Shown: positions 1 to 64,000 of the stretch, in pieces | Layout: each line of letters starts with the position of its first letter | Numbering within the stretch: position 1 is the first letter of the stretch | From: Thermoanaerobaculia bacterium | Lineage (GTDB): Bacteria > Acidobacteriota > Thermoanaerobaculia > Multivoradales > UBA5704 | Reading direction: 5' to 3' | Length of the DNA stretch: 64,000 bases | Assembly: GCA_049284515.1 (NCBI GenBank) | Contig: JBAPYB010000416.1 | Span: 3,582 to 67,581, forward strand | The notes under the pieces: model-generated | Seen by the model: the letters and a program-made list of their open reading frames with translations, nothing else | What the model was told of the DNA's origin: nothing | The model's database searches: none | Position numbers and translations under genes: made by a program

Positions 1-120
1 ACGTTTTCTTCCTCGTCTCTCCCCAGGAGCTCCGGGAGATGTGGTCGCTGCTAGAGGGCCGCCTTGGGAGACAAGAGAGTTTCTGGAGTTGGATTATGGA
101 GTCTCTAGAAGAGCTCGGAC

Positions 121-759
121 TTGCCTGACGCCACTCTCTCTCCGCTTGCCTGCCGAGTGCTGGCGATACTGGCCGAGTCCCAGCCTGGGTGGGCGCTGTC
201 CGGCCGGGCCGCCCTTCGAAGCCTCCCGGAATTGCCGAGCCCGATCAACCAGCTCGACCTCGTCTGGAATGACAGGGCTCGTTTGCGGTCTCTGCCCAGG
301 TTCATTCGGCGAACCTTGAAGGCTGCCGGCTTGGAGGCAGTCCGCCTCAGCGGCACGCCTCGGCGGGTCTGGATCAGGGTCCGTGAGGGAGAGTGCGACT
401 GTTTGCTGAGACTGGTCGCGCATCGCGGTCCGCCGCTGGCGCCTCCCAGGCGAGAGATGCTGGCTGGGATCTGTCTCGAGGTGGAGACTGAGCGCGAAGT
501 CCTCGCGACGACACTTTGCCTCCTCGAGGAGAGGCCGGAGGTCGAAGACTTCAAAAGCCTTCACCTGCTGCTGAGGAGCGGCGGCTCCCTGGATCTGGGC
601 TTCGTGGGTGCGTCGTCGCGGAATCCAGGGTTCTGCACGCTGGACTTTACGTGGAGGCTCGCGAAGCTGCCGATTGAGGATGCGGAATTGGAGGCATTCA
701 AGCGGGATCTGCTCGAAAACGTCCTGTCCCGCGTTAAGTCAGACTCCCGCGCCTCCTGA
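121..759 (+). CDS. Hypothetical protein, weakly nucleotidyltransferase (AbiEii-like)
   Basis: 212-aa ORF with coding-like composition. Resemblance to NTase-fold TA toxins is loose (INQLDLVW segment). No firm motif. Confidence 0.35.
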   Translation: MPDATLSPLACRVLAILAESQPGWALSGRAALRSLPELPSPINQLDLVWNDRARLRSLPRFIRRTLKAAGLEAVRLSGTPRRVWIRVREGECDCLLRLVAHRGPPLAPPRREMLAGICLEVETEREVLATTLCLLEERPEVEDFKSLHLLLRSGGSLDLGFVGASSRNPGFCTLDFTWRLAKLPIEDAELEAFKRDLLENVLSRVKSDSRAS

Positions 760-821
760 GCACCTCGGAGACTACAATCCGGACACCAACCTCACTCCCG
801 CTGGTCTCCGCGAGCTGCGAC

Positions 822-3365
822 TTGAATCCCCTCTCCCCCTTGCCCATCGACGAGGTCCTGCCGCCCCTCCTGGCCGCCCTGCGCGAGGGGCCGGCGGCCG
901 TGCTCGTCGCCCCGACCGGCGCGGGCAAGACGACCCGGGTGCCCCTCGCCCTGCTGGCAGCGGGAATCGCGGCGGGAATCGACGGCGGGCAGATCGTGAT
1001 GCTGGAGCCCCGCCGCATCGCCGCCCGCGCAGCGGCCCGCCGCATGGCCGAGGAGACCGGCACGACGCTGGGCGAGGAGATCGGTTACCAGGTGCGCTTC
1101 GACCGCCGGGCCGGGCCGCACACGAAGATCCTCGTGATCACCGAGGGAATCCTCGTCCAGCGCCTCCAGGCCGATCCGTTCCTCGAAGGCGTGGGCGCCG
1201 TGATCTTCGACGAGCTCCACGAGCGGAGCCTGGCGACGGACCTCTCGCTCGCCATGGCCCGGCGCGTCCAGCGCGAGGTGCGGCCGGACCTGAAGCTCCT
1301 CGCCATGTCCGCGACTCTCGATCCGGGGCCGATCGCGGCCTTCCTGGGGGACGCTCCCACGATCGAAAGCCGGGGGCGTCTCTTCCCGGTGGACATCCTC
1401 TATATGGAGAAACCGGACGACCGGCCCCTGCCCGTCCGGATCGCTGCCGGGGTGCGCCGGGTACTGAATGAGACGGCGGGGGACGTGCTCGTCTTCCTGC
1501 CCGGCGTCGGGGAGATCCAGCGTAGCGCCGAGGCCCTCGCCGGGCTGGCCGCCGAGCAGAGCCTCGCCGTGCTTCCTCTTTATGGCGATCTGCCGCCCGA
1601 GCGCCAGGACGAGGTGCTCCGTCCAATCTCCAGGAGGAAGGTCGTGCTGGCCACCAACGTGGCCGAGACCTCGCTCACCGTCGACGGCGTCACGGCCGTG
1701 GTCGATTCGGGACAGGTCCGCCGGCTGCGCTTCGATCCCGCCACGGGCCTGGACCGGCTGGAGCTGGGGAGGGTCAGCCGCGCCTCGGCGGACCAGCGGG
1801 CGGGGCGCGCCGGGCGGCAGGCGCCGGGGATCTGCCTGCGCCTCTGGCCCGCCTATGAGCATGCCGCCCTCGCCGAGCGGGAGACGCCGGAGATCGCCCG
1901 CGTCGATCTCGCCGGTCCCGCCCTCCAGCTCCTCGCCTGGGGCGAGACGGATCTCGCCTCCTTCGGCTGGTTTGCGGCCCCGTCCCCGGAATCGCTGGCC
2001 GCCGCCGTGCAGCTCCTGCGGCAGCTCGACGCCTTCGACGGTGTCGTCACCGCGCTGGGGAACGCGATGGCCCGCCTGCCCGTCCACCCCCGGCTCGCCC
2101 GCCTGCTCATCGAGGGCCAACGGGCCGGACGGACGCGGGAGGCCGCCCTCCTCGCCGCACTCCTCGCCGAGCGCGATCCGTTCCCTCGCGCCGCCGTCCG
2201 CGGCGCCGGCCCTCGCCGCAGCAGCTCCCGTTCCGACCTCCTCGATCGCCTGGATGCCCTGGAGAGCTTCGAGCGCCGGGACGGCAATGAAGAGTTGAAC
2301 GCCGGCACCGCCCGCTTCGTGCTGCGGGCGCGGGACCAACTCGCCGAGATGGCGCGGCGGGAGCTGGACGAACCTTCGGGTAGGGGCGAAACTGGCGACG
2401 CTCCCCTCCTGCGCGCCCTCCTCGCCGCCTATCCCGACCGGGTGGCCCGCCGGCGAGAGCCGCGGAGCCCGCGGGGCGTGATGGTGGGAGGCCGCGGAGT
2501 CCACCTCGCCGAGGAGAGCTCCGTGCTGGAGGCCGAGCTGTTCCTCTGCGTGGAGCTGGATGTTGGCGGGAGCCGAGGAGGCGAAGCCCTGGTACGCAAG
2601 GCCTCCGCGATAGAGCCCGAGTGGCTCTCCGCCGAGCGCCTGCGCGCCTCGATCGACCTGGAATTCGACGAGTCGAGGGAGCGGGTGGCGGCCTGGAAGC
2701 GGACCCGCTACGACGACCTGGTGATCGCCGAGGCCGAGGTGCCGGCGCCGAAGACCCTGGAGACCGAGCGCGTCCTCGTCCAGGCGGCCATGGACCGCCT
2801 CGACCGTGCCCTTCCTTTAGACGATCCCCAGGTGGCCGGCTTCCTGGCCCGGGTGCGCTCGCTGGCGGACTGGCGGCCCGAGCTCGAGCTCCCCCGCTTC
2901 ACGGAAGGCGAGATCCGCAATCTCCTACCAGCGCTCGCCGCCGGCCGCAAGTCGTTCGCCGAGCTGCGGCGAGCGCCGCTGCTGGAGGTCCTCCAGGGCG
3001 CCCTCTCCTACCCGCAGCTTGAAGCCCTGCGTCGCGAGGCCCCGGAGCGCCTGGAGGTCCCCAGCGGCAGCCATGTCAAGCTTCACTACGAGCCGGGAAA
3101 GCCGCCGGTGCTCGCTGCCCGCATCCAGGAGCTGTTCGGCCTGGCGGAGACTCCCTGCGTCGCCGCCGGCCGGGTCCCCGTCCTGCTGCATCTGCTCGCC
3201 CCCAACGGCCGGCCCCAGCAGGTGACCCACGACCTGCGGAGCTTCTGGACGAACACCTACCCGGAAGTGCGCAAAGAGCTGCAAGGGAGATATCCCCGGC
3301 ACGCCTGGCCCACGGACCCCTGGAACGCCCGGCCGGAACGGCGGCCGGCGCGGAGAAAGACCTAG
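822..3365 (+). CDS. hrpB: ATP-dependent RNA helicase HrpB (DEAH box)
   Basis: 847 aa with a TTG start. Walker A is APTGAGKTT and DEAH-type motif II is FDELHERS. SAT and QRAGRAGR motifs are present, and the C-terminal region is HrpB-like. Confidence 0.9.
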   Translation: MNPLSPLPIDEVLPPLLAALREGPAAVLVAPTGAGKTTRVPLALLAAGIAAGIDGGQIVMLEPRRIAARAAARRMAEETGTTLGEEIGYQVRFDRRAGPHTKILVITEGILVQRLQADPFLEGVGAVIFDELHERSLATDLSLAMARRVQREVRPDLKLLAMSATLDPGPIAAFLGDAPTIESRGRLFPVDILYMEKPDDRPLPVRIAAGVRRVLNETAGDVLVFLPGVGEIQRSAEALAGLAAEQSLAVLPLYGDLPPERQDEVLRPISRRKVVLATNVAETSLTVDGVTAVVDSGQVRRLRFDPATGLDRLELGRVSRASADQRAGRAGRQAPGICLRLWPAYEHAALAERETPEIARVDLAGPALQLLAWGETDLASFGWFAAPSPESLAAAVQLLRQLDAFDGVVTALGNAMARLPVHPRLARLLIEGQRAGRTREAALLAALLAERDPFPRAAVRGAGPRRSSSRSDLLDRLDALESFERRDGNEELNAGTARFVLRARDQLAEMARRELDEPSGRGETGDAPLLRALLAAYPDRVARRREPRSPRGVMVGGRGVHLAEESSVLEAELFLCVELDVGGSRGGEALVRKASAIEPEWLSAERLRASIDLEFDESRERVAAWKRTRYDDLVIAEAEVPAPKTLETERVLVQAAMDRLDRALPLDDPQVAGFLARVRSLADWRPELELPRFTEGEIRNLLPALAAGRKSFAELRRAPLLEVLQGALSYPQLEALRREAPERLEVPSGSHVKLHYEPGKPPVLAARIQELFGLAETPCVAAGRVPVLLHLLAPNGRPQQVTHDLRSFWTNTYPEVRKELQGRYPRHAWPTDPWNARPERRPARRKT

Positions 3366-6300
3366 AAAATCTCCCCCCATACTTCCGCGAGCCGCTGCTC
3401 CACCCAGATCGTCTCCCGCAGCGCCGCCGCGATCCGCCGGAATTCTTCGATCTCCTCAAAGCGCAGCGCCCTCTCCGCCCGCGCCGCGAGCCAGCGGTCC
3501 AGGACCCGATAGCCGCCCACGCGATAGTCCCAGACCTCGGGGCCGATCCCCTCGAAGGATTCCTTTCCTTTCCCTTCGCCCGTGAAGTGGACGGCCGGCT
3601 GGCGCAGCCGCTCCGAGCGCAGGAGGTGGAGGTCCACCAGGATGGAGCCCAGGCCGCTCAGCTCCAGGAAGGCTCCGCGGTCGCGCGGCAGCGGGACGCG
3701 GGGGAAGTCCGTGCGCAGCAGCTCAGCGTACCGGCGCCGGTACGGCGGACTGTAGAGGACGGCGTAGACGTACTCGAAAACCATCTCGGGCGGCGGCTCC
3801 TCGCCGAGCCGGTCGGTGAAAAGGCGGAGGACGTCCGGCGCCAGATTCGCCACCCGCGGCTCAAAAAGCGTGGGCTCGGGGAACAGGAACAAGGGGAACA
3901 GGGTGTCGATGTCGTACGTCGAGACCACCTTGTGGCCGATGATGAGGTCCGTGGCCAGCGCTCCGAAGTCCTCCTTGGATTGGCGGGCGACCACCAGCCC
4001 CAGGTTCGGCCCCGCCAGCATCTGGCGCATCACCGCCCGGCGCGGACGCTCGATCACGTAGACGGCATAGAAGATCGTCCGCCGATCGAAGGGCCGGAAG
4101 AGGATGGGCTTGAACCGGCTTCGCCAGTCTTCGTCTCTCGGAGCCTTCACGAGCGCCCGGGCGGGAGCGCCCAGGACGGGAACGCCTTCCTTCACCTCCC
4201 GCAGGGAGCGAATCCACCGCTTGAGCTTCTCGGGTTCCGTGTCGACGGCGAATTCGTCGCGGCCGGTGACGATTCCCACCGAGCGCTCGGTGAAAAGGTC
4301 GGCGACCGAGATGCCCAGGCGGTAGTCGTCCTCCAGGGCGGCGTCGCGGGGAGCGAAGAGGAAAGCCGGCCCGCGGGGTGCGATCCCTTGCCAGGGCGTC
4401 GTCTCGACGTCCCGCTCCGCAAGCCAGCGGAGCTTGTCGCCGCGGTTGCCCCAGAGATCGGCCCACAGCACCCGCTTCTGAAGCCCGGGCCGCTTCACCA
4501 GGAACATCACCGCCACACCCTGCCAGACGTCCTCGAAGACGTTGGCGTCGGCGGTGTCCGGCGAAGCGTCCGGCGCTCGCTCCTTCTTCTTGCGGTTACC
4601 GTGGAGGTCGAGGAGGTAGATCTCGTCGAAGCTCGCAAGGAGCGAGCTGCGCAGGCCCCGGAACGTGGGGTTGTCGAGGTAGCTGTGGTTGGTGACGAAG
4701 GCCACGATACCCTCGCCGGCCTCGTCGATCTTGCGCTGGGCGAGGCGGAGGAACTTGACGTAGTCGTCTTGCAGCCACTTGGGGTTGCGCTCTCCCAGGG
4801 GTTCACCGCCCACACGGCCATACCCGGCGACTGAGCGGCCATCGGCGCTGGTGTAGGGGTCGTGGATCAGATTTCTGAATTTCTTGTCCTTTTTCTTGTC
4901 TTTCTTGTCCCGGTTCGCGGAATGACCGGACCAAGGCGGATTGCCGAAGACGACCGTAATCCGCCGCTGCCGCTTGACGATGCCGGCCTCCTGCGACTCC
5001 TGGGTGAGAGCCGCCACGAACGGCAGGCTCGACTGCCGGAGCTCCTCCGTATCCTCCAGGGCGTTGGTGAGGTAGAGGGGGAACCGCTCGCCCCGGCGCA
5101 GGGGGTGGCCCATTTCTTCCAGCACCAGGCTCATCTTCAGGTGACCGATGGCGTAGGGGGCCATCATCAGCTCGAAGGCGTGGAAGTCCCGCAGCACGTG
5201 GTCGCGAAGCAGGGCTGGCACGCTGCCGTCTCCCATCTCGGCGCGCGCAGCCTCGACTGCGCAACGGGCGGCCTCGACCACGAAAGTGAGCGTGCCGGCC
5301 GCGGGATCGAGAAGCGTTACGCCAGGGTCCGCAAGGCCATCGCGCCGGCCGAGCCGGGTGACCAGCAGCCGGTGGACCGAACGCACCACGAAAGACACCA
5401 GCTCCTGCGGCGTGTAGTAGACCCCACGCCGCTTACGCAGACGGGGGTCGTAGGCGCGGAGGAAGGTCTGATAGAAATCCAGGACAGGGTCCCGCTCCCT
5501 TCGGTCGAGAGACCGCTCCAGCATAGGACGCACCGGGGCCGCGGCCAGGACGGCCACGATCTCGTCGACGATCCAGGCGATCTCCGGGTGCGGATCGCCC
5601 AGCGAGATGTTGAGGAAGACCTCGCGCAGGATGCCGCTGGAGGCGGGGATGGATCTCGCCGCCGTCTGGCGGTCGAACGTCCCCGTCGCCTGCCAGCGAG
5701 CGGCCAGCAGCCCGTAGGCGAGGGTCTGCGCATAGAGATCCGCGAAATCCCGGGGCGTCAGGGCCGCCACCAGGAACTCCTTGAACGCCTGGTAGAAGCT
5801 CGCGAAATTCGAGATCCCCTCCGGATCCCTCCTCAACAGCTCTTCGATGCCTGTCGCGAGAATGCGCGTCCGCCGGGCGAGGCGCTCCGCCAGGACGGCC
5901 GTCGAAGGGCTCGCGGGTGATTCGAAATCGGCAAAAAAGTCCAGCAGCTCCAGGAACCGCTCCGGACCGTCCGCCAGAGCCCCAGCCTGCGCCCGGAGGA
6001 CCCTCTTGCCGTGCCGGTACAGGCGGAATTCCCGGAAGTTGGTCAGGATGAGGTTGGGGAACGTCTCCTTGTAGCGCTGAAGCTGCTTCGACCCCTCGAC
6101 CGGGTCCAGATTCGTCCCAGGCCGTTTCGCCTCCACGTAGCCGGCGATCCGCTCCCCTCGCCACACCTGGAAGTCGAGGAGACACTCCTGGGTCTTGCGG
6201 GGGATGAGGGTCACCCGGAGATCCGCCAGACCCCGTTCCTCTGCGTGCCACTCCAAGAGGTCGAGGAGATCGGGGTAGAAGCCCTCCTCCCGCGACTCCC

Positions 6301-6418
6301 CGCGCCGCTCCCTGTCGTAGATCCGCTCCTGGTAGAGAAGAAGGACCTCACGAGGGTCGAGCCGGAGGCCCGCCGGTTGCCGGAAAAGGGAACCCGTCGC
6401 CGGAGAGGGAGTCTTCAC
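3362..6418 (-). CDS. Fused type IIG restriction-modification enzyme (PD-(D/E)xK nuclease plus gamma-class N6-adenine methyltransferase)
   Basis: 1018 aa. N-terminus has LLDFQVW...GYVEAKRPG (D...ExK) and LILTNFREFRLY. MTase motif I is LLDPAAGTLTF and motif IV is FGNPPW. The C-terminus WDYRVGGYRVLDRWL resembles the type ISP/IIG C-terminal domain. Confidence 0.75.
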   Translation of the reverse strand: MKTPSPATGSLFRQPAGLRLDPREVLLLYQERIYDRERRGESREEGFYPDLLDLLEWHAEERGLADLRVTLIPRKTQECLLDFQVWRGERIAGYVEAKRPGTNLDPVEGSKQLQRYKETFPNLILTNFREFRLYRHGKRVLRAQAGALADGPERFLELLDFFADFESPASPSTAVLAERLARRTRILATGIEELLRRDPEGISNFASFYQAFKEFLVAALTPRDFADLYAQTLAYGLLAARWQATGTFDRQTAARSIPASSGILREVFLNISLGDPHPEIAWIVDEIVAVLAAAPVRPMLERSLDRRERDPVLDFYQTFLRAYDPRLRKRRGVYYTPQELVSFVVRSVHRLLVTRLGRRDGLADPGVTLLDPAAGTLTFVVEAARCAVEAARAEMGDGSVPALLRDHVLRDFHAFELMMAPYAIGHLKMSLVLEEMGHPLRRGERFPLYLTNALEDTEELRQSSLPFVAALTQESQEAGIVKRQRRITVVFGNPPWSGHSANRDKKDKKKDKKFRNLIHDPYTSADGRSVAGYGRVGGEPLGERNPKWLQDDYVKFLRLAQRKIDEAGEGIVAFVTNHSYLDNPTFRGLRSSLLASFDEIYLLDLHGNRKKKERAPDASPDTADANVFEDVWQGVAVMFLVKRPGLQKRVLWADLWGNRGDKLRWLAERDVETTPWQGIAPRGPAFLFAPRDAALEDDYRLGISVADLFTERSVGIVTGRDEFAVDTEPEKLKRWIRSLREVKEGVPVLGAPARALVKAPRDEDWRSRFKPILFRPFDRRTIFYAVYVIERPRRAVMRQMLAGPNLGLVVARQSKEDFGALATDLIIGHKVVSTYDIDTLFPLFLFPEPTLFEPRVANLAPDVLRLFTDRLGEEPPPEMVFEYVYAVLYSPPYRRRYAELLRTDFPRVPLPRDRGAFLELSGLGSILVDLHLLRSERLRQPAVHFTGEGKGKESFEGIGPEVWDYRVGGYRVLDRWLAARAERALRFEEIEEFRRIAAALRETIWVEQRLAEVWGEIF

Positions 6419-6489
6419 GACTCCAAAGCATATCCTAAGTCAGCGCCAAGATATCCTTCGACGTAATCAATCTAGGATACAAAGAGCGA

Positions 6490-8106
6490 TTATGGAAGCT
6501 GCTCCTCTCCATGTTCCTCGTCGTCGTCCTCCTCCAGGGGATCGAGGACGTCCATCCACTGCAGCAGCTCGAGCCCCCGGTCCGTCTCGCCGAGGCGGTC
6601 CGCCAGGGCGGCAGCCGCGGCGATGAGGGCCAGGGCGGAGCCGTTGGGCTCGGCGTCCTCCGGCAGCCGGACGATCTCGGGATGGGCCGCGAGAGCCTGC
6701 CGGATGAGGGTCAGGGCGCGGTCGAGAACCGGCTTGAGGAGCGGCCGGCCGAGGAACGGGTAGCGCTCCAGCCCCAGCTCGGAGATGGCGTGGGAAAGAT
6801 CCTCCAGGACCTCCAGGCTGTCGAGGGCCGCGGGCTCGCCGGCGAGGTAGGAGAGCCACCGCGCGGCGTCCTCCTCGTTCCAGGCATCGAGCTCGTCGTC
6901 TTCGTCGTCCCAGTCTTCGCCCTCCTCGTCGTCCCAGGTCTCGTCCTCGCCGTCCTCCTCGTCCTCATCGATCTCAGACTCCGGGCCGAAGAACGCCTCG
7001 TCCCAGCCCTCCTCCGCCTCCCGCAACGCCTCCGGGGGCACCAGCCGTCCGGCGCCCGGATGACCCTCCAGGGGCGCGATGCCGTAGGTCGCCGTGGGCG
7101 GCTGCAGCCGGGCCAGCAGCTCCTGCAAGCGGAGGATGCCGTCCTTCACCTCGGTGCCGAGCGAGAACTCGAGCTGCGCCGCCTCGGGATCGCCGGCGAC
7201 CTTGTCGAGGAACTCCAACCCCGCCTCGGTGAGCGCCCCCGGATCGCGGCGGAAGCGTTCGCGGACGACCCGCGCCCGCTCGCCGGCTTCCGCCGTGCGG
7301 CCCTCGGTCATCAGCAGGCTCACCTCCAGGGGACCGAGGGCAGCGCTTCCGGGATCGTCCTTCCGCGCCTTCTCCAGGGCCTCCCAGGCAGCGTCCAGGT
7401 CGCCCTCGACGGCGTGGAAGCGGACCTGGTCCTCCCAGAGCACGGCCCGGAGGGCGGGCTTGAGGGATGTCCCGAGCCGCTTCACGGCCTCTGTCTTCTC
7501 CTCCAGCAGATCCAACTCGCCAAGAGCTTCGAGGTACACGTTCAGGGCCACCTCGTCGCGTTCGTCGAGGCGCTCGGGACGGTCCTCGAACATCGGCTGG
7601 ACCACAGCCAGGGCCCGCTCGGGATCGCCGTCGTCCAGAAAGGAGAGCGCGAGGTCGCCGGCGAGTTGGCGGGGGACTCGGCCGGACTCCCCCAGAGCCT
7701 CGACCTGCTCCAGGGGGAGCGCCTCGGCGATGAGGCGCCAGAGTCCTTCCGCATCCAAGGTCGGGACGTCCGACGCCCACTTGGCGCAGCACTTCTTGTA
7801 CTTGAGCCCCGAGCCGCAAGGGCAGGGATCGTTGCGCTCCGGAACCGGGAGAGGTCGGGGACGGAAGCCGTTGCCCGGCAAAGGCACCGAGTTCCATAGC
7901 ACGCGGCCGAGCTCCGCGACCGCGCTACGCCGGGCCGCCTCGTCGGGAAGCGGGCCATACAGCCGCGTCAAACGGGGCACCGCTTCCTGGTGCATCCAGG
8001 CCATGAAAGGCTCGCTCTCCTCCCGCTCCAGGATCCTGGCGACCGCCTCCCGGAGGAAGGACTCCAGCTCGTTCACGGCTTGGTTATCGAGGATCTCTTC
8101 GGTCAT
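6490..8106 (-). CDS. SEC-C motif domain protein with helical repeats and an acidic tract
   Basis: 538 aa. Contains DPCPCGSGLKYKKCC (SEC-C metal-binding motif) and a long D/E-rich segment. Confidence 0.7.
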   Translation of the reverse strand: MTEEILDNQAVNELESFLREAVARILEREESEPFMAWMHQEAVPRLTRLYGPLPDEAARRSAVAELGRVLWNSVPLPGNGFRPRPLPVPERNDPCPCGSGLKYKKCCAKWASDVPTLDAEGLWRLIAEALPLEQVEALGESGRVPRQLAGDLALSFLDDGDPERALAVVQPMFEDRPERLDERDEVALNVYLEALGELDLLEEKTEAVKRLGTSLKPALRAVLWEDQVRFHAVEGDLDAAWEALEKARKDDPGSAALGPLEVSLLMTEGRTAEAGERARVVRERFRRDPGALTEAGLEFLDKVAGDPEAAQLEFSLGTEVKDGILRLQELLARLQPPTATYGIAPLEGHPGAGRLVPPEALREAEEGWDEAFFGPESEIDEDEEDGEDETWDDEEGEDWDDEDDELDAWNEEDAARWLSYLAGEPAALDSLEVLEDLSHAISELGLERYPFLGRPLLKPVLDRALTLIRQALAAHPEIVRLPEDAEPNGSALALIAAAAALADRLGETDRGLELLQWMDVLDPLEEDDDEEHGEEQLP

Positions 8107-8354
8107 GAGAAATTCCTTTCGGGCAGGAGAACAGGGGAAAGAGCGCCCGTCTTCCCGATAATATCGCTCTCCTGTTACTCAGTTCCGTGCCGGCGGCAGG
8201 CCGCCGGGTGGCCGCAGGTCGCAGCAGGCACTCAAGAGAAGCCTGTCGCGTTATTCCGCCTTTTTGAGCGTGCCGCCGGATCCCCGCTCCTGATACAATT
8301 TACGCCATCACATTCCGCTGCCCGGCTCTTGCCGCCGGTGGGAGGGGAGGGTTT

Positions 8355-9344
8355 GTGGGGCGACAGGATCTCGGCTACCGCTCTCTGTTTGCCCATCGCC
8401 GCATGGTGGAGGAGCTCGTCCGCGGGTTCGTCCAGGAGGCCTGGGTCGACAAGCTCGACTTCAAAACGCTGAAACGGGTCAACGCATCCTTCGTCTCGTC
8501 GGATCTCAAGGGCCGCGAGGGGGACCTTCTCTGGAAGCTCCGTATGCGCGGCGGAACGCCGGTCTACGTCTACCTCTTCATCGAGCACCAGTCGCGGGTC
8601 GACCGCTTCATGGCGGTGCGCCTGATGGCCTACATCGCCCTGCTCTACCAGGCTCTCCTAAAAGAGGGGGAGGTGGCGCCGGACGGACGATTGCCGCTTG
8701 TCATCCCCTTGGTGCTCTACAATGGAGAGGCGCAGTGGTGGGCGCCGCAGGAGTTGGCGGAGCTGATCGAGCACCCCGGCGAGGAGGTCGAAGCCTACGT
8801 GCCGCGATTGCGGTATCAGGTGATCGACGAAGGGTGCTATTCCTTGAAGGATCTGGAGGCCCGGCAGAGCGTCGCGGCGCAGATTTTCTGGCTGGAACAA
8901 AGCCGGGAACGGAAGGCGCTCGACCGTGGGGCTGACCGCCTCGTGCCGCTGCTGAGCGGCCCGGCGGATGGCCCCCTACGGCGGGCGGTGCTGGTTTGGA
9001 TCGATCGCGTCCTGATGCCACGTCGGCGGCGGATCTCGTCGATCCCGCGAGCCTTGGGGCTGGAGGATTTCAGAACCATGTTGGAAAAGAGAGTCGAAGA
9101 GTGGAATCGCGAGCTTCGAGAGGAGGGCCGCCTCCTCGGCTTGAAGGAGGGGCGCCAGAAGGGCGTCCGGGAAGGGCGCCAGGAAGGCGAGGCCCGATTT
9201 CTGCTGCGTCTGCTTGAGCGGAAGTTCGGCCGGATCGATCCGCAGACACGCCGGAGGGTGCGCGGCGCGGATGCGGAGCGGCTGCTCCTCTGGGGCGAAA
9301 GGGTGCTCACCGCGGAGCGGCTGGAAGAAGTATTCGCCAATTAA
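8355..9344 (+). CDS. Rpn-family recombination-promoting nuclease / putative transposase (YhgA-like PD-(D/E)xK)
   Basis: 329 aa. The N-terminus (YRSLFAHRRMVEELVRGF...DLLWKL...VYLFIEHQS) is typical of the Rpn/YhgA family. The C-terminal RFLLRLLERKFG...LLLWGERVL tail is DUF4351-like. Confidence 0.8.
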   Translation: MGRQDLGYRSLFAHRRMVEELVRGFVQEAWVDKLDFKTLKRVNASFVSSDLKGREGDLLWKLRMRGGTPVYVYLFIEHQSRVDRFMAVRLMAYIALLYQALLKEGEVAPDGRLPLVIPLVLYNGEAQWWAPQELAELIEHPGEEVEAYVPRLRYQVIDEGCYSLKDLEARQSVAAQIFWLEQSRERKALDRGADRLVPLLSGPADGPLRRAVLVWIDRVLMPRRRRISSIPRALGLEDFRTMLEKRVEEWNRELREEGRLLGLKEGRQKGVREGRQEGEARFLLRLLERKFGRIDPQTRRRVRGADAERLLLWGERVLTAERLEEVFAN

Positions 9345-9377
9345 CTATTAACGGCGCCCCCTCGTCTTCTTGCTTAT

Positions 9378-9449
9378 CTCCGGGGACGTGCTCACGACGC
9401 CCTTGCTGCCGGGGCTCGAAATCAGGCTGGCCGACCTCTTCGACTGAGG
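9378..9449 (+). pseudogene. 3' remnant of a second Uma2-family endonuclease gene
   Basis: About 70 bp is near-identical to the 3' end of the intact Uma2 gene (10836-10910). It encodes GDVLTTPLLPGLEIRLADLFD-stop and has no 5' part. Confidence 0.6.
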
Positions 9450-9477
9450 AACTCTCTGGCGGCGACCGTAATGGCCG

Positions 9478-9545
9478 TTGTCTTTCTCCCTCTTCTCCCG
9501 GCCGGGGGGAGGGCGATGGGAGAAGAGGGCCGGGGTGATGAGGGG
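9478..9545. repeat. REP-like 68-bp hairpin element, copy 1
   Basis: Repeated at 27019-27086 with 2 mismatches. Contains the inverted repeat ctcttctccc...gggagaagag. Confidence 0.75.
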
Positions 9546-9609
9546 TCTTGGGAGGGTGGCAAGCCCTGGTTCCGTGCTATGGTCCCCTGTCGCTTCCGGA
9601 GGGAACCCG

Positions 9610-9846
9610 ATGAACCGGCAGACGCTGGCTCTCAGCATCGAGCAGGAGCTTTTGGAGGAGGCGCACGCAGTGGCGGTGCGGCGGCATACGTCCGTCAACG
9701 AGATGGTCCGCCAGTTCTTGAAGCAGGTCGTCCGGCAGGAACGCAAGCGCCTCGAGGCCTGGCACGACGTCAAGAAGCTCTTGGAAAAGCCCCAGGTCCG
9801 GCTCGGACCGGCTCTCCGGAGCCGGGAGCGGCTCCATGAAAGGTGA
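9610..9846 (+). CDS. VapB-like antitoxin
   Basis: ATG at 9610, trimmed from ORF 9478..9846 whose N-terminus reads through the REP element. 78 aa. Overlaps the start of the downstream PIN gene. Confidence 0.7.
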   Translation: MNRQTLALSIEQELLEEAHAVAVRRHTSVNEMVRQFLKQVVRQERKRLEAWHDVKKLLEKPQVRLGPALRSRERLHER

Positions 9847-10261
9847 GCTCGCCGCCTTCGTCGACACCAGCGTCCTCGTCTATGCCGTCTGCGCCGACCA
9901 GCCCCACAAGCAGCGGCTGGCCCGCAGCATCGTCGAGCGCGGTTTCGTCGAGGGGTGCTATGCCACCAGCACTCAGGTCCTCGTGGAGCTCTACGACCTC
10001 CTCACCCGTTGCGCCGAGGTGAAGCTCTCCGCCATGGAGGCCGCCGACTTCGTCCGCGCCCTCCGCGAGTGGCACCTCGTCGAGATGGACTCCGACCTCG
10101 TCTCCGCCGCCCTCAGCCTCGCCGAGCGCGAGGAAATGTCCCCCTGGGACGCCGCCATCCTCGAAGCCGCCCGCCGGGCGGACTGCACCCGCGTGCTCTC
10201 CGAGTCGCTACCGGCAGGGCGGACGTACGAGGGGGTACGGGTGGAGAATCCGTTCGCGTAG
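9836..10261 (+). CDS. vapC: PIN-domain toxin VapC
   Basis: 141 aa. N-terminus is AFVDTSVLVYAV (PIN acidic motif). The 11-nt overlap with the antitoxin is typical vapBC architecture. Confidence 0.85.
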   Translation: MKGELAAFVDTSVLVYAVCADQPHKQRLARSIVERGFVEGCYATSTQVLVELYDLLTRCAEVKLSAMEAADFVRALREWHLVEMDSDLVSAALSLAEREEMSPWDAAILEAARRADCTRVLSESLPAGRTYEGVRVENPFA

Positions 10262-10353
10262 GCGGCGAAGTGTGTTACGCCCCCGGTGCAACGGACCGGT
10301 GAAGAACCCAACCCGCCGTGCTAGGATCGTGGTCTCCGGAAGGAGGCGCGGCA

Positions 10354-10908
10354 ATGGCAGTTCACGATCTCCCCCGCAAGCTCACCTACGACGATTACGC
10401 CTCGATCCCTGAGGATGGCCAGCGCCACGAGATCCTCGACGGAGAGCACTACGTGAGCCCAGCGCCTCTCATTCCGCATCAAGAGGTCTCTTCCAACCTG
10501 CACACGGAGCTGGGCCCGTTCATCAAGAAGCACCGGCTGGGCAAGCTGCTGGCCGCTCCCACGGACGTGATCCTCTCTACTCACGACGTCGTCCAGCCGG
10601 ACTTCCTCTTCATCTCGACCCAGCGGTTCGGGATCATCACCCGGGAGAACGTCCAGGGCGCGCCGGACCTGATCATCGAGATCCTCTCTCCAGGGACCCG
10701 CAGCCGGGATGAAGGAATCAAGAGGGAGATCTACGAGCGCTACGGCGTCCCGGAGTACTGGCTGCTCGATCCGGACCGCAAGACCACCCGAGTTTACCGG
10801 CGCCTCGGCAACCGGCTCCGCCTCGTCGCCAAGCTCTCCGCGGGGGACGTGCTCACGACGCCCTTGCTGCCGGGGCTCGAAATCCGGCTGGCCGACGTCT
10901 TCAACTGA
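10354..10908 (+). CDS. Uma2-family (DUF820) putative endonuclease
   Basis: Contains YDDY...GQRHEILDGE...PDF.F......GAPDLIIEILSP...D...K...Y...GVPEYWLLD, the characteristic Uma2 pattern. Probable start is M13 of the ORF. Confidence 0.85.
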   Translation: MAVHDLPRKLTYDDYASIPEDGQRHEILDGEHYVSPAPLIPHQEVSSNLHTELGPFIKKHRLGKLLAAPTDVILSTHDVVQPDFLFISTQRFGIITRENVQGAPDLIIEILSPGTRSRDEGIKREIYERYGVPEYWLLDPDRKTTRVYRRLGNRLRLVAKLSAGDVLTTPLLPGLEIRLADVFN

Positions 10909-11300
10909 GGGCGGGCTGGAGTCTCAATGCCAACCACTACCCACGCCAGCACGGCGCAAGCCACGGCAGCAAACACAACCGATGCAACCACATCCTTCGA
11001 CGACCGATAAACTCTAAGTATTCGGCGTAAATGTTCCCCTTTCGAACCGCGCTCCTCCAGTCTTTGCTCTTCGACGGCCCGCGCTTGAAACCAACCAACA
11101 CAGTCCGCCAAGAATGTCAAGATGACTCCAACCGCTAAAAGGGACAGATACGTCAACCGCACTCCCCCGCGAACCCCATCGCTGGTCATCAAATTGACAG
11201 CGCTTGCCAAAAGTATTACAGCCAAAACATCATAGAACCGCCGGCTCAAACTAAAGACCAGCACTATCAGTGCAAACCAGAATTCTGCTAACATCCTCAC
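10794..11300 (-). CDS. Small integral membrane protein, last gene of the island operon
   Basis: 168 aa with about 4 hydrophobic helices. Its last ~38 codons read antisense through the 3' end of the Uma2 gene, so the native C-terminus is uncertain. Confidence 0.5.
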   Translation of the reverse strand: MRMLAEFWFALIVLVFSLSRRFYDVLAVILLASAVNLMTSDGVRGGVRLTYLSLLAVGVILTFLADCVGWFQARAVEEQRLEERGSKGEHLRRILRVYRSSKDVVASVVFAAVACAVLAWVVVGIETPARPQLKTSASRISSPGSKGVVSTSPAESLATRRSRLPRRR

Positions 11301-11303
11301 ATT

Positions 11304-12641
11304 TCACCGAGCCTTCCTATCCTGTAGCAACTCCACCACTTTCCTCACGCGCAAGTCATTCCCGCCGCTCTCGTCGATATTTCTACAGTCTTCTTGCCAT
11401 TTCTCTAGTCGCCCCCTATCTTGCTCCGCTTCAATAATTGCACCAAACTCTCTACCCTCTTCTGAAACAGGCTGAAGCAGCCTACGGTAAGTGTCACTAT
11501 TCCAAAGGCTACTCCAGATCCGACGCCACAACGCCAAAGTCTCGCCCCGCAAAACGCTAAGTGCTTGTTCTTTAGAGCGCTCTTCTTCTACTTCAAGGTC
11601 GGATAGTCCACCCGTAGCCTTTGGGTGAAATAGCCGAACTAAGAAAGCCAGCCTACTTGCGTCAATGATCAGGCCCGCTGCGCTGAGCTCCGAAACAATC
11701 GCCTCACTTGTCGACTCTTCCTTTTGTCGCTTTCGTACAACGCTCTCTACATACGTCCTCGCATCCTCCGAAAGGTCGCCGCAAATTTCGTCCACACAAC
11801 TCCTAAATGCGAGGGAGTAGCGCTCCGCCACAGCGAGGAGAAAACCCCAAAGCCCTCTTCGGTCACCGGGCAAAGGTACCGCCCTTGGAAGGCTTACGAC
11901 CTGATCTGCGAACCATTTACAAAGCATGGCGATCAGATGCGGATGCCTTCCACAGAAGGCTAAAATATCTTGTTCTACATACCTCAACTGAAAGTCCTCG
12001 CGCTCCTCCTTTCCAATCACCCTTGAAATAACCCCTCGTATAAGCTCCCGGCTTTCCTCTTCACTGAGCCCACGGATCACCATGTCGGGCCTCCCGACAA
12101 TTGGCTTCGGAAATGGTCGCTTGGACCATGCCACTTCTCCAGAATCATTCCTCTCCTCAAATACGATCTTAACCTCTACGTCACCTAGGAGCCCAGAAAA
12201 AATACTATTGACCTGAGCATCGATTTTGCTCGTCCTTCCCGGAACTCGAACTAAGAGCCGCTTTATCCCCATTCGCTTTAATCCATCAGCGATCATATAA
12301 CCCAGCCCCAAGAGGGACCGGCCTCTGGAAAGCTCCGCCGCCTGCTGAGCCCACTCCTTTCCGAGGTTGGACCCAACAAACTCTATGAGACCTTCAAGAG
12401 GCGTCTTATCTATGGGCTCAGGAACAAGCTTAAAGTATGCACCTCCATTGGCGACCACTTCAAAGGCTCTAACGATCATGCACGTCTTGCCGATCCTGTA
12501 CACTCCACGGACTCGTCGCAGATCGGAGCCGGAATCCGCCATGAAGGCCTTTAACTGCTCGAAAGGCCTCAAACGCGTACCTGTCGCCTCTAACCCGACG
12601 AGCACTTCGCCCTCCCCAAGCTTTTCGTTCTTCTCTTCCAT
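11304..12641 (-). CDS. Hypothetical protein in the island operon (~445 aa)
   Basis: Long ORF in low-GC DNA with the start trimmed to MEEKNEKLG. No motif was recognised by eye. Confidence 0.55.
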   Translation of the reverse strand: MEEKNEKLGEGEVLVGLEATGTRLRPFEQLKAFMADSGSDLRRVRGVYRIGKTCMIVRAFEVVANGGAYFKLVPEPIDKTPLEGLIEFVGSNLGKEWAQQAAELSRGRSLLGLGYMIADGLKRMGIKRLLVRVPGRTSKIDAQVNSIFSGLLGDVEVKIVFEERNDSGEVAWSKRPFPKPIVGRPDMVIRGLSEEESRELIRGVISRVIGKEEREDFQLRYVEQDILAFCGRHPHLIAMLCKWFADQVVSLPRAVPLPGDRRGLWGFLLAVAERYSLAFRSCVDEICGDLSEDARTYVESVVRKRQKEESTSEAIVSELSAAGLIIDASRLAFLVRLFHPKATGGLSDLEVEEERSKEQALSVLRGETLALWRRIWSSLWNSDTYRRLLQPVSEEGREFGAIIEAEQDRGRLEKWQEDCRNIDESGGNDLRVRKVVELLQDRKAR

Positions 12642-12661
12642 AGGGGCACTCACAATGGTCG

Positions 12662-14578
12662 TCAGACCCCTTCTACTCTGCTTGCTTGAGCCAGTAGACC
12701 TACCCTCAACCGACAAGTCTTGTTTGCTTCGTCAATATGGATGATCTCTTTCTCAGCCAGAGCCTGGATCAGCGGGCCTTCCGCTGCCACTACCTTCCTC
12801 GTGTAACCATGCTCCGAAAAACGCTCGGCGGTGCCGACCAGCCGTACAAGGAAGGTCCACTCTTCCTCGCTAATGCTTTCGCTCATGTACGCGATATAAT
12901 TGTGCTCCGTCACCAAAACCTCTTTGGCGACGGCTTTCATGATCTTTATGTCAATCGGAAATCTTCCTCCGTGGGCCGCGACGTAATCTACCGCTCTTTG
13001 GAACAAAAGCTGTGCCAACCCAGGCCACCCTCCGCTTGCGCACCAAATGTATTCTACCGCTAAATCGGTAAATTTGATCGATTCGGACACTTCTGCGAGT
13101 CTCTGTAAGTCGGGCAGGCTTAGGAAAGGCACTCTTCTCGGCAGCACTGAAACGCCTCCTGAATCGAAGCGTGTTTTCCAACCCCGGGACGACCAATCAT
13201 GCGTAACAAGCATTCTGTAACCGTTAGCACCACTGGCGAGTTCTTCAAGCAAGTCCAAAACCACGCTGGCATTACCCTTTAAGTTTGAGCGAATGACTGG
13301 TATGTCTAGTTCGTCAATGAAAAAGATAAATCCTTGCCTATCTGTGGCCTGAGATAGAAGCCCCAGAATCTCTCGTAGCCCTTCCGCCGAGAGGCTAAAC
13401 TGCGGACACCTCTGTAACACTCCACTATTCCTGGAGACGCTCTCCGCTATATCCAAATTGCCAACGGCCAAGCTGGAGACATACCTTTGCGCGCTGGCTG
13501 CGAGCTCAAAGCATATGTCACCGGCGCCTAAAACGTCATCTCCGTCCATTCTATTTTCCCACCATCCGAACACGTCAAGGACAAGAGGCATAAACTTCTT
13601 CTCTGCCTCTACCTCCCTCGCAATCCTTCTGAGAACAGTTGTCTTTCCTGTCCGACGGCAGCCACGTAACACAACCACTTTCTCCCCGCCCCAACTCTGC
13701 CCAGACAGTTCAGCTACGAGTGCCTTGTGCCGGCCCTTAACCAGCCGTTCCCACTGTAGCTCCGAAATGAGCGGTAAGTCCGCCACATACGGATTGACGA
13801 CGCTCAATGGCGGCGTGGGCGTGTGAAGGATGACCTCAAGATGGTTTGAGGATAGCATCCTCTCCGATGCCGATGCCGCACCGGACCAGCTTGATTCCGC
13901 CCAGAATTCGAGAACGCAGTCTTGCTCATATCTCACAGTGACAACTCTCCGAAGGCCCGAGTGCCCGGTAATATCTCCTAAACGCACAGTCCACAACCTC
14001 TTTTGCTTATCCCAAACTGAATCTTCAATACTAGGCTTACCATCGCCCAGCGCACGGAGATAAAGGGATGTGGCTCCTGCTCCCAATCGGCCTCTGTTTT
14101 CGATTGAAATCGGCAGGTCGAGAGAGTAAGGTCCACTCGCAGAATGGAGATCCTCTTCTATGACTTCGTGATCGAGTGACACAGCAAGGGACACGAGAAG
14201 AAACGCATTCTCCTCCTCACCGCGCAACCCTCTCAACCAACGGCGGGCTGTTTCGAGCATGATCAATTCTTCTGGAAGCCCCTCATCATCGATAGCCATG
14301 ATTTCTTCAAAAGCTGCGAGCCGGTCAGCCAGAAGATCGGGAGTACCGGAGCTACAAAAAGCCTCAGCTGAGTAGCCGACTAACTCTTTAAGGGGAGTCC
14401 TACCTTGAACGCTGTCTGCTGAAAAGGTGACGTTCTCCTGGAGAGGAGACGCGGTCGCAATTCTTACCAGTTCCGAGTAGACATTAACCCTTTCCTTCGC
14501 TCCTGGAACGCCGATCTCCGCAAGATTCATAAGCTCGTCGCGGTATCGGCCTAGCGCTTCCACCTCACGTAATTTCAT
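12662..14578 (-). CDS. STAND/ORC-like P-loop ATPase
   Basis: 638 aa. Walker A is LRGCRRTGKTTVL and Walker B is FIFFIDELD. A long N-terminal extension of ~300 aa and a helical C-terminus are present. Confidence 0.7.
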   Translation of the reverse strand: MKLREVEALGRYRDELMNLAEIGVPGAKERVNVYSELVRIATASPLQENVTFSADSVQGRTPLKELVGYSAEAFCSSGTPDLLADRLAAFEEIMAIDDEGLPEELIMLETARRWLRGLRGEEENAFLLVSLAVSLDHEVIEEDLHSASGPYSLDLPISIENRGRLGAGATSLYLRALGDGKPSIEDSVWDKQKRLWTVRLGDITGHSGLRRVVTVRYEQDCVLEFWAESSWSGAASASERMLSSNHLEVILHTPTPPLSVVNPYVADLPLISELQWERLVKGRHKALVAELSGQSWGGEKVVVLRGCRRTGKTTVLRRIAREVEAEKKFMPLVLDVFGWWENRMDGDDVLGAGDICFELAASAQRYVSSLAVGNLDIAESVSRNSGVLQRCPQFSLSAEGLREILGLLSQATDRQGFIFFIDELDIPVIRSNLKGNASVVLDLLEELASGANGYRMLVTHDWSSRGWKTRFDSGGVSVLPRRVPFLSLPDLQRLAEVSESIKFTDLAVEYIWCASGGWPGLAQLLFQRAVDYVAAHGGRFPIDIKIMKAVAKEVLVTEHNYIAYMSESISEEEWTFLVRLVGTAERFSEHGYTRKVVAAEGPLIQALAEKEIIHIDEANKTCRLRVGLLAQASRVEGV

Positions 14579-15977
14579 TACCCCCTCCTACCGCCATTCT
14601 CAAATCCCACGCAGCTTTAGATAGGTTCCGTATCCCTCGATAGAGTCCTGCTTCTCCGTCGATGCTGCCGGGTGATTCCTTCATCTCTATGAAACCACGA
14701 AGAAGCTCCACGCCGAGCGGCTGTACTCGAAACGACTCGTACTCTTCCAGCAAAATTTCGGGATGCAAAATCCATCTACGCGCAATCACAGGGGCGAGAC
14801 TCCAGGCGATCTCTCGGGGCTTCTCATTAGAAAGCAAGCCGACAATCCGAAGTCTCTCGTGCTCTAGGTCGGCGCAATGGTTAATCATTGCCGATAGGAT
14901 TTCTCTCAGTTCCTCGCTTATGGTCCCCCCCGACTCTCGCGCCAACGAAACTCCTTCTGTGAGGGCGGCTTCGAGGGCCAAATTTGCTTCATCGCGTTTA
15001 CCAACTTTTTTGCCGAGCTCCACCGCGGCACTTCGCATCCTCTCTACTTTCGCAAGACTTACAGATACTGAGCCTCTTCTCAGTCGCGCTCTCCTCCAGA
15101 GCAAGTAGGACCAGAGCGCTAGAGCACCAAAGCCGATGGGCAACCAAACGCGGACCATCTTCCCTCGGTACCCGCTCCACATATTCTCCGTTGACCCACC
15201 TGAGAGAACTCGAGGTCTCGGTTCCAGCGATATCGGAGCTTCAAGTTTATTCTGGAGAATGCGTCTTGTCTCCAGGAGGAGATTGGTGCCCTCCGACACT
15301 CGGATATACCTTCCATGCCCCAACACCCTCTGCCAGAGAAGCATCTCGCGTTGGCGATCCCCAACTGCTAGAATATTGACCTCTGCACCCCAAGCCTCCA
15401 GACTCCTGATGGCTTGCACAGGTGAAACAGAGTTAGTTGCTGTATACAAATCCTCGCCGCTAAGATAGCTTTTCTCCTCTGGTTCGCTCATTCGCCTCGG
15501 TTGAAGCCAAGGTTCCCCATCTGTAATCATGAAAACCAGACACATGCGATTGACAAAGCAAGGCTTGCCTCTCCGGAAGGCTGATAGAGCGTATTGAAGT
15601 GGAGGCCTGAAGTCCGTGAATGAGATCGGCACTGAGTACGAGAAAGGCGCCTGATCTCCCGACTTGCCATCCATCACTATTTTCGCTCCCAATTTTTCTC
15701 CAAAATCAACCGCTTCTATGTGAACCTCTAAACCGTAGAAATCGACCGCGCCTGCGAATTGCCTTAAAAGGCTCGTGGCTAATTTCGTTACGGCCGGTTC
15801 TCCGTTGTACTTCCTTGCCACCATGCTCGGTGATCTGTCTAGAAGAAGTACGATGTCCAATTTCGGCTCTGCGCTACTCACTTGCCCTAAGACTTCAGCC
15901 GAGACCCCCGTTGTTAACAGAGTCGAGAGTAGGAGAACTTCGAAAAGCACTCTTCCGACTGGTAGGTGTAAGGACAT
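14565..15977 (-). CDS. Membrane-anchored vWA-domain protein
   Basis: 470 aa. N-terminal signal-like segment is LLLSTLLTTGVSA. MIDAS motif is LLLDRSPSM and MITDGEPW follows. An internal TM helix (VWLPIGFGALALWSYLLW) precedes a helical tail. Confidence 0.7.
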   Translation of the reverse strand: MSLHLPVGRVLFEVLLLSTLLTTGVSAEVLGQVSSAEPKLDIVLLLDRSPSMVARKYNGEPAVTKLATSLLRQFAGAVDFYGLEVHIEAVDFGEKLGAKIVMDGKSGDQAPFSYSVPISFTDFRPPLQYALSAFRRGKPCFVNRMCLVFMITDGEPWLQPRRMSEPEEKSYLSGEDLYTATNSVSPVQAIRSLEAWGAEVNILAVGDRQREMLLWQRVLGHGRYIRVSEGTNLLLETRRILQNKLEAPISLEPRPRVLSGGSTENMWSGYRGKMVRVWLPIGFGALALWSYLLWRRARLRRGSVSVSLAKVERMRSAAVELGKKVGKRDEANLALEAALTEGVSLARESGGTISEELREILSAMINHCADLEHERLRIVGLLSNEKPREIAWSLAPVIARRWILHPEILLEEYESFRVQPLGVELLRGFIEMKESPGSIDGEAGLYRGIRNLSKAAWDLRMAVGGGNEIT

Positions 15978-16140
15978 AAGCTAGCCAACGTTAACGTTCT
16001 TGCAGCGCTTCTCGCAGAAGTCCTTTTCACCTTGTAAAACAACACCCTCAGAGGCAGCAATACGGCTTATGAAAGGACTCCAGCAGAGAATGAGCGCTTT
16101 TCTGGGTCTCATGGATGACCACCAAATCTGCGAGGTCGGC

Positions 16141-17646
16141 CTACTTTCTCTCGAAGTTCAAAGACAAGCATCCGCGGTAGCGGCTACGGCCCACGGTCTT
16201 CTGTAAGATGCTAGTCGAGACATCGCGAAGGTAGAGGGTCTTTCCTGAAATTGCTTTCGGGGAGGTGTCATCCTGTGTGCTCCAAGCGCCGAGCCAATTC
16301 TCTGCCCCGATGAAACTCATGTCGACAGAAATTGACAAAGGGATGGCTAGCTTCCATCGATCGCGCGGCTGCGAGACTAGTCGCTCGTAAGGGATCGAGA
16401 GCTCTAAGTACTGAACCATGGAACTATCCTGCACTGGCTGCTGGCGCTTGACCTCGAAGTGAGGGATGCCGCGTGTTAATCTCGCACCGAGATCCAGATT
16501 CCCCTCGGACGCACTCTTCCAAGCCTGCAAAGGTAGGCTTAGCAAAACGTCATCTTGGTTGATAGATAATCGAACCTTCACAGGAAATAGAATCTCCGAG
16601 GATCTTGGTTGCTCGAAGTCTAGCTCAGCTAAGCTCATTGAGGTATCCATCGGGCGATGAGTCCAGCTCCGAACACGAAATATATCGACGAAACCGGGCG
16701 AGGCCTGCTGATCTCCCGGCCCGTGAGAAACCTCTATCTCTTCTGGTTCTTCAACTACGAGTGAAGGCAAAATCCCAGGAAAGAACTCGATGACCTGGCT
16801 CTTGGAATGGCTACCTGCACTCAGACCGCTGTACCTTTCCAAATCTTCATGCAATCTCGCGACGAGTCGGCGCCCCTTCTCCCAATCTCGAGATACAACC
16901 CAACAATAGAAAGGCCTTTCACTCCCTTGCTGCAAGGTTATCCTTTGATTGGTTACAACACCCGCCGGTCCTCGGGTAAGAAGTACACTATAATAGACTC
17001 CATCGAAAGGGCTTTGAACTCCCAGAAGCCAAACCCCGAATCCTTTACCTGCAAGATCTCCCGTTACTGCCCTAACGATACCGGACCGATCAAAGCCAAA
17101 AGCTCTTCGTTCTTTAAAGGTCTCCAAATCTTGGGTGTTGTCCGTGATTACGACACTGAGAGAGGATTCCTTTCCGGAAGCTCGCTCTAGAGCCGCAACA
17201 ATATCCGTGTCGCGCTGGGAATAACTTCCCCTGCTTCTAACGAAATCTTGAAGATGGCTTAAAGGCGAGGGCGATGTAGGAACTTCACTTCCAAACGGAT
17301 AGAATCCTGGCACAACACCAAGGTCGTTCAATTCCTCCAGCAAAAGACTTTGCAAGAGTTGCTGGAGAGGTGACACGGGCATCGCGTGAGTAGCGTCACT
17401 AAGATATCCCTGCATAGACTCGGAGGAGTCCAGGTAGATATCCGCTTGGGTGACTGGCGCTGAAGCAAACTCGGTTGCTTTCTCAGAGTGGCACAATTTC
17501 TCCGCGTCCTCCGTACCCTCAGTGGTCCCTCCGCAAGATGTTCCCAAGAAAAGGGCGACTGTTGCCAACAGAGCAAGCCGGACAGTTAGCCGGTCGTTGA
17601 TTCTGCCCCTCCTCATCGATAGCCTCCTCAAAGCCTCAGACGACAA
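16141..17646 (-). CDS. Secreted or lipoprotein-like vWA-like protein
   Basis: 501 aa. Signal sequence has a lipobox-like FLGTSC. MIDAS-like motif is IYLDSSESM and VVITDNTQD follows. Confidence 0.6.
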   Translation of the reverse strand: MSSEALRRLSMRRGRINDRLTVRLALLATVALFLGTSCGGTTEGTEDAEKLCHSEKATEFASAPVTQADIYLDSSESMQGYLSDATHAMPVSPLQQLLQSLLLEELNDLGVVPGFYPFGSEVPTSPSPLSHLQDFVRSRGSYSQRDTDIVAALERASGKESSLSVVITDNTQDLETFKERRAFGFDRSGIVRAVTGDLAGKGFGVWLLGVQSPFDGVYYSVLLTRGPAGVVTNQRITLQQGSERPFYCWVVSRDWEKGRRLVARLHEDLERYSGLSAGSHSKSQVIEFFPGILPSLVVEEPEEIEVSHGPGDQQASPGFVDIFRVRSWTHRPMDTSMSLAELDFEQPRSSEILFPVKVRLSINQDDVLLSLPLQAWKSASEGNLDLGARLTRGIPHFEVKRQQPVQDSSMVQYLELSIPYERLVSQPRDRWKLAIPLSISVDMSFIGAENWLGAWSTQDDTSPKAISGKTLYLRDVSTSILQKTVGRSRYRGCLSLNFERK

Positions 17647-18454
17647 AGGTGCCCCTCCTCACCACCAAATCCTTCGAAATAAAGCCTTCGAGGGACCCCT
17701 GCGCTTCCAGGAGGGCACAGCGCCGAAGCTCTTTCACGAAGAGATCCACGCTTCCGCTGGCTCCCAGAACCTCAAAGAGATGATCATGCACCAGGGGATC
17801 ATAGCGGCTATAGTTGCGTGGGATGAGAAAGCGCCTGCAGTCCTTCTGGGGATCTCGGTATGCCACTGACAAGAAAAACCAATGATTCGAGCCGCCTCTC
17901 TCCACAGAGGGATAAGGCTCGATAATAGGTTCCGCTAAGCCCTCATTTCGAAAGTAATCGAGAAGTTTTTTCGATGCTTCCTCGAAGGCTCCTTCCATCC
18001 CAGGCCACACCCCCGCCAAGAATCCTGGCGCACTCAATTCACGAGCTAGCAGATTTTCGAGCGCGAGAGAATCCTGCTCCTCGCGTCTGGGGAGTTGCGG
18101 AAGCTGGTCAAGGTGCAGGGATGCAACGGCTTCATCTTCTTGGTTGTCATGCTGAGGAGCCCTTCTTGGTTCCGCCAGTTGCCCAGCCTTCCTGAAATCG
18201 GCTTGGAGCGCCAGAGCGTCGGTCAAGGGTTTGAGATCGAGGCTTTGGGGCTTCTGCGCCAGGATCTGCGTCAAAAGGAGATCGGTCTTACTCTCGACAT
18301 ACTTCTCGAGAGCCCGAAACTCCCGGCGCCAGTCCTCGATCGAAGGCAGGGACTGTCGGTTCTTTGCCTGCCGGCTCTGCAACCACAGCCACACTACGCC
18401 ACTGAGCGACAAGGCTTGGAGGACGACAAGCCAGATTAAGAGGGCCTGCTGCAA
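17636..18454 (-). CDS. N-terminally membrane-anchored protein of unknown function
   Basis: 272 aa. Has a single N-terminal TM helix (LLIWLVVLQALSLSGVVWLWL). Its start abuts the stop of the upstream gene. Confidence 0.55.
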   Translation of the reverse strand: MQQALLIWLVVLQALSLSGVVWLWLQSRQAKNRQSLPSIEDWRREFRALEKYVESKTDLLLTQILAQKPQSLDLKPLTDALALQADFRKAGQLAEPRRAPQHDNQEDEAVASLHLDQLPQLPRREEQDSLALENLLARELSAPGFLAGVWPGMEGAFEEASKKLLDYFRNEGLAEPIIEPYPSVERGGSNHWFFLSVAYRDPQKDCRRFLIPRNYSRYDPLVHDHLFEVLGASGSVDLFVKELRRCALLEAQGSLEGFISKDLVVRRGTFVV

Positions 18455-21400
18455 TCAGAGCCTCCTGGCTCGATAAAGCTGCTTCAGGTAGATCGTCTCG
18501 AGGAATCGCACGAGGATGCTGCGGTTTACCAACGGGCGCTCGATGTTCACGATGTCCTTGTTGCACTCCCTCTCAAGCGCTTGGACTTCGGCGCCTTTCT
18601 CGAACTGGATGAAATCCCAAGCTGGCGGGAGCTTGATCTCTGAAAGGACCGGATGCAAACGAGAGTCCGAGAGCTGATGGGGCACGACCTCATGCCAGGG
18701 CACATCTTCGCGCTTTCCCGAACCGTTGCTGTAGCGGACGTCAAATCCGACAACGGACCGGACGCCATTTACTCCGTTGCCGACATCCTCAATGCTGCGG
18801 TACAAATCTCTCTCTGCCGCTATGATCGTGCCGTAGCCAATCGCCGCCTTCGGTCCGGGCCAAGTAATACCGTTCCCGAGACTAGGCTCCCTTGCAGCCG
18901 TCAGTTTGGTGAAGCCCTCCCTCTCAAGAAGGAAGCGAAACACTTCACGAAAGCCGGCGCGGTAGTTAGAATCCTGGGAGGGTACGACATCGGCCAGAGA
19001 CCAGCCATTTCCTACGAGATAGAAGGTCACCTCTTCCTGACGATAGTCCTTCTGCCGATGGACCGACAATGAGTCGAACAAGCAACGAATAAAATGCGCG
19101 ATGGGAGAGTAGAATCGTATAAGCAGATCGATCATTACCTGCCGGGCATGAGCGTTGCCGCGATATTGCGTCCGCACGACGGTCTCGAATCCTCGCAGGC
19201 GGGTTTCCCGCAGCAACCACAAGAGGCGATGCCGCGCGTCGCGAGTCTCTGTGGGCTTCGGAAACAGGTCCGCTTGGCGATCATCGGCGAGTAGGCGCAG
19301 GAAGGCGTTGCCACCATAGAGCAGACTATCGATGAAGATTGGCTTCAGCTCGCTCTGATCCCATTCGAACATGCCGATGTCGGTAGTACCTCCCCCCATA
19401 TCTACAACCAAGGAGAGACCCTCAGGAACTCTTAGAGAAAACGCCGCCGCTCGCGACTCATCAATGAAGTGTTGAGTATTGGTCGGGAACCCAGTGAGCC
19501 TGTCGAGCGATTTCAAAACACGGTCAAGGCACTGGAGATACGTTTTCAACTTGGCTTGGGAAAAGGCTCGCGGGAATGACGCCCGCACTTTGAGGAATCC
19601 GGTCCTCGGCTCCTCGGCAATGATCGTCGCCAAGGTGAGAACGAGGAACAGCTCGAGGTAGCGAGACACGGCCTGTTCATAGGTGAAACGACCCGCGGCA
19701 TCGCCCTTCTCGTCCAAAGTCTTCAATTCGTAGATGACTTCTCCCTGGGGCTCCGAGACGTAGACGTGCAGAATGCGAAATCCGCCGATCGGCTTGTTCA
19801 GCATCTCCGCCGAGACCGGAGGAGTGACCACTAATTCTGACGGAATGAAGTAATTCATCCTCTCAATGATCTCGATGGGTTCTGGAGCCACGCCGTCCTC
19901 AGTTTGAAGTTCAGAGAAGTAGCGGGATCGAACCGTCTCCTCATCGTCGATGCGGTAAGTCGGCAGCCACTGAGAAGTCCGAATGATACGATCTGATATC
20001 GTTCGGTTTCCAATCAGCGTTTCGGTGAAGTCTCGAAACCGTATGACCTTGGGCGCATCGTCACCGATCCTATACCACACCGAGGAGCTCGACGTTCCAA
20101 AGTCGAGCGATATGGTCACCGGAGTCTGACCACGATGCTGCTCGACGCGAGAGGTCTCATAGATTCCCGACTGAGACTCGATCTTCCCGTCTTTAGAAAA
20201 GACAATCTCGAATGCTTCAAAAGGCTGCGTTAACTGGCCACGCCTGTCCGTTAACAGCGTCGGCTCACCGTGAGTATCCAGGCTTCGCAGGGTAATACCC
20301 GCCTTGTTCATCCCCGGGGTCGATTCAAGGAGGTAGTAGTATACGTTCCACCCCCTTAGGTTGAATCGCGGCCAGGAAAGGAGGATCGCTTCCTCCTTCT
20401 GGATCTCCTTGGGTGAGTACCGCAGAGTAATGGTGGTGCTCTTCCAGCCTTCGACGTTCACCTTTAGTGGTACGATGTAGTCACCCGACAGACGATCCAT
20501 TACAGCGCGCCTGTCATCCGCAATGGACACCAGTCCGTAGTACTCGCCCCGCACCGGCAAACTCGGCTCATACTGATGGCTGTTGTCCTGAGGGTCCTGA
20601 AAGAAGATCAGCCGAGTGCATTTGAGGGCGTCTTCCGTCAGGATGAGCCCGCGTATCTTGAGAGAGAATTTCCCCGTCTGGAGGACAATCCCATCTTGTT
20701 CGTAGGACACGTACTTGGAATAGGGGAGACGGCGCACGGGACTATCGGCAAAAGCATAAATGAGATAACGGTTTCGCCCCTCGTCAAATTTGATCCATGT
20801 CGCGTACTCCTCCAGCCAATTCTGCCTCGCGCCGCAGTGCGGGCAGCGACATTCATCAGGATGAGCGATGTCGACCTGACCTGTTTCTGTTGTGATGTCG
20901 AACCCGCAATTCTCGCAAACAATGGGCGTACCGATATAGAGAGGGATCTGGGGCTGTGAAACTTCTGCGGCCAAGCCAGCCTCCCCCAGGCGCAGAACCG
21001 GTCCAACTCCGAAGAGCCGCGCAGGCTCCCGCGGCAGCGAGCCCGATGCATCGGGATTCCACACCGCCGCCAACCTGTAGACCAAGGTGTAGAAGGGCAG
21101 ACGCCCCTGGTCTTGCTCATCGAAGGTGCGAACCCAACCGACGAAATACTCGGACGCCTTTTCCACATCCTTCGCCTGGACCGCCTCCTTCAAAGACGCG
21201 AGGGTCTCAGGTCTCAAGCGGGAAGCAGGAGCGAAACCGATACCTGGATACGTGAAGCCAATAACGCTACCAGAATACGTCAGGAATTGAAACCGAAATC
21301 CGGATTCGAACGATTCGAACTCTCGGTGGAGGATCAGCCCCAATTCTTTTAAATCCTCCAGCTTGACGTCTCGCGGTGTGATTAAGCCGAGATAGATTCC

Positions 21401-21667
21401 CTTGAGTATCAGGCTCCAGAGCTCGAAGCTCTCGCTGAAGCGAAGCCTGGAGCCCTTACCCTGGAGATCTAGCAGGTATTGGTCGAGACGATTTGCAAAG
21501 ACGAGCGCGTTCGCCAGCGGCGAAGGGGTTCCGAAGTCGCTGGCATCGAAGTAGTTCTCGCATAGATTGCGCTGATAATCCAGATCGGAGACCCCGTGGA
21601 GGCCAACCTCGGCTTGGTGGGGCCAATCCTGCACTTTCGGCTTGGGCAGCAGGGGAACGGTCGCCAT
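18455..21667 (-). CDS. Giant Hsp70/actin-fold ATPase with an N-terminal region containing a zinc ribbon
   Basis: 1070 aa. Zinc ribbon is CENCG...18 aa...CPHCG (aa 251-279). Phosphate-1 is SLDFGTSSSSV (aa ~519). Phosphate-2 is VVDMGGGTTDIG (aa ~753). An adenosine-like motif FYLVGNGWS is present. Confidence 0.75.
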   Translation of the reverse strand: MATVPLLPKPKVQDWPHQAEVGLHGVSDLDYQRNLCENYFDASDFGTPSPLANALVFANRLDQYLLDLQGKGSRLRFSESFELWSLILKGIYLGLITPRDVKLEDLKELGLILHREFESFESGFRFQFLTYSGSVIGFTYPGIGFAPASRLRPETLASLKEAVQAKDVEKASEYFVGWVRTFDEQDQGRLPFYTLVYRLAAVWNPDASGSLPREPARLFGVGPVLRLGEAGLAAEVSQPQIPLYIGTPIVCENCGFDITTETGQVDIAHPDECRCPHCGARQNWLEEYATWIKFDEGRNRYLIYAFADSPVRRLPYSKYVSYEQDGIVLQTGKFSLKIRGLILTEDALKCTRLIFFQDPQDNSHQYEPSLPVRGEYYGLVSIADDRRAVMDRLSGDYIVPLKVNVEGWKSTTITLRYSPKEIQKEEAILLSWPRFNLRGWNVYYYLLESTPGMNKAGITLRSLDTHGEPTLLTDRRGQLTQPFEAFEIVFSKDGKIESQSGIYETSRVEQHRGQTPVTISLDFGTSSSSVWYRIGDDAPKVIRFRDFTETLIGNRTISDRIIRTSQWLPTYRIDDEETVRSRYFSELQTEDGVAPEPIEIIERMNYFIPSELVVTPPVSAEMLNKPIGGFRILHVYVSEPQGEVIYELKTLDEKGDAAGRFTYEQAVSRYLELFLVLTLATIIAEEPRTGFLKVRASFPRAFSQAKLKTYLQCLDRVLKSLDRLTGFPTNTQHFIDESRAAAFSLRVPEGLSLVVDMGGGTTDIGMFEWDQSELKPIFIDSLLYGGNAFLRLLADDRQADLFPKPTETRDARHRLLWLLRETRLRGFETVVRTQYRGNAHARQVMIDLLIRFYSPIAHFIRCLFDSLSVHRQKDYRQEEVTFYLVGNGWSLADVVPSQDSNYRAGFREVFRFLLEREGFTKLTAAREPSLGNGITWPGPKAAIGYGTIIAAERDLYRSIEDVGNGVNGVRSVVGFDVRYSNGSGKREDVPWHEVVPHQLSDSRLHPVLSEIKLPPAWDFIQFEKGAEVQALERECNKDIVNIERPLVNRSILVRFLETIYLKQLYRARRL

Positions 21668-21683
21668 CGCTTACCTCCAGACT

Positions 21684-23099
21684 CTACAGACTAAAAACTT
21701 GCGCCAGATGCGACAGGAAGAGGTTCGAGAATCTTTCCGCGAAGGCTTCGGGAGTGCGTAGGTCCCTCTTCGGAAACTGTGCCACGACGTGCCGATCGTC
21801 ACACCAATCCTGGATCGCGGCGAGCGGCTCGGCGACTGTCTGATCGTAGCGCTCCGCCAAGACTCTTTCGGCTCCCTCTGGGAATGGGAAAAAGTGGGGA
21901 TGGTTCATTTTCTTGATCCAATCAACATTGGCGGTTGACTGGCCCTGGAGTTTTCCGAGGTAATCGGCAACGGCAGCAGTCACCTGATTGTCCGTCAGCG
22001 TGGAGCCTTTCAGCATGTTGATCGCCGTCTGGATCAAGATAGGCTGATGTGAGCCCGGAAGTCGCGGGAACTTTCGGAAAAACTTGCTGAGGATGCCTAG
22101 CCAGTGGCCGCGAACGTACGACCGGTGGATCACCTTGATCAGGCTGAGGGGGTCGGCGTTCGCCTCGCGATTCACCAACAGGTTACTGGCATTGAGTCCG
22201 CTTTCATCGTCGTACCAATATCCAGCTATTCCCTGAGGTGGGGAGAGAGCACCGGCGAAATGATTCTGGACCAGCAGAGCTGCCAGGAGATTGAGGATAT
22301 GAGGGACCTCATCCTGCGACGACTCGCTGCTGGTCCGGTCCACCTGGCCGGGATCAGGAACACCCAGGAGAAATACCGTGTTCACAAATTGACGCAGCCG
22401 CTCCCGGAAGTAGTAGATGCCGGCGGCCGCATTAGGCTCGAAATTCGCATTGAGATAGTCGTGTAGCTTCGCCTGGGAGGCCTTCACTCCACCTTCTGGT
22501 GGGATGAGACGGAACCACGGTAAGAAGATCATGGCGTCCACCTGAAGGTTGTAGCCAGGCTGGCCATTCAAGCGGGAAAGCTCAGAGGCGAGCATCGGCA
22601 CCCCGCCGGACCCGGTGCCTCCAAAGCAGGAACCGACGAGAATGACGTGCTTCTCTCCTCCTCTCAAGGCGTTCTTCAGGTCCTTCATATCCTCGTCGTC
22701 CTGCTGGATCTTGTACTGGATGCAGGTGGCCCCGATCGCGGGCCGGCCATACATGCCGGTACGGATCGGCGTATGCTCCGCTTCTTCGGAGAAGAGGCAA
22801 TTGAAGAGCTCCCGGCGGTCCCCCGCCAGGTTTCCGAACAAACTGCCAAACGTCTTTCGGTCGGCATCGGCGATCGGAAAGGGGTCGATCATCCAGCGGA
22901 GAGGGGGCTCCTTTCCACCTACCACTTCTTTGACCCTTCCCTTGAGCGTTGCGAGCACGCGGCCCAACGGGCCTTCGGTGTCTGAATCCACGACGTAGAA
23001 CGTCGCCGGAGTAAAGCCGGCCATCTCCGCAAGCCGCAGGTAGGCAGCGAGGACCATCTGCCCAGTACCGCCAACTCCGATGAGAACAGGGATCTTCAT
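21684..23099 (-). CDS. Tubulin/FtsZ-superfamily GTPase (Tubulin_2/FtsZl1-like)
   Basis: 471 aa. T1-like loop is VLIGVGGTGQ. T3-like loop is GMYGRPAIGA. The tubulin signature is GSCFGGTGSGGVP (nt ~22602-22622). Confidence 0.75.
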   Translation of the reverse strand: MKIPVLIGVGGTGQMVLAAYLRLAEMAGFTPATFYVVDSDTEGPLGRVLATLKGRVKEVVGGKEPPLRWMIDPFPIADADRKTFGSLFGNLAGDRRELFNCLFSEEAEHTPIRTGMYGRPAIGATCIQYKIQQDDEDMKDLKNALRGGEKHVILVGSCFGGTGSGGVPMLASELSRLNGQPGYNLQVDAMIFLPWFRLIPPEGGVKASQAKLHDYLNANFEPNAAAGIYYFRERLRQFVNTVFLLGVPDPGQVDRTSSESSQDEVPHILNLLAALLVQNHFAGALSPPQGIAGYWYDDESGLNASNLLVNREANADPLSLIKVIHRSYVRGHWLGILSKFFRKFPRLPGSHQPILIQTAINMLKGSTLTDNQVTAAVADYLGKLQGQSTANVDWIKKMNHPHFFPFPEGAERVLAERYDQTVAEPLAAIQDWCDDRHVVAQFPKRDLRTPEAFAERFSNLFLSHLAQVFSL

Positions 23100-23113
23100 G
23101 TCAACTCCTTGCC

Positions 23114-23746
23114 TCAGCCATTCTCCATGATGCGCTGAAATTTCTTTGCTGTCACGGACCTTGGAAGCGTCACTCCTACCCAGAAGAAGAGAAACGCCGC
23201 CAGGAGAGAAGTCAATAGAATGAAAAGGCCGAGAACGAGGCCGCCAAGCCAGCTTCGCAAGGCCCAGGCGGCAGGAAGGAACTGCTTGGCGAGCTCGACC
23301 TCATTGGTCGGCTGAAAGATAGCCCTGGGCAGGCCGATGCCTGAAAGGATGCACGCGACGGCGAACAGCAGGAACAACGCATTGAACCAGGACTTCGATT
23401 CTCGGTCGGCGGCAATGGCACGCGCGTTCATGGCTGAGGTCCAGCGATACCAACCCGCGAGCCCCATACCCATGAAGAGACTGATCAGAGCCCACACAGA
23501 GAGAAATAGCCATTTCTGGCTGGCTACGAACTCAGGGCGGATCAAGCCGCTTGAGCTCGTGTCGATCGGGCCGAGAAAGCGCCCCGTTATCGCGTTGACC
23601 TGGTTTGGCAACAAAGTCGTGTAGATGCTGAACATAACCGACAAGATCGTTGCGATTGAGGCTGCCACGTTGAAAACGGCGTCGAGCTTGCGCTGGTTGG
23701 CCACAGAAATCTCCTCACGCGTAAGCGCGGAACAAAATCGAGACAA
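23114..23746 (-). CDS. Integral membrane protein, first gene of the island operon
   Basis: 210 aa with about 4 TM helices. TTG start; an alternative GTG start lies at 23704. Confidence 0.6.
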   Translation of the reverse strand: MSRFCSALTREEISVANQRKLDAVFNVAASIATILSVMFSIYTTLLPNQVNAITGRFLGPIDTSSSGLIRPEFVASQKWLFLSVWALISLFMGMGLAGWYRWTSAMNARAIAADRESKSWFNALFLLFAVACILSGIGLPRAIFQPTNEVELAKQFLPAAWALRSWLGGLVLGLFILLTSLLAAFLFFWVGVTLPRSVTAKKFQRIMENG

Positions 23747-23815
23747 CAGCCCTCAAGAGAGGACGGGATCCCAGGCCTCTACATGTTCATTTAGGCACAG
23801 AGCACTCGTAGCCCT

Positions 23816-23844
23816 AGTATTCCACGCAGCGACGGGCTGGTCAA
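23816..23844 (-). promoter_or_regulatory. Candidate sigma-70 promoter of the island operon
   Basis: The minus strand reads TTGACC-17 nt-AATACT about 70 nt upstream of the first gene. The match is weak. Confidence 0.25.
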
Positions 23845-24072
23845 GGCTTCAAGGTCAGGCTAAAAATAGTTACGCATCGAAATATTGCAATGCTAGGCTA
23901 CGACGCTGGCCGCCCCTCTGTTCTAACCCCTGAAGACACCAGCCAAGTGGCTTTGGTTAGACGGATTGGACGCCGCAGGTGCTCGTGCTCCCGGCCCCTC
24001 CCGGCCCCTCCTTTACCTGTAAGCAACCCCGGTTCCGTGCTATGGTCCCCTGTCGCTTCCGGAGGGAACCCG

Positions 24073-24279
24073 ATGAACCGGCAGACGCTGGCTCTCAGCA
24101 TCGAGCAGGAGCTTTTGGAGGAGGCGCATGCGGTGGCGGTGCGGCGGCATACGTCGGTCAACGAGATGGTCCGCGCAAGCGCCTCGAAGCCTGGCACGAC
24201 GTCAGGAAGCTCCTGGAGAAGCCCCAGGTCTGGCTCGGGCCGGCTCTCCGGAGCCGGGAGCGGCTCCATGAAAGGTGAG
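24073..24279 (+). pseudogene. Degenerate second copy of vapB plus the first 4 codons of vapC
   Basis: 24031-24279 matches 9568-9847 apart from a few substitutions and a 31-bp internal deletion that shifts the frame. Similarity ends after ATGAAAGGTGAG. Confidence 0.75.
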
Positions 24280-24413
24280 TTGGGGGTGTCTCGAAAGATG
24301 GCGTCTGCGCCTCCGATGGCGCCCGGGGCTGAAGACCCGGGCGGTCAGGCGGAGATCAACACTTTCGAGACACCATCTTAAGGGAGCTACCAGGGGGCGG
24401 TGGGCCGAGACCG

Positions 24414-24725
24414 CTAGCCAATGCGGCGGTTCAGATCCCCGTAAGACAGGTGGAGCAGAGTCTTCACCTCCCCGATCTCTTTCCTGAGCTCCGATCGGTG
24501 AGCAACGAGCTTCTCGTCGAAAGTGCCCATCTTCTCCGCGAGCAACTGAACGTCCCCACGCAGACCCTCTACCATGACCTGGGTATGCCGGACACCTTCC
24601 TCCACGCGCTCAATGCGGCCGTTGGTCTCTTCGAACCTGCCGTTGGTCTCTTCGCGGAAGCTTGCAAGCTGCTGAGCGCTTTCGCGGAAGCGTTCGTCGA
24701 GATAGGTGATCAAGTCTTTGTCCAT
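24414..24725 (-). CDS. Small coiled-coil protein, hypothetical
   Basis: 103 aa starting at MDKDLITYL. Heptad-rich sequence; trimmed from the 148-aa ORF. Confidence 0.5.
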   Translation of the reverse strand: MDKDLITYLDERFRESAQQLASFREETNGRFEETNGRIERVEEGVRHTQVMVEGLRGDVQLLAEKMGTFDEKLVAHRSELRKEIGEVKTLLHLSYGDLNRRIG

Positions 24726-24947
24726 GGCACCCTGAGCCCCGAGGTTGGTAGCAGCAAGAAACGGTAGGCTACCGCAGGTCGCACCAGGCACACAAGAGAA
24801 AACCGCCCCCGCCGGAATACCTCCCACCCCTCCTCTTGTTCTCCTCGAACAGACGTTCAAAGGGGCTAAAATGCCGGGTCATCTATATGACGGAGCGCCA
24901 TTTGACAGGGTTGACCGGGGCCGAGTAGAGTGCTACGCGTGTGGGAG

Positions 24948-26879
24948 ATGCCTAGAATGCGGGCCCTTCGCCAGAGCTTGCCGCTGATCGTCGCAGTCAC
25001 CCTTCTCGGTCAGGCCGGCTCGGCGTTTGCCGAAGGCCGTCAGGTGGGCGTCGCCGGCCGGGTGGTCGGCGAGACGTCGCCTCTCGCGGCGGCCCAGATC
25101 TATGCTTATCAGCTCGTCGACCTCTCCCTCCACAAGGTGTTGACGGACACGCAGGGCAACTTCCTCTTCCAGAACCTCCCGGTCGGAAACTACCAGATCA
25201 TCGCCCACAAGGCCGGCTTCCTTCCCGTCGTGGTGATGCTCACCCGTACGACGGCTCAGGCCTATCAGTTCCTCGAGCTGCAGCTCGCCCAGCGCCAAGC
25301 GGGGCAGCCGGCTTCGGAGGACGATTTCTGGGCCGTTCGCGCCCGGGTGCCGGCCGACGTCCTGCGCGACATCGAGACCGCCGCCCAGACGGAGGACACC
25401 CGGATCGCCCTGTTCAATGGCACCGCCGAGACCATCGCCAGCAGCTTCAGGGCCGAGATCCAGGGCCTGACCGGCGTCGATCAGATCGCCGGCGGCCAGG
25501 TCTCCGGCGGCGGCGTGGGCCTCAAGGGCTACGTCGGCGACACCCAGGTGGACCTCAAGGGCCAGTTCAGGCAACTGAGCGCGGATCCCTTCCAGGGCAC
25601 GGCAGGCGGCGGCTTCGGCACGGGAACGGGACAGGCCAGCAGCCTCTCGCTCGATCTCGATCGCGATCACGGCAGCAGCCGGATCAACATCACCTCGCTC
25701 AACAACCGGATGATGACGCGAAGCGAGTCGGGAGCCCCGGTGTCGCCCGTGGACTTCGAGCACTACCAGGTGAATTGGTCGCAGGCAGTGGGCGACAGCG
25801 GCCATTCGGAGGTCTCCGCCCACTACACCGCCGAGAACAACTTCCACCGCCAGGCCCCGATCGACCCGCTGGGCATCCCCGAGACGTCCCGGTCGTGGCG
25901 CATCGAGGGCGCCTATACAGAGGCCTTCAGCGACACCAACACGCTGCAGGCCGGCCTGCGGTACCGCGAGCGCGAGTTCGGGCTCGGCGACGACCCAAGC
26001 CGGCAGGGCAAGGCCGCCGAGCGGCAGGCCCTCTCCAGCGTCGACCTGTTCAGCCGCGGCGGCGTCCGCGTCGAGCCGGCCGTGCTCATGGAGTATGGGC
26101 TCTACAGCACGCTCTCCGACGGCAGCCTGGCGCTCACCCCGCAGGGAGGCGTGGTCTTCCAACTCGGCTCCGCCTGGCAGCTCGAGACCACCGCCGCCCA
26201 CCGGGTCTACACCGCCGCCCAGGCCACTCCCGATTTCCTCCCCACCCTCTTCGAGCAGCGCGACCTCTGTGAGCAGGGCAGCCAGGCCTGCTACCAGATG
26301 AACCTGTCGCGCAAGGACGGGGACGACGACACCTTCACTTTCGGCGCCGTCCACCGCACGGTGGGCGACACGTTGCGGCTCTACTTCAGCGAGGACTTCT
26401 TCGATCGCCTGGAGAGCCTCTACCTGGTGCGGGGCGACAAGCTTCCCGAGATTCATGTCGGGATGCGTCACAAGATCTCGCCGAAAATTGTCACCAAGCT
26501 GGAGTCCAGCCTCGCCTCGGGCGGCGGCGGCAAGTTCTTCGCCGCTGACGGCCGCCCCTATGAGAACCAGGTGCGCTATCTGGTGGCCTCGCTCGACACC
26601 CAGTTCCTGGGCACCTCGACCGGGGTCTTCATCGCCTTTCATCGCCTGGCGCAGCAGCTCGACCCCGCCCTCGGCATCGCCGGCCCTCCGACCACCCTGG
26701 AGTACCAGCGCCTGCAGCTCAGGCTGAGCCAGAATCTCAACGTCCTGGCCAACCTCGTCTCCGATTGGGCCGTACAGCTCAACATGGAGCTCAGCCGCGG
26801 CGCCACGCTCACCGGCGATCCCACCAGCGGCGACGCCATTCGCCGGCGCATCCTCGGCGGCATCGCCGTCAAGTTCTAG
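24948..26879 (+). CDS. Outer-membrane beta-barrel protein with a carboxypeptidase-regulatory-like domain
   Basis: Signal peptide is LPLIVAVTLLGQAGSAFA. GRVVG...GNFLFQNLPVGNYQIIAHKAGF is CarbopepD_reg-like. The C-terminus ends in GGIAVKF, with a terminal aromatic residue. Confidence 0.7.
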   Translation: MPRMRALRQSLPLIVAVTLLGQAGSAFAEGRQVGVAGRVVGETSPLAAAQIYAYQLVDLSLHKVLTDTQGNFLFQNLPVGNYQIIAHKAGFLPVVVMLTRTTAQAYQFLELQLAQRQAGQPASEDDFWAVRARVPADVLRDIETAAQTEDTRIALFNGTAETIASSFRAEIQGLTGVDQIAGGQVSGGGVGLKGYVGDTQVDLKGQFRQLSADPFQGTAGGGFGTGTGQASSLSLDLDRDHGSSRINITSLNNRMMTRSESGAPVSPVDFEHYQVNWSQAVGDSGHSEVSAHYTAENNFHRQAPIDPLGIPETSRSWRIEGAYTEAFSDTNTLQAGLRYREREFGLGDDPSRQGKAAERQALSSVDLFSRGGVRVEPAVLMEYGLYSTLSDGSLALTPQGGVVFQLGSAWQLETTAAHRVYTAAQATPDFLPTLFEQRDLCEQGSQACYQMNLSRKDGDDDTFTFGAVHRTVGDTLRLYFSEDFFDRLESLYLVRGDKLPEIHVGMRHKISPKIVTKLESSLASGGGGKFFAADGRPYENQVRYLVASLDTQFLGTSTGVFIAFHRLAQQLDPALGIAGPPTTLEYQRLQLRLSQNLNVLANLVSDWAVQLNMELSRGATLTGDPTSGDAIRRRILGGIAVKF

Positions 26880-27018
26880 GGTTCTTCAGCCCGCGGAAGG
26901 TTCGGGACGGCTTGGGCGATATCTCCGCCCCGAGCCCTCACTCCCCCAACCCCCTCTCTCCCACCGCACTCCCACCCGACCGGGAGAGAGGGGGCTAAAA
27001 CAAAAATCCTGAACCCTA

Positions 27019-27086
27019 TTGTCTTTCTCCCTCTTCTCCCGGTTGGGGGGAGGGCGATGGGAGAAGAGGGCCGGGGTGATGAGGGG
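27019..27086. repeat. REP-like 68-bp hairpin element, copy 2
   Basis: Matches 9478-9545 at 66 of 68 positions. A second hairpin (ccccctctctccc...gggagagaggggg) lies at ~26960-27000. Confidence 0.75.
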
Positions 27087-27244
27087 CTCCCCAACCGCTT
27101 GAATCCAAAAAACCGGATCGTCTCCGTTTTTCTGGACGAACTGTCCGAAAAGTGTGAGAAAATCAGGGTTTAGGACGGATTCAAAATGTCGTTGGCGTGG
27201 CATAGAAAGTGCTTTATCCGCTCGTGGATCAGAGTCCTTTCTCC

Positions 27245-30057
27245 ATGACGCGGCTTCGCAATCTTCGACTGGCGCTCTCCCTTGCGCTCGCCATGGCAGT
27301 GGTGGCCTTGGGCGGCTTGAGCGTCGCCCGGAAGGTCCATAGCTTCCAGGCGCTGGGATTCGAGGTCACTCCCCAGGCCGGCGGCGTCGTGGTGAGCTCG
27401 GTGCAGATCCCCAAGACGGGACTGCGGCCGGGGGACGAGATCCTCACCGTCAACGGTCACGAAGTGCCGACCCGGGACCAGCTCGTGGAGGGGTTGCGCG
27501 AACGGCCGGCCAGCGAGCTCGGTTTCACCCGCGGCGACCAGTTCCTCCGCCTCCAGTACCACCGGCCGCCGCTCCAGATCGACTTCCCCTACCTGATCTT
27601 CTGCCTGATCTCCGTCGTCTACCTGGGGATCGGGCTCTATACCCTGCTGCGCCAGAAGGACGGCCAGGGATTTCTCTTCTACCTCTGGTGCCTGACCTCG
27701 GCGGCGCTCTACCTGTTCACTCTGGCGCCGCCGCCCGGCGCGGCCCGCACTCTGATCTACCTCGGCGACGAGCTCGCGCGACTGCTGCTGCCGGTGCTGA
27801 CGCTCCATCTGTTCCTGGTTTTCCCGACGCCGTTGGCCTCTGCGGCTACTGCGGCTACGCCGGAGACCAGAACCGCGGGCTGGATTCGCCGGCTGACTCC
27901 GTTCTTCTACCTGCCGGCGGCGGCGATGATGGCCCTGCAGCTCGACATGGTGCTCAACCACGGGCACATGGTGTTCGGCAAGGTCACGCCGGCGCGGCTC
28001 GCGGCCCTCGACCGCATCGAGCTGCTCTACTTCGCCGTCCTGCTGCTGGCGGCGGTCGGCGTCCTCTTCTGGCGCCTCCGCCGCGGCGCGGCCTGGGAGC
28101 AGCACCGCCAGATGCAATGGATGGCGTGGGGCGTCGCCTGCGGCTACCTACCGTTCCTGGCCCTGTACTTTGCCCCGCTCGCCCTGCACCTTCAGCCGTC
28201 GCAGCTCCTGACCTCGGCCGCCGTGCTCCCCCTGGGGCTGGTGCCGCTGACCTTCGCCTACGCCGTCCTGCGCTACAAGCTGTGGGACATCGAGGTCATC
28301 GTCCGCGACACGATCTCGCTGACGCTGACGCTGCTCCTCGGGATCATCGGCTTCTCGCTGGTCGACCTGGCGATCAACCACGGCATCTCCAAGGAGCTTT
28401 CCCTCGCCCGCAACCTGCTGTCGTTCCTCTCGGGCCTGGGCATCGCCGGCCTGCTGGTGCCCACCCGCGGCGCCATCTCCTCGGCGTTGGAGCGCATCCA
28501 CTACCGCGACACCTTCGGCAAGCGCAAGGCGCTGACGGGCCTCGGCCGCGAGTTGCTCCAGGAGCGCGATCTCGGACGCCTGTGCTCGGCCCTCCTCGAC
28601 CGCATTCAGGAAGCGGTGGACGTCGAGGCCACGAACCTCTATCTGCTCCAGGGGGAGGCTCTGGCGGTCATCCGGCCGGAGCCGGGTCTGCCCGGCCGGG
28701 TGCCGCTCGACGTCCTGGGCCTGGATCTCTGGACCCGGGACTTCGAGCGTCTCTCCGGCGTCGGCGTCTCCATGCCGGCCGAGTATCCCCTGCCCGGACG
28801 GTTGTTCGCGGCCGGCTACCGCTACGCCTTCCCGCTGACCGTGCGCGGCCGCGGCATCGGCATCGCCCTCGCCGGCTTCAAGCGCGACCACATGCCGCTC
28901 AACAGCGAGGACACGGACCTCATCCGCCACCTGCTCAACCAGGCGGCGCTCGCCATCGAGAACGCCCAGCTCGTGGGCCAGCTCCAGCTCCAACTGGAAG
29001 AGGTCCGCCAGCTCCAGAGCTACACCGAGGGGATCTTCGAGTCTTCCCCGGCCGGCATCGCGGTGCTGGACGGCGAGCGCCGGTTGCAGTCGGCCAACAG
29101 CGCTTTCGCCGGCATCGTGGGCCGCAGCCGCGACGAGGTCTCGGGCCTCAGCCTGGAAACCGTGCTGCCCGTGCAGCCGCTACCCGCTCCCGGCGAGGGG
29201 CCGGTCGAGGCGCGCTGGAGCGACGCCCAGGGGCGCGAGCGCCATCTCCAGCTCTCGCTCGCCTCCTTCGAGCACGGCTGGCGCCAGGGGCTCTACGTGC
29301 TGGTGGTGCACGACGTCTCGGAGCGGGTGGCGATGGAAAACGCACTGCACGAGAAGGATCGCCTGGCGGCCCTCGGCATGCTGGCAGCCGGCGTCGCCCA
29401 CGAGGTCAACACGCCGATCACCGGCATCTCCAGCTACGCCCAGATGCTGCTCCAGGAGACGGCGCCGTCGGATCCGCACTACGACATCCTGAAAAAGGTG
29501 GAGCGGCAGACGTTCCGCGCCTCGCGCATCGTCAACAACCTGCTCGACCACGCCCGCAGCCGCCAGAAGGAGCGGTCGCCGGTGGTCGTGGCGCCTCTGG
29601 TTTCCGAGTGTCTGGACCTCCTCGCCGAGCGGCTGAGCCAGAGCCACATCTCTCTACAGTGGACGCCATCTTCTGTTGACAGCAGCCGGCAGATCCAGGT
29701 GCTGGGCTGTGACGGCGAGCTCCAGCAGGTGTTCACCAACCTGATCGTCAACGCGGTGGACGCCATGCATGATACCGGCGGCCGGCTGACGGTCGAGCTG
29801 ACGGCGAATGACATGCTGGTAACTCTGCGGGTGAAGGACACCGGTCCAGGCGTGCCGGCCGACAAGCTCGAAATGATCTTCCAGCCCTTCTACTCGACCA
29901 AGCTCAGCCGCGGCGGTACCGGCCTGGGCCTGTCGATCAGCACCGAGATCGTCCAGCGCCACGGCGGCACCCTGCGGGTGGTGAGCCCGCCGGGAGAGGG
30001 GGCCTGCTTCCTGGTGGAGCTGCCCCGCTTCCAGGCTCCTCCTGGCAAAGTCACGGC

Positions 30058-30061
<4 letters not shown>
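27245..30061 (+). CDS. Sensor histidine kinase (PDZ, multi-TM, GAF/PAS, HisKA, HATPase)
   Basis: PDZ-like segment is GLRPGDEILTVNG. Many TM helices are present. H-box is AAGVAHEVNTPITGI. G-boxes are DTGPGVP and GTGLGLS. Confidence 0.85.
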
Positions 30062-31440
<1,379 letters not shown>

Positions 31441-31474
31441 TGACTCAGGAATCAGAAGAATTGGTGGAGTCCCA

Positions 31475-34192
31475 ATGGTCCGTAAGACGTCGTTCCTGAC
31501 GCTCGCTCTCGTCTTCACGGCGGTGTTCGCCTCGACTCGCGCCGGGATCGCCGGCGCCGAGGTCCCGGCCGGCCCGGCGCGCCCCGGAGTCATCGCGCCG
31601 CTTTCGCACGGCGAGACGCTCGATCTGCCCACCCTCGACGAGCGGCTCCCCCGCCCCGACGCCGTGCTGGGCTATCCCCTGGGCTCCCGTTTCACCTCCT
31701 GGGACCGCATCGTCGCCTACCTCGAAGCCCTGGATACGGCCTCGGCGAAAGTGAAGATGTGGGAGTACGGCCATACCTACGAGGGCCGGCCCCTGAAGCT
31801 GGTGGCGATCTCCAGCCCGGAGAACATCGAGCGGCTGGACGAGATCCGCGCCAACCTCCAGCGTCTGGCCGATCCGGCGGGCCTCACGGCAAGCGAGCGC
31901 GAGCGCCTGTTGCGCCATACGCCGGCCGTCGTCTGGCTGGCCTACGGCGTCCACGGCAACGAGGCCTCCTCGGCCGAGGCGGCGATGGGCACGGCCTACG
32001 TCCTCGCCGCCGCCCAGGGCGAGATGGCGCAGATGCTGGAGAGCCTGGTGGTGCTCGTCGATCCCTTGCAGAACCCCGACGGCCGGGAGCGCTACGTCAA
32101 CGGCTTCCGGCAGCGCCGGGGCGACGACGCGAATCCCCGCCGCGCCTCCGCCGAGCATTTCGAGGCCTGGCCCGGCGGCCGGCAGAACCACTACGTGATC
32201 GACCTCAACCGCGACTGGGCCTGGGCCAGCCAGCAGGAGACCCGGCAGCGCATCGCCGCCTACAGCTCCTGGGAGCCGCAGGTCTACGTCGACTTCCACG
32301 AGATGGGCACCGAGTCCTCCTACTTCTTCCCGCCCGCGGCCGAGCCGATCAATCCGTTGATCGATCGCCGCATCCTCGGCTGGCTCGACAAGTTCGGCCG
32401 CACCAACGCCGCCGCCTTCGACCACCAGGGCTGGATCTACTTCAAAGAGGAGAACTACGACCTCTTCTACCCTGGCTACGGCGACTCTTACCCGAGCCTG
32501 CGGGGCGCCGTGGGCATGACCTACGAGATGGCCGGCGGCGGCCGGGCGGGGACCGCGATGGCCCTCCAGGACGGCACCGTGCTGACCCTCGCCGACCGCG
32601 TAGCGCGCCACCTCACCACCTCGCTCGCCACGGTGCGCACGGCGGCCAGGAACAGCCACAAGCTGCTGGAGGATTTCACCGCCGGCAGGGCCAAGGCAGG
32701 CGGCGAGCCCGCGCGCACCTTCCTCTGGCCGGCGGACCAGCAGGAGGCCCGCGCCCTCGCCGACCTCCTGACCCTGCACGGCGTGCGGGTGAGCCAGCTC
32801 AAGCAGCCGGTGGAGGTCCCGGTCAAGCCCCTGAGCCGCGGCGCGGGCGAGCCGCAGCCGCGCAAGTTCGCGGCCGGCACCTACGCCGTCTCCACCGTGC
32901 AGCCGCTGGGCAACCTCGTCGCGGCACTGATGGAGCTCGAATCGCCTATGAACAAGGGCTTCCTCGACCGCCAGCGCCAGCGCCTGGAGCAGAACCTCGA
33001 CGCCGAGTTCTACGACATCACCGCCTGGTCGCTCCCCCTGGCCTACAACGTCCGCACCTGGATCGCCCAGGGCGACGTTACCAGCGGCAACGGCGGGAAC
33101 GGCAAGGCGGCCCTCGAGCCGGCGGCCGGCGGCATCCGCGGCGAGGGCGACCTCGGCTGGCTGGTGCCGCCGCAGGGGATCGCCTCCTATCGCCTGGCGG
33201 CGGCCCTCCAGAAACGGCAGGTGCGTTACCGCGTGGCGCTCGCCGCCTTCACCGGCGGCGGCGCCAGCTATCCGGCCGGCACCCTCTTCATCCCCCGCCG
33301 GGCCAATCCGGACAACCTGCGGGAGACGCTTCACGCCCTGCTTCAGGAGGACCGCCTGACCGCCCAGGCCGTGGCCTCGTCCTGGGACTTCAAGGGCTCG
33401 CTGGGCTCGCACGACATGGCGGCGGTGCGGCCCGCGCGGGTAGGGCTGATCAGCGGCGACGGCGTCGACTCCACCTCCTTCGGCTTCCTCTGGTACCTGC
33501 TCGACCGTCAGATCGGCGTGGACCATGACCGCATCGATCTCGCCCAGATCCGGCAGATCCCGCTCTCCGACTTCGACGTCCTCGTCTTCCCCAGCGGCGG
33601 CTATGACGACCGCGTGAGCGACAAGGTCAAGGAGGCGCTCGACGCCTGGGTGAAAGCCGGCGGCGTGCTGGTGGCCATCGGCGACGCCGTGAGCTGGCTC
33701 CAGGACAAGGAGCTGACCTCCATCAAGCGCTGGATGCCGCCGAAGAAGCCGGACACCGAGGACTCCAAGGAAACCGAGGACCCGGAGGTCGGCGAGACGC
33801 CGCTCGAAAAGCAGCTCGCCTCGAAACCCATCTTCACCCCCGGCGCCGTGCTGGCCACCAGGATGCAGTCGCAGCACGAGCTGACCCTGGGGCTCACCAC
33901 GCCGCCGGATGTCCTCTATGAGGGCTCGCTGGTGCTGAAGACCACGAACGATCCGCGGCAGGACGTGCTGACGGCCCTGGACGACCGGCCCGTGGTGGCC
34001 GGCTTCGCCTGGCCCGAGGCCGAGCGGCGGCTGGCGGGCTCGCTGCTGGTGGGCACCGAAGCGCGCGGCCGCGGCAGCGTCGTGCTCTTCGCCGAGGACC
34101 CCGCCTACCGTCTCTTCTGGCGCGGCACGACGCCCATCCTCCTCAACGCCCTGCTCTATGGTCCGAGCACGGGCCTGGGGCGGAGGTTCTAG
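31475..34192 (+). CDS. M14-family zinc carboxypeptidase-like protein
   Basis: 905 aa with a signal peptide. Contains HGNEASS (the HxxE zinc motif context) and DLNRDW. Confidence 0.8.
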   Translation: MVRKTSFLTLALVFTAVFASTRAGIAGAEVPAGPARPGVIAPLSHGETLDLPTLDERLPRPDAVLGYPLGSRFTSWDRIVAYLEALDTASAKVKMWEYGHTYEGRPLKLVAISSPENIERLDEIRANLQRLADPAGLTASERERLLRHTPAVVWLAYGVHGNEASSAEAAMGTAYVLAAAQGEMAQMLESLVVLVDPLQNPDGRERYVNGFRQRRGDDANPRRASAEHFEAWPGGRQNHYVIDLNRDWAWASQQETRQRIAAYSSWEPQVYVDFHEMGTESSYFFPPAAEPINPLIDRRILGWLDKFGRTNAAAFDHQGWIYFKEENYDLFYPGYGDSYPSLRGAVGMTYEMAGGGRAGTAMALQDGTVLTLADRVARHLTTSLATVRTAARNSHKLLEDFTAGRAKAGGEPARTFLWPADQQEARALADLLTLHGVRVSQLKQPVEVPVKPLSRGAGEPQPRKFAAGTYAVSTVQPLGNLVAALMELESPMNKGFLDRQRQRLEQNLDAEFYDITAWSLPLAYNVRTWIAQGDVTSGNGGNGKAALEPAAGGIRGEGDLGWLVPPQGIASYRLAAALQKRQVRYRVALAAFTGGGASYPAGTLFIPRRANPDNLRETLHALLQEDRLTAQAVASSWDFKGSLGSHDMAAVRPARVGLISGDGVDSTSFGFLWYLLDRQIGVDHDRIDLAQIRQIPLSDFDVLVFPSGGYDDRVSDKVKEALDAWVKAGGVLVAIGDAVSWLQDKELTSIKRWMPPKKPDTEDSKETEDPEVGETPLEKQLASKPIFTPGAVLATRMQSQHELTLGLTTPPDVLYEGSLVLKTTNDPRQDVLTALDDRPVVAGFAWPEAERRLAGSLLVGTEARGRGSVVLFAEDPAYRLFWRGTTPILLNALLYGPSTGLGRRF

Positions 34193-34297
34193 AGCCTCTC
34201 ACCGCGGGCCCCTCCTGCGCCTATGCCCGTGCGACCCGCCGATGCGAGCCCACATCGTGACGCTGGACGCGGCACTTTAGCCGTTGGACCTGTAAAT

Positions 34298-34425
34298 CGC
34301 GCCGATGGACGTGTCCATCGAGCCAATGTGCGTGTCCATCGAGCCGAGGTGCGTGTCCATCGAGCCGAGGTGCGTGTCCATCACGGAAAAGTGCGTGTCC
34401 ATCGAGCCGATGTGTGCGTCCATCG
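34298..34425. repeat. 21-bp tandem repeat array A (about 6 units)
   Basis: The unit cgagccgaggtgcgtgtccat is repeated head to tail. It shares the gtgcgtg core with arrays B and C. Confidence 0.85.
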
Positions 34426-34546
34426 TCTGGAGTGGCGGGGAACCCGAAGAGGGTGTTTGATGGTCGGCGGCTTCAACCTGTCCACCAACCGGAACATTCC
34501 GCAGTACAGCTTGACCTCTCCGCTGAGGAGACGATACAACGCCTCC

Positions 34547-34840
34547 ATGAAGACTCTCACCTTCACCGAGGCAAGGAAGAACCTGAGTCACTGGCTGGCG
34601 GCCGCCGCCGGTGGCGATGACGTCGGCATCATCTTGGGAGCCAACGTCATCGCCCTCCGCAAGGTGGAAGTGGAATCTACGGACTTTGCACAGCGTGAAT
34701 ACGGCGCGACGCCAGAGCAGGTCGCCGCTTTGCAGGAGGCCGTGGACGACCGCTATCGCCGGCTCAGGCGCTCGGGGAAACTCAAGACGGTCCCGGTGGA
34801 CGAGCTGAGAGGGCTGCTTGAAGAAGCCTCTCTCCCTTGA
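34547..34840 (+). CDS. Phd/YefM-like antitoxin with no adjacent toxin
   Basis: 97 aa starting MKTLTFTEARKNLSHWL, a typical Phd/YefM N-terminus. Trimmed from ORF 34223..34840, whose N-terminus is a translation of array A. Confidence 0.6.
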   Translation: MKTLTFTEARKNLSHWLAAAAGGDDVGIILGANVIALRKVEVESTDFAQREYGATPEQVAALQEAVDDRYRRLRRSGKLKTVPVDELRGLLEEASLP

Positions 34841-34881
34841 CCGGGACCGGGGAACGCAGATCGAATCGTTCTAGAGAAGCC

Positions 34882-35313
34882 ATGAGCGCCCACGAGAGAG
34901 CCCACCACGTCGAGCCCATCACCGTCCGCTGGGGCGACATGGACTCGATGGGCCACGTCAACAACGCCAAGTACTTCACCTACAGCGAGTCGGCCCGCAT
35001 GAGCTACTTCGCGGCGGTGCGCATGAAGGAGCTCAGCGAGGCCCCGCAGCACGGGCCGGCCCTGGCCGCGGCCAGCCTCAACTTCCGCGCCCAGGTGCGC
35101 TACCCCGCCGAGCTCGAAGTCGCCACCCGCGTCACCGAAATCGGCCGCAGCAGCTTCAAGATGGAGTACGAGATCCTCTACCGCGACACCGACGACCGCG
35201 TCGCCGACGGCACCGGCGTCATCGTCTGGGTCGACTATGGAACGGGCAAGCCGATCCCGCTCCCCGAGAGCCTCAAGGAGGAGATCCGGCGATTCGAGGG
35301 GATGGCGTCGTAA
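34882..35313 (+). CDS. Acyl-CoA thioesterase (4HBT/YbgC-like hotdog fold)
   Basis: Contains VRWGDMDSMGHVNNAKYFTY, the characteristic thioesterase motif. 143 aa. Confidence 0.8.
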   Translation: MSAHERAHHVEPITVRWGDMDSMGHVNNAKYFTYSESARMSYFAAVRMKELSEAPQHGPALAAASLNFRAQVRYPAELEVATRVTEIGRSSFKMEYEILYRDTDDRVADGTGVIVWVDYGTGKPIPLPESLKEEIRRFEGMAS

Positions 35314-35354
35314 CGCCGACCGCTCAACTCGTCTCGCCGAGCGCGCTACTCGCG

Positions 35355-35720
35355 ACAAAGTGCACTGTATTTCAGTCGTTGGACGTGCACGTCGGAATAA
35401 TGAGCACGCACTTTGTCTCGAGAAGCATGCTCCTCGTGACAAAGAGCACGCTTCTCGTGATGAAGAGCACGCTTCTCGTGACGAAGAGCATGCTCTTTTC
35501 AAAAAAGAGCGTGCTCCTCGGGACGAAGTGCGTGCTCCTCGGAGAAAAGAGTGTGCTCTTCGGACCGCAGAGCATGCTCCTTTCAAAAAAGAGCGTGCTC
35601 CGCGGGACAAAGAGCATGCTCCGCGGAGAAAAGAGCGTGCTCCGCGGACCGAAGAGCGTGCTCATTTCAAAAAAGTGCGTGCTCCTCGGAGAAAAGAGCA
35701 TGCTCTTCGTCACAAGGAGC
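35355..35720. repeat. 21-bp tandem repeat array B (about 15-17 units, core GAGCRYGCTC)
   Basis: Units such as gagcacgcttctcgtgacgaa and gagcatgctccgcggagaaaa are repeated head to tail. All six frames are open across the array. Confidence 0.9.
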
Positions 35721-35889
35721 GGTACTGTCCTAGTTTGATTTTCCCCCGGGAATTCGCCCCGTTTCCGCCCTGTTTGCGGTACCTTCCTCCGTAGGGGGAG
35801 GGGCCATCCTTCTCCCGCCCAAACCAGACGGCCCGGCGGTGTGCGCGAACACGTCCGCCGAGCCTGAGCCCAGCAGGAGGACTAACCCC

Positions 35890-36336
35890 ATGCCGGACCT
35901 AGCACGGAAGTCTATCGCGTCCAGTCCGCCCCCATCCCCACCGCCTGAAAAGGCCGTCTCTCCGCCCATCATCGACCCGGAGCACTTCGAGGACTTCATG
36001 GTGTTCCGCGAGACCTTCATGGTCTTCTTTCCGGACCGCAGGGCCAACGGCGAAATGAGGGGTTTCGCTCGTCTGCTTTTCGAGATGGTTATCGAGACGT
36101 GGGGCGGATGGCCGGATCACCCGGAGGGCATCTTTCCCGCCGAGCTGCGCGCTGCCGTGGCAGACATGCGGCACCTACAGGGCGCCATGTCGAATTGGTG
36201 CGGCCCGGCCTTCACGGCATCGGGCGAGTACGAAACCCGCCTTGCAGGAGTCGGCGCCAGCATCGCGCTCGCCGTGGGCGAGCTGGCAGACCGCTTGGAA
36301 GTGGAGCTGGACTCCTGGCAGGGCAAGCCGTCATGA
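35890..36336 (+). CDS. Hypothetical protein (transposon passenger)
   Basis: ORF 35839..36336 with probable start at MPDLARK. ATGA overlap with the next gene. Confidence 0.45.
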   Translation: MPDLARKSIASSPPPSPPPEKAVSPPIIDPEHFEDFMVFRETFMVFFPDRRANGEMRGFARLLFEMVIETWGGWPDHPEGIFPAELRAAVADMRHLQGAMSNWCGPAFTASGEYETRLAGVGASIALAVGELADRLEVELDSWQGKPS

Positions 36337-36725
36337 GTTGGAATCCCGCCGCCGACCGCAAGCGCCTTGCCCCCTTCGGGACCTACGATCCCGAGCGGTA
36401 CCGCGTCACCGTTCACGACACCTTCCAGCAATACAAGCTCCGCATGGCGGCGACTCAGATTCGGAGCGGCATGTCCGTGCCCGAGTTCCTACTCTTCGCG
36501 GCGGAGTACACCATTGCCCACCATCGCGAGCTGCGCCACTTCGCGGCAGTCTTCCGCAAGGGCGCCCGGGAGATCGCCGTAGCTGGCGCCAAGCCTGTGA
36601 ATCCCTCTCAGTACGTCTCCACCCCGGAATCGGAGCGGGAACGCAATCGCTACTCCGCCCTCTGTCACTTCTGCGCGTGGGCGGGAGAGAAGCTCATCCG
36701 CCGGGGAAAGGAGGAACAAGGGTGA
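36333..36725 (+). CDS. Hypothetical protein (transposon passenger)
   Basis: 130 aa starting at MSWNPAADRK. Coupled to its neighbours by ATGA upstream and GTGA downstream. Confidence 0.5.
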   Translation: MSWNPAADRKRLAPFGTYDPERYRVTVHDTFQQYKLRMAATQIRSGMSVPEFLLFAAEYTIAHHRELRHFAAVFRKGAREIAVAGAKPVNPSQYVSTPESERERNRYSALCHFCAWAGEKLIRRGKEEQG

Positions 36726-37165
36726 AGACGGCGAGCTTTACCGTGCATGCCGATGTCCGGCAGTCCGCGAGATGGAAGCAGGCGGCAGAGGGGGAAGGCT
36801 ATCCCTCAGTCGGCGGATGGCTCGCCGTGGCAGCGGACCGCCACCTGCAAGCCGTGGCACGTAGCGGACGGCCCGTCCCTCTGGCTTGGCGTCTGGGGAG
36901 CTTCAACGTCCGCCTGGAGGGCGGCGAGCTGGCGCGGGTCCGGGGCCACGTCTCGCCGCCGTTCGGTTCCTTCGCAGGGACGGATAAAGGCCCGGCAAGG
37001 TACGCCGGACGCGGGCGGCATCCGCTGGTGTTCCTGCCAGACTGCCGCATCATCGCCACCCTTCGCAGCTACCGCGAGTGCAAGACGTTGGCGGCAGAGA
37101 TCGCCCCCGCCCTGATTCGCGGCGAGCTTCCGGACCCTGCCGCCATCCTCAAGCATCACCTATAA
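36722..37165 (+). CDS. Hypothetical protein (transposon passenger)
   Basis: 147 aa from a GTG start (VKTASFTVHADV). Translationally coupled to the upstream gene. Confidence 0.5.
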   Translation: MKTASFTVHADVRQSARWKQAAEGEGYPSVGGWLAVAADRHLQAVARSGRPVPLAWRLGSFNVRLEGGELARVRGHVSPPFGSFAGTDKGPARYAGRGRHPLVFLPDCRIIATLRSYRECKTLAAEIAPALIRGELPDPAAILKHHL

Positions 37166-37217
37166 ACCACCACTGCGAGCCAGTCCTTCGGGGCTGGCTC
37201 GTGCTACTTTAGGAGCC

Positions 37218-37454
37218 ATGCCCATGCGCCCGAAACGTTCCGCCGATCCCGTCAAGGCTGCTCACCAGCTATACCTAGAGATCATCGGGGAAGCCCCCGT
37301 CCAGCCCATGCCGGAGAACACTCCGGCCGCCGTCGCCGTGCGCCGTGGCGCGGCTGAGGGGGGCCAGAAGCGAGCGGCCAAGCTCACCCCCGAGCGACGG
37401 CGAGAGATCGCCCAGAAGGCCGCCGCGAAGCGCTGGAAAAAGCCCTCCCCGTAG
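37218..37454 (+). CDS. Small basic protein, possible DNA-binding protein
   Basis: 78 aa. The C-terminus GGQKRAAKLTPERRREIAQKAAAKRWKK is a pattern common in phage and plasmid small proteins. Confidence 0.5.
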   Translation: MPMRPKRSADPVKAAHQLYLEIIGEAPVQPMPENTPAAVAVRRGAAEGGQKRAAKLTPERRREIAQKAAAKRWKKPSP

Positions 37455-37622
37455 TCCCCCGCCCCTGGTAGAATCCCCTCCGGCGTGGCTAGGTTTGGCC
37501 ACCGAACGCCGGTTCCCCACAGCCGGCCCGCCGCGCCTTTCTTCCCTTCTCCCTTCTGTGGGCGGCGCCTGTGGGGGTGCTTCATCGCCAAGTGGCCCGG
37601 AGATCCGGCAGCGATTCAGTGC

Positions 37623-38159
37623 ATGGTCAACATGCTCGCGGGTGAGTCTCCGCCTAGCATACGGGACGCCGCCGCCCGGTGTTGTCGTGGAATGTCCGGA
37701 GATCCGAAGAAGCATATTGAACGACTTCGCAGACGATACCGCACGCTTGCCAAGCGCGGTAAGCTTCCCCTGCCAGAAACTCCCGCCTCCCGCTTGCAAG
37801 CCAAGGTCGCCGAACTCAGGGCGATGTACGAACATACCGATGCCAGGATCGAGGTCGCCCGGCGGGATCTCGTTTTGGCTGAAGACGAAGCCAAAGCACT
37901 TGGGCTCGACATCGAAGGTCCAAAACTCCAGCCTGTTCTCGCGGCGCTAGATCTAACAAAGGACCGCCTGGAATCCCTCACTATTTACCCTACCGAGATC
38001 GCCTATTCGCATTACAGGAACCAAGGACTAACTGTAGATCAGGCAGAAGAGCGGCTCATTCAAGAAACCGCGAAACTACAGTTAGTGAAAGAGCAAATCG
38101 AAATCACTCGGAAGGTCCGCGACCTCCGGGCCATCGCAGGGATTCCCTACCACGAGTAG
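37623..38159 (+). CDS. Coiled-coil protein, hypothetical
   Basis: 178 aa from MVNMLAGE. The start is uncertain (the ORF opens at 37485). Confidence 0.45.
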   Translation: MVNMLAGESPPSIRDAAARCCRGMSGDPKKHIERLRRRYRTLAKRGKLPLPETPASRLQAKVAELRAMYEHTDARIEVARRDLVLAEDEAKALGLDIEGPKLQPVLAALDLTKDRLESLTIYPTEIAYSHYRNQGLTVDQAEERLIQETAKLQLVKEQIEITRKVRDLRAIAGIPYHE

Positions 38160-38173
38160 TTCTTCCCCAGGCG

Positions 38174-38263
38174 TGGGGAAAACTATCCAAGAGCCTGGGG
38201 AAAACCTGTCTTTGGCTGGGGAAAATTGCCTGCTAAGCTGGGGAAAAGTTGCATCTTTTCCCC
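38174..38263 (+). promoter_or_regulatory. Iteron-like array: 4 direct TGGGGAAAA repeats plus 1 inverted copy
   Basis: Direct copies lie at 38174, 38196, 38217 and 38239 (spacing 22/21/22 bp). The inverted copy ttttcccc lies at 38256-38263. Confidence 0.7.
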
Positions 38264-38558
38264 GCTAAAATCAATGTTTGCAACGGTTTGAGTCTTACGG
38301 TAGGGTGGGGGAGTTGAGGGCCGACGGATTCAGGCCGCCGACCCTCAAGAGAAACCAGACGTAGCGGTCCGGAGTTCTCCGCAAGGGCAGTATACCTCCG
38401 GACCGCCGCGCCTCGAAAGGAGGACGCGGTGATTTACCCCAACTGCAAGCGCTGGAAGCTCATGTGGTCCCACCTTCCCCGGAAGGCGTAGCTACGCCCC
38501 GAGCGGGCCGGGGAGGGACTAGCGCCGCATTTTTCTTGAACTTACTTCGTTCTACCTA

Positions 38559-38587
38559 TTGACTTTCCCGACAAGGGCAAGCATAAT
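38559..38587 (+). promoter_or_regulatory. Sigma-70-like promoter of the transposase, possibly giving a leaderless mRNA
   Basis: TTGACT (38559-38564), a 17-nt spacer, then CATAAT (38582-38587). The transposase ATG at 38595 is 7 nt downstream of the -10 element. Confidence 0.45.
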
Positions 38588-38594
38588 GACGATT

Positions 38595-39437
38595 ATGGCA
38601 AACGTACTCAGCACCGCGAAGCGCTCCCAGATCGTCGCCGCCCTAATCGAGGGGATGGGCGTGAGGGCAACTGCCCGGATGGTCGATGTCTCGAAGGACA
38701 CCGTCTCGAAGCTCTCGCTTGAACTCGGGGAAGCCTGCATCCGGTACATGGACGAAACGCTGGTCAACCTGCCCTGCAAGCGGCTTCAGGTGGATGAGAT
38801 CTGGGGCTTCTGCTACGCGAAGCAGAAGAACGTCCCGGCCGCAAAACAGGGCACCTTCGGCTATGGCGATCTCTGGGCGTTCACGGGCGTTTGCGCCGAT
38901 ACGAAGATCATCCCCACCTTCCTGGTAGGCTCGCGGGACGCGGGGAGCGCCACGGCCTTCATGCAGGATCTCGCGGGCCGGCTGACGAACCGGATTCAGC
39001 TCACCACGGACGGGCACAAGATGTACCTGTCCGCGGTGGAGGACGCTTTCGGCGGCGGCGTTGACTACGCGATGCTGGTGAAGGTCTACGGGGACATCCC
39101 GCAGGGTGAGCACCGCTACAGCCAGCCGGACTGCATCGGCGCCCAGAAGCACGCCGTCTCGGGTTGCCCCGATGCCAAGCACGTGAGCACGAGTTTTATT
39201 GAAAGGCACAACCTGACCCTGAGGATGGGCATGAGACGCTATACCAGACTCACGAACGCCCATTCCAAGAAGCTCAGGAACCACACCGCCGCCCTGGGGC
39301 TGTTCCTCTGCTTCTACAACTTCTGCAAGATTCACACGACCTTGCGCGTCACGCCCTGCATGGCGGCCGGCGTTACGTCCCGCGTGTGGGAAATCGCGGA
39401 CCTAGTCAAGCTCCTGGACCGGCCGGCCGCGGCCTAA
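38595..39437 (+). CDS. IS1-family DDE transposase (single-ORF type)
   Basis: N-terminal HTH is RSQIVAALIEGMGVRATARMVDVSKDTV. Also present: QVDEIWGFCYAKQKN, LTTDGHKMY, and ERHNLTLRMGMRRYTRLTNAHSKKLRNH...YNFCKIHTTLRVTPCMAAG. Confidence 0.8.
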   Translation: MANVLSTAKRSQIVAALIEGMGVRATARMVDVSKDTVSKLSLELGEACIRYMDETLVNLPCKRLQVDEIWGFCYAKQKNVPAAKQGTFGYGDLWAFTGVCADTKIIPTFLVGSRDAGSATAFMQDLAGRLTNRIQLTTDGHKMYLSAVEDAFGGGVDYAMLVKVYGDIPQGEHRYSQPDCIGAQKHAVSGCPDAKHVSTSFIERHNLTLRMGMRRYTRLTNAHSKKLRNHTAALGLFLCFYNFCKIHTTLRVTPCMAAGVTSRVWEIADLVKLLDRPAAA

Positions 39438-39588
39438 CCAAGCCCAGCCGCGGCACGGTCTCAGGGGGTTGCCTTCAGGCCAGAACGGAGTATACATACA
39501 ATCAAACCGGAGTCCGGTCCCGTGCTACAATCCCCCTTACCCCCCGAGCGCAGTGCTCAGGGGTGTCTCCTTATGGGCGGAGGAAGCC

Positions 39589-39930
39589 ATGCTAAACTTA
39601 GAACTCGATGCTATCCTGTTCGAGAGAACGCCCGGGTGCTGGGTGGGGCAGTGCCTCCAATACGATATCGGGGCACAGGCAGAGTCGCTGCCGGATCTCG
39701 CCTACCAGCTCGGACGCGCCATAGCCGGCTACGCGGTTATCTGTGAAGAGACCGGGGTAGAGCCGTTCACAGCTCTGGGGTCCGCCCCCAGGGAGTACTG
39801 GGATCTCTGGCGCCGGGCGACACTCACCGTAGTATCACAACAAGAGCCGCGATTCCGGCTACCTAAGGCCGTGTCCGTGCCCGAAACACGCATGAAGGTG
39901 GCAGAGAGCGAGAAGAAGAAGGCGGCTTGA
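39589..39930 (+). CDS. Hypothetical protein, possibly HicB-like antitoxin fold
   Basis: 113 aa from MLNLELDAILFERTPGCWVGQC. The stop lies next to the start of the following ORF. Confidence 0.4.
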   Translation: MLNLELDAILFERTPGCWVGQCLQYDIGAQAESLPDLAYQLGRAIAGYAVICEETGVEPFTALGSAPREYWDLWRRATLTVVSQQEPRFRLPKAVSVPETRMKVAESEKKKAA

Positions 39931-39931
39931 G

Positions 39932-40210
39932 ATGACCTATCCTATGGCGCCGGCCTTGACTCTCCGGCAGTTCATAGACAAGACAGTCCCGCACGGAGTC
40001 GTTGAACGTTCCGTACCTGGGGGTATGGTCGGACCGCGAGGGGATATGAAGATTAGCTATCTCGAAATCGCCCGCCCCGGCGCGATTCGCGTGACTGAGC
40101 CTCTTCCAGAGAATGAGGAATCTCTGCTCGCCTGGGACACAGTAAGGCGTCTTTGCCGCCAGCTAGAGATTCAGCCCCGCGACTTGGACATCGGCCTTCC
40201 ACTCGATTGA
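39932..40210 (+). CDS. Hypothetical protein
   Basis: 92-aa ORF immediately after the previous gene (TGAGATG junction). Confidence 0.4.
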   Translation: MTYPMAPALTLRQFIDKTVPHGVVERSVPGGMVGPRGDMKISYLEIARPGAIRVTEPLPENEESLLAWDTVRRLCRQLEIQPRDLDIGLPLD

Positions 40211-40274
40211 GCCCCGACCCACATCCCCCGGGGCGGCCCCTACCGCCGCCCCGGATTCAAACTAGGACAGTACC

Positions 40275-40575
40275 CAAGGAGCATGCTCTTCGTCACGAAA
40301 AGCGTGCTCTTCATCACGAGAAGCGTGCTCTTTATCGCGAGGAGCATGCTCTTTATTGCGAGTAGCGTGCTCTTTGTCACGATGAGCATGCTCATCATCA
40401 CGAGAAGAGTGCTCATCATCACGAGAAGCGTGCTCATCGTCGCGAGGAGAGCTCTCCTCAAAACGACGAGCGTGCCTCTTGTTCGAAACAGCGCGCTCCT
40501 CGAGACGATGGGAGGGCTCCACGAGGCGTGGAGCGGGCGTACCGAGCCGAGAGGCACGCTCATCGAAGGAAACCT
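40275..40575. repeat. 21-bp tandem repeat array C (about 13-14 units), inverted relative to most of array B
   Basis: Example units are gagcatgctcttcgtcacgaa and aagcgtgctcttcatcacgag. The reverse complement of ~35420-35482 matches 40279-40341 with a few mismatches. Confidence 0.9.
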
Positions 40576-40599
40576 GGCATCCTGAGCCCGGCGGCAGAC

Positions 40600-40735
40600 T
40601 TGTGGGCCCGGCTGGGGCCAAGGGCGCCCTTGGCAGGGCGGATTGAATGGACCGAATGACGCCTACCCAGGGCTTCCGCCGGCTGTCGCCGGCTCCGCCC
40701 TGGGCTACAAATCTGCCGCCCTCCGGGCTCGCGGT
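40600..40735. repeat. REP/MITE-like intergenic element, family 2
   Basis: Shares ccaagggcgcccttggcagggcgga and tgggctac..tctgccgccctccgggctcg with 45845-46155. Confidence 0.55.
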
Positions 40736-40779
40736 ATTGCAAACTGGAACGGTCTCGACTCGCCGAACGTAAACGGAGA

Positions 40780-41829
40780 GTGAAGCCTTTCTTTCGTAGC
40801 TCCCTCCGCGTCCTCGCCGTCACTGTCGTGACTCTCGCCGGCCTCCTGGGGCTGACCGCAGCCGCGATCACCCAGCCGACGTTCAGCATCACACGGCGGC
40901 CGGACGGCCCTCGCGCCGATCCTGAGCGTCTGCGGCGGCACGTGGAGCTGCTCACCCGGGAGGTATGGCCGCGGGACAGCGACCATCCGGAGAACCTCGA
41001 CCGTGCAGCGGTCTATCTGCGAGATCAATTTGCGGCCAGTCGCGTGCGGGTGACAACACCGGACTTCCATGTCCACGGCCGGACCTATCGCAACGTCGTC
41101 GCGTCCTTCGGCCCGGAGGCGGGGCCGATTCTGATCGTCGGCGCCCACTACGACTCTTTCGGCGGCTTCGGTGCCAACCCGGGAGCGGACGACAACGCCA
41201 GCGGCACGGCCGGCCTCCTCGAGCTGGCTCGTCTTCTGGCCGGTCACCGCCTGGAGCAGCGGGTGGATCTCGTGGCATTCGCCAACGAGGAGCCGCCATA
41301 CTTCGGCTCGGCCCAGATGGGAAGCGCCGTTCACGCTCGGTCGCTGGCGGGGCGGGAGGTCCGGGGAATGATCTGCCTGGAGATGATCGGCTACTTCACG
41401 CCACGCCAGCCCTCACCGAACTGGTTATTCCGGTTCCTCTACCCGAACCGGGGCGACTTCATCGCCGTCGCCGGCCGCTGGGCCGACCGCGAGCTCACCC
41501 GCCAAGTCAAACGCGCCATGCGCGGCGGCAGCGACCTCCCTGTCGTGAGCTTCACCGCTCCCCGGTCCGCAGGTCTGGACGGCTCCGACCAGATCAACTA
41601 TTGGGACCGCGGCATTCCTGCCGTGATGGTGACCGATACCGCCGACATCCGGAATCCTCACTATCACAGCCCTTTGGACACGGCGGAGACGCTGGACTAC
41701 CCCCGGATGGCTCGGGTGGTGGATGGCGTGACGAACGCGGTGCTGGCGATTTGTGGAAAGACCGCTCAGCATGCTGCCAGCATGCTACACTCTGAACATG
41801 GCGAATCTCCAGGTCAAGAACCTTCCTGA
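40780..41829 (+). CDS. M28-family aminopeptidase
   Basis: Signal/TM segment at the N-terminus. Contains GAHYDSFGG...GADDNASGTAGLLELARLL and NEEPPYFGS, which are M28 zinc-ligand contexts. Confidence 0.85.
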   Translation: MKPFFRSSLRVLAVTVVTLAGLLGLTAAAITQPTFSITRRPDGPRADPERLRRHVELLTREVWPRDSDHPENLDRAAVYLRDQFAASRVRVTTPDFHVHGRTYRNVVASFGPEAGPILIVGAHYDSFGGFGANPGADDNASGTAGLLELARLLAGHRLEQRVDLVAFANEEPPYFGSAQMGSAVHARSLAGREVRGMICLEMIGYFTPRQPSPNWLFRFLYPNRGDFIAVAGRWADRELTRQVKRAMRGGSDLPVVSFTAPRSAGLDGSDQINYWDRGIPAVMVTDTADIRNPHYHSPLDTAETLDYPRMARVVDGVTNAVLAICGKTAQHAASMLHSEHGESPGQEPS

Positions 41830-42031
41830 GCCCCTTCATACGCGCCTTCGGCGCTATGCGCGGCGGCATCACCGGACGCTCAGCGACGTTGCGCTAGCCG
41901 CTCTTGAGAGAGAGATGAACCGCTGCGAATGGTATGAGCGCTTGGCCCGGCGCCCGCCTACCGACCTCGGGGTCTCGGCGGCCTCGCTGCTTGAGGAAGA
42001 GCGGGGGCAGCGGCAGCGAGATCTCGATTGA
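41798..42031 (+). CDS. VapB/FitA-like antitoxin
   Basis: 77 aa starting MANLQVKNLPEPLHTRLRRYARRHHRTLSD, a typical FitA/VapB N-terminus. 4-nt overlap with the PIN gene. Confidence 0.7.
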   Translation: MANLQVKNLPEPLHTRLRRYARRHHRTLSDVALAALEREMNRCEWYERLARRPPTDLGVSAASLLEEERGQRQRDLD

Positions 42032-42429
42032 GCCGTTTTGTCATCGATGCCTCTGCGGCCGTGGAGTACCTTCTCCGCACTCCTCTCGGCCTCAGGCTCC
42101 AAGACCTCGTCGACGGCTCCTTCTTGATGGCGCCCGCTCTCTTGGATGTTGAAGTGCTCTCCGTATTGAGGCGTGCCGTTCTACACAGAGGACTCTCGGA
42201 AGCCAGGGCGGGATTGGCTCTCGAAGATCTCAGCGAATGGCCCATGGACCGTATACCGCACACAACCCTCATTAAAGAAGCCTGGCGGCATCGGCACAAC
42301 GTCAGTGCCTACGATGCATTCTATGTCGCCGTGGCCCGCCTCTACGAAGCGCCTCTCCTCACTACGGACGGTCCTCTTTCCCGCGCACCAGACCTCGGTA
42401 TCGACATACGCAATCTACGGATGGAGTAA
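42028..42429 (+). CDS. vapC: PIN-domain toxin VapC
   Basis: 133 aa. Has the FVIDASAAVEYLL N-terminus and AYDAFYVAVA...LLTTD motifs. Confidence 0.85.
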   Translation: MSRFVIDASAAVEYLLRTPLGLRLQDLVDGSFLMAPALLDVEVLSVLRRAVLHRGLSEARAGLALEDLSEWPMDRIPHTTLIKEAWRHRHNVSAYDAFYVAVARLYEAPLLTTDGPLSRAPDLGIDIRNLRME

Positions 42430-42607
42430 CAAGCAATCCGACGTTCGGCCCGAAACAGCATTGTCGCGGTCCGACTGCAATCGGGAGTCCATCCACGCCT
42501 GCCGCGCCCCTCCCCCTTTCCCTATCCTCCAGCTCGTGATTTCTATACAATGCGTAAGCTAGAGGGCGATCAAGTCTCACCCACCCGAGGCTTAGAGAGG
42601 TAGAGCT

Positions 42608-45346
42608 ATGGAAATAGGCGACCATCACCTTTTGCTGACTTTCCCTGAAGGGTGGTCGGCTGAGCAGAAGGGCGATTTTTTTGAGAGATTTGTCTCAGAG
42701 ATACTCAAGCCGATGCGATATTCGGTTGTCCAGCGCCTCAGGGTAACGGGAATGGAAATCGATCTTCTCGCAAGGAATGAGGATCAACCTACTACGATCT
42801 TGATAGAATGCAAGGCTCATAGAGATCCCATTTCCGCGGAAGTTATCTCCAAGCTCTTGGGAAATGTTACGCTCAGAAGGGCAGACAGCGGCTGGCTCTT
42901 TACTGCTAGCGACCTGACGAAGGATGCGAGAGGTCAGTGGGAGGAGATCCAAGCTGATCCTGAGCTGCGACGAAGGTTCACGTGGTTCTCACCACATCGG
43001 ACGCTTGATGTCTTAATTAGCCAGAAATCTGTTGTCGACCCACGAGATTTTGAGAGCGCGCTAAATGGCCGCGTAGTCGGCGATTGGACCCTAATCCTCT
43101 CCCCATCTGGCAAATCATGGCTTGCACAAATTGTGGAAGATGGACTTCCGGCTAGATTCAGTGTTTTTGATGCCAGCTCGGGTTTTCCGCTTTCAGCTAA
43201 AGCAGCCCAGGAAGTGGCTAATTCGTCGGCACGCTTTAGCTCCCTAAGCTTTCTCGACGTGGGGGCCGATGACCCTAAACGATACGCGACGCTACCGCCT
43301 CGTGCACCTGTCGCAAGAGTCATCTCTGGGGATGCTTGGGATGATCTACGGCCTTCACGACCACAAGACTTTGTGGGCCGCGACGATCTTATAGGCGATA
43401 TTTTCACATTCTTTGACGAAGTGCGTCAGAGCCGAACCTCGACTCGGATTTTTGCAGTGCAAGGCCCAAGCGGTTGGGGTAAGAGTTCTTTGCTTTTGAA
43501 ACTTGGCGATGTAGCACGGAAAAAGTCTAGATCATATTCACTGACAGCTATAGATACGCGATCAGCCACCAACTCAGCCTTCGTGAGTGAGGCTGTTAGT
43601 ATCGCTTTTGAAGAAGCGCGAGGGAAGGAACTACTGCCTGGAGCTACTAAACTTGAGGTTAACAGTCTTCGCGACCCACTCGATTCAAGTGGATTAGTGG
43701 CCGCGCTCAAAGTTCTCGCCGCTAATCGGACATGCATCGTTTTGGTATTTGACCAATTTGAGGAGCTTTTCGCAAAAGAAGAACTCTTCGAGACGTTTAA
43801 TGCTGTCCGAGATTTAAGCTTTGATATTGACGCGCGACAGGTTCCTATGATTTTGGGCTTCGCTTGGAAGACAGACGTATCGCTGCCACAACAACATCCC
43901 GCTTATCACTTGTGGCATCAGCTCACCGATAGAAGAAGGACCTTCAAGATTAGGGAATTCGGAAAGGGTGATGTAGGAAGATTGATAACCAAAGCTGAAA
44001 GGGCCTCAGGCAAGACGCTTAGCCGCGCCCTAAGGGCTCGCCTAATGGAACAATGCCAGGGATTGCCATGGCTATTGAAGAAACTTTTGGTACATGTCTT
44101 CCATCGAGTATCAGAGGTGCAATCGCAGTACGCACTACTGGAGAGAGAACTGGACGTAGAACTTCTCTTCAAGGAGGATCTGTCAGTGCTCAAGGAAGAG
44201 CAGATCAGATGTCTGAAGTTCGTCGCCAACCGCGCCCCAGTTCCGGTTGCAGAGGTGGAGGAAAACTTTTCGAGAGATACCACAAACCTCTTGATTAACG
44301 ACCATCTGCTTGTACGGAGCGGAATGAACTATGTTGTATATTGGGATATTTTCCGTGATTATTTGGTGGATGAAAAAGTGCCACAAATTCCGTGGGCAAA
44401 GACCTTTCAGCGCGATCCTCAAATGGCTGTAAGGGCCCTCCAAAAGCTGGCCGAGATCGGACCTTCGGCGTCATCTGCTTTGGCCGTTGCCCTTGGTCTC
44501 CGAGAGAAGCCGATTTTCAATATCGTAGGAGACCTTCTTGCATTACAGTTAATAGAACCCGATTCAGATGGGCTTTACACTCCAGCTTCTCATTTGCCTG
44601 ACCTTAGACCCGTAACAATCGCCCGCCACGTGCAAGGGCAACTTTCAAGGCATGTTGTGACGCGCGAATTGTTCTCAAGATGGGAGAGAGGACGGTTAAT
44701 CGATAGTCAGACATGGTATTCGTTCTTCAAAGATGCCCAGCCTCGGACTTCCACATTTTCGCAAAACACCGTTCATCAATATGCAAGCAACTTCCGCAGA
44801 TGGTTGTTGTTCGCCGGGCTTCTCGAACAGGATAGCCGTTGGCTAAGTCGACCTATGGGAAGTGGCTCACTAATGGGGAGTTTGGCTTCACAGAAAACGG
44901 CAGCAGGAGTCTTCTTGGGAACTGCTTCTCCTCCCTCTCTTGAGAGATTATTCATAGTTCTGAAGGAAAGCCGTGGAGTACTTGGAAGATCAGAGATTGC
45001 ACGGCAAGGGCTTCGAAATACTGCAACGGATGCTCTCGCCCTGGGGCTGGTATCAAATAGTCGCGATGGCCTGGTGCGGCTAATAGAGGAGGACTTATCC
45101 GTTGGTGAGTTGACAGCTAGAGCCAAGAGTGCGGTGCTTCGGCAACCGGCGATTCAGGCGGCTGCGCGAGCGAAGAATAGTGACCCTGCCGGCCAGGACA
45201 CGACCGCCATTGGGAGAGAGGTCGAAGAAGAGATGGGAGCGAGTTGGAAACCAAGTTCAGCAAAGCGCTATGGCAGTGGCCTACTGAGATATCTTGCTTG
45301 GGCATCGGCATCGGTTTCGCGCAAGGACGACGGGATGGTTGGCTAG
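42608..45346 (+). CDS. Mrr-like restriction endonuclease domain fused to a STAND-like P-loop NTPase
   Basis: 912 aa in low-GC DNA (sample line 43% G+C). N-terminus is FERFVSEIL...GMEIDLLA...ILIECKAH (D...ExK). Walker A is VQGPSGWGKSSLLLK and Walker B is IVLVFDQFEELF. The C-terminus is long and helical or wHTH-like. Confidence 0.7.
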   Translation: MEIGDHHLLLTFPEGWSAEQKGDFFERFVSEILKPMRYSVVQRLRVTGMEIDLLARNEDQPTTILIECKAHRDPISAEVISKLLGNVTLRRADSGWLFTASDLTKDARGQWEEIQADPELRRRFTWFSPHRTLDVLISQKSVVDPRDFESALNGRVVGDWTLILSPSGKSWLAQIVEDGLPARFSVFDASSGFPLSAKAAQEVANSSARFSSLSFLDVGADDPKRYATLPPRAPVARVISGDAWDDLRPSRPQDFVGRDDLIGDIFTFFDEVRQSRTSTRIFAVQGPSGWGKSSLLLKLGDVARKKSRSYSLTAIDTRSATNSAFVSEAVSIAFEEARGKELLPGATKLEVNSLRDPLDSSGLVAALKVLAANRTCIVLVFDQFEELFAKEELFETFNAVRDLSFDIDARQVPMILGFAWKTDVSLPQQHPAYHLWHQLTDRRRTFKIREFGKGDVGRLITKAERASGKTLSRALRARLMEQCQGLPWLLKKLLVHVFHRVSEVQSQYALLERELDVELLFKEDLSVLKEEQIRCLKFVANRAPVPVAEVEENFSRDTTNLLINDHLLVRSGMNYVVYWDIFRDYLVDEKVPQIPWAKTFQRDPQMAVRALQKLAEIGPSASSALAVALGLREKPIFNIVGDLLALQLIEPDSDGLYTPASHLPDLRPVTIARHVQGQLSRHVVTRELFSRWERGRLIDSQTWYSFFKDAQPRTSTFSQNTVHQYASNFRRWLLFAGLLEQDSRWLSRPMGSGSLMGSLASQKTAAGVFLGTASPPSLERLFIVLKESRGVLGRSEIARQGLRNTATDALALGLVSNSRDGLVRLIEEDLSVGELTARAKSAVLRQPAIQAAARAKNSDPAGQDTTAIGREVEEEMGASWKPSSAKRYGSGLLRYLAWASASVSRKDDGMVG

Positions 45347-45547
45347 TCATGACGAGTTGGGTGGTGTCGTCAGAGTATCCGGTCCAAATTGGTAGCCCTT
45401 CAAAAATCCCTGCAACACCTCCGCATTGGAAGAGGTCGCGTGCCCCTCGCCGCCGACAATCCGGTCGAGGAACCGCCGGCAGGGCAGCCTCTGGAGGCTC
45501 TCCTTGCCAGCGGCGTACATAAAGATATTCGTGTCGATCAGGATCAC
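45347..45547 (-). pseudogene. Truncated PIN-domain (vapC) gene
   Basis: Only ~50 PIN-like residues remain (ILIDTNIFMYAAGKE...). The homology ends where the low-GC insert begins. Confidence 0.65.
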
Positions 45548-45788
45548 GAGTAGCGCCTGGCGACGGACTCTTCAATCATTTCTTCGACAGGCCCCACAGG
45601 AGCGTTGAGCGACTTGAGTAGGGCCAAGGCTTCGCGGGGGCTCAGGTTGCTCCTCCGAGAGTCTCGTCGGCCTTCTCACGTAGTTGACGCCTTGCCCACT
45701 CTGCAAGCGGCAGGCGCGATCGGCGCGCAGCGGCCTGAAAGCTCGAATATTCCTGCTCACTGACGGGGATCTGAATGCGTTTGGTCAT
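45544..45788 (-). pseudogene. Frameshifted RHH-type antitoxin
   Basis: My translation gives MTKRIQIPVSEQEYSSFQAAARRSRLPLAEWARRQLREKADETLGGAT-stop. The expected C-terminus SPREALALLKSLNAPVGPVEEMIEESVARRYS continues in another frame. The 245-nt span is not a multiple of 3. Confidence 0.55.
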
Positions 45789-45844
45789 ACTCTTAGTTAG
45801 GCATGAGTATGACCGCCGGCCTACGGAGCGTCAAGGCAACTGAG

Positions 45845-46155
45845 AGGGTTACTGGCAGCGCTTGCAATCCGCACTTGGCAGGGCGGAGATAGGGTTGGTC
45901 GATCGGGGTTCCCAGGACTCGCGTTTTGGGCTACCAGCCCGGAGGGCGGCAGACTTGTAGCCCAGTGCGCAAGCGCTGGGAAACCGCGCAATATGAATCC
46001 CGAATCCCGCCCTGCCAAGGGCGCCCTTGGCAGGGCGGAGGATGGCGTTGGTCGACCCGGTCCCAGGACTCGCGTCCTGGGCTACGAGTCTGCCGCCCTC
46101 CGGGCTCGTCTCCGGGTCCACCGGGAGAGGTTTACAGGCAGCGCTTGCAATCCGA
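45845..46155. repeat. Cluster of REP/MITE-like elements, family 2
   Basis: ggcagcgcttgcaatccg occurs at both ends. Two copies of cttggcagggcgga...tcccaggactcgcgt..tgggctac are present, with the ctgccgccctccggg core in opposite orientations. Confidence 0.55.
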
Positions 46156-46381
46156 GGGCGTCGTGGTGGGGCAGAGGCTGTCGTCGGACCAGCCTTTGCC
46201 CGCAGCGTGCCGCAGATCCGGCGCGCTCAGTTGCAGAACGGTCTCTCTCGAAAGGTTGAGCTTTTTCAGGGTTTCGGTCTTCTTCATGAGCCGTCTCCTC
46301 TTGTCAGCCGCCCACACCCAGGCTCGGCGGTTTGGTATCAAGAGGTATACGGAGCACGGGATCGACTTGTTGCGGCCCGCT

Positions 46382-47482
46382 TCAGACCCGCCCACGCCGT
46401 CCCGCCATGTCCACTGCCACGGCGGCGACGAGGATGCCGCCTTTGAGGATGGGCTGCCAGAAGGCTTCGGTGTTGAGGAGGCTCATGCCGTTGTCGAGCG
46501 AGGCCATGACCAGGGCGCCCAGGAGGGCTCCCCAGACGGTTCCCTGACCGCCGAGCAGGGAGGTGCCGCCGATCACGGCGGCGGCGATGGCGTCGAGCTC
46601 CATGAGCTGGCCGGCGTTGGGGGTCGCGGCTCCCACCCTGGCGGTGAGGACCACGCCGGCCGCTCCCGCCAGCAGGCCCATGAGGGTGAAGACCCCGACG
46701 AGATGGCGCTCGATGGCGATGCCGGAGTAGAAGGCCGCCTCACGGTTGCCGCCGATCGCATAGAGGTGACGACCGAACGGAGTGTGGTGGGCGACGGTGG
46801 AAAGGACGGTCGCGAGGGCCAGGACCACCAGGACCGGCACCGGGACGCCCGCGTAGGCGTTCATCAACGCTACGGCGCCGATCGCCAGGGCGGCGAGGCC
46901 CAGGCGCCCGAGACGCCGGCGGCCCCATCGGCGGTCATCGATGCGCCAGGCGGTGAGCGCCAGGGCCACGGCGACGACTCCGGCCACGAGCCAGCCCGCG
47001 AGCGGCGGCAGGTAGGCCTGGCCCAGGAAGAGGAACGGCCGCGGCGGCGAGGTCGAGACGCCGCCGGTAACGCCGAGGAGCGTGCCCTGGAAGACGAGCA
47101 TGCCGCCCAGGGTGACGATGAAGGGGGGAATCCGCAGCCAGGCCACGAGGCTCCCTTCGAGGGCGCCCAGCACCGCGCCCACGGCGAGCGCCAGCAGGAT
47201 GGCGGGGCACAGCGGCCAGCTGAGCCGCGTGTAGGCGAGGGCCGCGAGGGCGCCGGTCAGGCCGGCCAGGGCGCCGACCGAGAGGTCGATCTGGCCGGCG
47301 ACGATCACCAGCACCATGCCGACTGCCAGGATGGAGGTCACCGCCATCTGGCGGGCCAGCAGGGAGAGGTTGCGCGGCAGCAGGAAGGTGCCGCCGGTGG
47401 CCACCGAGAAGACCAGCCAGATGGCGAGCAGCGCTCCCACCATGGTGAGCGCGCGCCAGTCGACGGGCAGGCGTTTCAGCAT
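46382..47482 (-). CDS. xylH: Xylose ABC transporter permease
   Basis: 366 aa with many TM helices. Sugar-type permease in an operon with xylF and xylG. Confidence 0.8.
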   Translation of the reverse strand: MLKRLPVDWRALTMVGALLAIWLVFSVATGGTFLLPRNLSLLARQMAVTSILAVGMVLVIVAGQIDLSVGALAGLTGALAALAYTRLSWPLCPAILLALAVGAVLGALEGSLVAWLRIPPFIVTLGGMLVFQGTLLGVTGGVSTSPPRPFLFLGQAYLPPLAGWLVAGVVAVALALTAWRIDDRRWGRRRLGRLGLAALAIGAVALMNAYAGVPVPVLVVLALATVLSTVAHHTPFGRHLYAIGGNREAAFYSGIAIERHLVGVFTLMGLLAGAAGVVLTARVGAATPNAGQLMELDAIAAAVIGGTSLLGGQGTVWGALLGALVMASLDNGMSLLNTEAFWQPILKGGILVAAVAVDMAGRRGRV

Positions 47483-47483
47483 C

Positions 47484-49031
<1,548 letters not shown>

Positions 49032-49102
49032 GGCGGCAGTCTACTGCGTCAGCGGAGCTCCGGGCGGCGGTCCCGGCAGGCCGCCGCCCGGTTGAGAACA
49101 AT

Positions 49103-50026
49103 TCAGTGGCCTGGAGTGCCGGAGGTGCAGGTGACGCAGACCCAGATGCAGTGCAGATGGTCGCATCCGTCGCTGGACTGATTGGGATCGGTGCTGTTCA
49201 GATCGCAGTGGCAGGTCTGGCGGGGGCACTGCCCCGCCGGACAACTGGGCGTCGGCGAGGGGGAGGGGCTCGTCGACGCGAGGGTGGGACGCGTCGGCTC
49301 CCCCTTGAGCACTGCCGGGGAGACGCCGGCGACGAAGTTCGAGGAGGCCGGCAGCACGGTGTCCGGCCGGCCGTCGCCGTCGGTGTCGATCTTGACGCCG
49401 GCCGGATACTGCGGCGCCTTGACGTAGGCCCAGACGGAGCGGCTGCCGGGCCCAAGATCGATACGGCGGGTGACTTCGCGCCGGCCGCTGCGGTCGCCGT
49501 CGACGGGCGTGAACACGGCCTTGACGCGCAAGGCCAGCGGCGCCGAGTAGGTCCCGCCGAGCGCCTCGGTCCGGAAGATGCGCATCGTCGTGACCGGCTG
49601 CTCGCCAGACAGGCTGACGGCGACGACGTACTGGCCGCAACTCGTCTCGATCGGCTTGACGCTCACCAGCGACAACGCCAGCAACTGGATGCGGGTCGTG
49701 GCCTCGCCCTGGGCATTGAAGGTCGCGTCGTCGAGCCGGCGCACGGCGGTGTCGATGCCGCCGAGGCTGCCGGCGGGCGATGCCGCGAGCGGCGCGCCCT
49801 TGAACACGATCTTGCCGGTGAAGGGCTGCGAGCCGGTGCAGAAGAAGTCCGCCGGGATCGGCTCGCTGGCGAAGCTCGTCTGCGCGAAACCTGCGACGGT
49901 GATCCACAGGTCGACGCCCGAGTGGATGGAATTTCCCGCTCCCGCGAAGGCGAGCGGGCCGCCGATGAGGGCAAGGAGCAAGGCTCCCGGAATGGCTGAA
50001 CGGATCCAAGGCCTCGTGATCTTCAT
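49103..50026 (-). CDS. Secreted protein of unknown function with a Cys/His-rich C-terminal tail
   Basis: Probable start is MKITRPW, with signal peptide ALLLALIGGPLAFAGAG. The tail reads CPAGQCPRQTCHCD...CDHLHCIWVCVTCTSG. Confidence 0.5.
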   Translation of the reverse strand: MKITRPWIRSAIPGALLLALIGGPLAFAGAGNSIHSGVDLWITVAGFAQTSFASEPIPADFFCTGSQPFTGKIVFKGAPLAASPAGSLGGIDTAVRRLDDATFNAQGEATTRIQLLALSLVSVKPIETSCGQYVVAVSLSGEQPVTTMRIFRTEALGGTYSAPLALRVKAVFTPVDGDRSGRREVTRRIDLGPGSRSVWAYVKAPQYPAGVKIDTDGDGRPDTVLPASSNFVAGVSPAVLKGEPTRPTLASTSPSPSPTPSCPAGQCPRQTCHCDLNSTDPNQSSDGCDHLHCIWVCVTCTSGTPGH

Positions 50027-50156
50027 TTCTCCGCTCCTTTCGGTCATTGTGGACTGTGGTGGGCTCTGGCCCGGGGCGGCCTGCGAGCCCCTTCTACAAG
50101 AACAGTGCACCGGAGCCCGGTCCGTGATACTCACCGGCGGGCCGCTGTTCCCAGGA

Positions 50157-51158
50157 CTATTTGCCGTATACCTGCTCGCGGCTATGGAAACCGTCGGCGA
50201 TCACGGTGGAGCCCAGGTTCGCCTTGTCCACGGCGATCGGATCCAACAGCACGCTCGGCACGTCCTTGAAGCCGTTGTTGAGCCGCCGGGTCGGCTTTTC
50301 GTACGGCTGCTTCTTCGCCATGGCCACCGCGATCTCCGCCGCCTTCGTGGCGAGGCCCTTGATGGGCTTGTAGACCGTCATGCTCTGGGTGCCGGCGACG
50401 ATCCGCTGGCAGGCGGTGAGCTCCGCGTCCTGGCCGGTGACCACGACCTTGCCCGCGAGCTGCTGCTCGGCCAACGCCTGGATCGCTCCGCCCGCCAGGC
50501 CGTCGTTGGCCGCCACCACCGCGTCGATGCGGTTGTTCTGCCGCGTCAGGGCGTTCTCCATGATCTTCAGCGCCTCGACGGGCTGCCAGTCGGCGGCGTA
50601 CTGGTCGGTGATGATGTCGATCTCGTGCCGGTCGACGTAGGGCTTCAGGACCTTCATCTGCCCCTGGTGGTAGAGGACGGCGTTGTTGTCGGCCGGCGAG
50701 CCGCCGATCACCACGTAATGCCCCTTGGGCGCTCGCTGCACCGCGTAGCCGGCCTGCAGCTCGCCCACCCGCTCGTTGTCGAACGAGAGATAGAGGTCGA
50801 CGTCCGCGTCGTTGATCAGCCGGTCGTAGGCGATGACCGGCACGCCCGCCCGGTGTGCCGCTTCGACGATCGTCGCCGCGGTCTTGCTGTTGTGCGGCGC
50901 CACCACCAGCACGTCCACGCCCTGGGTGAGGAGGTTCTCGGCCTGGGAGTTCTGCACCGCCTCGTCGTTGTTGGCCGCCTGCACGAGGACGCGGGCGTCC
51001 AGCTCGCCGCAGCGCTTGACGAACAGGTCGCGGTCGCGCTGCCAGCGCTCCTCGCGAAGGGTGTCGAGCGAGAGGCCGATGGTGAGCTGCCGGCCGCCGC
51101 GGCGGCAGCCGGCCGCGAAAGCCACGGCGAGCAGCAGGATCAGGACCTTCCATCGCAT
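50157..51158 (-). CDS. xylF: D-xylose ABC transporter substrate-binding protein
   Basis: Long collinear similarity to E. coli XylF as I recall it (RWQ.DRD.FVK, GVDVLV, YDR.INDAD.D.Y.SFDNE.VGELQA, GQMKVLKPYVD, KIMENALT..NN.IDAVVA.ND..AGGAIQAL, GTQ.MTVYKPI). Lipoprotein signal is AFAAGC. Confidence 0.85.
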   Translation of the reverse strand: MRWKVLILLLAVAFAAGCRRGGRQLTIGLSLDTLREERWQRDRDLFVKRCGELDARVLVQAANNDEAVQNSQAENLLTQGVDVLVVAPHNSKTAATIVEAAHRAGVPVIAYDRLINDADVDLYLSFDNERVGELQAGYAVQRAPKGHYVVIGGSPADNNAVLYHQGQMKVLKPYVDRHEIDIITDQYAADWQPVEALKIMENALTRQNNRIDAVVAANDGLAGGAIQALAEQQLAGKVVVTGQDAELTACQRIVAGTQSMTVYKPIKGLATKAAEIAVAMAKKQPYEKPTRRLNNGFKDVPSVLLDPIAVDKANLGSTVIADGFHSREQVYGK

Positions 51159-51248
51159 GGTGCGGGCCTCCCGAAGAGGGTTCCAGACGGTGGCGAGAGC
51201 CTACGGCCCGAGAGGAGGGGGCGTCAACGACTACACGGCTGCCGAGGC

Positions 51249-52367
51249 TCAAGGCCCCGCGGCCACCTCTCCCTGATTCATGAAGACCTCGGCCGTGTCG
51301 AAAGCCAGGGACTCGGTGTTGGTGTCCGAGCTGTTGGAGAGGACCATCACGGAAAGGCTCTCCTCGGGATAGTGGAGATAGTAGGCGGTGTACCCCATCC
51401 AGAGGCCCGAATGGCCGTAGTAAAGCTCGCCGGTGTCGGCCGAAACATCCACGAACCAGCCGAAGGCGTACGAGGAGGTCTCGCTGGGCGTCACCATCTC
51501 CCTCAGCAGGCCGGGCCTCAGCAAGGCGCCGCCGAAGAGCGCCCGGTCGTAACGGGCCAGGTCGGCGACGGTCGAGTAGACCTCCCCCGAGCCGTAGAGG
51601 AAGTTGAGAGAGTCGGAGTCGTCGACAACCCACTCGCCGAGTTGGCGGTCATACCCCAGGGCCCGCTTGGCCTGGCTCAACCGCGCGTCGTCGAAGATGA
51701 AGGTGTTGGTCATCCCCGACGGGCCGAAGACCCTTTCCTGCATGAACTGGGGAAAGGGCTCCTTGGCGACCCTCTCCACGATCAGCCCCAGAAGGTCGAA
51801 ACCCGTGTCGCTGTAGGCGTATTGGGTGCCGGGCCGGAAATCGAGGCGGCGCCACCTCGCCAGGAGCCGGAGGGAATCGTCGACCGTGGGCCTTCTGGGC
51901 CATTGCTCCAGGGTACTGTAGGGGTCCGGAACCCCGCTCGCGTTCTGCAGCAGGTTGCGGATCCTGACCTTGTCGCCCCAGCCGCGCATCTCCGGCAGAT
52001 AGCGGACCGCGCGATCGTCGAGCCGGAGCTTCCCGTCCTGGACGAGGAGGAGGATCGCCACCGCCGTCATCTCCTTGCCGCAGGAGGCGAGATGGAAGGC
52101 GGTGTCTTTGTCCACCGGCGTCTTCTTGCGCAGGTCGGCGGAGCCGTAGCCTCCCTGGAAGACCACCTGCCCCTTGTGGACCACACCGACGGCGGCCCCG
52201 GGCGTATCGCCGTCGAATCCCGCGAACAGCTCGTCCACCCGCTCCCGCACCGTCTGGCCGGGCCGCGGCCGGCGGCCCACCCAGGTGACCGACACCGCCT
52301 CCAGCGACAGACAGGCGCAGACGGCGACCGCCAGCACCGAGATGTAAATCAAGCGTCTCCAGAGCAT
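51249..52367 (-). CDS. Serine hydrolase (beta-lactamase/PBP4-like family)
   Basis: SxxK motif is ASCGKEMTA. A YSDTG-type Y.x.N-equivalent region is present, with an N-terminal TM/signal segment. Confidence 0.8.
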   Translation of the reverse strand: MLWRRLIYISVLAVAVCACLSLEAVSVTWVGRRPRPGQTVRERVDELFAGFDGDTPGAAVGVVHKGQVVFQGGYGSADLRKKTPVDKDTAFHLASCGKEMTAVAILLLVQDGKLRLDDRAVRYLPEMRGWGDKVRIRNLLQNASGVPDPYSTLEQWPRRPTVDDSLRLLARWRRLDFRPGTQYAYSDTGFDLLGLIVERVAKEPFPQFMQERVFGPSGMTNTFIFDDARLSQAKRALGYDRQLGEWVVDDSDSLNFLYGSGEVYSTVADLARYDRALFGGALLRPGLLREMVTPSETSSYAFGWFVDVSADTGELYYGHSGLWMGYTAYYLHYPEESLSVMVLSNSSDTNTESLAFDTAEVFMNQGEVAAGP

Positions 52368-52422
52368 CGTCGCGTCCTCGCCCCCAGACCCGAAGGGATG
52401 CAAGAACCAGGACCACGATAAC

Positions 52423-53187
52423 TCAAGGGGCGGGCGGACATGCCAGGGCGGGGAAGGATCTCTGCCTCCGCCTCTCTTTCAGCTCCAGGTACTTCCGCTT
52501 GCGCTGGCGCGCCATCCAGATCTGCGGCGCCACGGTGAGCACGATGAGGAGGGCGACCACCGCCGCGAACTGGACGTAGATCTTGTTGCGCTCGGGACCT
52601 GCGAGGTGAACCAGGGAGGATGCGAAGTAGGCATAGAGGAGATTGGCGGGAATCAGCCCGAGCGCGGTCGTGAGCATGAAAAGGCCCGGCGGGATTCCTG
52701 CCAGCGCGGCGCAGTAGTTGACCAGCGGATAGGGGATCGGCAAGAGGCGCACGGCGACGAGGCTCCAGAACCCCCGTCGTGCAATGGCGCGTTCCACCTT
52801 CTTCAAGTGGTTCCCCGCCAGGTGGAGCACGAAGTCGCGTCCCAGGATGCGCCCCAGGAAATAGGTCACGACGCCCCCCAGCCAGAGCCCCACCATGTTG
52901 TAGAGGAAGCCCCGAAGGAACCCGAAGACGATTCCCCCGGCGAGCATGAGGGGAGACGCCGGCACGGGCAGCGGGCAGAGCACGACGTAGGCCGCGATCA
53001 GCGCCAGGGGCGCCCACCAGCTCGCCCGCAGCCGGTCGAAGAGGGCGGAGATCTTTTCGACCGTCAGATAGTTATGCAGAGGGGTGAAACGCAGAACGGC
53101 GGCGCCGGTGACCACCAGGACCACCAGGGCCACGAAGCGGAGCACGAGGTGCCGTGGCACCCGTCGTTGATGAGATTGGGATGTCAT
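52423..53187 (-). CDS. TVP38/TMEM64 (DedA-related) family membrane protein
   Basis: Multi-TM protein. Contains PLPVPASPLMLAGGIVFG and RLLPIPYPLVNYCAALAGI, which are family-typical segments. Confidence 0.75.
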   Translation of the reverse strand: MTSQSHQRRVPRHLVLRFVALVVLVVTGAAVLRFTPLHNYLTVEKISALFDRLRASWWAPLALIAAYVVLCPLPVPASPLMLAGGIVFGFLRGFLYNMVGLWLGGVVTYFLGRILGRDFVLHLAGNHLKKVERAIARRGFWSLVAVRLLPIPYPLVNYCAALAGIPPGLFMLTTALGLIPANLLYAYFASSLVHLAGPERNKIYVQFAAVVALLIVLTVAPQIWMARQRKRKYLELKERRRQRSFPALACPPAP

Positions 53188-53249
53188 TGGCAGGAAAGTG
53201 TCCGAGTCAAGCGGACGATATGCGATGCATGGCTCGGCGGCAAGCCAGC

Positions 53250-53543
53250 TCAACTCCGCTGTTTCCAGTGTTTCGGATTGCGAGCGTTGTGCAGGATCGC
53301 AGTCACTCGGACCGTGTCTCCATCGATCCGGTAGAAGATTCCGTAGGGAAAGCGACCTGTGGCGGCTGCTCTTCGGACCGCCGGATCCACCCGAGGGTAG
53401 ATCCGCGGATTCTCGCGGATGGATGAAAGAGTCGCTTCAATCGCGGCGAGGAACGAACTCCCAAGACCTGGTTGTCTTGTTTCGTACCAGTCTGTCGCTT
53501 CCCGAAGATCGGCCTTTGCTTGCAGGCGAAGAATCAGCCTCAT
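53250..53543 (-). CDS. RelE/ParE-family toxin
   Basis: 97 aa with A.ADL.EA..WY...PGLG..F and YGIFYRIDGDTVRVTAILH, which are ParE/RelE hallmarks. Confidence 0.8.
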   Translation of the reverse strand: MRLILRLQAKADLREATDWYETRQPGLGSSFLAAIEATLSSIRENPRIYPRVDPAVRRAAATGRFPYGIFYRIDGDTVRVTAILHNARNPKHWKQRS

Positions 53544-53767
53544 GTCTTGGGCTGGAGCTCTGCTTTGACCTCTTCCCAGGTTTGCTCGGCGGCGGGGTTG
53601 CGCTCGATGTCCGCCGAGCGCTCCTCAAGGATCTGCCTCTGCCAATCAGGGATGGCGAGGAACCGAGCCTCATCTCCAGGATCAACGCTCTCCCAAAGAA
53701 TCTGGGCAAGCTCCATACGCTCGTCTAGAGGCAGCTCCAGCAGCTTTCGGATCTCGGCGGTCTTCAT
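53540..53767 (-). CDS. Addiction-module antitoxin
   Basis: 75 aa. Contains LPLDERMELAQILWESV, a putative addiction-module component pattern. 4-nt overlap with the toxin gene. Confidence 0.7.
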   Translation of the reverse strand: MKTAEIRKLLELPLDERMELAQILWESVDPGDEARFLAIPDWQRQILEERSADIERNPAAEQTWEEVKAELQPKT

Positions 53768-53798
53768 GACTCAAAGTCTACAGGAAATGGAGCCGGCC

Positions 53799-54083
53799 CT
53801 ACTTGAGCTGCGTCAGCGGAGATCCCTCGCCGGGCTTTGCTTCGGCGGGAAACAGGAACTCCTTCATATGCTTCGTCAGGGTCTCCTGCGCCACGGGGTC
53901 CATGAAGTTGAGGCGCAGCTCGTTGATGACCATGACTTCCATCTTCTGCCATTCGTTCCAGCAGTCGAGGCAGACCCGCTCGCGGACCTCGGCGCCGAGC
54001 CTTCCGGGAAGGGGCTGACGGGGCAGGGCGGGCGCCTCGAGGCGGCCGCAACGGGCACAGTGGAGGGTTGCCGGGTCCGCCAT
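53799..54083 (-). CDS. yggX: Fe(II)-trafficking / oxidative-damage protection protein YggX
   Basis: Contains C.RCG......P.PG.LG......VC..CW.EW...E.MVINELRLN. 94 aa. Confidence 0.8.
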   Translation of the reverse strand: MADPATLHCARCGRLEAPALPRQPLPGRLGAEVRERVCLDCWNEWQKMEVMVINELRLNFMDPVAQETLTKHMKEFLFPAEAKPGEGSPLTQLK

Positions 54084-54350
54084 CTAACGCACCTCGCCAG
54101 GTAGGACGATGAGACTGTCGGCGCGCTCCAGGACTTCCTTCGGCACGCGCACCAGCAGCAGCAGATCGCGCTCCTCGCGCCGTCCCTTGAGGCTCTTCAC
54201 CACTTCGTCGGGAACGGAGAGGGTGACGTAGGCCGGCCGCTTGGCGTTCTGGCGGGCGCTGTCCGTCACCAGCTCCTCGACGTGCACCATCTCCACCCGC
54301 TGCGGGTACTTTTCGAGGGCGTAGCTCAGGGCCTTCAGGGGATCTTGCAT
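54084..54350 (-). CDS. Hypothetical small protein
   Basis: 88-aa ORF whose stop abuts the yggX start. No motif was recognised. Confidence 0.4.
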   Translation of the reverse strand: MQDPLKALSYALEKYPQRVEMVHVEELVTDSARQNAKRPAYVTLSVPDEVVKSLKGRREERDLLLLVRVPKEVLERADSLIVLPGEVR

Positions 54351-54359
54351 GGCTCGATT

Positions 54360-55316
54360 CTACACGCGGGGAGCGCTCTGGCCGGCGAGGACGCCGCGGA
54401 AGTAGGCGATGGTGCTCTCCAGCCCCTTGGCCAGCGGCACCTTGGGCTCCCAGCCCAGCCGCGTGCGGGCGAGAGTGATGTCCGGCTGACGGGTCTGCGG
54501 ATCGTCCACCGGCAGCGGGTTGAAGATGATGGGGCTCGAGCTGCCGACGGCGGCGCGAATGGTCTCGGCGAACTCCAGGATGGTCATCTCGTGAGGATTG
54601 CCGATGTTGCACGGCTCTTCGAGATCGCTCATCAGCAGCCGCCAGATCCCCTCGATGAGGTCGTCCACGTAGCAGAAGGAGCGGGTCTGCTGGCCGGAGC
54701 CGAAGACGGTCATGGGCTCGCCGCTGAGGGCCTGCTGCACGAAGGCCGGCACCACCCGGCCGTCGCGCACCCGCATGCGCGGCCCGTAGGTGTTGAAGAT
54801 ACGCACGATGCGCACCTCCAGGCCGTGATAGCGGTGATAGGCCATGGCCATCGCCTCGGCGAAGCGCTTGGCCTCGTCGTAGACGCCGCGGGGACCGATG
54901 GGGTTGACGTTGCCCCAGTAGGTCTCCTTCTGCGGGTGCTCCTTGGGGTCGCCGTAGACCTCGGAGGTGGAGGCGAGGAGGAAGCGCGCCCGCTTCGCCT
55001 TGGCCAGGCCGAGGCTGTTGTGGGTGCCGAGCGAGCCGACCTTCAACGTCTGGATGGGCAGCTCCAGGTAGTCGATGGGCGAGGCGGGCGAGGCGAAGTG
55101 GAGGATGTAGTCGACCGGCCCCTCCACCTCGTAGGGCTTCGAGACGTCGTGCTCCAGGTACTCGAACTCTTCCCTGCCGCCGAGATGGGCGATGTTCTCC
55201 TTCCGTCCGGTCAGGAGGTTGTCGACGCAGACTACCCGGTGGCCCTCGGCGAGCGCCCTTTCGCAAAGGTGGGAGCCGAGGAAGCCGGCACCGCCCGTGA
55301 TGACCACCCGGCTCAT
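54360..55316 (-). CDS. uxs: UDP-glucuronate decarboxylase (UDP-xylose synthase)
   Basis: Start is [17 protein letters not shown]. Contains [12 protein letters not shown] and YDEAKR (catalytic YxxxK). ATGA overlap with ugd. Confidence 0.85.
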
Positions 55317-56665
55317 GAGCGTCCCCCAGCCGTCACCACGGCGGGGCGAGCCTCGGGGACTCCCTCGGGGCGGCCGATCGAGACGTAGCGGAAGCCGGCG
55401 GCGGCCATCTTCTCGGGATCGTAGAGGTTGCGCAGGTCGATCACCAGCGGCTCCCGCAGCAGCTCCAGCAGGCGGTCGAGCTCCAGCTTGCGGAACTGGT
55501 TCCACTCGGTGACGATGACCAGGGCGTCCGCCCCTGCCGCCGTCTCGTAGGCGTGCTCACAATAGGTCACGGTGGGAAAGAGGGGCTTGCACCCCTCCAT
55601 CGCCTCGGGATCGAAAGCCCGCACCACGGCGCCGCGTGCGAGCAGCCCCGCGAGGATGGGCAGGGCCGGCGACTCGCGCATGTCATCCGTGTTCGGCTTG
55701 AAGGAGAGGCCGAGGACGGCGATCGTCTTGCCGGCGATCTCGCCGAGGGCGTTCTCGATCTTGGCGATCATCCGCTTCTGGGTGGCCTCGTTGACTTCGA
55801 GGACGGCCTCGATGATGCGGAACTTCAGCCCCTGGTCGCGGGCGATCTGGGCCACGGCGCGCGTGTCCTTGGGGAAGCAGGAGCCGCCATAGCCGGGGCC
55901 GGCGGAGAGGAATTTCGGGCCGATCCGGTTGTCGAGCCCCATGCCCTTGGACACCACCTCGACGTTGGCGCCCCAGGCCTCGCAGATCTGGGCCACCTCG
56001 TTGATGAACGAGATCTTGGTGGCGAGGAAGCCGTTGGAGGCGTACTTGATGAGCTCGGCCGTCTCGACGTCGGTGACGATGAACGGCACGTCGGCGGCGG
56101 CGAGCGGCGAGTAGACGTCCTTCATCAGCTCTGCGGCCCGCGGGTCCTTGGTGCCGATGACCACCCGGTCGGGTTGCATGAAGTCCTCGATGGCCGAGCC
56201 CTCGCGCAGGAACTCGGGGTTGCTCACCACGGCGAACTTGTGGCGGCTCCCCGCTCCCTCGCGGACGATGGCCTCGATCATCTGGCCGGTGCCGATGGGC
56301 ACCGTGCTCTTGGTGACGATGATCTTGTAGCCGTTCAGGTGCTGGGCGATGGAGGCGGCGACCTCGCGGATGAAGGTGAGATCGGCCGAGCCGTCGGACT
56401 TCGGCGGCGTGCCCACGGCGATGAACACCGCCTGGGCCTCCTCGATGGCGGGGCCGAGGTCGGTGGTGAACCGCAGCCTCCCCTCTTCCATGTTCTTCTG
56501 CACCAGGGTCTCGAGGCCGGGCTCGTAGATGGGGACCTTGCCGCGCGACAGGGCCGCGACCTTGGCCACGTCCTTGTCCACCCCCACCACGTGCATCCCG
56601 AAGTCCGCCAGGCAGACGCCCGTCACCAGACCGACGTAACCGCTACCGACGACGCAGATGTTCAT
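55313..56665 (-). CDS. ugd: UDP-glucose 6-dehydrogenase
   Basis: 450 aa. N-terminus is [16 protein letters not shown], and GGSCFPKD carries the catalytic Cys motif. Confidence 0.9.
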
Positions 56666-56681
56666 ATTGAATCAGGCTCGC

Positions 56682-57662
56682 TCAAGAAATGTTTGAGGTT
56701 TTGAGACGTTCGGCGCGCTCACGATACCAGGAGACGAAACGGCGCAGGCCTTCCCGGATGGGTACCTTCGGGGAGTAACCCAGGATTCGTGCCGCCTTGG
56801 AGACGTCGGCGTAGGTGATCGGAACGTCGCCGGGTTGGGCAGGAAGATAGTCGATCCTGGGCTCGACGGCAAGCTCCGCGGCGATCCAGGCCACCAGGTC
56901 GCGCAGGGAGGTGGTGTCCGCGCCGCCCAGGTTGAGGATCTCGAACCCCGGCGCGAGGTCGAGCGACGCCAGGAGGCCGTCGACGATGTCGTCGACGTAG
57001 GTGTAGTCCCGCCGGCTCGCGCCGTCGCCGAACATGGGCACCGGCAGGCCCCGGTAGAGGAGATCCGTGAACTTGTGGATCGCCATCTCCGGGCGCTGTC
57101 CGGGGCCGAAGACCGTGAAGAAGCGCAGGCAGGCCACCCGGAAGCCGTGGAGGTGATGGTAGTTGTAGCAGAGCAGCTCGCCCGCGCGCTTGGTGGTGGC
57201 GTAGGGGCTGATGGGCTGATTCACCTCGTCGGCCTCGCAGAAGGGCACCTTCTCGTTGATGCCGTAGACCGACGAGGAAGAGCCGAAAATGAAGGTCTTC
57301 GGCCCGTGCCGCCGTGCCGCTTCCAGCAGCCGCAGGGTGCCGATGCAGTTGACGTCCTCATAGAGGACGGGCTCCGCGAGGCTCGGGCGCACCCCGGCGC
57401 GCGCCGCGAGGTGCACGACGGCGTCGAATTGCCCTCCGGCATACAGGCGGTCGACCAGCAGCTCGTCGCGGATGTCCCCCTCGACCAGCCGGTAGGCGGG
57501 GTCCGGCAGGAACGAGGCGACGTTCTCCCGCTTGCGGGCGGGATCGTAGAAGTCGTTGAAGTCGTCCAGCACGGTCACCCGGTCACCGCGGGCGAGCAGC
57601 CGCCGGGTGAGGTGCGAGCCAATGAAACCCGCGCCGCCGGTCACCAGGATGTGGGATGCCAT
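56682..57662 (-). CDS. NAD-dependent sugar-nucleotide epimerase (UDP-glucuronate 4-epimerase-like)
   Basis: Start is MASHILVTGGAGFIGSHL. Contains YATTKRAGE (YxxxK). Confidence 0.8.
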   Translation of the reverse strand: MASHILVTGGAGFIGSHLTRRLLARGDRVTVLDDFNDFYDPARKRENVASFLPDPAYRLVEGDIRDELLVDRLYAGGQFDAVVHLAARAGVRPSLAEPVLYEDVNCIGTLRLLEAARRHGPKTFIFGSSSSVYGINEKVPFCEADEVNQPISPYATTKRAGELLCYNYHHLHGFRVACLRFFTVFGPGQRPEMAIHKFTDLLYRGLPVPMFGDGASRRDYTYVDDIVDGLLASLDLAPGFEILNLGGADTTSLRDLVAWIAAELAVEPRIDYLPAQPGDVPITYADVSKAARILGYSPKVPIREGLRRFVSWYRERAERLKTSNIS

Positions 57663-57696
57663 GGCTCTCTTCGTCGTCTCCCAGGAGGTTGCGGCC

Positions 57697-58944
57697 TCAT
57701 TCCGGCGGCTTGGGGGGCGGGGTCTCCTCCGCCCCCGTATCTGCTCCCGTATCAAGGGGCTCCACCGTGCCGCCCGACTGCTCGATCGCCTTCTTCGCCG
57801 CGTCGTACCGCGTCTCGATCCCCTTCTTCTGCCGGTTGCGGATCAGCCAGCGCAGAAACCGGGACTCGTTGACCCCGACGACGACGTCCTTGACGGCGTC
57901 GTAGACCTGGGGGTCGTTGATGAGCTTTGCCGCCGAGCCGTTGCCCTGCGAGAGCTTACGCGAGACCTCGTTGAGGTTCTCGACCGTCTGCCGGAGCTGC
58001 TCGGTGACCTCGCGGCCGTACGCCTCGTCCTTGACCAGGCGGGGAACGAGGGCGTTGCTCTTCTCCAGGTTCGCCGTGAAGCTCTGCAGATTCTGTGTCA
58101 CCTGGTGCAGCGAGGCGAGGGTGTCGTTGAGCTGGGTCTTGGCGTTCGGGTCGTTGAGCAGGCTGGGGAGCAGCCCTTCACCGCTCTCGGCCTTGGTCAG
58201 CAGGGCCTGAAGACGGTCCATGGACTGGCCGAGCTGGTCGGCCAGGGCGCGGTCGTTGAGCAGCCGCGGCAGGGGGCCCTGGCCGGTGTCGATCTTGTTC
58301 GCGACCCGCTGCAAGGCCTCCGAGGTGCCGAGGAGCGAGGCCCTGAGGCTGCGGCTGGACTCGGAGTCCGAGGTCAGCTCGCCCAGCAGACCCTCGCCGC
58401 GCTCGATGCGGGCGAGGACTTTGTTGAGCGAGCTCGAGATCGCCACCACGTTGCCCATCACGTCCTCGCCCGAGGCCAGCAGGGCGTCGACGTTGGTGGC
58501 CTGCGCCGCCGGGATGGGTGCGCCATCGGGGATGACCTCGTAGCCCGGCGAGCCGGAGGAGAGGTCGATGAACTTGTCGCCCAGCAGCCCCAGGGTCTTG
58601 ATGCGGGCCACGGAGGGGGTCTGGCCGGGCACCAGCGCCTGCATGCCCTGGGGACCCCGGATGCGCGAGCCGTAGCGGCTCTCCACCCGAATCCACACCC
58701 GGATCATGCCCCGCCAGGGGTTGACCGGCAGCTCCACCCGCTCGACCGTGCCGACGTCGACGCCGTTGAGCTGCACCGGGTTGCCCGGTTTCAGGCCGCT
58801 TACCGAGCTCAGCTCGACGTAGTAGTGGTTCTTGCTCGAAAACAGGCTGTTCTTCTGGCCGAGCAGGAAGATGGCGACGGCGAGCACGGCGAGGGCCGCC
58901 AGGATCAGCAGGCCGACGCGGACTTCGCGGGCTCTAGGCGGCAT
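57697..58944 (-). CDS. mlaD: MlaD/MCE-domain protein
   Basis: N-terminal TM helix followed by the MCE domain GLKPGNPVQLNGVDVGTVERVEL, with a long helical C-terminus. Confidence 0.8.
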   Translation of the reverse strand: MPPRAREVRVGLLILAALAVLAVAIFLLGQKNSLFSSKNHYYVELSSVSGLKPGNPVQLNGVDVGTVERVELPVNPWRGMIRVWIRVESRYGSRIRGPQGMQALVPGQTPSVARIKTLGLLGDKFIDLSSGSPGYEVIPDGAPIPAAQATNVDALLASGEDVMGNVVAISSSLNKVLARIERGEGLLGELTSDSESSRSLRASLLGTSEALQRVANKIDTGQGPLPRLLNDRALADQLGQSMDRLQALLTKAESGEGLLPSLLNDPNAKTQLNDTLASLHQVTQNLQSFTANLEKSNALVPRLVKDEAYGREVTEQLRQTVENLNEVSRKLSQGNGSAAKLINDPQVYDAVKDVVVGVNESRFLRWLIRNRQKKGIETRYDAAKKAIEQSGGTVEPLDTGADTGAEETPPPKPPE

Positions 58945-59704
58945 TCTCTTCGTCCTCCTCCCGGCCGGCCAGGAAGTCGGCGACCTGGGGATCCTGAGAG
59001 CTGTCGGCCTCCTGCCAGGTGCCGAGGAAGCAGAAGCGTCCGTCGACGAGCAGGGCGAGGCGGTCGCCCACCCGCCGGGCGAGCGGGATGTCGTGCGTCA
59101 CCACCACCGCGGTGACGCCGAGCTCCTTCTGGATCGAGTTGATGAGCTTGCCGATCGTCGCGGAGGTGACGGGATCGAGCCCGGTGGTGGGCTCGTCGAA
59201 CAGCACCACCTCGGGGTCGAGGGCCAGGGAGCGGGCGAGGGACACCCGTTTCTTCATTCCTCCGGAGAGGTCCGACGGCATCTTCTGCTCGACGTCCTTC
59301 AGGCGCACCATGGCGAGCTTCTCGCGCACCGTCCCGGCGATCTTCGCCGCATCGAGGTCGGTGTGCTCCCGCAGCGGGAAGGCGATGTTGTCGAAGACGT
59401 TCATCGAGTCGAACAGGGCCCCGCCCTGGAACAGCATGGCGATCCGGCGACGGTAGGGATAGAGCTCGCGCTCCTCGAGCTGCGTCAGGTCGACGCCGTC
59501 GAACACCACGCTTCCCGCATCCGGCTGTTCGAGGCCGTTGAGCTGCCGCAGCATCACGCTCTTGCCCATCCCCGACCGGCCGAGGACGACGAAACACTCG
59601 CCACGCAGGATGTCGAAATCCAGATCGTCGAGGATCACCCGGCTGCCGTACCGCTTGGTCATGCCGCGAATCTCGAAGAGCGCTTCGGCCACGTCGGCTT
59701 TCAT
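58934..59704 (-). CDS. mlaF: ABC transporter ATP-binding protein MlaF-like
   Basis: Probable start is MKADVAEALFEIRG. Walker A is GRSGMGKS and the signature is LSGGMKKR. Confidence 0.85.
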   Translation of the reverse strand: MKADVAEALFEIRGMTKRYGSRVILDDLDFDILRGECFVVLGRSGMGKSVMLRQLNGLEQPDAGSVVFDGVDLTQLEERELYPYRRRIAMLFQGGALFDSMNVFDNIAFPLREHTDLDAAKIAGTVREKLAMVRLKDVEQKMPSDLSGGMKKRVSLARSLALDPEVVLFDEPTTGLDPVTSATIGKLINSIQKELGVTAVVVTHDIPLARRVGDRLALLVDGRFCFLGTWQEADSSQDPQVADFLAGREEDEENAA

Positions 59705-59705
59705 C

Positions 59706-60464
59706 TCAGGGCAACAGGAAGAAAAGCTTGGTGAGGAAGAAGTCCGAAACCAGGACGAGGATGGAGGCGAGCACCACCGTGTTGGTGGTGGCCCGGCCGA
59801 CGCCGTCGGCGCCGCCGGTGGTGTTGAGGCCATTGTAGCAGCCGATGATGGTGATGAAGTAGGCGAAGAAAAACGACTTGGCGACGCCGCTGAACAGGTC
59901 CCCGAACTTCAGGGTGTGGAGCACGTCGTTGACGTAGAGCCCATGAGCGAGGTCGAGGGTGAGGGTGGCGACGATCAGGCCGCCGAGGATGCCGAGGGCG
60001 TCGCCCAGAAGGGTCAGGGCCGGCAGCATCACCAGGGTCGCCACCAGCTTGGGCACCACCAGCTTCTTCACCGGGTCGGCGGCCATGGCGCGCAGGGCGT
60101 CGATCTGCTCGGTGACCTTCATGGTGCCGATCTCGGCTGTCATTCCTGAGCCGATGCGCCCCCCGACGATGAGGGCGGTGAGCACCGGCCCGAGCTCGCG
60201 CACCAGGGATTTGGAGACCACGGAGCCGATGTAGTACTTCACCCCCAGGGCCGGCAGCGAGAGGGCGGTCTGCAGGGCGAGGACCATGCCGGTGAAGAGG
60301 GTGGTGATCGCCGCCACTCCCAGCGAGCGGACGCCGATCTGGTCCATCTGGCGCACCCATTGTCCGATTTCGTAAGGAGGCGCGATCATGGCGAGGAACG
60401 CCCGTCCGGTGAGGATTCCCAGGGCTCCGGTCTGCGCCGCGATCTCCTCGAGACGGGCTTTCAC
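59706..60464 (-). CDS. mlaE: ABC transporter permease MlaE-like
   Basis: GTG start at 60464 forms a GTGA overlap with the upstream gene. 252 aa, multi-TM, with a typical MlaE C-terminal region. Confidence 0.8.
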   Translation of the reverse strand: MKARLEEIAAQTGALGILTGRAFLAMIAPPYEIGQWVRQMDQIGVRSLGVAAITTLFTGMVLALQTALSLPALGVKYYIGSVVSKSLVRELGPVLTALIVGGRIGSGMTAEIGTMKVTEQIDALRAMAADPVKKLVVPKLVATLVMLPALTLLGDALGILGGLIVATLTLDLAHGLYVNDVLHTLKFGDLFSGVAKSFFFAYFITIIGCYNGLNTTGGADGVGRATTNTVVLASILVLVSDFFLTKLFFLLP

Positions 60465-60877
60465 GAGCGGATGGGCCACCAGGAGCCGGCGTGAAGGACG
60501 CTGAACGCGAGGTCCACCGCCGCCAGGGGCACGAGTCCGCCGAGGCCGGAGCCGGTGAGCGCCAGGACGACGAAGGTCGCCGCCCCCAGGGCCCGGCCGG
60601 CGATGGCGACGGTGATGATCAGGCTGTAGCGGCGCGGATCGTAGGCTGCGGCGAGGTAGAGCGCGGCGAGCATCAGCAGCAGGACGGCCAGGATCCACAA
60701 GTAGAATCTCCCCTCCGGCAGAGGCGGAAGCGGAAGGTTCAAGATCCGTGCCGGAATCCGCGGCGCCGCCACCATCAGGACGGCGAAGGCGAAGTCGTAG
60801 AGCGCTCCCGCCACCAGGCTGCCGCGCAACAGGCTGAGAAGCCTGAAGCGCCGGACGAATGGGCTGGTCATGGCCAT
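60461..60877 (-). CDS. Small membrane protein, hypothetical
   Basis: 138 aa with 4 hydrophobic helices. Translationally coupled to mlaE. Confidence 0.5.
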   Translation of the reverse strand: MAMTSPFVRRFRLLSLLRGSLVAGALYDFAFAVLMVAAPRIPARILNLPLPPLPEGRFYLWILAVLLLMLAALYLAAAYDPRRYSLIITVAIAGRALGAATFVVLALTGSGLGGLVPLAAVDLAFSVLHAGSWWPIRS

Positions 60878-60912
60878 GGCGTGGATTCTAGCAGGCTGAA
60901 CGCCGCCGGCCG

Positions 60913-61338
60913 CGGGAGGACATTGCCCTGCTGGTGGATTTCTTCCTGCAAAAGTACAGCAAGCAGATGGAGATGCCGTTGCGGCAGATCTCGATCGAGG
61001 CGATGCAGATCCTGGAGAGCTACGACTGGCCGGGCAACGTCCGCGAGCTCGAAAACCTGATCGAGAGAGTTCTGGCCCTCTCCCACTCCGAAACCATCAC
61101 CACCCGCGACCTGCCCGTCCACCTCCTCACCAACCGGCGGACCCACCCCGACCTCGTCCAGCTCCCCGAAGAGGGCCTGGACCTCGAGGCCTACCTCGAA
61201 TCCATCCGCACCCAGCTCATGATCCAGGCCCTGGAGCGCACCAACGGCGTCCAGACCCAGGCCGCCGAGCTGCTGGGGATGAGCTTCCGGTCCTTCCGGT
61301 ACTACGCGAAGAAGGCGGGGTTGAAGGGCGGGGATTGA
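60913..61338 (+). pseudogene. 3' fragment of a sigma-54-dependent activator
   Basis: Only REDIALLVDFFLQKY...WPGNVRELENLIER plus the Fis-type HTH (QAAELLGMSFRSFRYYAKK) remain. There is no receiver domain or AAA+ core, and an in-frame stop lies at 60889. Confidence 0.7.
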
Positions 61339-61379
61339 GGGGGCGGCGACTACCTTCTGGACGGAAAATGCGGTAAAAT

Positions 61380-61607
61380 TTGCGCATGGAGCCGATACGC
61401 GACCCTGACCTGATCGCTCGAGTACAGACGACCTTTGACCTCTACGAGGCGGCCGAAGCCATGATGCGCCAGAACCTGCGCCGCCGCTTCCCGCAGGAGA
61501 GCCCGGAGCAGCTAGAGACCCGGCTGCTCGCCTGGCTCCACGACCGGCCGGGGGCGGAGATCGGCGACGCCGCGGGACCGTTCCAGGTGCGACGCATCTT
61601 TCAGTGA
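61380..61607 (+). CDS. Small protein, possible antitoxin/regulator of the downstream NTase
   Basis: 75 aa. GTGA overlap with the next gene. Confidence 0.45.
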   Translation: MRMEPIRDPDLIARVQTTFDLYEAAEAMMRQNLRRRFPQESPEQLETRLLAWLHDRPGAEIGDAAGPFQVRRIFQ

Positions 61608-62194
61608 ATCGCCTCCAGAGCGCCTTCGCCCGGCTCGTCGCCGACCTAAGAACGCTCAAGCTCGATTGGGCGCTGGTCGGGGGAATGGCCGTCACAGTCA
61701 GAGCCCGGCCACGAACAACCGAAGATCTCGACGTTGTAATCGCAGTTGCAAGCGACCGCGAAGCTGAAAGAGTCGCTTTCTCATTCCGCAACCTGGGATA
61801 TCGCTACCTGCCACAGCACGCTCTCGAACAGAAGGATGTTGGCCGGTTGGCGACCGTGCGCTTCTATGCCCCGGGCGAGGAAGAGGGCCGCGTCATTGCA
61901 GACCTTCTCTTCGCTTCGTCGGGGATTGAGTCCGAAGTCGTGGCTGCAGCAGTGCCCGAAGAGATCCTGCCTGGCCTGGTGGTCCCAGTTGCCCTGACAG
62001 GCCACCTCGTGGCCCTGAAAGTACTCGCCGGCCGGGAGCTCGACGCGCGGGACGTACGCTGGCTCTGGGAGGTCGCGGACGAGGGAGAGAAACAGCTTGC
62101 TCGCGATTCGCTCATTCTGATCACACAGCGTCGTTTCAATCGAGGCAAGGACCTCTTCTCCGAGCTTGCCAGACTCCTGGCAGGGGAGTCCTGA
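61604..62194 (+). CDS. Nucleotidyltransferase-fold protein
   Basis: 196 aa. WALVGGMAVTVRARPRTTEDLDVVI is a GG...[DE]hD minimal NTase pattern. Confidence 0.55.
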   Translation: MNRLQSAFARLVADLRTLKLDWALVGGMAVTVRARPRTTEDLDVVIAVASDREAERVAFSFRNLGYRYLPQHALEQKDVGRLATVRFYAPGEEEGRVIADLLFASSGIESEVVAAAVPEEILPGLVVPVALTGHLVALKVLAGRELDARDVRWLWEVADEGEKQLARDSLILITQRRFNRGKDLFSELARLLAGES

Positions 62195-64000
62195 TGGACT
62201 CCCTCCATCAGCAAATCCTCCAGCGCCTCGCTGGGGAGCTGGATCCGAAGGTCTTCGAGGACTGCGCCTGCGACCTCCTGCGCGACGTCTATCCGAGCCT
62301 CGTTCCGGTACGAGGTGGTCATGATGCGGGAATGGATGGGGCCATCGCCGATGGTGAAGGCGAGGCGTTTCCCCTGATCTGCACGACAGACGAGGACTTC
62401 CGGCGAAATCTCGTCAAGAGCCTCGATTCCTACTTGGCGCACGGAAGGCGGCGCCGCAGAGCGGTCTTCGCCACATCCCGGGAGATCACTCCCACAAAAC
62501 GTCGCCTTCTGGAGGACGAAGCGCACAAGCGAGGCTTTACCTTGATACAAATCGTCGATCGGCAAGGAATCGCGCAGCGCTTGTACTGGAACCCGCGGTG
62601 GCTCCTGGCACTCGGCCTCTCGACAAGACCATCTGCTCTCTCGGCCATTCCGCAGTCCCGGCGTCCGTTGCTCGATCTCGAGCCGATCGGCCGCGAGGAG
62701 GATCTGAGCTGGATTCGATCGACGCCGGGGGACCTCGTGCTCGCCGGCGAGCCTGGCTCGGGAAAAACATTTCTTTTCGTGCATCTGATACGGCAGGGCT
62801 GGAACGGCCTGTTTCTCGTCGACCTAGACCGGAGGGAGGTCAAGAAGGCTCTCCTCGAACAACGGCCGGCCGTCGTGATCGTTGACGACGCGCATGTACG
62901 GCCGGAGGTCTTGGGGATGCTCACGCACCTGCGGGCAGAAATGGGAGCTGAATTCTCCCTGGTAGCGACCACGTGGACTTGGAAGCAGGATCTCGACGAA
63001 GTTGTTGCAGCGCTGCCCGGCGCGCAGACGCGCGAGTTGCGTCTGCTGCCCCGCCATCAGATTCTAGAGATCTTTCAGCAAGCTGGTGTACAGGGATCGA
63101 ATGAGCTCCTGCGGGAGCTTGTCGACCAGGCTGCGAACAAACCGGGCCTCGCCGCGACCATTGCCCATCTCTGGAAAAGGGGAACCTGGCAAGAGATTCT
63201 GGAAGGCAAGACTCTCCATCGGGAAGTCCTTACGGCCTTCGGCACTGCTGGAGAGGCCGTGGAGGACCTCTTGGCTGCATTTAGTTTGGGGGGCAACCGC
63301 GGGATGGGGCTTGAGTCGGTCCGCCGATTTCTCAATCTCGACCGGCCCGAGATCCGCAGGCAGACGGCGGCCCTCGCGGCAGGCGGAGTACTCGGGGAAG
63401 AGAGAGAGGACGCCCTGTCCGTCTGGCCCCGGCGGCTTCGGACGTCGCTGCTGCGCACGGTCTTTTTCTCCAGCCCGGCACAAGGACATGCTTATCGCGA
63501 GTTGCTGGAAAAAGCGCCGAGCTTCGCAGAGGCGGTAAGGGAAATCGCCGTGGTCCGCCAAGTGGGGGCCCGGGTACCGGAGATCCATGAACTCGTCCTC
63601 CAGGCAGGCTGTAAGGAGGAGAGCGCCAAGTTGGCTTGGCGCTTGCTCGCCGGAACCAATGAGGAGGAAGCTCGCTGGGTCTTGCAGAACTATCCCGATG
63701 ATCTGCTCGACGTCGCATATGCCCTCCTCGAGCAGATCCCTAGTGAGGTGATTCCGCGCCTCCTGGATCGGGCAGATGAAGATTCACGGTCCCGGCAGCG
63801 GGAAAATCGGGCGATGAGTCTTCTGTCTTCCTGGGCCCAGAAATCTTATTCGAACCCCCGGGAAGACCCTGTCCGCAGGCGAGAGTTGATCGCTCTGGCA
63901 GCGAAACGATTCCTTGCAAAAGGCGGAGATTTGGGGACCGGAGTCCAAGGCATCTGCCTTGCCCTCAAACCCAATCTGGAAGGGAGTAGCTGGGACCCTG
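62194..64000 (+). CDS. Mrr-like N-terminal domain plus P-loop ATPase, 3'-partial
   Basis: Absent from the ORF track because it has no stop in the window. I translated it by hand from the ATG at 62194 (TGATG overlap) and found no stop through 64000 in the lines checked. Contains RGGHDAGMDGAI, Walker A GEPGSGKT and Walker B VVIVDDAH. Confidence 0.65.
   Translation, partial: MDSLHQQILQRLAGELDPKVFEDCACDLLRDVYPSLVPVRGGHDAGMDGAIADGEGEAFPLICTTDEDFRRNLVKSLDSYLAHGRRRRRAVFATSREITPTKRRLLEDEAHKRGFTLIQIVDRQGIAQRLYWNPRWLLALGLSTRPSALSAIPQSRRPLLDLEPIGREEDLSWIRSTPGDLVLAGEPGSGKTFLFVHLIRQGWNGLFLVDLDRREVKKALLEQRPAVVIVDDAHVRPEVLGMLTHLRAEMGAEFSLVATTWTWKQDLDEVVAALPGAQTRELRLLPRHQILEIFQQAGVQGSNELLRELVDQAANKPGLAATIAHLWKRGTWQEILEGKTLHREVLTAFGTAGEAVEDLLAAFSLGGNRGMGLESVRRFLNLDRPEIRRQTAALAAGGVLGEEREDALSVWPRRLRTSLLRTVFFSSPAQGHAYRELLEKAPSFAEAVREIAVVRQVGARVPEIHELVLQAGCKEESAKLAWRLLAGTNEEEARWVLQNYPDDLLDVAYALLEQIPSEVIPRLLDRADEDSRSRQRENRAMSLLSSWAQKSYSNPREDPVRRRELIALAAKRFLAKGGDLGTGVQGICLALKPNLEGSSWDP

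Follow-up and report, generated by a model that had tools for sequence, protein, structure and literature searches.

What kind of protein is encoded at 21684-23099 of the window, i.e. the whole 64,000-nucleotide stretch of Thermoanaerobaculia DNA analysed here, and with which partners might it act? A sequence-only reading had seen in it a divergent GTPase of the tubulin/FtsZ superfamily. To our knowledge, the members of this superfamily beyond FtsZ, TubZ/PhuZ, CetZ and BtubAB have hardly been studied, and we know of no FtsZl1/Tubulin_2 protein with a known function. The explanation to which our analysis leads, and which we hold as a whole to be very probable, is that of a divergent tubulin-like GTPase residing in a mobile five-gene cassette together with an HSP70-like partner; what is new here is this context, namely the five-gene cassette on a low-GC island.

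The open reading frame is real and lies on the minus strand, which the sequence-only reading had left unstated; it encodes 471 aa (protein B hereafter) from an ATG at 23099, preceded by an AAGGAG Shine-Dalgarno sequence 7 nt 5' of it, to a stop at 21684-21686, and all features given below share this strand. The three loops that had been recognized by eye are found exactly where they had been placed, i.e. the T1 loop IGVGGTGQ (aa 7-14; 23058..23081), the T3-like loop GMYGRPAIGA (aa 115-124, 5' of helix 120-133; 22728..22757) and the S4-T4 signature GSCFGGTGSGGVP (aa 156-168; 22596..22634), the last of which is aligned to the T4 of FtsZ, CetZ and TubZ by hmmsearch and hhalign. A further, T5-like loop, LPWFRL (aa 193-198; 22506..22523), follows strand S5, is invariant among homologues and is paired by hhalign with KPFNFEG of E. 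coli FtsZ. The glycine-rich T1 and T4 by which the superfamily is recognized are thereby present as GVGGTGQ (aa 8-14) and GGTGSGG (aa 160-166), the latter without the glycine that opens the canonical heptad GGGTG(S/T)G. An alignment of 37 close homologues (45-79% identity) shows no variation at G115-P120, G123, A124, G156-G165 and P168, and at least 90% of these homologues also keep G10, G11, G13 and Q14; across 101 distant relatives (~20% identity) G10, G11, G13, G115, P120, G160 and G161 are invariant, while G123, T162 and G163, a T2-like DxD motif and, in T5, F196 are retained by at least 90% in each case. Since the three loops are conserved among the 37 homologues, and since the pattern GG[TS]G[STA]G arises in 102 of 200,000 residue shuffles of B, their occurrence is not due to chance; the same pattern is found only once more when the whole window is translated in all six frames.

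Both profile searches and the predicted structure place B in the tubulin/FtsZ superfamily. B itself scores below the curated Pfam cut-offs, with Tubulin_2 matching at E = 8e-5 (22.4 bits versus a cut-off of 27) and Tubulin at E = 7e-4 (20.3 bits versus 33), both matches being centred on T4. Among the 37 family members, 29 are matched by Tubulin_2 and 27 by Tubulin; seven close homologues carry a precomputed PF13809 match, a relative in which B is fused to its partner (P0068) reaches a PF13809 score of 28.2, and the B-family profile matches the RefSeq protein WP_013325769.1, a PF13809 'tubulin-like doman-containing protein', at E = 4.8e-30, so that homology to Tubulin_2 is established even though B itself lies below the cut-off. 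The AF2 model of B (pLDDT 87.2, pTM 0.90) gives 698 Foldseek matches in the PDB at E<=1e-3, and the best 50 of these are all tubulin, FtsZ or BtubA (probability 0.97-1.00), with low TM-scores (0.25-0.41) and large rmsd, given that the superposition covers only a GTPase core of ~250-300 residues and large inserts are present; in the viral structure library BFVD, phage tubulin-like proteins come out on top. A profile of the wide alignment searched against PDB sequences lists 56 of them, 51 of which are FtsZ, CetZ or TubZ matched around T4 with E-values starting at 0.0025, while the remaining matches are weak and unrelated, and hhalign against the single E. coli FtsZ sequence pairs H3-S4-T4-H4-S5-T5 over 58 columns with a probability of 48%, a weak result if taken alone. 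The sequence-only reading had proposed Pfam and AlphaFold comparisons and had named an unrelated Rossmann fold as the contrary outcome; the modelled fold is the Rossmann-like GTPase domain that tubulin and FtsZ have in common (S1-S6 sheet with H1-H5), and the assignment to the Tubulin_2/FtsZl1 type rather than to division FtsZ is borne out by Tubulin_2 being the better Pfam match, with a T1 of the form GxGGTG pointing the same way. Judged from its sequence and model, B is a true, if strongly diverged, member of the tubulin/FtsZ superfamily and represents a short Tubulin_2 (FtsZ-like 1) form. This short form of 471 aa is not the classical FtsZl1 of ~1000 aa.

Division FtsZ is characterized by an FtsZ_C domain, the T7 motif NxDFxD, a C-terminal peptide that binds FtsA and ZipA, and a dcw neighbourhood; the acidic residues of T7 activate GTP hydrolysis in the neighbouring tubulin or FtsZ subunit. 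None of the dcw-type genes is found around B. Its predicted GTPase domain (~aa 1-300) is followed by a C-terminal domain (~aa 320-468) that is purely helical over residues 320-468 of the AF2 model, and the Pfam models FtsZ_C and Tubulin_C, which stand for the chorismate-mutase-like C-terminal domain of the superfamily, match neither B nor the 37 family members. The acidic T7 motif NxDxx[DE] was not found in B, and none is conserved across the wider family in the 37- and 101-sequence alignments; GIxGYWYD, the loop that follows the H7-like helix, has D/E297 in 36 of the 37 homologues, a feature confined to the close clade. B also has invariant residues at Q262, E264 and H267. As no T7-type motif is kept across the wider family, polymerisation-activated GTP hydrolysis cannot be assumed. 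The earlier failure to recognize a canonical FtsZ C-terminal domain or T7 loop, as well as the remark that the gene is not in a dcw-type context, were therefore well founded. B is not a division protein, and its sequence and model would describe it as a GTP-binding domain with intact T1-T5 loops joined to a family-specific, all-helical C-terminal domain.

The neighbouring gene encodes C (18455..21667), a partner of 1070 aa that begins with a conserved to invariant yet disordered N-terminal peptide (aa 1-48) and continues with a helical domain (~aa 50-240), a four-Cys zinc ribbon (C251, C254, C275, C278), a beta-rich domain and an HSP70-like nucleotide-binding domain (~aa 515-1070) with the motifs DFGTSSS, DMGGGTTD and VGNGW; no variation is seen in its phosphate-1, phosphate-2 and adenosine motifs. 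The model of C (pLDDT 81.6) matches the nucleotide-binding domains of Hsc70, BiP and DnaK (E~1e-11; TM reaching 0.58). Wherever a locus extends far enough downstream, C lies directly beside B, on cyanobacterial chromosomes and on a plasmid too (among them those of Gloeothece, Richelia and Trichodesmium); the adjacency holds in relatives at 26-28% identity, and at least 20 representative proteins of 1340-1970 aa are colinear fusions of B and C. This obligate HSP70-like partner gene, the most informative feature of the locus, was absent from the sequence-only reading. One C homologue is fused to a TIR domain, has degenerate ATPase motifs and is encoded beside a PIN toxin-antitoxin pair. A tblastn search of plasmids with C gave no match, the Gloeothece homologue having been detected by a profile search, and our literature searches found no paper on a tubulin-like/HSP70-like cassette or on the Gloeothece proteins.

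Three further genes complete the cassette, within which intergenic gaps are of 14-16 nt or the genes overlap. A (23114..23746, with a likely true start at the GTG at 23704, which is preceded by GAGGAG) is a small polytopic membrane protein with ~4 TM helices, and cyanobacterial loci also carry a small TM protein at its position; D (17636..18454) has an N-terminal TM anchor, then a coiled or variable linker, and at its C-terminus a cytoplasmic domain (aa ~140-272) that is conserved; E (16141..17646) is a vWA lipoprotein with an invariant Cys38, an intact MIDAS motif (YLDxSxSM, aa 71-78) and an ITDxxQD motif (aa 167-173), and it is kept in the close clade as well as in locus L012 and missing from the cyanobacterial versions. 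Hence three of the five cassette proteins, A, D and E, are membrane or periplasmic. The order A-B-C-D-E is kept in eight independent loci of the close clade whose flanks are otherwise unrelated, with identities between loci of 27-38% for A, D and E versus 43-66% for B and C. Homology linking D's C-terminal domain to the repeated one at the C-terminus of the proteins encoded downstream in cyanobacteria was considered and dropped, as the HMM and jackhmmer matches were not significant, and only an equivalence in position is put forward.

An optional accessory module (11304..15977) consists of F (14565-15977; signal peptide, vWA domain and TM helix), G (12662-14578; a STAND/AAA-like P-loop NTPase) and H (11304-12716; a second P-loop-like protein); homologues of F and G occur 3' of the cassette in loci L006 and L008 and a homologue of F in L009, with neither in L001 and L007. 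A sigma-70-like promoter candidate 5' of A (23816..23844; TTGACC-17-AATACT plus an extended TG) is no more than a match to the consensus. As three loci have genes for a sensor kinase and a sigma-54 regulator near the cassette, a sigma-54 promoter at the same place was also entertained, and was abandoned because a good TGGCAG-N5-TTGCG is present only in L008 and none in the window.

The island that had been proposed to house B is plainly visible in base composition, with a GC content of 52-58% at 10-24 kb versus 65-71% in the flanks. Representative relatives number roughly 1,500. Outside Acidobacteriota the cassette is found in a MAG of Deltaproteobacteria and is abundant in cyanobacteria, where it is very common and chromosomal in filamentous as well as unicellular forms, including the cultured Richelia sinica and Nostoc; in Gloeothece verrucosa PCC 7822 it is borne on the plasmid Cy782204. 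A scan of GTDB species representatives with B-family patterns returned a single distant locus (L005), and no phage was matched in a tblastn search with B. Genes for Type ISP restriction-modification, Uma2 and Mrr-nSTAND proteins are found in the same window, and CHAT-FGS and caspase genes adjoin the cassette at some loci; such defence-suggesting neighbours are sporadic rather than systematic.

The data themselves show the predicted fold, the motifs, the gene order, the B-C fusions and the island. As to how the cassette might work, B would bind GTP and, by analogy with FtsZ and FtsA, act in a physical complex with C, whose disordered N-terminal peptide would be the likely docking element. A and D would hold the B-C module at the inner membrane, the module would be coupled to the MIDAS-containing vWA lipoprotein E outside, and the output would be a nucleotide-driven assembly or remodelling of the B-C complex. 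We infer, on these grounds, a membrane-tethered assembly of two NTPases. Its most probable role, although in our judgement at no better than about even odds, is that of a conflict (anti-invader) system, like the tubulin/HSP70/vWA modules of Kaur et al. (2020), the main alternative being membrane or envelope remodelling. Mobility and a conflict flavour attach to the low-GC island, the Gloeothece plasmid, the TIR-fused C homologue beside its PIN toxin-antitoxin pair, the CHAT-FGS and caspase genes and the Type ISP, Uma2 and Mrr-nSTAND genes of the window; against a defence reading stand the lack of PADLOC and NCBIfam support, the sporadic occurrence of such neighbours, the common chromosomal location in cyanobacteria and the absence of E from cyanobacterial versions. 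In the scans of the eight island proteins, PADLOC placed no cassette gene below E=0.001 (weak matches to PDC-S01 and PDC-M61B), and NCBIfam gave none near a curated cut-off (EutJ far below threshold).

A bolder and frankly tentative proposal is that B and C constitute a widespread, so far undescribed two-NTPase machine with its own membrane anchors, independent of the DO-GTPase systems and distributed from Acidobacteriota to most cyanobacterial lineages, which might carry out nucleotide-dependent assembly at the membrane as a non-divisome counterpart of FtsZ-FtsA and serve in the containment of invaders or else in envelope remodelling. The strict genetic linkage of a short Tubulin_2 form with an HSP70-fold ATPase offers a testable idea of how such proteins act without a recognizable T7 or a canonical C-terminal domain, and the presence of the cassette in cultured cyanobacteria (Gloeothece verrucosa PCC 7822, Richelia sinica and Nostoc) makes genetics and biochemistry feasible. 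Should B-C polymerise or serve immunity, it would represent a novel kind of cytoskeletal or immune module in prokaryotes and would bear on the origin of the cooperation between tubulin-fold and actin/HSP70-fold NTPases.

Because the cassette is common and chromosomal in cyanobacteria, a housekeeping cell-biological role also fits, and among the rival explanations the one that survives best, although we consider it rather unlikely, is that B and C are a cytoskeleton-like pair of the FtsZ-FtsA type that remodels or organises the cytoplasmic membrane or the envelope (e.g. in forming vesicles or in ordering the envelope locally) as a housekeeping or accessory function and not in immunity. The union of a tubulin-fold GTPase with an actin/HSP70-fold ATPase, the membrane or periplasmic nature of three of the five proteins, a vWA association as described for FtsZl1, the wide chromosomal occurrence in cyanobacteria and a core cassette in which neither Pfam nor PADLOC recognizes an effector domain (nuclease, NADase or pore) are all in keeping with it, whereas the patchy distribution, the island location with unrelated flanks at every locus, the plasmid copy of Gloeothece, the faster evolution of A, D and E relative to B and C, and the TIR fusion and caspase/CHAT neighbours point away; furthermore, no T7 loop was found in B, and FtsZ-like treadmilling is therefore not supported.

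Quite improbable, by comparison, is a diverged version of the DO-GTPase/GAP1-N2 system (Kaur et al. 2020) whose GTPase and GAP1 would have diverged beyond detection, hidden for instance within C's N-terminal half or within G and H. Such a reading could draw on the zinc ribbon and uncharacterised N-terminal half of C and on the P-loop NTPases G and H encoded beside a vWA protein. Yet Pfam includes models from Kaur et al. (bpMoxR, for example, was matched), and those for DO-GTPase, GAP1, GASH and FNIII match none of A-H at E<=0.1; A-E carry no Walker A motif, G and H are missing at several loci and are STAND/AAA-like rather than TRAFAC-like, and the B-C pair abounds in cyanobacteria, which are reported to contain almost no DO-GTPase systems (Kaur et al. 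2020). Least probable of all is that B is a degenerate, non-enzymatic tubulin-fold scaffold with poor or no nucleotide binding that serves as an adaptor for the HSP70-like ATPase, since the lack of a conserved T7 and the replaced C-terminal domain, the many inactive domains recruited into comparable systems (Kaur et al. 2020) and the degenerate ATPase motifs of the TIR-fused C homologue are set against nucleotide-contacting T1, T3 and T4 loops, DxD and F196 conserved across the 101 relatives, a pattern that would reflect purifying selection on a working GTP pocket.

The preferred reading, a tubulin-like GTPase and its HSP70-like partner in a mobile cassette, can finally be set beside the systems already known. 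With the GAP1-N2 DO-GTPase conflict systems (Kaur, Burroughs, Iyer and Aravind 2020), which employ tubulin, HSP70 and vWA modules and include an actinobacterial version with a tubulin domain fused to a helical C-terminal domain, the cassette shares the tubulin, HSP70 and vWA superfamilies, zinc ribbons, membrane anchoring and mobile neighbourhoods. It joins or even fuses tubulin and HSP70, however, which in those systems are mutually exclusive themes; it abounds in cyanobacteria; and, as no DO-GTPase or GAP1 was detected in it, nor any FNIII, it differs from the tubulin/vWA systems described there.

Like TubZ and PhuZ, with which it has comparable Foldseek scores, B is a divergent tubulin-fold GTPase on mobile DNA. 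TubZ and PhuZ form dynamic filaments and retain the T7 loop, of which no conserved counterpart was found in the B family, and the cassette lacks a TubR/tubC-type partition context and phage homologues of B in tblastn. FtsA is an actin/HSP70-fold ATPase and the partner of FtsZ, and the resemblance of B-C to this pair would lie in a tubulin-fold GTPase gene adjoining an ASKHA-fold ATPase gene, the products presumably being partners at the membrane, and in a short conserved peptide as the likely docking element. Here, in contrast, the peptide sits on the ATPase C rather than on the tubulin-like B, B has no FtsZ_C, recognizable T7 loop (NxDFxD) or dcw neighbours, and C resembles HSP70 nucleotide-binding domains and not FtsA, with 1070 aa and extra domains, so the analogy would be mechanistic only.

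B does not fit the proteobacterial FtsZl2, in which T1-T7 are all present, the C-terminal region is alpha/beta (~300 aa) and no context is conserved, given its helical C-terminus, its strongly conserved operon and its different T1: in the part of the alignment of Makarova and Koonin (2010) available to us, the FtsZl2 T1 is GLGRCGSN and that of FtsZl1 is of the IGLGGTG type. FtsZl1 itself is the closer relation. Differences are that B, at 471 aa and without an extended coiled coil, is far from the ~1000-1100 aa of classical FtsZl1 and scores 22.4 bits where PF13809 has a gathering threshold of 27 bits, that its obligate giant zinc-ribbon/HSP70-like neighbour is not among the FtsZl1-associated families of the 2010 paper, and that neither a TRAFAC GTPase nor a protein kinase or OmpA protein accompanies it. 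What B shares with FtsZl1 is the GxGGTG form of T1, as seen in that part of the alignment, and the GGTGxG of T4; in both, similarity to the tubulin/FtsZ GTPase ends at about H5 with no recognizable counterpart of T6-H7-T7, a helical C-terminus replaces the FtsZ/tubulin C-terminal domain, the context is non-dcw and the distribution patchy, and the operon brings in vWA and membrane proteins (here E, with its intact MIDAS, and F as the vWA proteins), the FtsZl1 operons having been proposed to serve membrane or envelope remodelling (Makarova and Koonin 2010).

The ORF encoding the tubulin/FtsZ-like GTPase under study, B (21684-23099, minus strand), is real and begins with an ATG at position 23099, 14 nt past the stop of the preceding gene and with an AAGGAG ribosome-binding site 7 nt 5' of it; its 471-aa product matches a "hypothetical protein" from a Thermoanaerobaculia (Acidobacteriota) MAG at 100% identity. 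Another 37 homologues share 45-79% identity with it and come from metagenomes only. The three nucleotide-binding loops recognized by the sequence-only reading all lie at the residues it had assigned, namely T1 (IGVGGTGQ, aa 7-14), T3 (GMYGRPAIGA, aa 115-124) and T4 (GSCFGGTGSGGVP, aa 156-168), and by secondary-structure order T1 (GVGGTGQ), a T2-like DSD (aa 38-40), T3, T4 and T5 are all found. These loops are conserved in the 37 homologues, with G115-P120, G123, A124, G156-G165 and P168 invariant and the T1 glycines kept in at least 90%. Of 200,000 shuffles of B, only 102 produce a T4-like pattern, and the window translated in six frames contains one other. In 101 relatives with about 20% identity, G10, G11, G13, G115, P120, G160 and G161 are invariant and at least 90% keep D38, D40, G123, T162, G163 and F196; this conservation of T1-T5 residues speaks for a working GTP pocket. 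A T7-type NxDxx[DE] motif was not found in the family and wider alignments; position 297, in the loop past an H7-like helix, is a conserved D/E only among near relatives of B (the close clade).

Sequence methods give a consistent, if marginal, signal that B is a tubulin/FtsZ relative. Pfam Tubulin_2 (E=8e-5; 22.4 bits against a cut-off of 27) and Tubulin (E=7e-4; 20.3 bits against a cut-off of 33) both match around S4-T4-H4, and match 29 and 27 of the 37 family members, respectively. Against PDB sequences, CetZ, FtsZ and TubZ make up 5 of the 7 matches listed for the family profile and 51 of the 56 listed for a wider profile, with best E-values of 0.0025-0.006, the rest being weak and unrelated; hhalign lays residues 135-200 of B on residues 82-139 of E. 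coli FtsZ, setting GGTGSGG on GGGTGTG and LPWFRL on KPFNFEG of the T5 loop. The predicted structure decides the matter: an AlphaFold2 model computed from the alignment of 37 sequences (mean pLDDT 87.2, pTM 0.90) gives 698 Foldseek matches in the PDB at E<=1e-3, the best 50 of which are all alpha/beta/gamma-tubulin, FtsZ or BtubA, and in a structure search of a viral library phage tubulin-like proteins rank best. TM-scores against PDB tubulin/FtsZ are low (0.25-0.41) because superposition is limited to the GTPase core; the model has an insert of about 60 residues between H2 and T3 and, in place of FtsZ_C/Tubulin_C, a purely helical domain (residues 320-468). Superfamily membership, proposed earlier from sequence, thus holds on the strength of the model, the Pfam matches remaining below their cut-offs, and the helical domain and missing NxDxx[DE] motif bear out the accompanying remark that neither a canonical FtsZ C-terminal domain nor T7 could be recognized.

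Several sequence features place B with Tubulin_2/FtsZl1 (PF13809), the type suggested at the outset. Tubulin_2 is the better of the two Pfam matches, a precomputed PF13809 match exists for seven close homologues, and the family profile matches RefSeq WP_013325769.1 of Gloeothece verrucosa, a "tubulin-like doman-containing protein" (E=4.8e-30). In the Makarova and Koonin alignment, T1 reads GxGGTG in FtsZl1, as it does in B, and GLGRCGSN in FtsZl2. As described for FtsZl1, similarity fades past H5, without T6-H7-T7 or a canonical C-terminal domain; B is nevertheless a 471-aa short form, whereas the classical FtsZl1 protein is about 1000 aa in length and contains a long coiled coil. When 1.84 billion representatives were scanned in full with HMMER, they yielded 1,546 relatives at E<=1e-3 (558 at E<=1e-10), mostly of 450-520 aa and some of 1340-1970 aa, and the PF13809 form of about 500 aa is very common in cyanobacteria (>2,000 clusters at 90% identity). 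Taken alone, B adds a new member, below the Pfam cut-off, to a family already known though functionally uncharacterised.

B lies second in a run of five closely spaced minus-strand genes, A to E, with gaps of 14-16 nt or overlaps. The predicted products of the others are a small protein with about 4 TM helices (A, 23114-23746), a 1070-aa zinc-ribbon/HSP70-like protein (C, 18455-21667), a protein with an N-terminal TM anchor, linker and conserved C-terminal domain (D, 17636-18454) and a vWA-domain lipoprotein (E, 16141-17646) whose lipobox cysteine is invariant and whose MIDAS motif (YLDxSxSM ... ITDxxQD) is intact. The AlphaFold2 model of C (pLDDT 81.6; 719 structure matches at E<=1e-3) resembles the nucleotide-binding domains of Hsc70, BiP and DnaK (E~1e-11, TM up to 0.58), and its HSP70 motifs (phosphate-1 DFGTSSS, phosphate-2 DMGGGTTD, adenosine VGNGW) and all four zinc-ribbon cysteines (C251, C254, C275, C278) are invariant. 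Residues 1-48 of C (21524-21667, minus strand) are nearly invariant, rank among the most conserved in the protein and can be recognised even where the neighbouring B is only about 26% identical, yet are predicted to be disordered (pLDDT<50); they are thus candidates for a peptide that docks on B or on another partner.

The A-B-C-D-E order is kept in eight independent close-clade loci with otherwise unrelated flanking genes, at 43-66% identity for B and C and 27-38% for A, D and E. Where the relative of B is only 26-28% identical, the gene directly downstream again encodes a C homologue, and one such locus (L012) retains D-like and E-like genes too. The cyanobacterial order, taken from two cultured organisms, Gloeothece verrucosa PCC 7822 (plasmid Cy782204; L025, NC_014503.1 39251-47534) and Richelia sinica FACHB-800 (L026), and from a Trichodesmium MAG (L027), is a small TM protein, the tubulin-like protein, an HSP70-like protein of about 1100 aa and then membrane/coiled-coil proteins; the latter share a recurring C-terminal motif (YWI...YLVPK...LFEC...KP.KV), whose homology to D could not be shown. 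B and C are adjacent in every locus with enough downstream sequence and colinear B+C fusions account for at least 20 long representatives, which together constitute strong evidence that B and C act together. A 993-aa C homologue, P0210 (L024, 10001-12982), carries a TIR domain in place of the N-terminal ~240 residues and degenerate HSP70 motifs (DFDTSGSS, NMGSDTTD); no tubulin-like gene accompanies it, and it adjoins a DUF6364-PIN toxin-antitoxin pair.

The cassette sits on a mobile island of 14 kb with 52-58% GC, against 65-71% in the flanks. Directly downstream of it on the island (11304-15977, minus strand) lies an optional module, which encodes a second vWA protein (F; signal peptide, MIDAS DRSPS, TM helix) and two P-loop NTPases, the STAND/AAA-like G (Walker A GCRRTGKT) and the P-loop-like H (GVYRIGKT). 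Homologues of F and G recur past the cassette in L006 and L008 (split by an IS in the latter) and one of F in L009, and they are absent from L001 and L007; the module may be either a separate vWA-STAND system or an add-on. Several genes of defence or mobile-element type occupy the left flank (3362-10908), encoding a Type ISP/IIG restriction-modification enzyme on the minus strand (3362-6418; N6_Mtase + Type_ISP_C), a SEC-C-motif protein (6490-8106), a YhgA-like transposase (8355-9344) and a Uma2-family endonuclease (10318-10908), and a second low-GC island (~42-46 kb, 53-54% GC) encodes a typical STAND-type conflict protein of 912 aa (42608-45346, plus strand), in which an N-terminal Mrr-type restriction endonuclease domain is fused to an nSTAND1 NTPase. 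Near the cassette, the window encodes a PAS-HisKA sensor kinase and a sigma-54-dependent response regulator (27209-31440, plus strand); L001 has both as well (3825-7532) and L006 the regulator alone (1-1372). A good sigma-54 promoter-like sequence (TGGCAG-N5-TTGCG) precedes gene A in L008 (~9186), and none was found 5' of A in the window; these associations may be coincidence. Caspase-superfamily proteins are encoded beside the cassette in two loci: a CHAT + FGE-sulfatase (FGS-like) protein, directly upstream of A in L007 (7444-9369), and a divergently oriented Peptidase_C14 + Lcl_C protein in L013 (178-1812).

The cassette joins, in obligate genetic linkage that extends to fusion, a tubulin-fold protein whose GTP pocket is conserved to an HSP70-fold protein whose ATP motifs are conserved; its other products are two membrane proteins and, in the periplasm, a MIDAS-vWA lipoprotein. 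We propose that B and C would form a complex, for which the N-terminus of C is the obvious candidate docking peptide; that D, whose bulk is probably cytoplasmic given the positive residues past its TM helix, would with A tether this complex to the inner membrane; that E would bind a ligand outside the cytoplasm; and that the output would be nucleotide-driven assembly or remodelling of the complex. FtsZ-FtsA may be the nearest mechanistic analogy. Since T7 is missing, GTP hydrolysis by B may not be polymerisation-activated, and C could supply the regulatory step.

As to biological role, we give a function in conflict or defence about an even chance. It is favoured by the island location with unrelated flanks in every locus, plasmid carriage in Gloeothece, the faster evolution of envelope components than of B and C, the TIR-bearing C homologue beside a PIN toxin-antitoxin pair, the CHAT-FGE-sulfatase and caspase-domain neighbours, and the restriction-modification, Uma2 and Mrr-nSTAND genes sharing the window; counting against it, PADLOC gave no match below E=0.001 for the cassette proteins and the core genes A-E contain no recognisable effector. 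The great abundance of chromosomal cassette copies in cyanobacteria also counts against it and is in keeping with a cell-biological role, which we consider less likely than a conflict role but well worth weighing. What the analysis adds is a conserved tubulin-like/HSP70-like pairing within a membrane cassette, testable in cultured cyanobacteria.

Among described systems, FtsZl1 has been linked to vWA proteins, diverged GTPases, kinases and OmpA proteins, with membrane remodelling as the proposed function (Makarova and Koonin 2010); an HSP70-like protein is not among the partners given there. Tubulin, HSP70 and vWA are also accessory themes of the DO-GTPase/GAP1-N2 conflict systems, where tubulin and HSP70 form separate, non-overlapping themes that occur mainly in Firmicutes and Actinobacteria, the systems being nearly absent from cyanobacteria (Kaur et al. 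2020). In contrast, the tubulin-like and HSP70-like proteins co-occur or fuse in the B-C pair, for which cyanobacteria are a major host. DO-GTPase, GAP1, GASH and FNIII models, from a library that includes those of Kaur et al. (2020), gave no match to the proteins A-H, and no paper describing the A-E cassette was found in the literature searched. On all these grounds, we regard the cassette as a new variation on a type of system already known.

Follow-up and report, generated by a model that had tools for sequence, protein, structure and literature searches.

A palindromic 21-bp repeat array in a Thermoanaerobaculia bacterium: a probable non-coding minisatellite and transposon landing pad

In a Thermoanaerobaculia genome a transposon divides a long run of 21-bp palindromic repeats, which raises the question of what such repeats are: binding sites for a protein, a gene, a structured RNA, or non-coding repetitive DNA that receives transposons. 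We addressed this by computational analysis of the 64,000-nucleotide stretch of contig JBAPYB010000416.1 that contains the locus (hereafter the window) and of related DNA.

Anatomy of the repeat array

The first-pass annotation recorded about 30 head-to-tail units of 21 bp between 35355 and 40575, each with a 10-bp palindromic core and a variable 11-bp spacer. Tandem Repeats Finder returned period 21 on both sides of the transposon (14.2 copies at 35424-35721; 8.0 copies with 82% matches at 40280-40446), and all 11 exact matches to the core GAGCRYGCTC in the 64-kb window lie within the arrays, against 1.26 expected. The repeats are therefore as described, with revised limits: the array runs from 35339 (rather than 35355) to 40572, and once the transposon is removed it comprises 32 units (672 bp) in one register, 23 of them well formed and nine, all edge units, degenerate. 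While the core stands, the 'variable spacer' is itself half a palindrome, so that the unit is better written as ACGAAGAGCATGCTCTTCGT, a 20-bp palindrome, plus one base. Deletion of the transposon and one copy of its duplication restores the unit GAGCATGCTCTTCGTCACGAA and a single 21-bp register throughout the locus, as had been predicted. A search for the unit elsewhere, which the first-pass annotation had suggested, found that the core is not dispersed (with one mismatch allowed, 13 occurrences in the window outside the arrays against 12.2 +/- 3.2 expected, which is no excess) and that neither the window, about 1 Mb of related DNA nor the plasmid, phage and viral collections contain a second copy of the array.

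Register, spacer orientation and subunit composition divide the locus into blocks. At the left edge lie three degenerate units (35339-35401), the first of which, GAGCGCGCTACTCGCGACAAA, is recognisable and in register; 35339-35364 is 85% complementary to 40347-40372. The left arm (35402-35506) holds five units, mostly in reverse orientation with the spacer CTCGTGAYRAA, and repeats the right arm in inverted form. It is followed by a central block of nine units (35507-35695) that form an 84-bp (4 x 21) higher-order repeat. Its subunits are of four types, with the spacers CTCGGGACGAA, CTCGGAGAAAA, TTCGGACCGCA and YTTTCAAAAAA; Tandem Repeats Finder also reported period 84 at 35424-35721 (3.4 copies, 81% matches, score 356). 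The unit at 35486, which we count as part of the left arm, also belongs to the higher-order repeat as its tenth member (d subunit type). One full forward unit and GAGC, the first 4 nt of the unit struck by the transposon, occupy 35696-35720. Beyond the transposon, the right arm (40283-40446) contains the remainder of the interrupted unit and seven forward units with the spacer TTCRTCACGAG, and six degenerate right-edge units that keep the 21-bp register complete the array (40447-40572).

By their spacers, most units from 35423 to 35675 match better as reverse (with two ties) and those from 35696 onward as forward, which places an orientation switch at about 35696. The block 35423-35506 agrees with the right arm at 74 of 84 positions when inverted and at no more than 58 of 84 when direct, and 35424-35498 is 95% complementary to 40276-40350 over 75 nt. 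The statement that the left array is mostly the reverse complement of the right one thus holds closely only for its left four to five units; 35507-35695 is instead a diverged 84-bp repeat. That the last unit left of the transposon has the orientation of the right arm, and that the ancestral locus was some 650 bp of two head-to-head blocks, were both borne out. The rejoined strand folds as a single giant hairpin, at -237 kcal/mol with z = -15.5 when treated as DNA and at -418 kcal/mol when treated as RNA, and the central block by itself has a self-folding z of -3.6.

Conservation is uneven along the unit. The core carries 1.58 bits against 0.89 for the spacer, and among higher-order subunits 3 of 10 core columns vary as opposed to 9 of 11 spacer columns (p = 0.03), with only transitions at the central core positions (CATG/CGTG/CACG). 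Recent substitutions between higher-order copies are about equally frequent in the two (core 7/80, spacer 10/88). The nine badly decayed units retain the 21-bp register with zero net indels. Both the better conservation of the core and this indel-free register speak against a purely neutral repeat and would fit a sequence-specific ligand.

The first-pass annotation had also raised the possibility of an assembly artefact. Short-read contigs from SRR27943067, a run possibly not independent of the window's assembly, match the window without mismatch at 34385-35387, 38776-40333 and 40656-42135, the second of these spanning the right end of the transposon, the duplication and 2.4 units. The flanks and the transposon/array junction are therefore supported, and the array interior lies beyond this support because the contigs break there. 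The breaks are what an artefact might produce; however, complementarity between the arms reaches only about 88-95% and their unit composition differs, unlike a chimeric foldback read, and a transposon inside a 21-bp array is also found in unrelated assemblies. Given these points and the mismatch-free recovery of flanks and junction, we regard an artefact as exceedingly improbable.

The transposon and its insertion sites

The interrupting element is a 4,554-bp IS1-family transposon with passenger genes (35721-40274, + strand), delimited by its terminal repeats and by a layout common to relatives L214-L221. Its 18-bp terminal inverted repeats GGTACTGTCCTAGTTTGA (35721-35738 and 40257-40274) are perfect and unique in the window, and it is flanked by an 8-bp target-site duplication, CAAGGAGC, at 35713-35720 and 40275-40282, the right-hand junction being present in short-read contig L213. 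The insertion point is 25 bp from the orientation switch. The DDE transposase (38595-39437, + strand; 280 aa from the ATG at 38595, the true start being uncertain) is 54% identical to annotated IS1 family transposases by tblastn, matches the NCBIfam model transpos_IS1 with E = 7e-13, which is below the curated cut-off, and has homologues at 70-94% identity that carry the name IS1 family transposase. At the left end lies a module of small ORFs (35890-37454, + strand; ORFs 35890-36336, 36333-36725, 36725-37165 and 37218-37454), and gene tables list a similar run at the same position in the relatives; in alignments covering OrfB and OrfC but not the other two ORFs, OrfC shows 51-58% identity in four relatives, and OrfB shows 20-52%. 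The module has no match in Pfam, NCBIfam or PDB, its AF2 pLDDT is 45, and the N-terminus of OrfC, judged by eye, possibly resembles a ribbon-helix-helix motif.

An IS1-homologous DDE transposase, GGnnnTG ends, an 18-bp inverted repeat and an 8-bp duplication align the transposon with the IS1 family, and we presume it to be akin to the ISMhu11-like subgroup of passenger-carrying IS1 elements. It differs in its left-end small-ORF run, shared with its relatives, and in a variable cargo, which in the relatives includes PemK-like toxins, Fic-like toxins and M78 peptidases. A further difference is that the lineage sits in period-21 arrays more often than expected; we know of no such target preference described for IS1.

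This last point emerges from the insertion sites of the relatives, which share the inverted repeats of the element and likewise have 8-bp duplications. One (L216) lies within a 30-unit 21-bp array in perfect register, another (L215) within a 17-unit 21-bp array, a third (L221) within a decayed array of about 10 units and a fourth (L214) within a 42-bp repeat present three times, while at L217 and L218 there is no array at the insertion site. There are thus six independent insertions besides that in the window, four of them in repeats (two long 21-bp arrays, a decayed array and the 42-bp repeat) and two array-free. Since 21-bp arrays make up about 0.15% of the lineage DNA sampled, the preference, with the window excluded, has P = 3e-5 to 6e-8, or P = 2e-3 to 4e-5 if only intergenic DNA is counted. 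Across 1.08 Mb of related DNA, eight of the 12 arrays with a period of at least 13 have period 21; these have unrelated units, with dyad cores in several, and their GC content is flat over codon phases. Because transposon relatives tend to sit in unrelated 21-bp arrays, such arrays look like preferred landing sites, an inference drawn from seven independent sites of which two are without arrays. The emphasis that the first-pass annotation laid on a period of two helical turns thereby gains indirect support, as non-coding 21-bp arrays recur in relatives and the transposon lineage is enriched in them. A wedge model gave no sign that the observed units bend more than their own shuffles, so structural recognition, if real, would not be simple intrinsic bending.

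Genomic context and alternative explanations

The array is flanked by genes for a thioesterase and an M28 peptidase, in conserved synteny. It begins about 5 bp past the thioesterase stop codon, and both flanking genes are on the same strand. The closest relatives, with about 81-91% identity in the M14 peptidase, the thioesterase and the M28 peptidase, lack the array at the syntenic locus and have 228-370 bp of unrelated sequence instead. Homology with them is regained only over the final ~60 bp ahead of the M28 start, and the stretch between the right edge of the array and this point contains REP-like palindromes that differ between genomes. The array appears to occupy a hypervariable spacer. 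More distant relatives have hairpins of inverted 7-bp tandem arrays directly 3' of the M14 peptidase stop codon.

One alternative is that the units are phased sites at which a DNA-binding protein, dimeric or a dimer of dimers and perhaps of ribbon-helix-helix or antitoxin-like type, would coat one helix face and assemble into a nucleoprotein filament like those of plasmid centromeres or iterons, in which case the transposon would target the protein-DNA complex. Binding by a dimeric protein is possible: the 10-bp dyad is perfect, the period is exactly 21 bp without indels, conservation is higher in the core than in the spacer, and the core centre varies only by transitions. Several 21-bp arrays also adjoin small genes of DNA-binding or toxin-antitoxin type, namely a Phd-like gene (array at 34296-34425 of the window), an HTH gene (L215), a Phd/YefM gene (L216) and, by eye, ORFs resembling AbiE-type toxin-antitoxin genes (L132 and L156), and the conserved protein of the transposon family has the possibly ribbon-helix-helix-like N-terminus. 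However, no candidate binding gene lies beside the ancestral array, the closest relatives do without it, the core shows no enrichment in the rest of the window, and recent substitutions fall on core and spacer alike. Moreover, the units of the other arrays are unrelated, so that each array would need its own binding protein, yet one transposon lineage enters them all. The centromere-like site or iteron origin proposed in the first-pass annotation finds no support in the context. No par or rep gene was found with Pfam among the larger neighbouring ORFs (24.9-35.3 kb, 40.8-52.4 kb and four ORFs at 21.7-24.9 kb), the check for a ParB, RHH or Rep-like gene thus yielding no par or rep gene among the neighbouring ORFs scanned, and NCBIfam and PHROGs gave no par or rep match either (transposon ORFs, Phd-like gene and STAND gene run only); there is no DnaA box near the array, and it has no similarity to plasmids, phages or viral contigs. 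To judge from its sequence and flanks, the array lacks the genes and the conservation expected of a centromere or replication origin, and we consider protein-binding sites of any kind an unlikely explanation, if one that accounts for several features of the unit.

A role as RNA seems to us improbable. The array would form the 3' end of the thioesterase mRNA, a very long REP/BIME-like stem-loop that terminates transcription or protects the message; its position just after the thioesterase stop on the strand of both flanking genes, its extreme folding and the 7-bp array hairpins after the M14 peptidase stop in more distant relatives would all agree with this. Nonetheless, the closest relatives manage without it, it matches no Rfam family, and there is one terminator-like site per strand, not above shuffled sequence, with neither at the 3' end of the array. 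Elsewhere in the lineage 21-bp arrays lack structure (z from -1.8 to +0.8), and hairpin formation therefore does not explain the shared period. That the array is a gene is very unlikely. The EHAxRDx heptad-repeat frame of the first-pass annotation, read toward the junction on both arms, is interrupted by a TAG at 40363 on the + strand and by three TGA codons on the - strand, has a GC3 of 0.39 against 0.78-0.95 in the flanking genes, and has no homologue among 5.8 billion proteins. A (K/R)S(M/V)L(F/L)(V/I)T frame is open on the + strand from 35400 to 40585, as is its mirror on the - strand, with a GC3 of 0.78, and the variable sites of the right arm number 5, 4 and 1 per codon phase, as if one phase were avoided. 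This bias falls short of significance (p of about 0.1 from the site counts), GC1 (0.43) and GC2 (0.39) are unlike those of local genes, and the only match among the same 5.8 billion proteins is a chance coiled coil. The array frames have no Pfam match, relatives lack the locus, and a perfect DNA palindrome is not expected under coding constraint. Very little weight can likewise be given to a remnant of a non-autonomous foldback or MITE-like element with tandem transposase-binding repeats at its ends: the locus is one imperfect palindrome of subterminal-like repeats and is an insertion relative to close relatives, but it has no second copy in the collections searched, and its outer edges bear no terminal duplication and decay gradually, like arrays grown in place.

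A probable lineage-specific minisatellite and landing pad

We conclude that the locus is probably a fast-evolving, lineage-specific, non-coding, dyad-symmetric minisatellite serving as a transposon landing pad, a reading to which we assign a probability of roughly 60%. The array would have grown in place by duplication of units and of an 84-bp block, as indicated by degenerate edge units, homogeneous central units and the higher-order repeat. A single inversion, plausibly by template switching at the palindromic units, would have created the two head-to-head blocks and so made the whole locus one long imperfect palindrome, the edges decaying afterwards. As 21 bp is two helical turns, every dyad faces the same side of the duplex, and since each unit can pair with its neighbours the segment is prone to hairpin or cruciform formation. 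One IS1-family element inserted here with an 8-bp duplication and, by placing the arms 4.5 kb apart, would also have stabilised the palindrome.

Like bacterial minisatellites (VNTRs), the locus consists of intergenic head-to-tail units of tens of bp that close relatives may have, lack or carry in variable form, with a homogeneous centre, decayed edges and block duplications. It differs in that its units are near-perfect 20-bp palindromes, that the orientation switch makes the whole locus palindromic, and that the exact period is common to unrelated non-coding arrays of the lineage. Plasmid centromeres and iterons (parC of R1 and pSK41, bound by the RHH protein ParR; the iterons of P1, RK2 and R6K; those of the lambda ori, which are dyad-symmetric) likewise have 11-22-bp repeats at one or two helical turns in direct and inverted blocks, but comprise 3-12 repeats on a mobile replicon, beside the gene for the binding protein and with a par or rep operon. 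Here 32 units lie between conserved housekeeping-type genes, away from par or rep genes and DnaA boxes, and close relatives lack them. Eukaryotic Foldback (FB) transposons, too, have long inverted arms of short tandem repeats; they are multicopy and make target duplications, whereas neither a further copy nor a terminal duplication is seen for this locus. REP/BIME elements are extragenic palindromic units, sometimes clustered, with hairpin potential, and are documented hot spots for specific insertion sequences (PMC1525189; PMC2817692); a genome carries over 100 dispersed REP copies, whose sequence is specific to the family (PMC2817692). In contrast, the present unit occurs at one locus only, and the arrays entered by the transposon lineage are unrelated in sequence. 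As insertion targets, REP/BIME clusters nevertheless come closest to the landing-pad behaviour of the present arrays. REP-targeting elements are known from IS families such as IS3 and IS110 and are not known from IS1.

Arrays of 21-bp period thus look like landing pads for this IS1-family transposon lineage, and this is the one behaviour that the data document. The preference could in part reflect survivorship in dispensable DNA, or a shared property other than the period. The transposition machinery may read DNA structure or a bound protein, or the transposon may merely survive in neutral DNA.

Anatomy and coding potential of the array

We found that TRF detected a block at 35424-35721 with a period of 21 (14.2 copies, or alternatively a period of 84 with 3.4 copies and a score of 356) and a second block at 40280-40446 with 8.0 copies of a 21-bp unit, and that the 11 exact matches to the core GAGCRYGCTC in the 64-kb window all lay within the array blocks, against 1.26 expected. 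When the transposon and one copy of its 8-bp duplication were removed, an intact unit, GAGCATGCTCTTCGTCACGAA, was restored and the locus from 35339 to 40572 could be read in a single 21-bp register of 32 units (672 bp), of which 23 are well formed and the remainder decayed (three at the left edge and six at the right). The first-pass annotation had described two blocks of 21-bp units with a palindromic core, inverted with respect to one another and rejoining in perfect register, and each of these points was borne out. It had also described the unit as a palindromic core with a variable spacer; here the core stands but the unit is more symmetric than was noted, as ACGAAGAGCATGCTCTTCGT is a perfect 20-bp palindrome and one base, C or G, links each unit to the next. 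Because the unit is a 20-bp palindrome plus one joining base, orientation is visible in few bases only. From 35423 to 35675 the spacers of most units fitted the reverse form better (with two ties), and from 35696 onward the forward form fitted better. The four units at 35423-35506 agreed with the right arm at 74/84 positions when inverted, compared with 58/84 at most in direct orientation, and 35424-35498 was 95% complementary to 40276-40350. Units 35486 to 35695 make up a higher-order repeat of 84 bp, within which four types of subunit can be told apart. Short-read contigs from SRR27943067, a run that may or may not be independent of the window assembly, showed no mismatch either to the flanks or to the transposon/array junction.

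On folding, the rejoined region of 710 nt formed a single giant hairpin (-237 kcal/mol as DNA, z = -15.5; -418 kcal/mol as RNA). Folded alone the right arm was unremarkable (z = -0.5) and the centre showed moderate structure (z = -3.6), and the giant hairpin therefore stems from complementarity between the arms. Information content was 1.58 bits for the core and 0.89 bits for the spacer, and among the four higher-order subunit types 3/10 core columns were variable as against 9/11 spacer columns (p = 0.03); recent copies, however, differed from one another about as often in the core (7/80) as in the spacer (10/88). The centre of the core took only the forms CATG, CGTG or CACG, with CGCG in the oldest edge units, a pattern consistent with transitions at CpG. 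The 21-bp register was kept through the nine decayed units without net indel, and together with the conservation of the core this hints at a constraint on core and phase.

A heptad-repeat protein in the EHAxRDx frame had been left as an alternative by the first-pass annotation. In the rejoined sequence this EHA frame is interrupted by a TAG at 40363 on the + strand and by three TGA codons on the - strand. A second frame, (K/R)S(M/V)L(F/L)(V/I)T or SMLFVTK, is open throughout along with its mirror image because the repeat unit is stop-free. The GC content by codon position in the core's register was 0.78/0.43/0.39, giving a GC3 of 0.39 for the EHA frame and a GC1 of 0.43 and GC2 of 0.39 for the other, compared with about 0.62-0.70 / 0.44-0.51 / 0.78-0.95 for the neighbouring genes. 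Among 5.8 billion proteins there was no homologue of the EHA frame and a single match (P0001) to the SMLFVTK frame, which was dismissed as a coiled-coil coincidence, and nothing in Pfam matched either open array frame. Substitutions in the right arm were suggestive, with 11/14/2 mismatches by codon phase, but came from only 5/4/1 variable sites, which is not significant, and three-base periodicity of substitutions was absent from the array centre. With stops in the EHA frame, atypical GC1, GC2 and GC3 and neither homologues nor a Pfam family, the heptad-repeat gene was rejected, and the array is very probably not a gene. We conclude that it is a 21-bp minisatellite, non-coding and lineage-specific, whose units have dyad symmetry and which contains a higher-order repeat and a single switch of orientation; as in minisatellites and VNTRs, its units are arranged head to tail, fall within 10-100 bp and are non-coding, and the locus varies among close relatives.

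Genomic setting and candidate functions

The array is flanked by a 4HBT thioesterase gene that ends at 35313 and an M28 peptidase gene that starts at 40780, with an M14 carboxypeptidase gene upstream of the thioesterase gene. In a metagenome scan that recovered 80 loci with M14 orthologues, the order M14-thioesterase(-M28) was kept in loci with 74-91% identical proteins. Of the loci in which M28 is retained, the three closest have 228-370 bp between it and its upstream gene, which is the thioesterase gene in two of them (L122 and L123) and M14 itself in the third (L124), where the thioesterase is missing. None of these three spacers contains a 21-bp array; they consist of unrelated sequence with REP-like palindromes, of which no more than ~60 bp upstream of M28 can be aligned with the window. 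The array is thus not present at syntenic loci with about 90% identical proteins and, since the spacers of the closest loci are unrelated and array-free, it is a recent and lineage-specific addition to a spacer that is hypervariable. REP-like GC-rich palindromes also lie at 40590-40720 in the window, between the array and the M28 promoter region, with a perfect 16-bp palindrome, CCAAGGGCGCCCTTGG, at 40618-40633; the palindromic elements of the three related spacers are related to, but different from, these.

Likewise, the M14/thioesterase junction is variable. In relatives the thioesterase gene starts 9-24 bp after the M14 gene, and relative to them the window carries an insertion of ~680 bp with a second 21-bp array (34296-34425; about 6 units of ATCGAGCCGAGGTGCGTGTCC, different from the main array) and, 120 bp downstream of it, an orphan Phd/YefM-like gene (34547-34840; Pfam E = 0.001, over the N-terminal 25 aa only). 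Other lineages have at this junction an opposite-strand ORF, a small-ORF pair that in appearance resembles a toxin-antitoxin module, or a small gene. The M28 gene is followed directly by VapBC (FitA-like RHH / PIN; 41753-42429), and a defence-like 912-aa fusion of an Mrr-type restriction endonuclease domain with a STAND NTPase is encoded at 42608-45346, in a low-GC island located at about 42-46 kb (49-56% GC).

Elsewhere in the window, 11000-24000 is a long low-GC stretch (0.51-0.59 compared with about 0.67) whose first half has a strongly negative GC skew, probably a foreign island; the four ORFs scanned at its 3' end had no Pfam match save a weak tubulin-like one (21684-23099). Genes for a PAS histidine kinase and a sigma-54-dependent response regulator (NtrC type, Fis HTH) occupy 27209-31440, directly upstream of M14, and no sigma-54 promoter-like sequence was noticed by eye near the array. 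Promoter and terminator scans gave matches at chance level only. No Rfam family reached the gathering threshold anywhere in the 64 kb, including tRNA, rRNA, riboswitches and known sRNAs.

We considered whether the array belongs to one of the known classes of DNA repeat. Iterons are direct repeats at about two helical turns. In form, the 32 dyad-core units resemble the arrays of repeated binding sites of parS, parC or sopC type, and the exact 21-bp period is that expected of iterons; the geometry is therefore like that of plasmid centromeres and iterons, but their defining context is missing. The products assigned to the larger ORFs that were scanned, at 24.9-35.3 kb and at 40.8-52.4 kb, are a carboxypeptidase-regulatory-domain protein, a histidine kinase, a sigma-54 response regulator, the M14 peptidase, the Phd-like protein, the thioesterase, the M28 peptidase, VapBC, the STAND NTPase and ABC transporter parts, and one large ORF had no match. 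Among them we found no genes for a ParA, ParM or TubZ NTPase with a centromere-binding protein, no Rep-family protein and no other par or rep gene. There are no DnaA boxes near the array, the nearest DnaA-box-like 9-mers being at 21159 and 49900, and no AT-rich unwinding element was seen, the array having a GC content of 0.53 and only short A6 runs. The centromere-like partition site and the iteron origin put forward by the first-pass annotation were accordingly not supported by their surroundings, the array also being missing from the syntenic loci. In CRISPR arrays the repeats measure about 23-50 bp and alternate with unique spacers of much the same length, and cas genes are usually present; here the core is 10 bp long, the 11-bp spacers recur as part of the higher-order repeat, and the scan of neighbouring ORFs matched no Cas-family domain, so that this class too was rejected. 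As a 20-bp palindrome in intergenic DNA, the unit does fit the REP/BIME description of a 20-40 bp imperfect extragenic palindrome. However, the core had no exact match outside the array in the 64-kb window, where one-mismatch matches were at chance level, and the array fails as a REP because its core is not dispersed. It is nevertheless most like REP/BIME clusters in its behaviour, as these attract specific insertion sequences (PMC1525189).

No similarity to the array was found in plasmids and phages by blastn or in viral contigs by pattern scan. With par/rep genes, nearby DnaA boxes, matches to Rfam, plasmids, phages or viral contigs and an excess of the core all missing, nothing in the context now favours a centromere, an iteron origin or membership of a REP family. 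The main rival to the reading that we develop below is that the array comprises phased binding sites for a predicted dimeric protein. This is compatible with the conserved core and the strict phase, although it comes without a candidate protein and without conservation of the array.

An IS1-derived transposon family and its insertion sites

The transposon (35721-40274; 4,554 bp) has perfect 18-bp terminal inverted repeats, GGTACTGTCCTAGTTTGA, that begin with GGTACTG and are unique in the window, and it is flanked by the 8-bp direct duplication CAAGGAGC. Terminal inverted repeats and a target duplication of 8-9 bp are the norm for the IS1 family. The transposase is 54% identical to annotated IS1 family transposases; it matched NCBIfam transpos_IS1 with E = 7e-13, under the curated cut-off of 100 bits, and Pfam DDE_Tnp_IS1 weakly. 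It has thousands of homologues, several from Thermoanaerobaculia, and those named by their source are IS1 family transposases. On the basis of this similarity the protein is assigned to the IS1 family (InsAB'-like DDE).

Relatives of the transposon were sampled as transposase homologues at 77-81% identity, picked solely for long contigs. The six sampled relatives (on contigs L214-L218 and L221) carry the inverted repeat of the window transposon, and all have a left-end run of small ORFs, variable cargo and a transposase. A perfect 8-bp duplication was present in 4/6, with a 7/8 match in L217 and none in L214.

Members of this family, including the window copy, measure 3.8-5.9 kb, and their cargo includes PemK-like and Fic-like toxins, an M78 peptidase and HTH proteins. 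OrfC, the product of a small ORF at the left end, is 51-58% identical between copies and its N-terminus is possibly ribbon-helix-helix; it had no Pfam or PDB match, and its single-sequence AF2 model (pLDDT 45) was too poor for a structure search. No viral contig scanned contained the inverted repeat. The window copy has four direct copies of TGGGGAAAA at 38174-38247, spaced by 22, 21 and 22 bp (4 found, 0.28 expected), between the ORF at 37485-38159 and the transposase gene, with inverted partial copies, TTTTCCCC, on either side near 38161 and 38256. The arrangement looks like a set of iterons or operators and, as it is missing from the other transposon copies, is part of the cargo of the window copy.

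We then compared the seven independent insertion sites. Besides the 32-unit array in the window, the transposon lies in a 30-unit array in perfect register across the element in L216 (duplication CGCCGACG), in a 17-unit array in L215 (duplication CCGCGTTG) and in about 10 decayed 21-bp units in L221 (duplication CAAGGAAG). The site in L214 is a 42-bp x 3 repeat, and there is no repeat at those in L217 and L218. The arrays at these sites are unrelated in sequence and range in GC content from 0.51 to 0.78. Each array carries on in phase from one side of the insertion to the other, and the arrays are not the same from locus to locus; they must therefore have been in place before the element arrived, and do not belong to it. 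Period-21 arrays make up about 0.15% of the sampled DNA of the lineage, and with the window left out, because its array was the reason for choosing it, two or more of the six sites would fall in arrays with a probability of 3e-5 and three or more with one of 6e-8; if insertable DNA is an assumed 12% intergenic fraction, these become 2e-3 and 4e-5. We conclude that such arrays are over-represented among the insertion sites of this transposon lineage, in what is a small sample of seven. At two sites a hairpin begins where the target duplication ends, and at others one starts within 16 bp of it, which is taken as a lead only. In a wedge model, sequence-dependent bends add up at period 21, and the observed units showed no more curvature than their shuffles; simple bending therefore fails to explain the preference of the transposon.

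At L214 a distance of 113 bp separates the left end of the transposon from the end of a second, different IS1-family element (1580-2473), which adjoins the same 42-bp repeat. Two IS1-type insertions are found at this one small repeat locus.

Recurrence of 21-bp arrays and its possible meaning

In 1.08 Mb of related DNA, 8/12 arrays with at least 3.5 copies and a period of at least 13 had a period of 21, from which it can be seen that arrays of this period recur in the lineage. Their units are unrelated to one another (ATGCCGCGTR plus a variable part in L133, CCGCCAGGGCTGGCGG in L156, own units in each of L132 and L154, and those of the second window array), with dyad cores in several. The four whose surroundings were examined (L132, L133, L156 and the window array at 34296) lie outside recognisable genes, toxin-antitoxin-like genes adjoin several, and in most the GC content is flat over the codon phases, unlike that of the genes of their genomes. 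As most 21-bp arrays are unstructured, the common denominator is not hairpin formation but the 21-bp period. Coding cannot explain a 21-bp preference of non-coding arrays, which points to a cause at the DNA level; helical phasing, protein binding and a mutational mechanism are among the candidates.

A cross-phylum scan of 185,579 genomes (596 Gb) for two cores 21 bp apart gave at least 120 matches. Among those listed most were single chance matches, and there were intergenic GAGCRYGCTC arrays of 21 bp in Bacteroidales/Tannerella (termite gut), Verrucomicrobiae, Phycisphaerales and a deltaproteobacterial MAG, the last adjoining tRNA-Arg. Intergenic same-core arrays are located at L082 6758-7194, L046 6381-6653, L108 2572-2740, L056 4475-4807, L013 2907-3102 and L014 5220-5597. 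Their spacers are unrelated. By a rough estimate, the chance that a 21-bp unit contains a given 10-mer family, whatever the rotation, is about 8e-5 per array; tens of same-core arrays could thus arise by chance in 596 Gb, and we do not claim homology but regard these arrays as either coincidence or convergence. Two Firmicutes matches were real His-rich coding repeats (EHAHDEE), unrelated to the array. The literature on the core sequence and on 21-bp palindromic tandem repeats yielded nothing relevant.

In distant relatives (M14 about 35% identical) we observed inverted pairs of 7-bp tandem arrays, for example (GTGAGAA)n ... (TTCTCAC)n, that form long hairpins (L180 11388-11518; L198 9071-9155 and 2924-3036; L197 3407-3451; L196 2325-2882). 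In three loci these pairs directly follow the M14 stop codon. Arrays with a 7-bp unit are the commonest tandem repeats of those contigs.

A possible explanation is that the array grew in place by slippage or unequal exchange and acquired its inversion through template switching at palindromic units. The dyads would be presented on the same face of the helix, the transposon would pick its target by structure or protein coat, and its insertion may have stabilised the long palindrome. More generally, we tentatively propose, at a probability of about 0.3, that non-coding 21-bp arrays with dyad cores are a recognised feature of this (probably Thermoanaerobaculia) lineage, turning over fast and differing in sequence in hypervariable spacers beside toxin-antitoxin and defence genes, and that IS1-derived transposons with small accessory ORFs at the left end target them through periodicity, structure or a protein coat and not through sequence. 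To our knowledge, target choice of this kind has not been described for IS1.

Taken alone the array would be a curiosity, a palindromic minisatellite of unusual regularity kept by no close relative, and the main interest lies in the possible targeting of transposons by geometry. If the proposal is confirmed, it would be a case of target choice by repeat geometry among arrays that differ in sequence, with a possible bearing on programmable or structure-directed insertion tools. It would also bear on how mobile elements find harmless insertion sites and on the hypervariability of these spacers, in which the arrays would act as safe havens or insertion hot spots.

What the first reader, a model, noticed from the sequence alone, without database searches (positions are those of the whole stretch)
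35721..40274. Complete IS1-family transposon with seven non-transposase ORFs, perfect TIRs and an 8-bp target duplication
GGTACTGTCCTAGTTTGA (35721-35738) is exactly reverse-complemented at 40257-40274. CAAGGAGC directly flanks both ends (35713-35720 and 40275-40282). The ends fit the GGnnnTG terminus and the 8-9-bp duplication that I recall as typical of IS1-family elements, and the only transposase inside (38595-39437) is IS1-like.
At 4,554 bp the element is far larger than a plain IS1 (~0.8-1.2 kb). It carries three translationally coupled ORFs (35890-37165), a small basic protein, a coiled-coil protein, an iteron-like site, a ~240-bp structured non-coding stretch and a two-gene pair (39589-40210). 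The intact TIRs and TSD imply recent transposition. The passenger set looks plasmid- or phage-like, so the element may carry a replication or maintenance module or an anti-defence cargo.
Basis: partly seen in the sequence, partly recalled or inferred. Interest (0 to 1): 0.68.

Follow-up and report, generated by a model that had tools for sequence, protein, structure and literature searches.

The report
IS1-family cargo transposon targeting repeat arrays
This is a complete 4.55-kb jumping gene of the IS1 family that carries seven extra genes. It belongs to a lineage in Acidobacteriota, for which I found no description, whose members usually land inside 21-bp tandem repeat arrays that differ in sequence from genome to genome.

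Summary
Perfect 18-bp inverted repeats (35721-35738 / 40257-40274) and an 8-bp duplication (CAAGGAGC) bound a 4,554-bp element in a Thermoanaerobaculia MAG.

Comparative data confirm these as the real ends. I delimited 37 related elements, 36 in other public genomes and metagenomes. They share GGTA[CG]TG termini and mostly 8-bp duplications, and run 2.2-6.4 kb. None is a bare ~1-kb IS. ~90-bp MITEs and a 660-bp cassette use the same ends.

The transposase has the IS1 D/D/E motifs but scores below the curated IS1 model cut-offs. It has no InsA zinc finger and no frameshift.

Four "passengers" are not free cargo. O4, a small basic protein, is in 35/36 elements tested. O3 is in about 25, and O1 is common. 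A variable slot between O4 and the transposase holds Fic, ImmA/IrrE, STAND and ATPase genes in relatives. In the window it holds an int-alpA-like RNA motif, O5 and a conserved 20-codon ORF. O7, which has a HicB-like N-domain, and O8 lie after the transposase. Nothing indicates replication.

Unexpectedly, 21/37 elements lie inside 21-bp-period arrays and 3 more lie within 35 bp of one. Array insertion tracks with full-length O3. The mechanism is unknown.

The parts
35340..35720 (.). Left half of the host 21-bp tandem array (unit about GAGCATGCTCTTCGTCACAAG, with dyad core GAGCA|TGCTC). This is the insertion target.
   Evidence: (family D1)
35713..35720 (.). Left copy of the 8-bp target-site duplication CAAGGAGC.
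35721..35738 (+). Left terminal inverted repeat GGTACTGTCCTAGTTTGA (GGnnnTG-type terminus). A GGGGAAAA box lies directly inside it, on the minus strand, at 35739-35746.
35739..35889 (+). Conserved left leader upstream of O1. It has two hairpin-forming segments and a GGAGG Shine-Dalgarno sequence. It is conserved across 13 elements even where O1 differs.
35890..36336 (+). O1, 148 aa, acidic, with a Pro-rich N-terminus. Function unknown. Diverged homologues lead many elements. An 89%-identical copy heads a tRNA-adjacent integrase and small-terminase island (L001).
36333..36725 (+). O2, 130 aa, basic. Its start overlaps the O1 stop (ATGA). Optional: found in 4 of 36 elements. Function unknown.
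36722..37165 (+). O3, 147 aa, basic. Its start overlaps the O2 stop (GTGA). The model shows an N-terminal extended segment followed by two helices, a ribbon-helix-helix-like topology, then a beta-rich domain with no fold match. Full-length O3 tracks with insertion into arrays.
37218..37454 (+). O4, 78 aa, pI 11.0. It carries the C-terminal motif GGxKRAAKLTPERRREIAxKAAxxRW. Some homologues are labelled 'histone H1' by NCBI. Present in 35 of 36 elements tested, and lies beside the left TIR in the smallest ones.
37482..37552 (+). int-alpA-like RNA motif (Rfam RF02996). Full-length match at 30.7 bits, below the gathering score of 35.8. The homologous sites in L083 and L076 score above it. A U-rich tract follows the motif.
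37623..38159 (+). O5, 178 aa. Unique to this element (singleton cluster). It occupies the variable cargo slot. Function unknown.
38175..38263 (.). Four direct GGGGAAAA boxes spaced 22, 21 and 22 bp, plus one inverted copy. A candidate operator cluster. All six copies in the 64-kb window lie inside the element.
   Evidence: (D5)
38317..38588 (+). Pre-transposase region, about 70% conserved in L009 and L019. It contains a hairpin at about 38317-38344 with compensatory changes, a Shine-Dalgarno sequence plus a 20-codon ORF at 38429-38491 (VIYPNCKRWKLMWSHLPRKA), a terminator-like hairpin with T-run at 38503-38537, and a promoter-like TTGACT-17-CATAAT at 38559-38587.
38595..39437 (+). DDE transposase, 280 aa, with an N-terminal HTH. 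D67 (DEIW), D139 (TTDG) and E203 (IERHN) are invariant in 34 family members and align with D44, D101 and E126 of E. coli IS1 InsB.
39589..39930 (+). O7, 113 aa. The N-terminal domain has a HicB-antitoxin-like fold. A rare family of 12 clusters. Also found after the transposase in L137, and alone in a 660-bp TIR-bounded cassette (L139/L140).
39932..40210 (+). O8, 92 aa. Pairs with O7 (1-bp gap). Also follows O7 in L137 (51% identity). No family or structure match.
40257..40274 (-). Right terminal inverted repeat. The last 32 bp (40243-40274) match the right end of L002, where the transposase ORF runs into the TIR.
40275..40282 (.). Right copy of the 8-bp target-site duplication CAAGGAGC.
40283..40520 (.). 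Right half of the host 21-bp tandem array.

Best explanation
**What it is.** The element is an intact unit transposon, a "transporter IS", built on a distant IS1-family DDE transposase.

**Shown**
- It has perfect 18-bp TIRs with a GGTACTG terminus.
- It has an 8-bp TSD.
- Its transposase carries the IS1-type D, D, E motifs.
- It has many relatives with the same ends and layout.
- MITEs and a one-gene cassette use the same ends.

**Inferred**
- The transposase binds the TIRs, excises or copies the whole 4,554-bp segment, and inserts it with 8-bp staggered cuts.
- A TTGACT-17-CATAAT promoter ends 7 bp before the ATG, so the transposase mRNA is probably leaderless. A terminator-like hairpin just upstream would shield it from read-through.

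**Lineage layout**
- Left TIR, then a conserved leader, then O1 (with or without O2), O3 and O4.
- Then a variable cargo slot.
- Then the transposase, which in most relatives ends in the right TIR.
- O4 is a small basic protein that partners the transposase in 35 of 36 elements tested. It is probably a DNA-binding accessory or regulatory factor (inferred).
- In the window the variable slot holds an int-alpA-like RNA motif, O5, a cluster of GGGGAAAA boxes and a conserved 20-codon ORF.
- A second cargo site between the transposase and the right TIR holds O7 (HicB-like N-domain) and O8.

**Target choice**
- Shown: the lineage inserts preferentially into pre-existing 21-bp-period tandem arrays. 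Each unit has a short dyad core. The unit sequence differs from array to array.
- Inferred: the element recognises array architecture, or a protein bound to it, rather than sequence. Full-length O3 is the best candidate determinant.
For: **Ends and TSD**
-.

**Relatives**
- 56 genome loci encode relatives of the transposase.
- 35 elements in the genome loci and the window were delimited at both ends. L137 and a second element in L004 bring the total to 37.
- Sizes run 2.2-6.4 kb. 29 of the 35 have an exact 8-bp TSD.

**Closest copy**
- L002/L003 has the identical 18-bp TIRs around a 4,208-bp element with TSD CCCGAGTG.
- It shares the left end, O4 (92% nt) and the transposase (90% nt) with the window element.

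**Non-autonomous derivatives**
- ~90-bp and ~190-bp MITEs carry the same TIR.
- A 660-bp cassette carries only O7.

**Transposase**
- NCBIfam IS1 model E = 5.6e-13, Pfam DDE_Tnp_IS1 E = 4e-4.
- Named "IS1 family transposase" by NCBI and JGI.
- BLASTP to InsB over IERHNLxLR, E = 5e-6.
- D67, D139 and E203 are invariant in 34 members and align with the InsB motifs.
- The E. coli IS1A ends are GGTGATG / GGTAATG.

**Conserved accessory genes**
-.

**Variable-slot content in relatives**
-.

**Array targeting**
- 20 of 36 elements lie inside a 21-bp-type array and 3 more lie within 5-35 bp of one. Such arrays make up only 2.1% of the reconstructed empty loci. Binomial P = 1.5e-24.
- In 18 of 20 cases the 21-bp register is restored by removing the element plus exactly 8 bp.
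- Two different elements sit in one array in L004.
- Array units have more dyad symmetry than shuffled units: 5.3 versus 3.6 +/- 0.2 bp, with 0 of 500 shuffles reaching the observed value.

**O3 association**
- 23 of 25 O3-bearing elements are in or near arrays, against 0 of 11 O3-less elements. Fisher P = 1.3e-7.
Against: - Transposase scores are below the curated cut-offs: 49.3 versus 100 bits (NCBIfam) and 21.1 versus 24.1 bits (Pfam). There is no InsA-type zinc finger and no frameshift, and D2-E spacing is 64 aa against 25 in InsB. Family placement is therefore distant.
- No second copy of this exact element was recovered, so activity is inferred only from intact ends.
- Array preference is not absolute. 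L088, L074/L109, L076, L130, L097 and L120 lie in ordinary DNA.
- The O3-array association is confounded by phylogeny. 7 of the 11 O3-less elements are from other phyla.
- An O3 relative also sits in an integrase-driven island that integrates next to tRNA genes. That argues against a role purely in transposon targeting.
- The O3 model has no fold match, so DNA binding is not demonstrated.
- No cargo protein has an assigned function.
Confidence: 0.85

Rival explanations
1. The array association comes from selection, not targeting. Insertion is near-random, but only copies landing in neutral, non-coding repeat arrays ("safe havens") survive.
For: - The arrays are intergenic and presumably tolerant of insertion.
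- Some members do sit in ordinary DNA.
Against: - Arrays are at most 2.1% of the local sequence, much less than the intergenic DNA overall. Yet they hold 20 of 36 elements.
- O3-less relatives from the same bacterial class (L010, L027, L029, L035) and the MITEs persist outside arrays. Survival outside arrays is therefore possible.
- One array carries two different elements 281 bp apart.
Confidence: 0.15
2. The element is an integrated plasmid-like or phage-like replicon, or a satellite, that happens to carry an IS1-type transposase. The GGGGAAAA boxes would be iterons of an origin, and O1-O5 a replication or maintenance module.
For: - Phased repeats 21-22 bp apart.
- O1 and an O3 relative occur in a tRNA-adjacent island with an integrase and two small-terminase genes.
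- An int-alpA-like RNA motif is present. Its Rfam name refers to integrase and alpA genes.
Against: - No Rep, primase, helicase, partition or structural gene was found. None of the seven non-transposase ORFs hits Pfam, NCBIfam or PADLOC below E = 0.09. PHROGs gives one short hit for O4.
- The GGGGAAAA cluster is absent from nearly all relatives. L009 has a similar GAGGGAAAA-containing repeat at the same position.
- The unit bounded by TIR and TSD, and the MITE and cassette derivatives, show that mobility is by transposition.
Confidence: 0.04
3. The variable cargo, including O5, O7-O8 and the micro-ORF, is a toxin-antitoxin, defence or counter-defence payload, and that payload is why the transposon persists. 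On this view the element is chiefly a vehicle for conflict genes.
For: - The O7 N-domain resembles HicB antitoxins: 3k6q_A probability 0.99, 6g26 probability 0.94. A weak profile hit to TTHA1756 has E = 0.74.
- O7 is mobilised alone by a TIR cassette inside phage-like DNA.
- Relatives carry Fic, Xre+M78 (ImmA/IrrE), nSTAND1, AAA_21/AAA_15, SDH-protease and P63C genes in the slot.
- The window element lies near a FitA/PIN pair and an Mrr-STAND gene.
Against: - No PADLOC hit for any window ORF.
- Foldseek E-values for O7 are weak (0.05-0.2) and cover only 52-69 residues.
- O7 lacks the DNA-binding C-domain of HicB, and O8 shows no HicA signature.
- This view does not conflict with the main explanation. 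It concerns only what the cargo does.
Confidence: 0.3
4. The 18-bp repeats are coincidental, and the real IS is just the transposase gene with nearby ends.
For: Plain IS1 elements are 0.8-1.2 kb.
Against: - Chance expectation for the repeat pair is 0.01.
- Identical or near-identical TIRs bound 2.2-6.4-kb elements in 36 other delimited elements, with 8-bp TSDs.
- No short version was found among 56 genome loci.
Confidence: 0.01

Closest known systems
IS1 of Escherichia coli (IS1A, NC_000913 19796-20563) and the IS1 family
   Same: - DDE transposase with DE[IM]W, TDG and IERHNLxLR motifs.
- Termini GGTnnTG.
- 8-bp target duplication. From my own knowledge IS1 gives 8-9 bp.
- HTH N-terminal to the catalytic domain.
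   Different: - IS1A is 768 bp and has no cargo.
- Its transposase InsAB' is made by a -1 frameshift between insA (zinc finger plus HTH) and insB (my own knowledge).
- Here a single 280-aa ORF has no zinc finger, D-D spacing is 72 aa and D-E spacing 64 aa (57 and 25 in InsB).
- Scores fall below the curated IS1 model cut-offs.
- A separate small basic protein gene (O4) accompanies the transposase throughout the lineage.
Transporter IS (tIS): IS derivatives carrying passenger genes. The concept is described in PMC9330008. From memory, ISfinder lists IS1-family and IS1595-family members of up to about 4.6 kb.
   Same: One transposase, IS-type TIRs and a TSD, with non-transposition genes inside the ends.
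   Different: - Here part of the "cargo" (O4, O3, O1) is conserved across the lineage.
- There is a defined variable slot.
- I could not check ISfinder for named relatives.
REP/BIME-targeting insertion sequences (ISPpu9, ISPpu10, ISPa11, ISPsy8, ISRm19/22; Tobes and Pareja 2006, PMC1525189) and IS1397
   Same: They insert preferentially into short, palindrome-containing extragenic repeats, which act as transposition hot spots.
   Different: - From my own knowledge, REPs are one conserved sequence family per genome, recognised sequence-specifically, and those IS belong mostly to the IS110 and IS3 families.
- Here each targeted array has a different unit sequence, even within one MAG (L005 versus L006; the two arrays in the window).
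- The shared feature is a 21-bp head-to-tail period with a dyad core.
- The transposase is IS1-type.
MITEs and mobile insertion cassettes (MICs)
   Same: ~90-bp and ~190-bp TIR pairs, and a 660-bp TIR-bounded cassette carrying only an O7 homologue, use this family's ends.
   Different: These are derivatives found in other loci. The window element is autonomous.
Tn7-type transposons with dedicated target-selector proteins (TnsD, TnsE, TniQ). Comparison from my own knowledge.
   Same: If O3 directs insertion into arrays, the logic would be the same: an accessory protein chooses the target for the transposase.
   Different: No homology. There is no TnsB/C-type machinery. The role of O3 is untested.
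HicB antitoxins (PDB 3k6q, 6g26) and TTHA1756 (2yzt)
   Same: The O7 N-terminal domain superposes on the HicB N-domain (rmsd 1.9 A over 52 residues).
   Different: O7 has no RHH or HTH DNA-binding C-domain. There is no recognisable HicA partner. O7 also occurs alone.

Membership tests
IS1 family (broad sense) | DDE transposase with IS1-type catalytic motifs in the same order as InsB. | tested here: met
   D67 (DEIW), D139 (TTDG) and E203 (IERHNLTLR) are invariant in 34 family members and align with InsB D44, D101 and E126. BLASTP to InsB gives E = 5e-6.
IS1 family (broad sense) | Score at or above the curated cut-off of the IS1 transposase models (NCBIfam NF033558, Pfam PF03400). | tested here: inconclusive
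   NF033558 gives 49.3 bits against a cut-off of 100 (E = 5.6e-13). PF03400 gives 21.1 bits against 24.1. IS1 is the best-scoring transposase family in both libraries. NCBI and JGI label the protein "IS1 family transposase".
IS1 family (broad sense) | Terminal inverted repeats beginning GGnnnTG. | tested here: met
   GGTACTG here and GGTA[CG]TG across the lineage. IS1A has GGTGATG / GGTAATG.
IS1 family (broad sense) | Target duplication of 8-9 bp. | tested here: met
   8 bp here. 29 of the 35 elements delimited in the genome loci and the window have an exact 8-bp TSD, as do L137 and the second L004 element.
Classical IS1 group (IS1A-like) | An insA gene (zinc finger plus HTH) and an insB' gene joined by a programmed -1 frameshift, in an element of about 0.77 kb. 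| tested here: not met
   A single uninterrupted 280-aa ORF. There are no paired CxxC motifs in the N-terminus. The element is 4,554 bp.
IS1 family (broad sense) | Transposase falls inside the IS1 clade in a phylogeny with IS1595 and other DDE families, or gives an ISfinder BLAST hit. | not testable with these tools
Transporter IS (tIS) / unit transposon | One transposase, IS-type TIRs and a TSD, with additional genes inside the ends that move with the element. | tested here: met
   The co-linear relative L002 has the same ends.
int-alpA RNA (Rfam RF02996) | Covariance-model score at or above the gathering score of 35.8 bits. | tested here: inconclusive
   Window 37482-37552 scores 30.7 bits as a full-length match (E = 0.0016 for 4.8 kb). 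Homologous sites score 41.3 bits in L083 and 36.8 in L076, both above the gathering score. L009, L019 and L020 score 30.7-32.1. Only 6 of 64 sources searched have the motif.
HicAB toxin-antitoxin | HicB with an N-terminal partial RNase-H-like fold and a DNA-binding C-domain, paired with a HicA (dsRBD-like) toxin. | tested here: not met
   Only the N-domain fold is similar. There is no Pfam HicB or HicA hit for O7 or O8. O8 has no structure match by sequence. O7 occurs without O8 in L139.
REP/BIME elements (as the target) | One conserved palindromic sequence family dispersed in many copies per genome, often in alternating orientation. | tested here: not met
   The targeted arrays are head-to-tail 21-bp repeats whose unit differs between arrays, including within one MAG and within the window.
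Plasmid or phage replicon with iterons | A replication initiator gene next to its iterons. | tested here: not met
   No Rep-like hit in Pfam, NCBIfam or PHROGs. The GGGGAAAA boxes lie between O5 and a micro-ORF.

The most novel reading that the evidence does not exclude
This lineage of IS1-type transposons chooses its targets by DNA architecture rather than sequence. It would recognise head-to-tail arrays with a 21-bp period, which is two helical turns, built from dyad-containing units of any sequence. Recognition would work through an element-encoded accessory protein. Full-length O3, with a ribbon-helix-helix-like N-terminus and a domain without a known fold, is the leading candidate, possibly acting with the H1-like O4. 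The arrays themselves would then be a previously unrecognised class of genomic landing pads in Acidobacteriota. Co-resident elements in one array could swap cargo there.
Probability: 0.3. Interest if true: 0.8.

Novelty: new variant of a known kind. Interest (0 to 1): 0.62.

Why it matters
**The element itself.** On its own the window element is an ordinary type of object: an IS-derived transposon with cargo.

**Three things the family analysis adds**
1. In this IS1-type lineage the transposase travels with a small H1-like basic protein in 35 of 36 elements tested, and usually also with a two- to three-gene operon. That blurs the line between an IS and a transposon, and suggests accessory factors for a family thought to need only InsA and InsAB'.
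2. The lineage has a defined variable slot that collects Fic, ImmA/IrrE, STAND, ATPase and HicB-like genes. The elements are therefore vehicles for conflict genes in a poorly studied phylum.
3. There is a strong and statistically robust preference for 21-bp tandem arrays of unrelated sequence.
   - If this is active targeting, it would be a case of periodicity- or shape-guided target selection.
   - It would also give the first handle on what these widespread arrays are.
   - It is directly testable with an array-bearing target plasmid.

Tried and rejected
1. **Nucleic-acid-guided targeting.** I compared each element's interior with its own target array and with other elements' arrays. The longest shared word averaged 9.35 nt for self and 9.97 nt for non-self. 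There is no sign of a guide.
2. **Consensus in the 8-bp TSD, or a fixed insertion phase relative to the dyad core.** Neither was found.
3. **O3 function by homology.**
   - The PDB profile search gave nothing (best E = 2.1).
   - Foldseek against the PDB gave nothing (best E = 0.29, TM < 0.2).
   - None of the listed homologues has a Pfam domain.
4. **O5 and O8.** No hit in Pfam, NCBIfam, PHROGs, PADLOC or PDB sequence searches.
5. **The about 300-nt non-coding stretch as one structured RNA.** The fold is no better than shuffles (z = -1.19). No Rfam hit reached the gathering score anywhere in the window. A custom covariance model of the int-alpA-like motif found only its six training sequences among 64 sources. 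The motif is therefore not a core feature of the family.
6. **Empty site and other copies.**
   - The downstream M28 peptidase is on record only on a 1.5-kb contig.
   - Look-ups of the other copies in the same MAG failed.
   - No empty site and no sister copy from this genome was obtained.
7. **Literature.**
   - No held paper mentions ISMhu11.
   - None describes IS insertion into 21-bp arrays in Acidobacteria.
   - The FEMS insertion-sequence review I tried by DOI and by PMC id is not held.
8. **Viral contigs.**
   - The O3 search found one locus (L144). It is a decayed element fragment with O1, O3 and a 41-aa transposase remnant.
   - The O7 search found nothing.
I redid it with homologues returned by the database.

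Full report
**Observation**

- GGTACTGTCCTAGTTTGA at 35721-35738 is perfectly reverse-complemented at 40257-40274 (pair I22). These are the only matches in the window even with three mismatches allowed. Chance expectation is 0.01.
- CAAGGAGC flanks both ends.
- The insertion lies inside a 21-bp tandem array (TRF: 35424-35721 and 40280-40446). The duplication could therefore have been an accident of the repeat. It is not. Removing the element plus exactly 8 bp restores the 21-bp register across the junction (identity 0.76 at 8 bp, at most 0.44 at any other offset).

**Source and genes**

- Exact-sequence look-up places the window in a Thermoanaerobaculia (Acidobacteriota) MAG, on a 73.6-kb contig (proteins MFY9824256-62).
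- All eight genes are on the + strand:
  - O1, 35890-36336
  - O2, 36333-36725
  - O3, 36722-37165
  - O4, 37218-37454
  - O5, 37623-38159
  - transposase, 38595-39437
  - O7, 39589-39930
  - O8, 39932-40210
- O1/O2 and O2/O3 overlap by ATGA and GTGA.
- Only the transposase matches known families, and IS1 is the best match in both libraries. NCBIfam NF033558 gives E = 5.6e-13 but 49 bits against a cut-off of 100. Pfam DDE_Tnp_IS1 gives 21.1 bits against 24.1. There are also HTH hits at residues 17-51.

**Are the ends real? Comparative evidence**

- *Closest copy.* Two metagenomic contigs (L002/L003) carry a 90%-identical transposase.
  - The identical 18-bp TIRs bound a 4,208-bp element with TSD CCCGAGTG.
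  - That element shares the left 210 bp, O4 (92% nt), the transposase (90% nt) and the last 32 bp with the window element.
  - There the transposase ORF runs into the right TIR. In the window about 0.8 kb carrying O7-O8 lies between them.
- *Wider family.* A scan of one genome per species found 56 loci with transposase relatives.
  - I delimited 35 elements at both ends, counting the window. Adding L137 and a second element in L004 gives 37.
  - Sizes are 2.2-6.4 kb, and none is a bare IS of about 1 kb.
  - Termini are GGTA[CG]TG. 29 of the 35 have an exact 8-bp TSD.
- *Derivatives.* A metagenome scan for the exact TIR found further copies, plus ~90-bp and ~190-bp MITEs with the same ends. A 660-bp TIR-bounded cassette carries only an O7 homologue (L139/L140).

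**Family placement**

- In an alignment of 34 family transposases, D67 (DEIW), D139 (TTDG) and E203 (IERHNLTLR) are invariant. They align with D44, D101 and E126 of E. coli IS1 InsB.
- BLASTP to InsB gives E = 5e-6 over the E-motif region.
- The IS1A ends are GGTGATG and GGTAATG.
- So the motifs, the termini and the 8-bp duplication fit IS1.
- The classical IS1 features are absent. There is no InsA zinc finger, no frameshift, and the size is not about 0.77 kb.
- The D2-E spacing is 64 aa against 25 in InsB, and the curated model cut-offs are not reached.
- I therefore file the element as a distant, single-ORF member of the IS1 family in the broad sense, and not as IS1-like in the narrow sense.
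- ISfinder could not be consulted.

**Anatomy of the lineage**

- *Layout.* tblastn and iterative searches give this order:
  - left TIR
  - a conserved leader of about 170 bp with hairpins
  - O1, which is diverse
  - O2, which is optional (4 of 36)
  - O3, full-length in about 25
  - O4, in 35 of 36
  - a variable slot of 1-2.5 kb
  - the transposase
  - the right TIR
- *O4.* It is a 78-aa protein with pI 11.0. It has 298 homologues, and NCBI labels some of them "histone H1". In the smallest elements it lies directly beside the left TIR. Its C-terminal motif also forms the N-terminus of P63C-domain proteins found in the slot of L015.
- *O3.* It has 245 homologues, all hypothetical. The AlphaFold model (pLDDT 83.5) has an N-terminal extended segment, then helices at residues 12-24 and 30-47, then a beta-rich domain. 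That N-terminal topology resembles a ribbon-helix-helix. No fold match was found.
- *O1.* O1 (89% aa) and an O3 relative also head a 7.1-kb island flanked by 25-bp direct repeats next to tRNA genes. That island carries two small-terminase genes and an integrase (L001). This module is therefore shared with a different kind of mobile element.
- *Variable slot in relatives:*
  - Xre-HTH plus M78 (ImmA/IrrE) with a partner, in 6 elements
  - an nSTAND1 NTPase
  - an AAA_21/AAA_15 ATPase with a partner
  - P63C proteins
  - an SDH (ClpP-like) protease
  - a trypsin-like protease
  - a RovC-like regulator
  - a nested 482-aa ORF that looks like a DDE transposase of another IS family (my reading of its sequence, not scanned)
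  - Fic with a partner

**What the window element carries**

- *After O4.* An int-alpA-like RNA motif lies at 37482-37552.
  - It scores 30.7 bits against a gathering score of 35.8, and the match is full-length.
  - The homologous sites in L083 (41.3) and L076 (36.8) pass the gathering score.
  - Only 6 of 64 sources searched have the motif.
- *O5.* It is unique to this element and has no match.
- *GGGGAAAA boxes.* Four direct copies and one inverted copy lie at 38175-38263. A sixth abuts the left TIR. These are all six copies in the 64-kb window.
- *Pre-transposase region, 38317-38588.* It is about 70% conserved in L009 and L019 and contains:
  - a hairpin with compensatory substitutions
  - a Shine-Dalgarno sequence and a 20-codon ORF at 38429-38491, with frame, stop and mostly synonymous changes conserved in all three elements (and my reading of it)
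  - a terminator-like hairpin with a T-run
  - a TTGACT-17-CATAAT promoter ending 7 bp before the transposase ATG, which suggests a leaderless mRNA
  - Folded as a whole, the stretch is not unusually stable (z = -1.19).
- *O7.* The family has only 12 clusters. The model (pLDDT 86) matches the N-domain of HicB antitoxins (3k6q_A, probability 0.99, rmsd 1.9 A over 52 residues; 6g26, probability 0.94). There is no DNA-binding C-domain.
- *O8.* No match.
- *O7-O8 in L137.* The pair also lies after the transposase in L137, whose transposase is only about 38% identical to other family members. The module has therefore moved between divergent family members or is old.
- *Replication and defence.* No replication function is detectable, and there is no PADLOC hit.

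**Unexpected result: target choice**

- *Extent.* In reconstructed empty sites, 19 of 35 elements lie inside a tandem array with a period of 21 bp or a multiple (42, 84). L137 makes 20 of 36, and the second L004 element makes 21 of 37. Three more lie 5-35 bp from an array.
- *Background.* Such arrays make up 2.1% of these loci, and most of that is the targeted arrays themselves. The binomial P is 1.5e-24.
- *Pre-existing arrays.* In 18 of 20 cases the register is restored by removing the element plus exactly 8 bp. The arrays therefore pre-date the insertions.
- *No shared sequence.* Unit sequences are unrelated between arrays. This holds within one MAG (L005 versus L006) and within the window (34296-34425 versus the target).
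- *Shared form.* The units share a dyad core. The best stem averages 5.3 bp against 3.6 +/- 0.2 bp in shuffled units, and 0 of 500 shuffles reached the observed value.
- *What is not there.* There is no TSD consensus, no fixed phase relative to the dyad, and no complementarity between an element and its own target.
- *Link to O3.* Array insertion tracks with full-length O3. 23 of 25 O3-bearing elements are in or near arrays, against 0 of 11 without it (Fisher P = 1.3e-7). Four of the O3-less elements are from Thermoanaerobaculia.
- *Caveats.*
  - The association is confounded by phylogeny.
  - Exceptions exist (L088, L074/L109 and others).
  - An O3 relative also occurs in an integrase island.
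- *Reading.* A 21-bp period equals two helical turns, so any bend or bound protein in a unit is repeated in phase. I regard recognition of array architecture, or of a protein bound to it, as the most likely basis. O3 is a candidate determinant at roughly 25-30%. Survival bias in "safe havens" is the main rival at about 15%.

**Comparison with known systems**

- The element works like a transporter IS or unit transposon (concept in PMC9330008) of the IS1 family.
- The nearest precedent for its target behaviour is the REP-targeting IS (PMC1525189). Those recognise one conserved sequence family. From my own knowledge they belong to other IS families.
- I found no paper describing IS insertion into sequence-diverse 21-bp arrays, or these arrays themselves. 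The library is incomplete and ISfinder was not available.

**Verdict**

- The finding is real, and its core interpretation is right.
- The element itself is a new member of a known kind.
- At the lineage level, the obligatory accessory genes, the variable slot and the array preference make it a new variant worth experimental follow-up.

Noticed in passing
window 34296-34425, and 35340-35720 + 40283-40520. Also the arrays in L002-L057 and L137.: Intergenic 21-bp-period tandem arrays of 6-30 copies. The unit differs from array to array, and each unit contains a short dyad core. What they are is unknown. They resemble neither REP/BIME nor CRISPR.
   Followed up: partly
window 37482-37552 (+): A full-length but sub-threshold match to the Rfam int-alpA RNA motif, directly after O4. 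The homologous sites in L083 and L076 pass the gathering score. It overlaps the 5' end of the long (224-aa) reading of O5, which supports the 178-aa gene call.
   Followed up: partly
window 38429-38491 (+): A 20-codon ORF (VIYPNCKRWKLMWSHLPRKA) with a GGAGG Shine-Dalgarno sequence 5 nt upstream. Frame and stop are conserved in L009 and L019, with mostly synonymous changes. A terminator-like hairpin follows it. It could be a leader peptide or a small toxin-like peptide.
   Followed up: partly
window 35739-35746 (-) and 38175-38263: All six GGGGAAAA octamers in the 64-kb window lie inside the element. One abuts the inner edge of the left TIR, and five form a phased cluster. The box resembles the unit of the array targeted by L002 (GGGGAAAAGGCTTTCCC).
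   Followed up: partly
L001 9785-16925: A 7.1-kb island flanked by identical 25-bp direct repeats, next to tRNA-Pro/Arg/Arg. It carries O1 (89% aa), an O3 relative, two Terminase_4 genes and a tyrosine integrase. It looks like a phage satellite and shares the transposon's left module.
   Followed up: partly
L139 5656-6315, L140 1433-2092: A 660-bp cassette bounded by family TIRs (GGTAGTGTCTCAGTTTGA). It carries only an O7 homologue and no transposase. It is inserted in phage-like DNA beside a 2,297-aa protein gene and an HNH gene.
   Followed up: partly
L060-L134 (for example L060 10126-10215): ~90-bp and ~190-bp MITEs with the exact 18-bp TIR, abundant in metagenome contigs of 56-62% G+C (the Ga0326727/28 series). 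None lies in a 21-bp array.
   Followed up: partly
L004 4340-8514 and 8796-13338: Two different family elements (TSDs CTCGGTGG and CAAGCGTG) sit 281 bp apart in one array. This gives a plausible setting for cargo exchange between elements.
   Followed up: yes
window 42608-45346 (+), in a low-GC patch (47-52% G+C against about 66%): A 912-aa protein with Mrr_cat nuclease and nSTAND1 NTPase domains, which looks like an antiviral STAND (Avs-like) defence gene. It is probably horizontally acquired.
   Followed up: no
window 41753-42429 and 34550-34840: A FitA-like RHH plus PIN toxin-antitoxin pair lies just downstream of the M28 peptidase gene. A sequence that by eye looks like a Phd/YefM antitoxin (MKTLTFTEARKNL...) lies downstream of the first 21-bp array. 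It had no Pfam hit when scanned as part of the 205-aa ORF.
   Followed up: no
window 35739-35889, and the aligned left ends of 12 relatives: The leader upstream of O1 is conserved even where O1 is not. It contains a CCTCC...GGGGGAGG hairpin with covarying positions and an invariant ACGGCCCGG...CCGCCGG inverted repeat. It may serve as a regulatory RNA or as a subterminal transposase-binding region.
   Followed up: no
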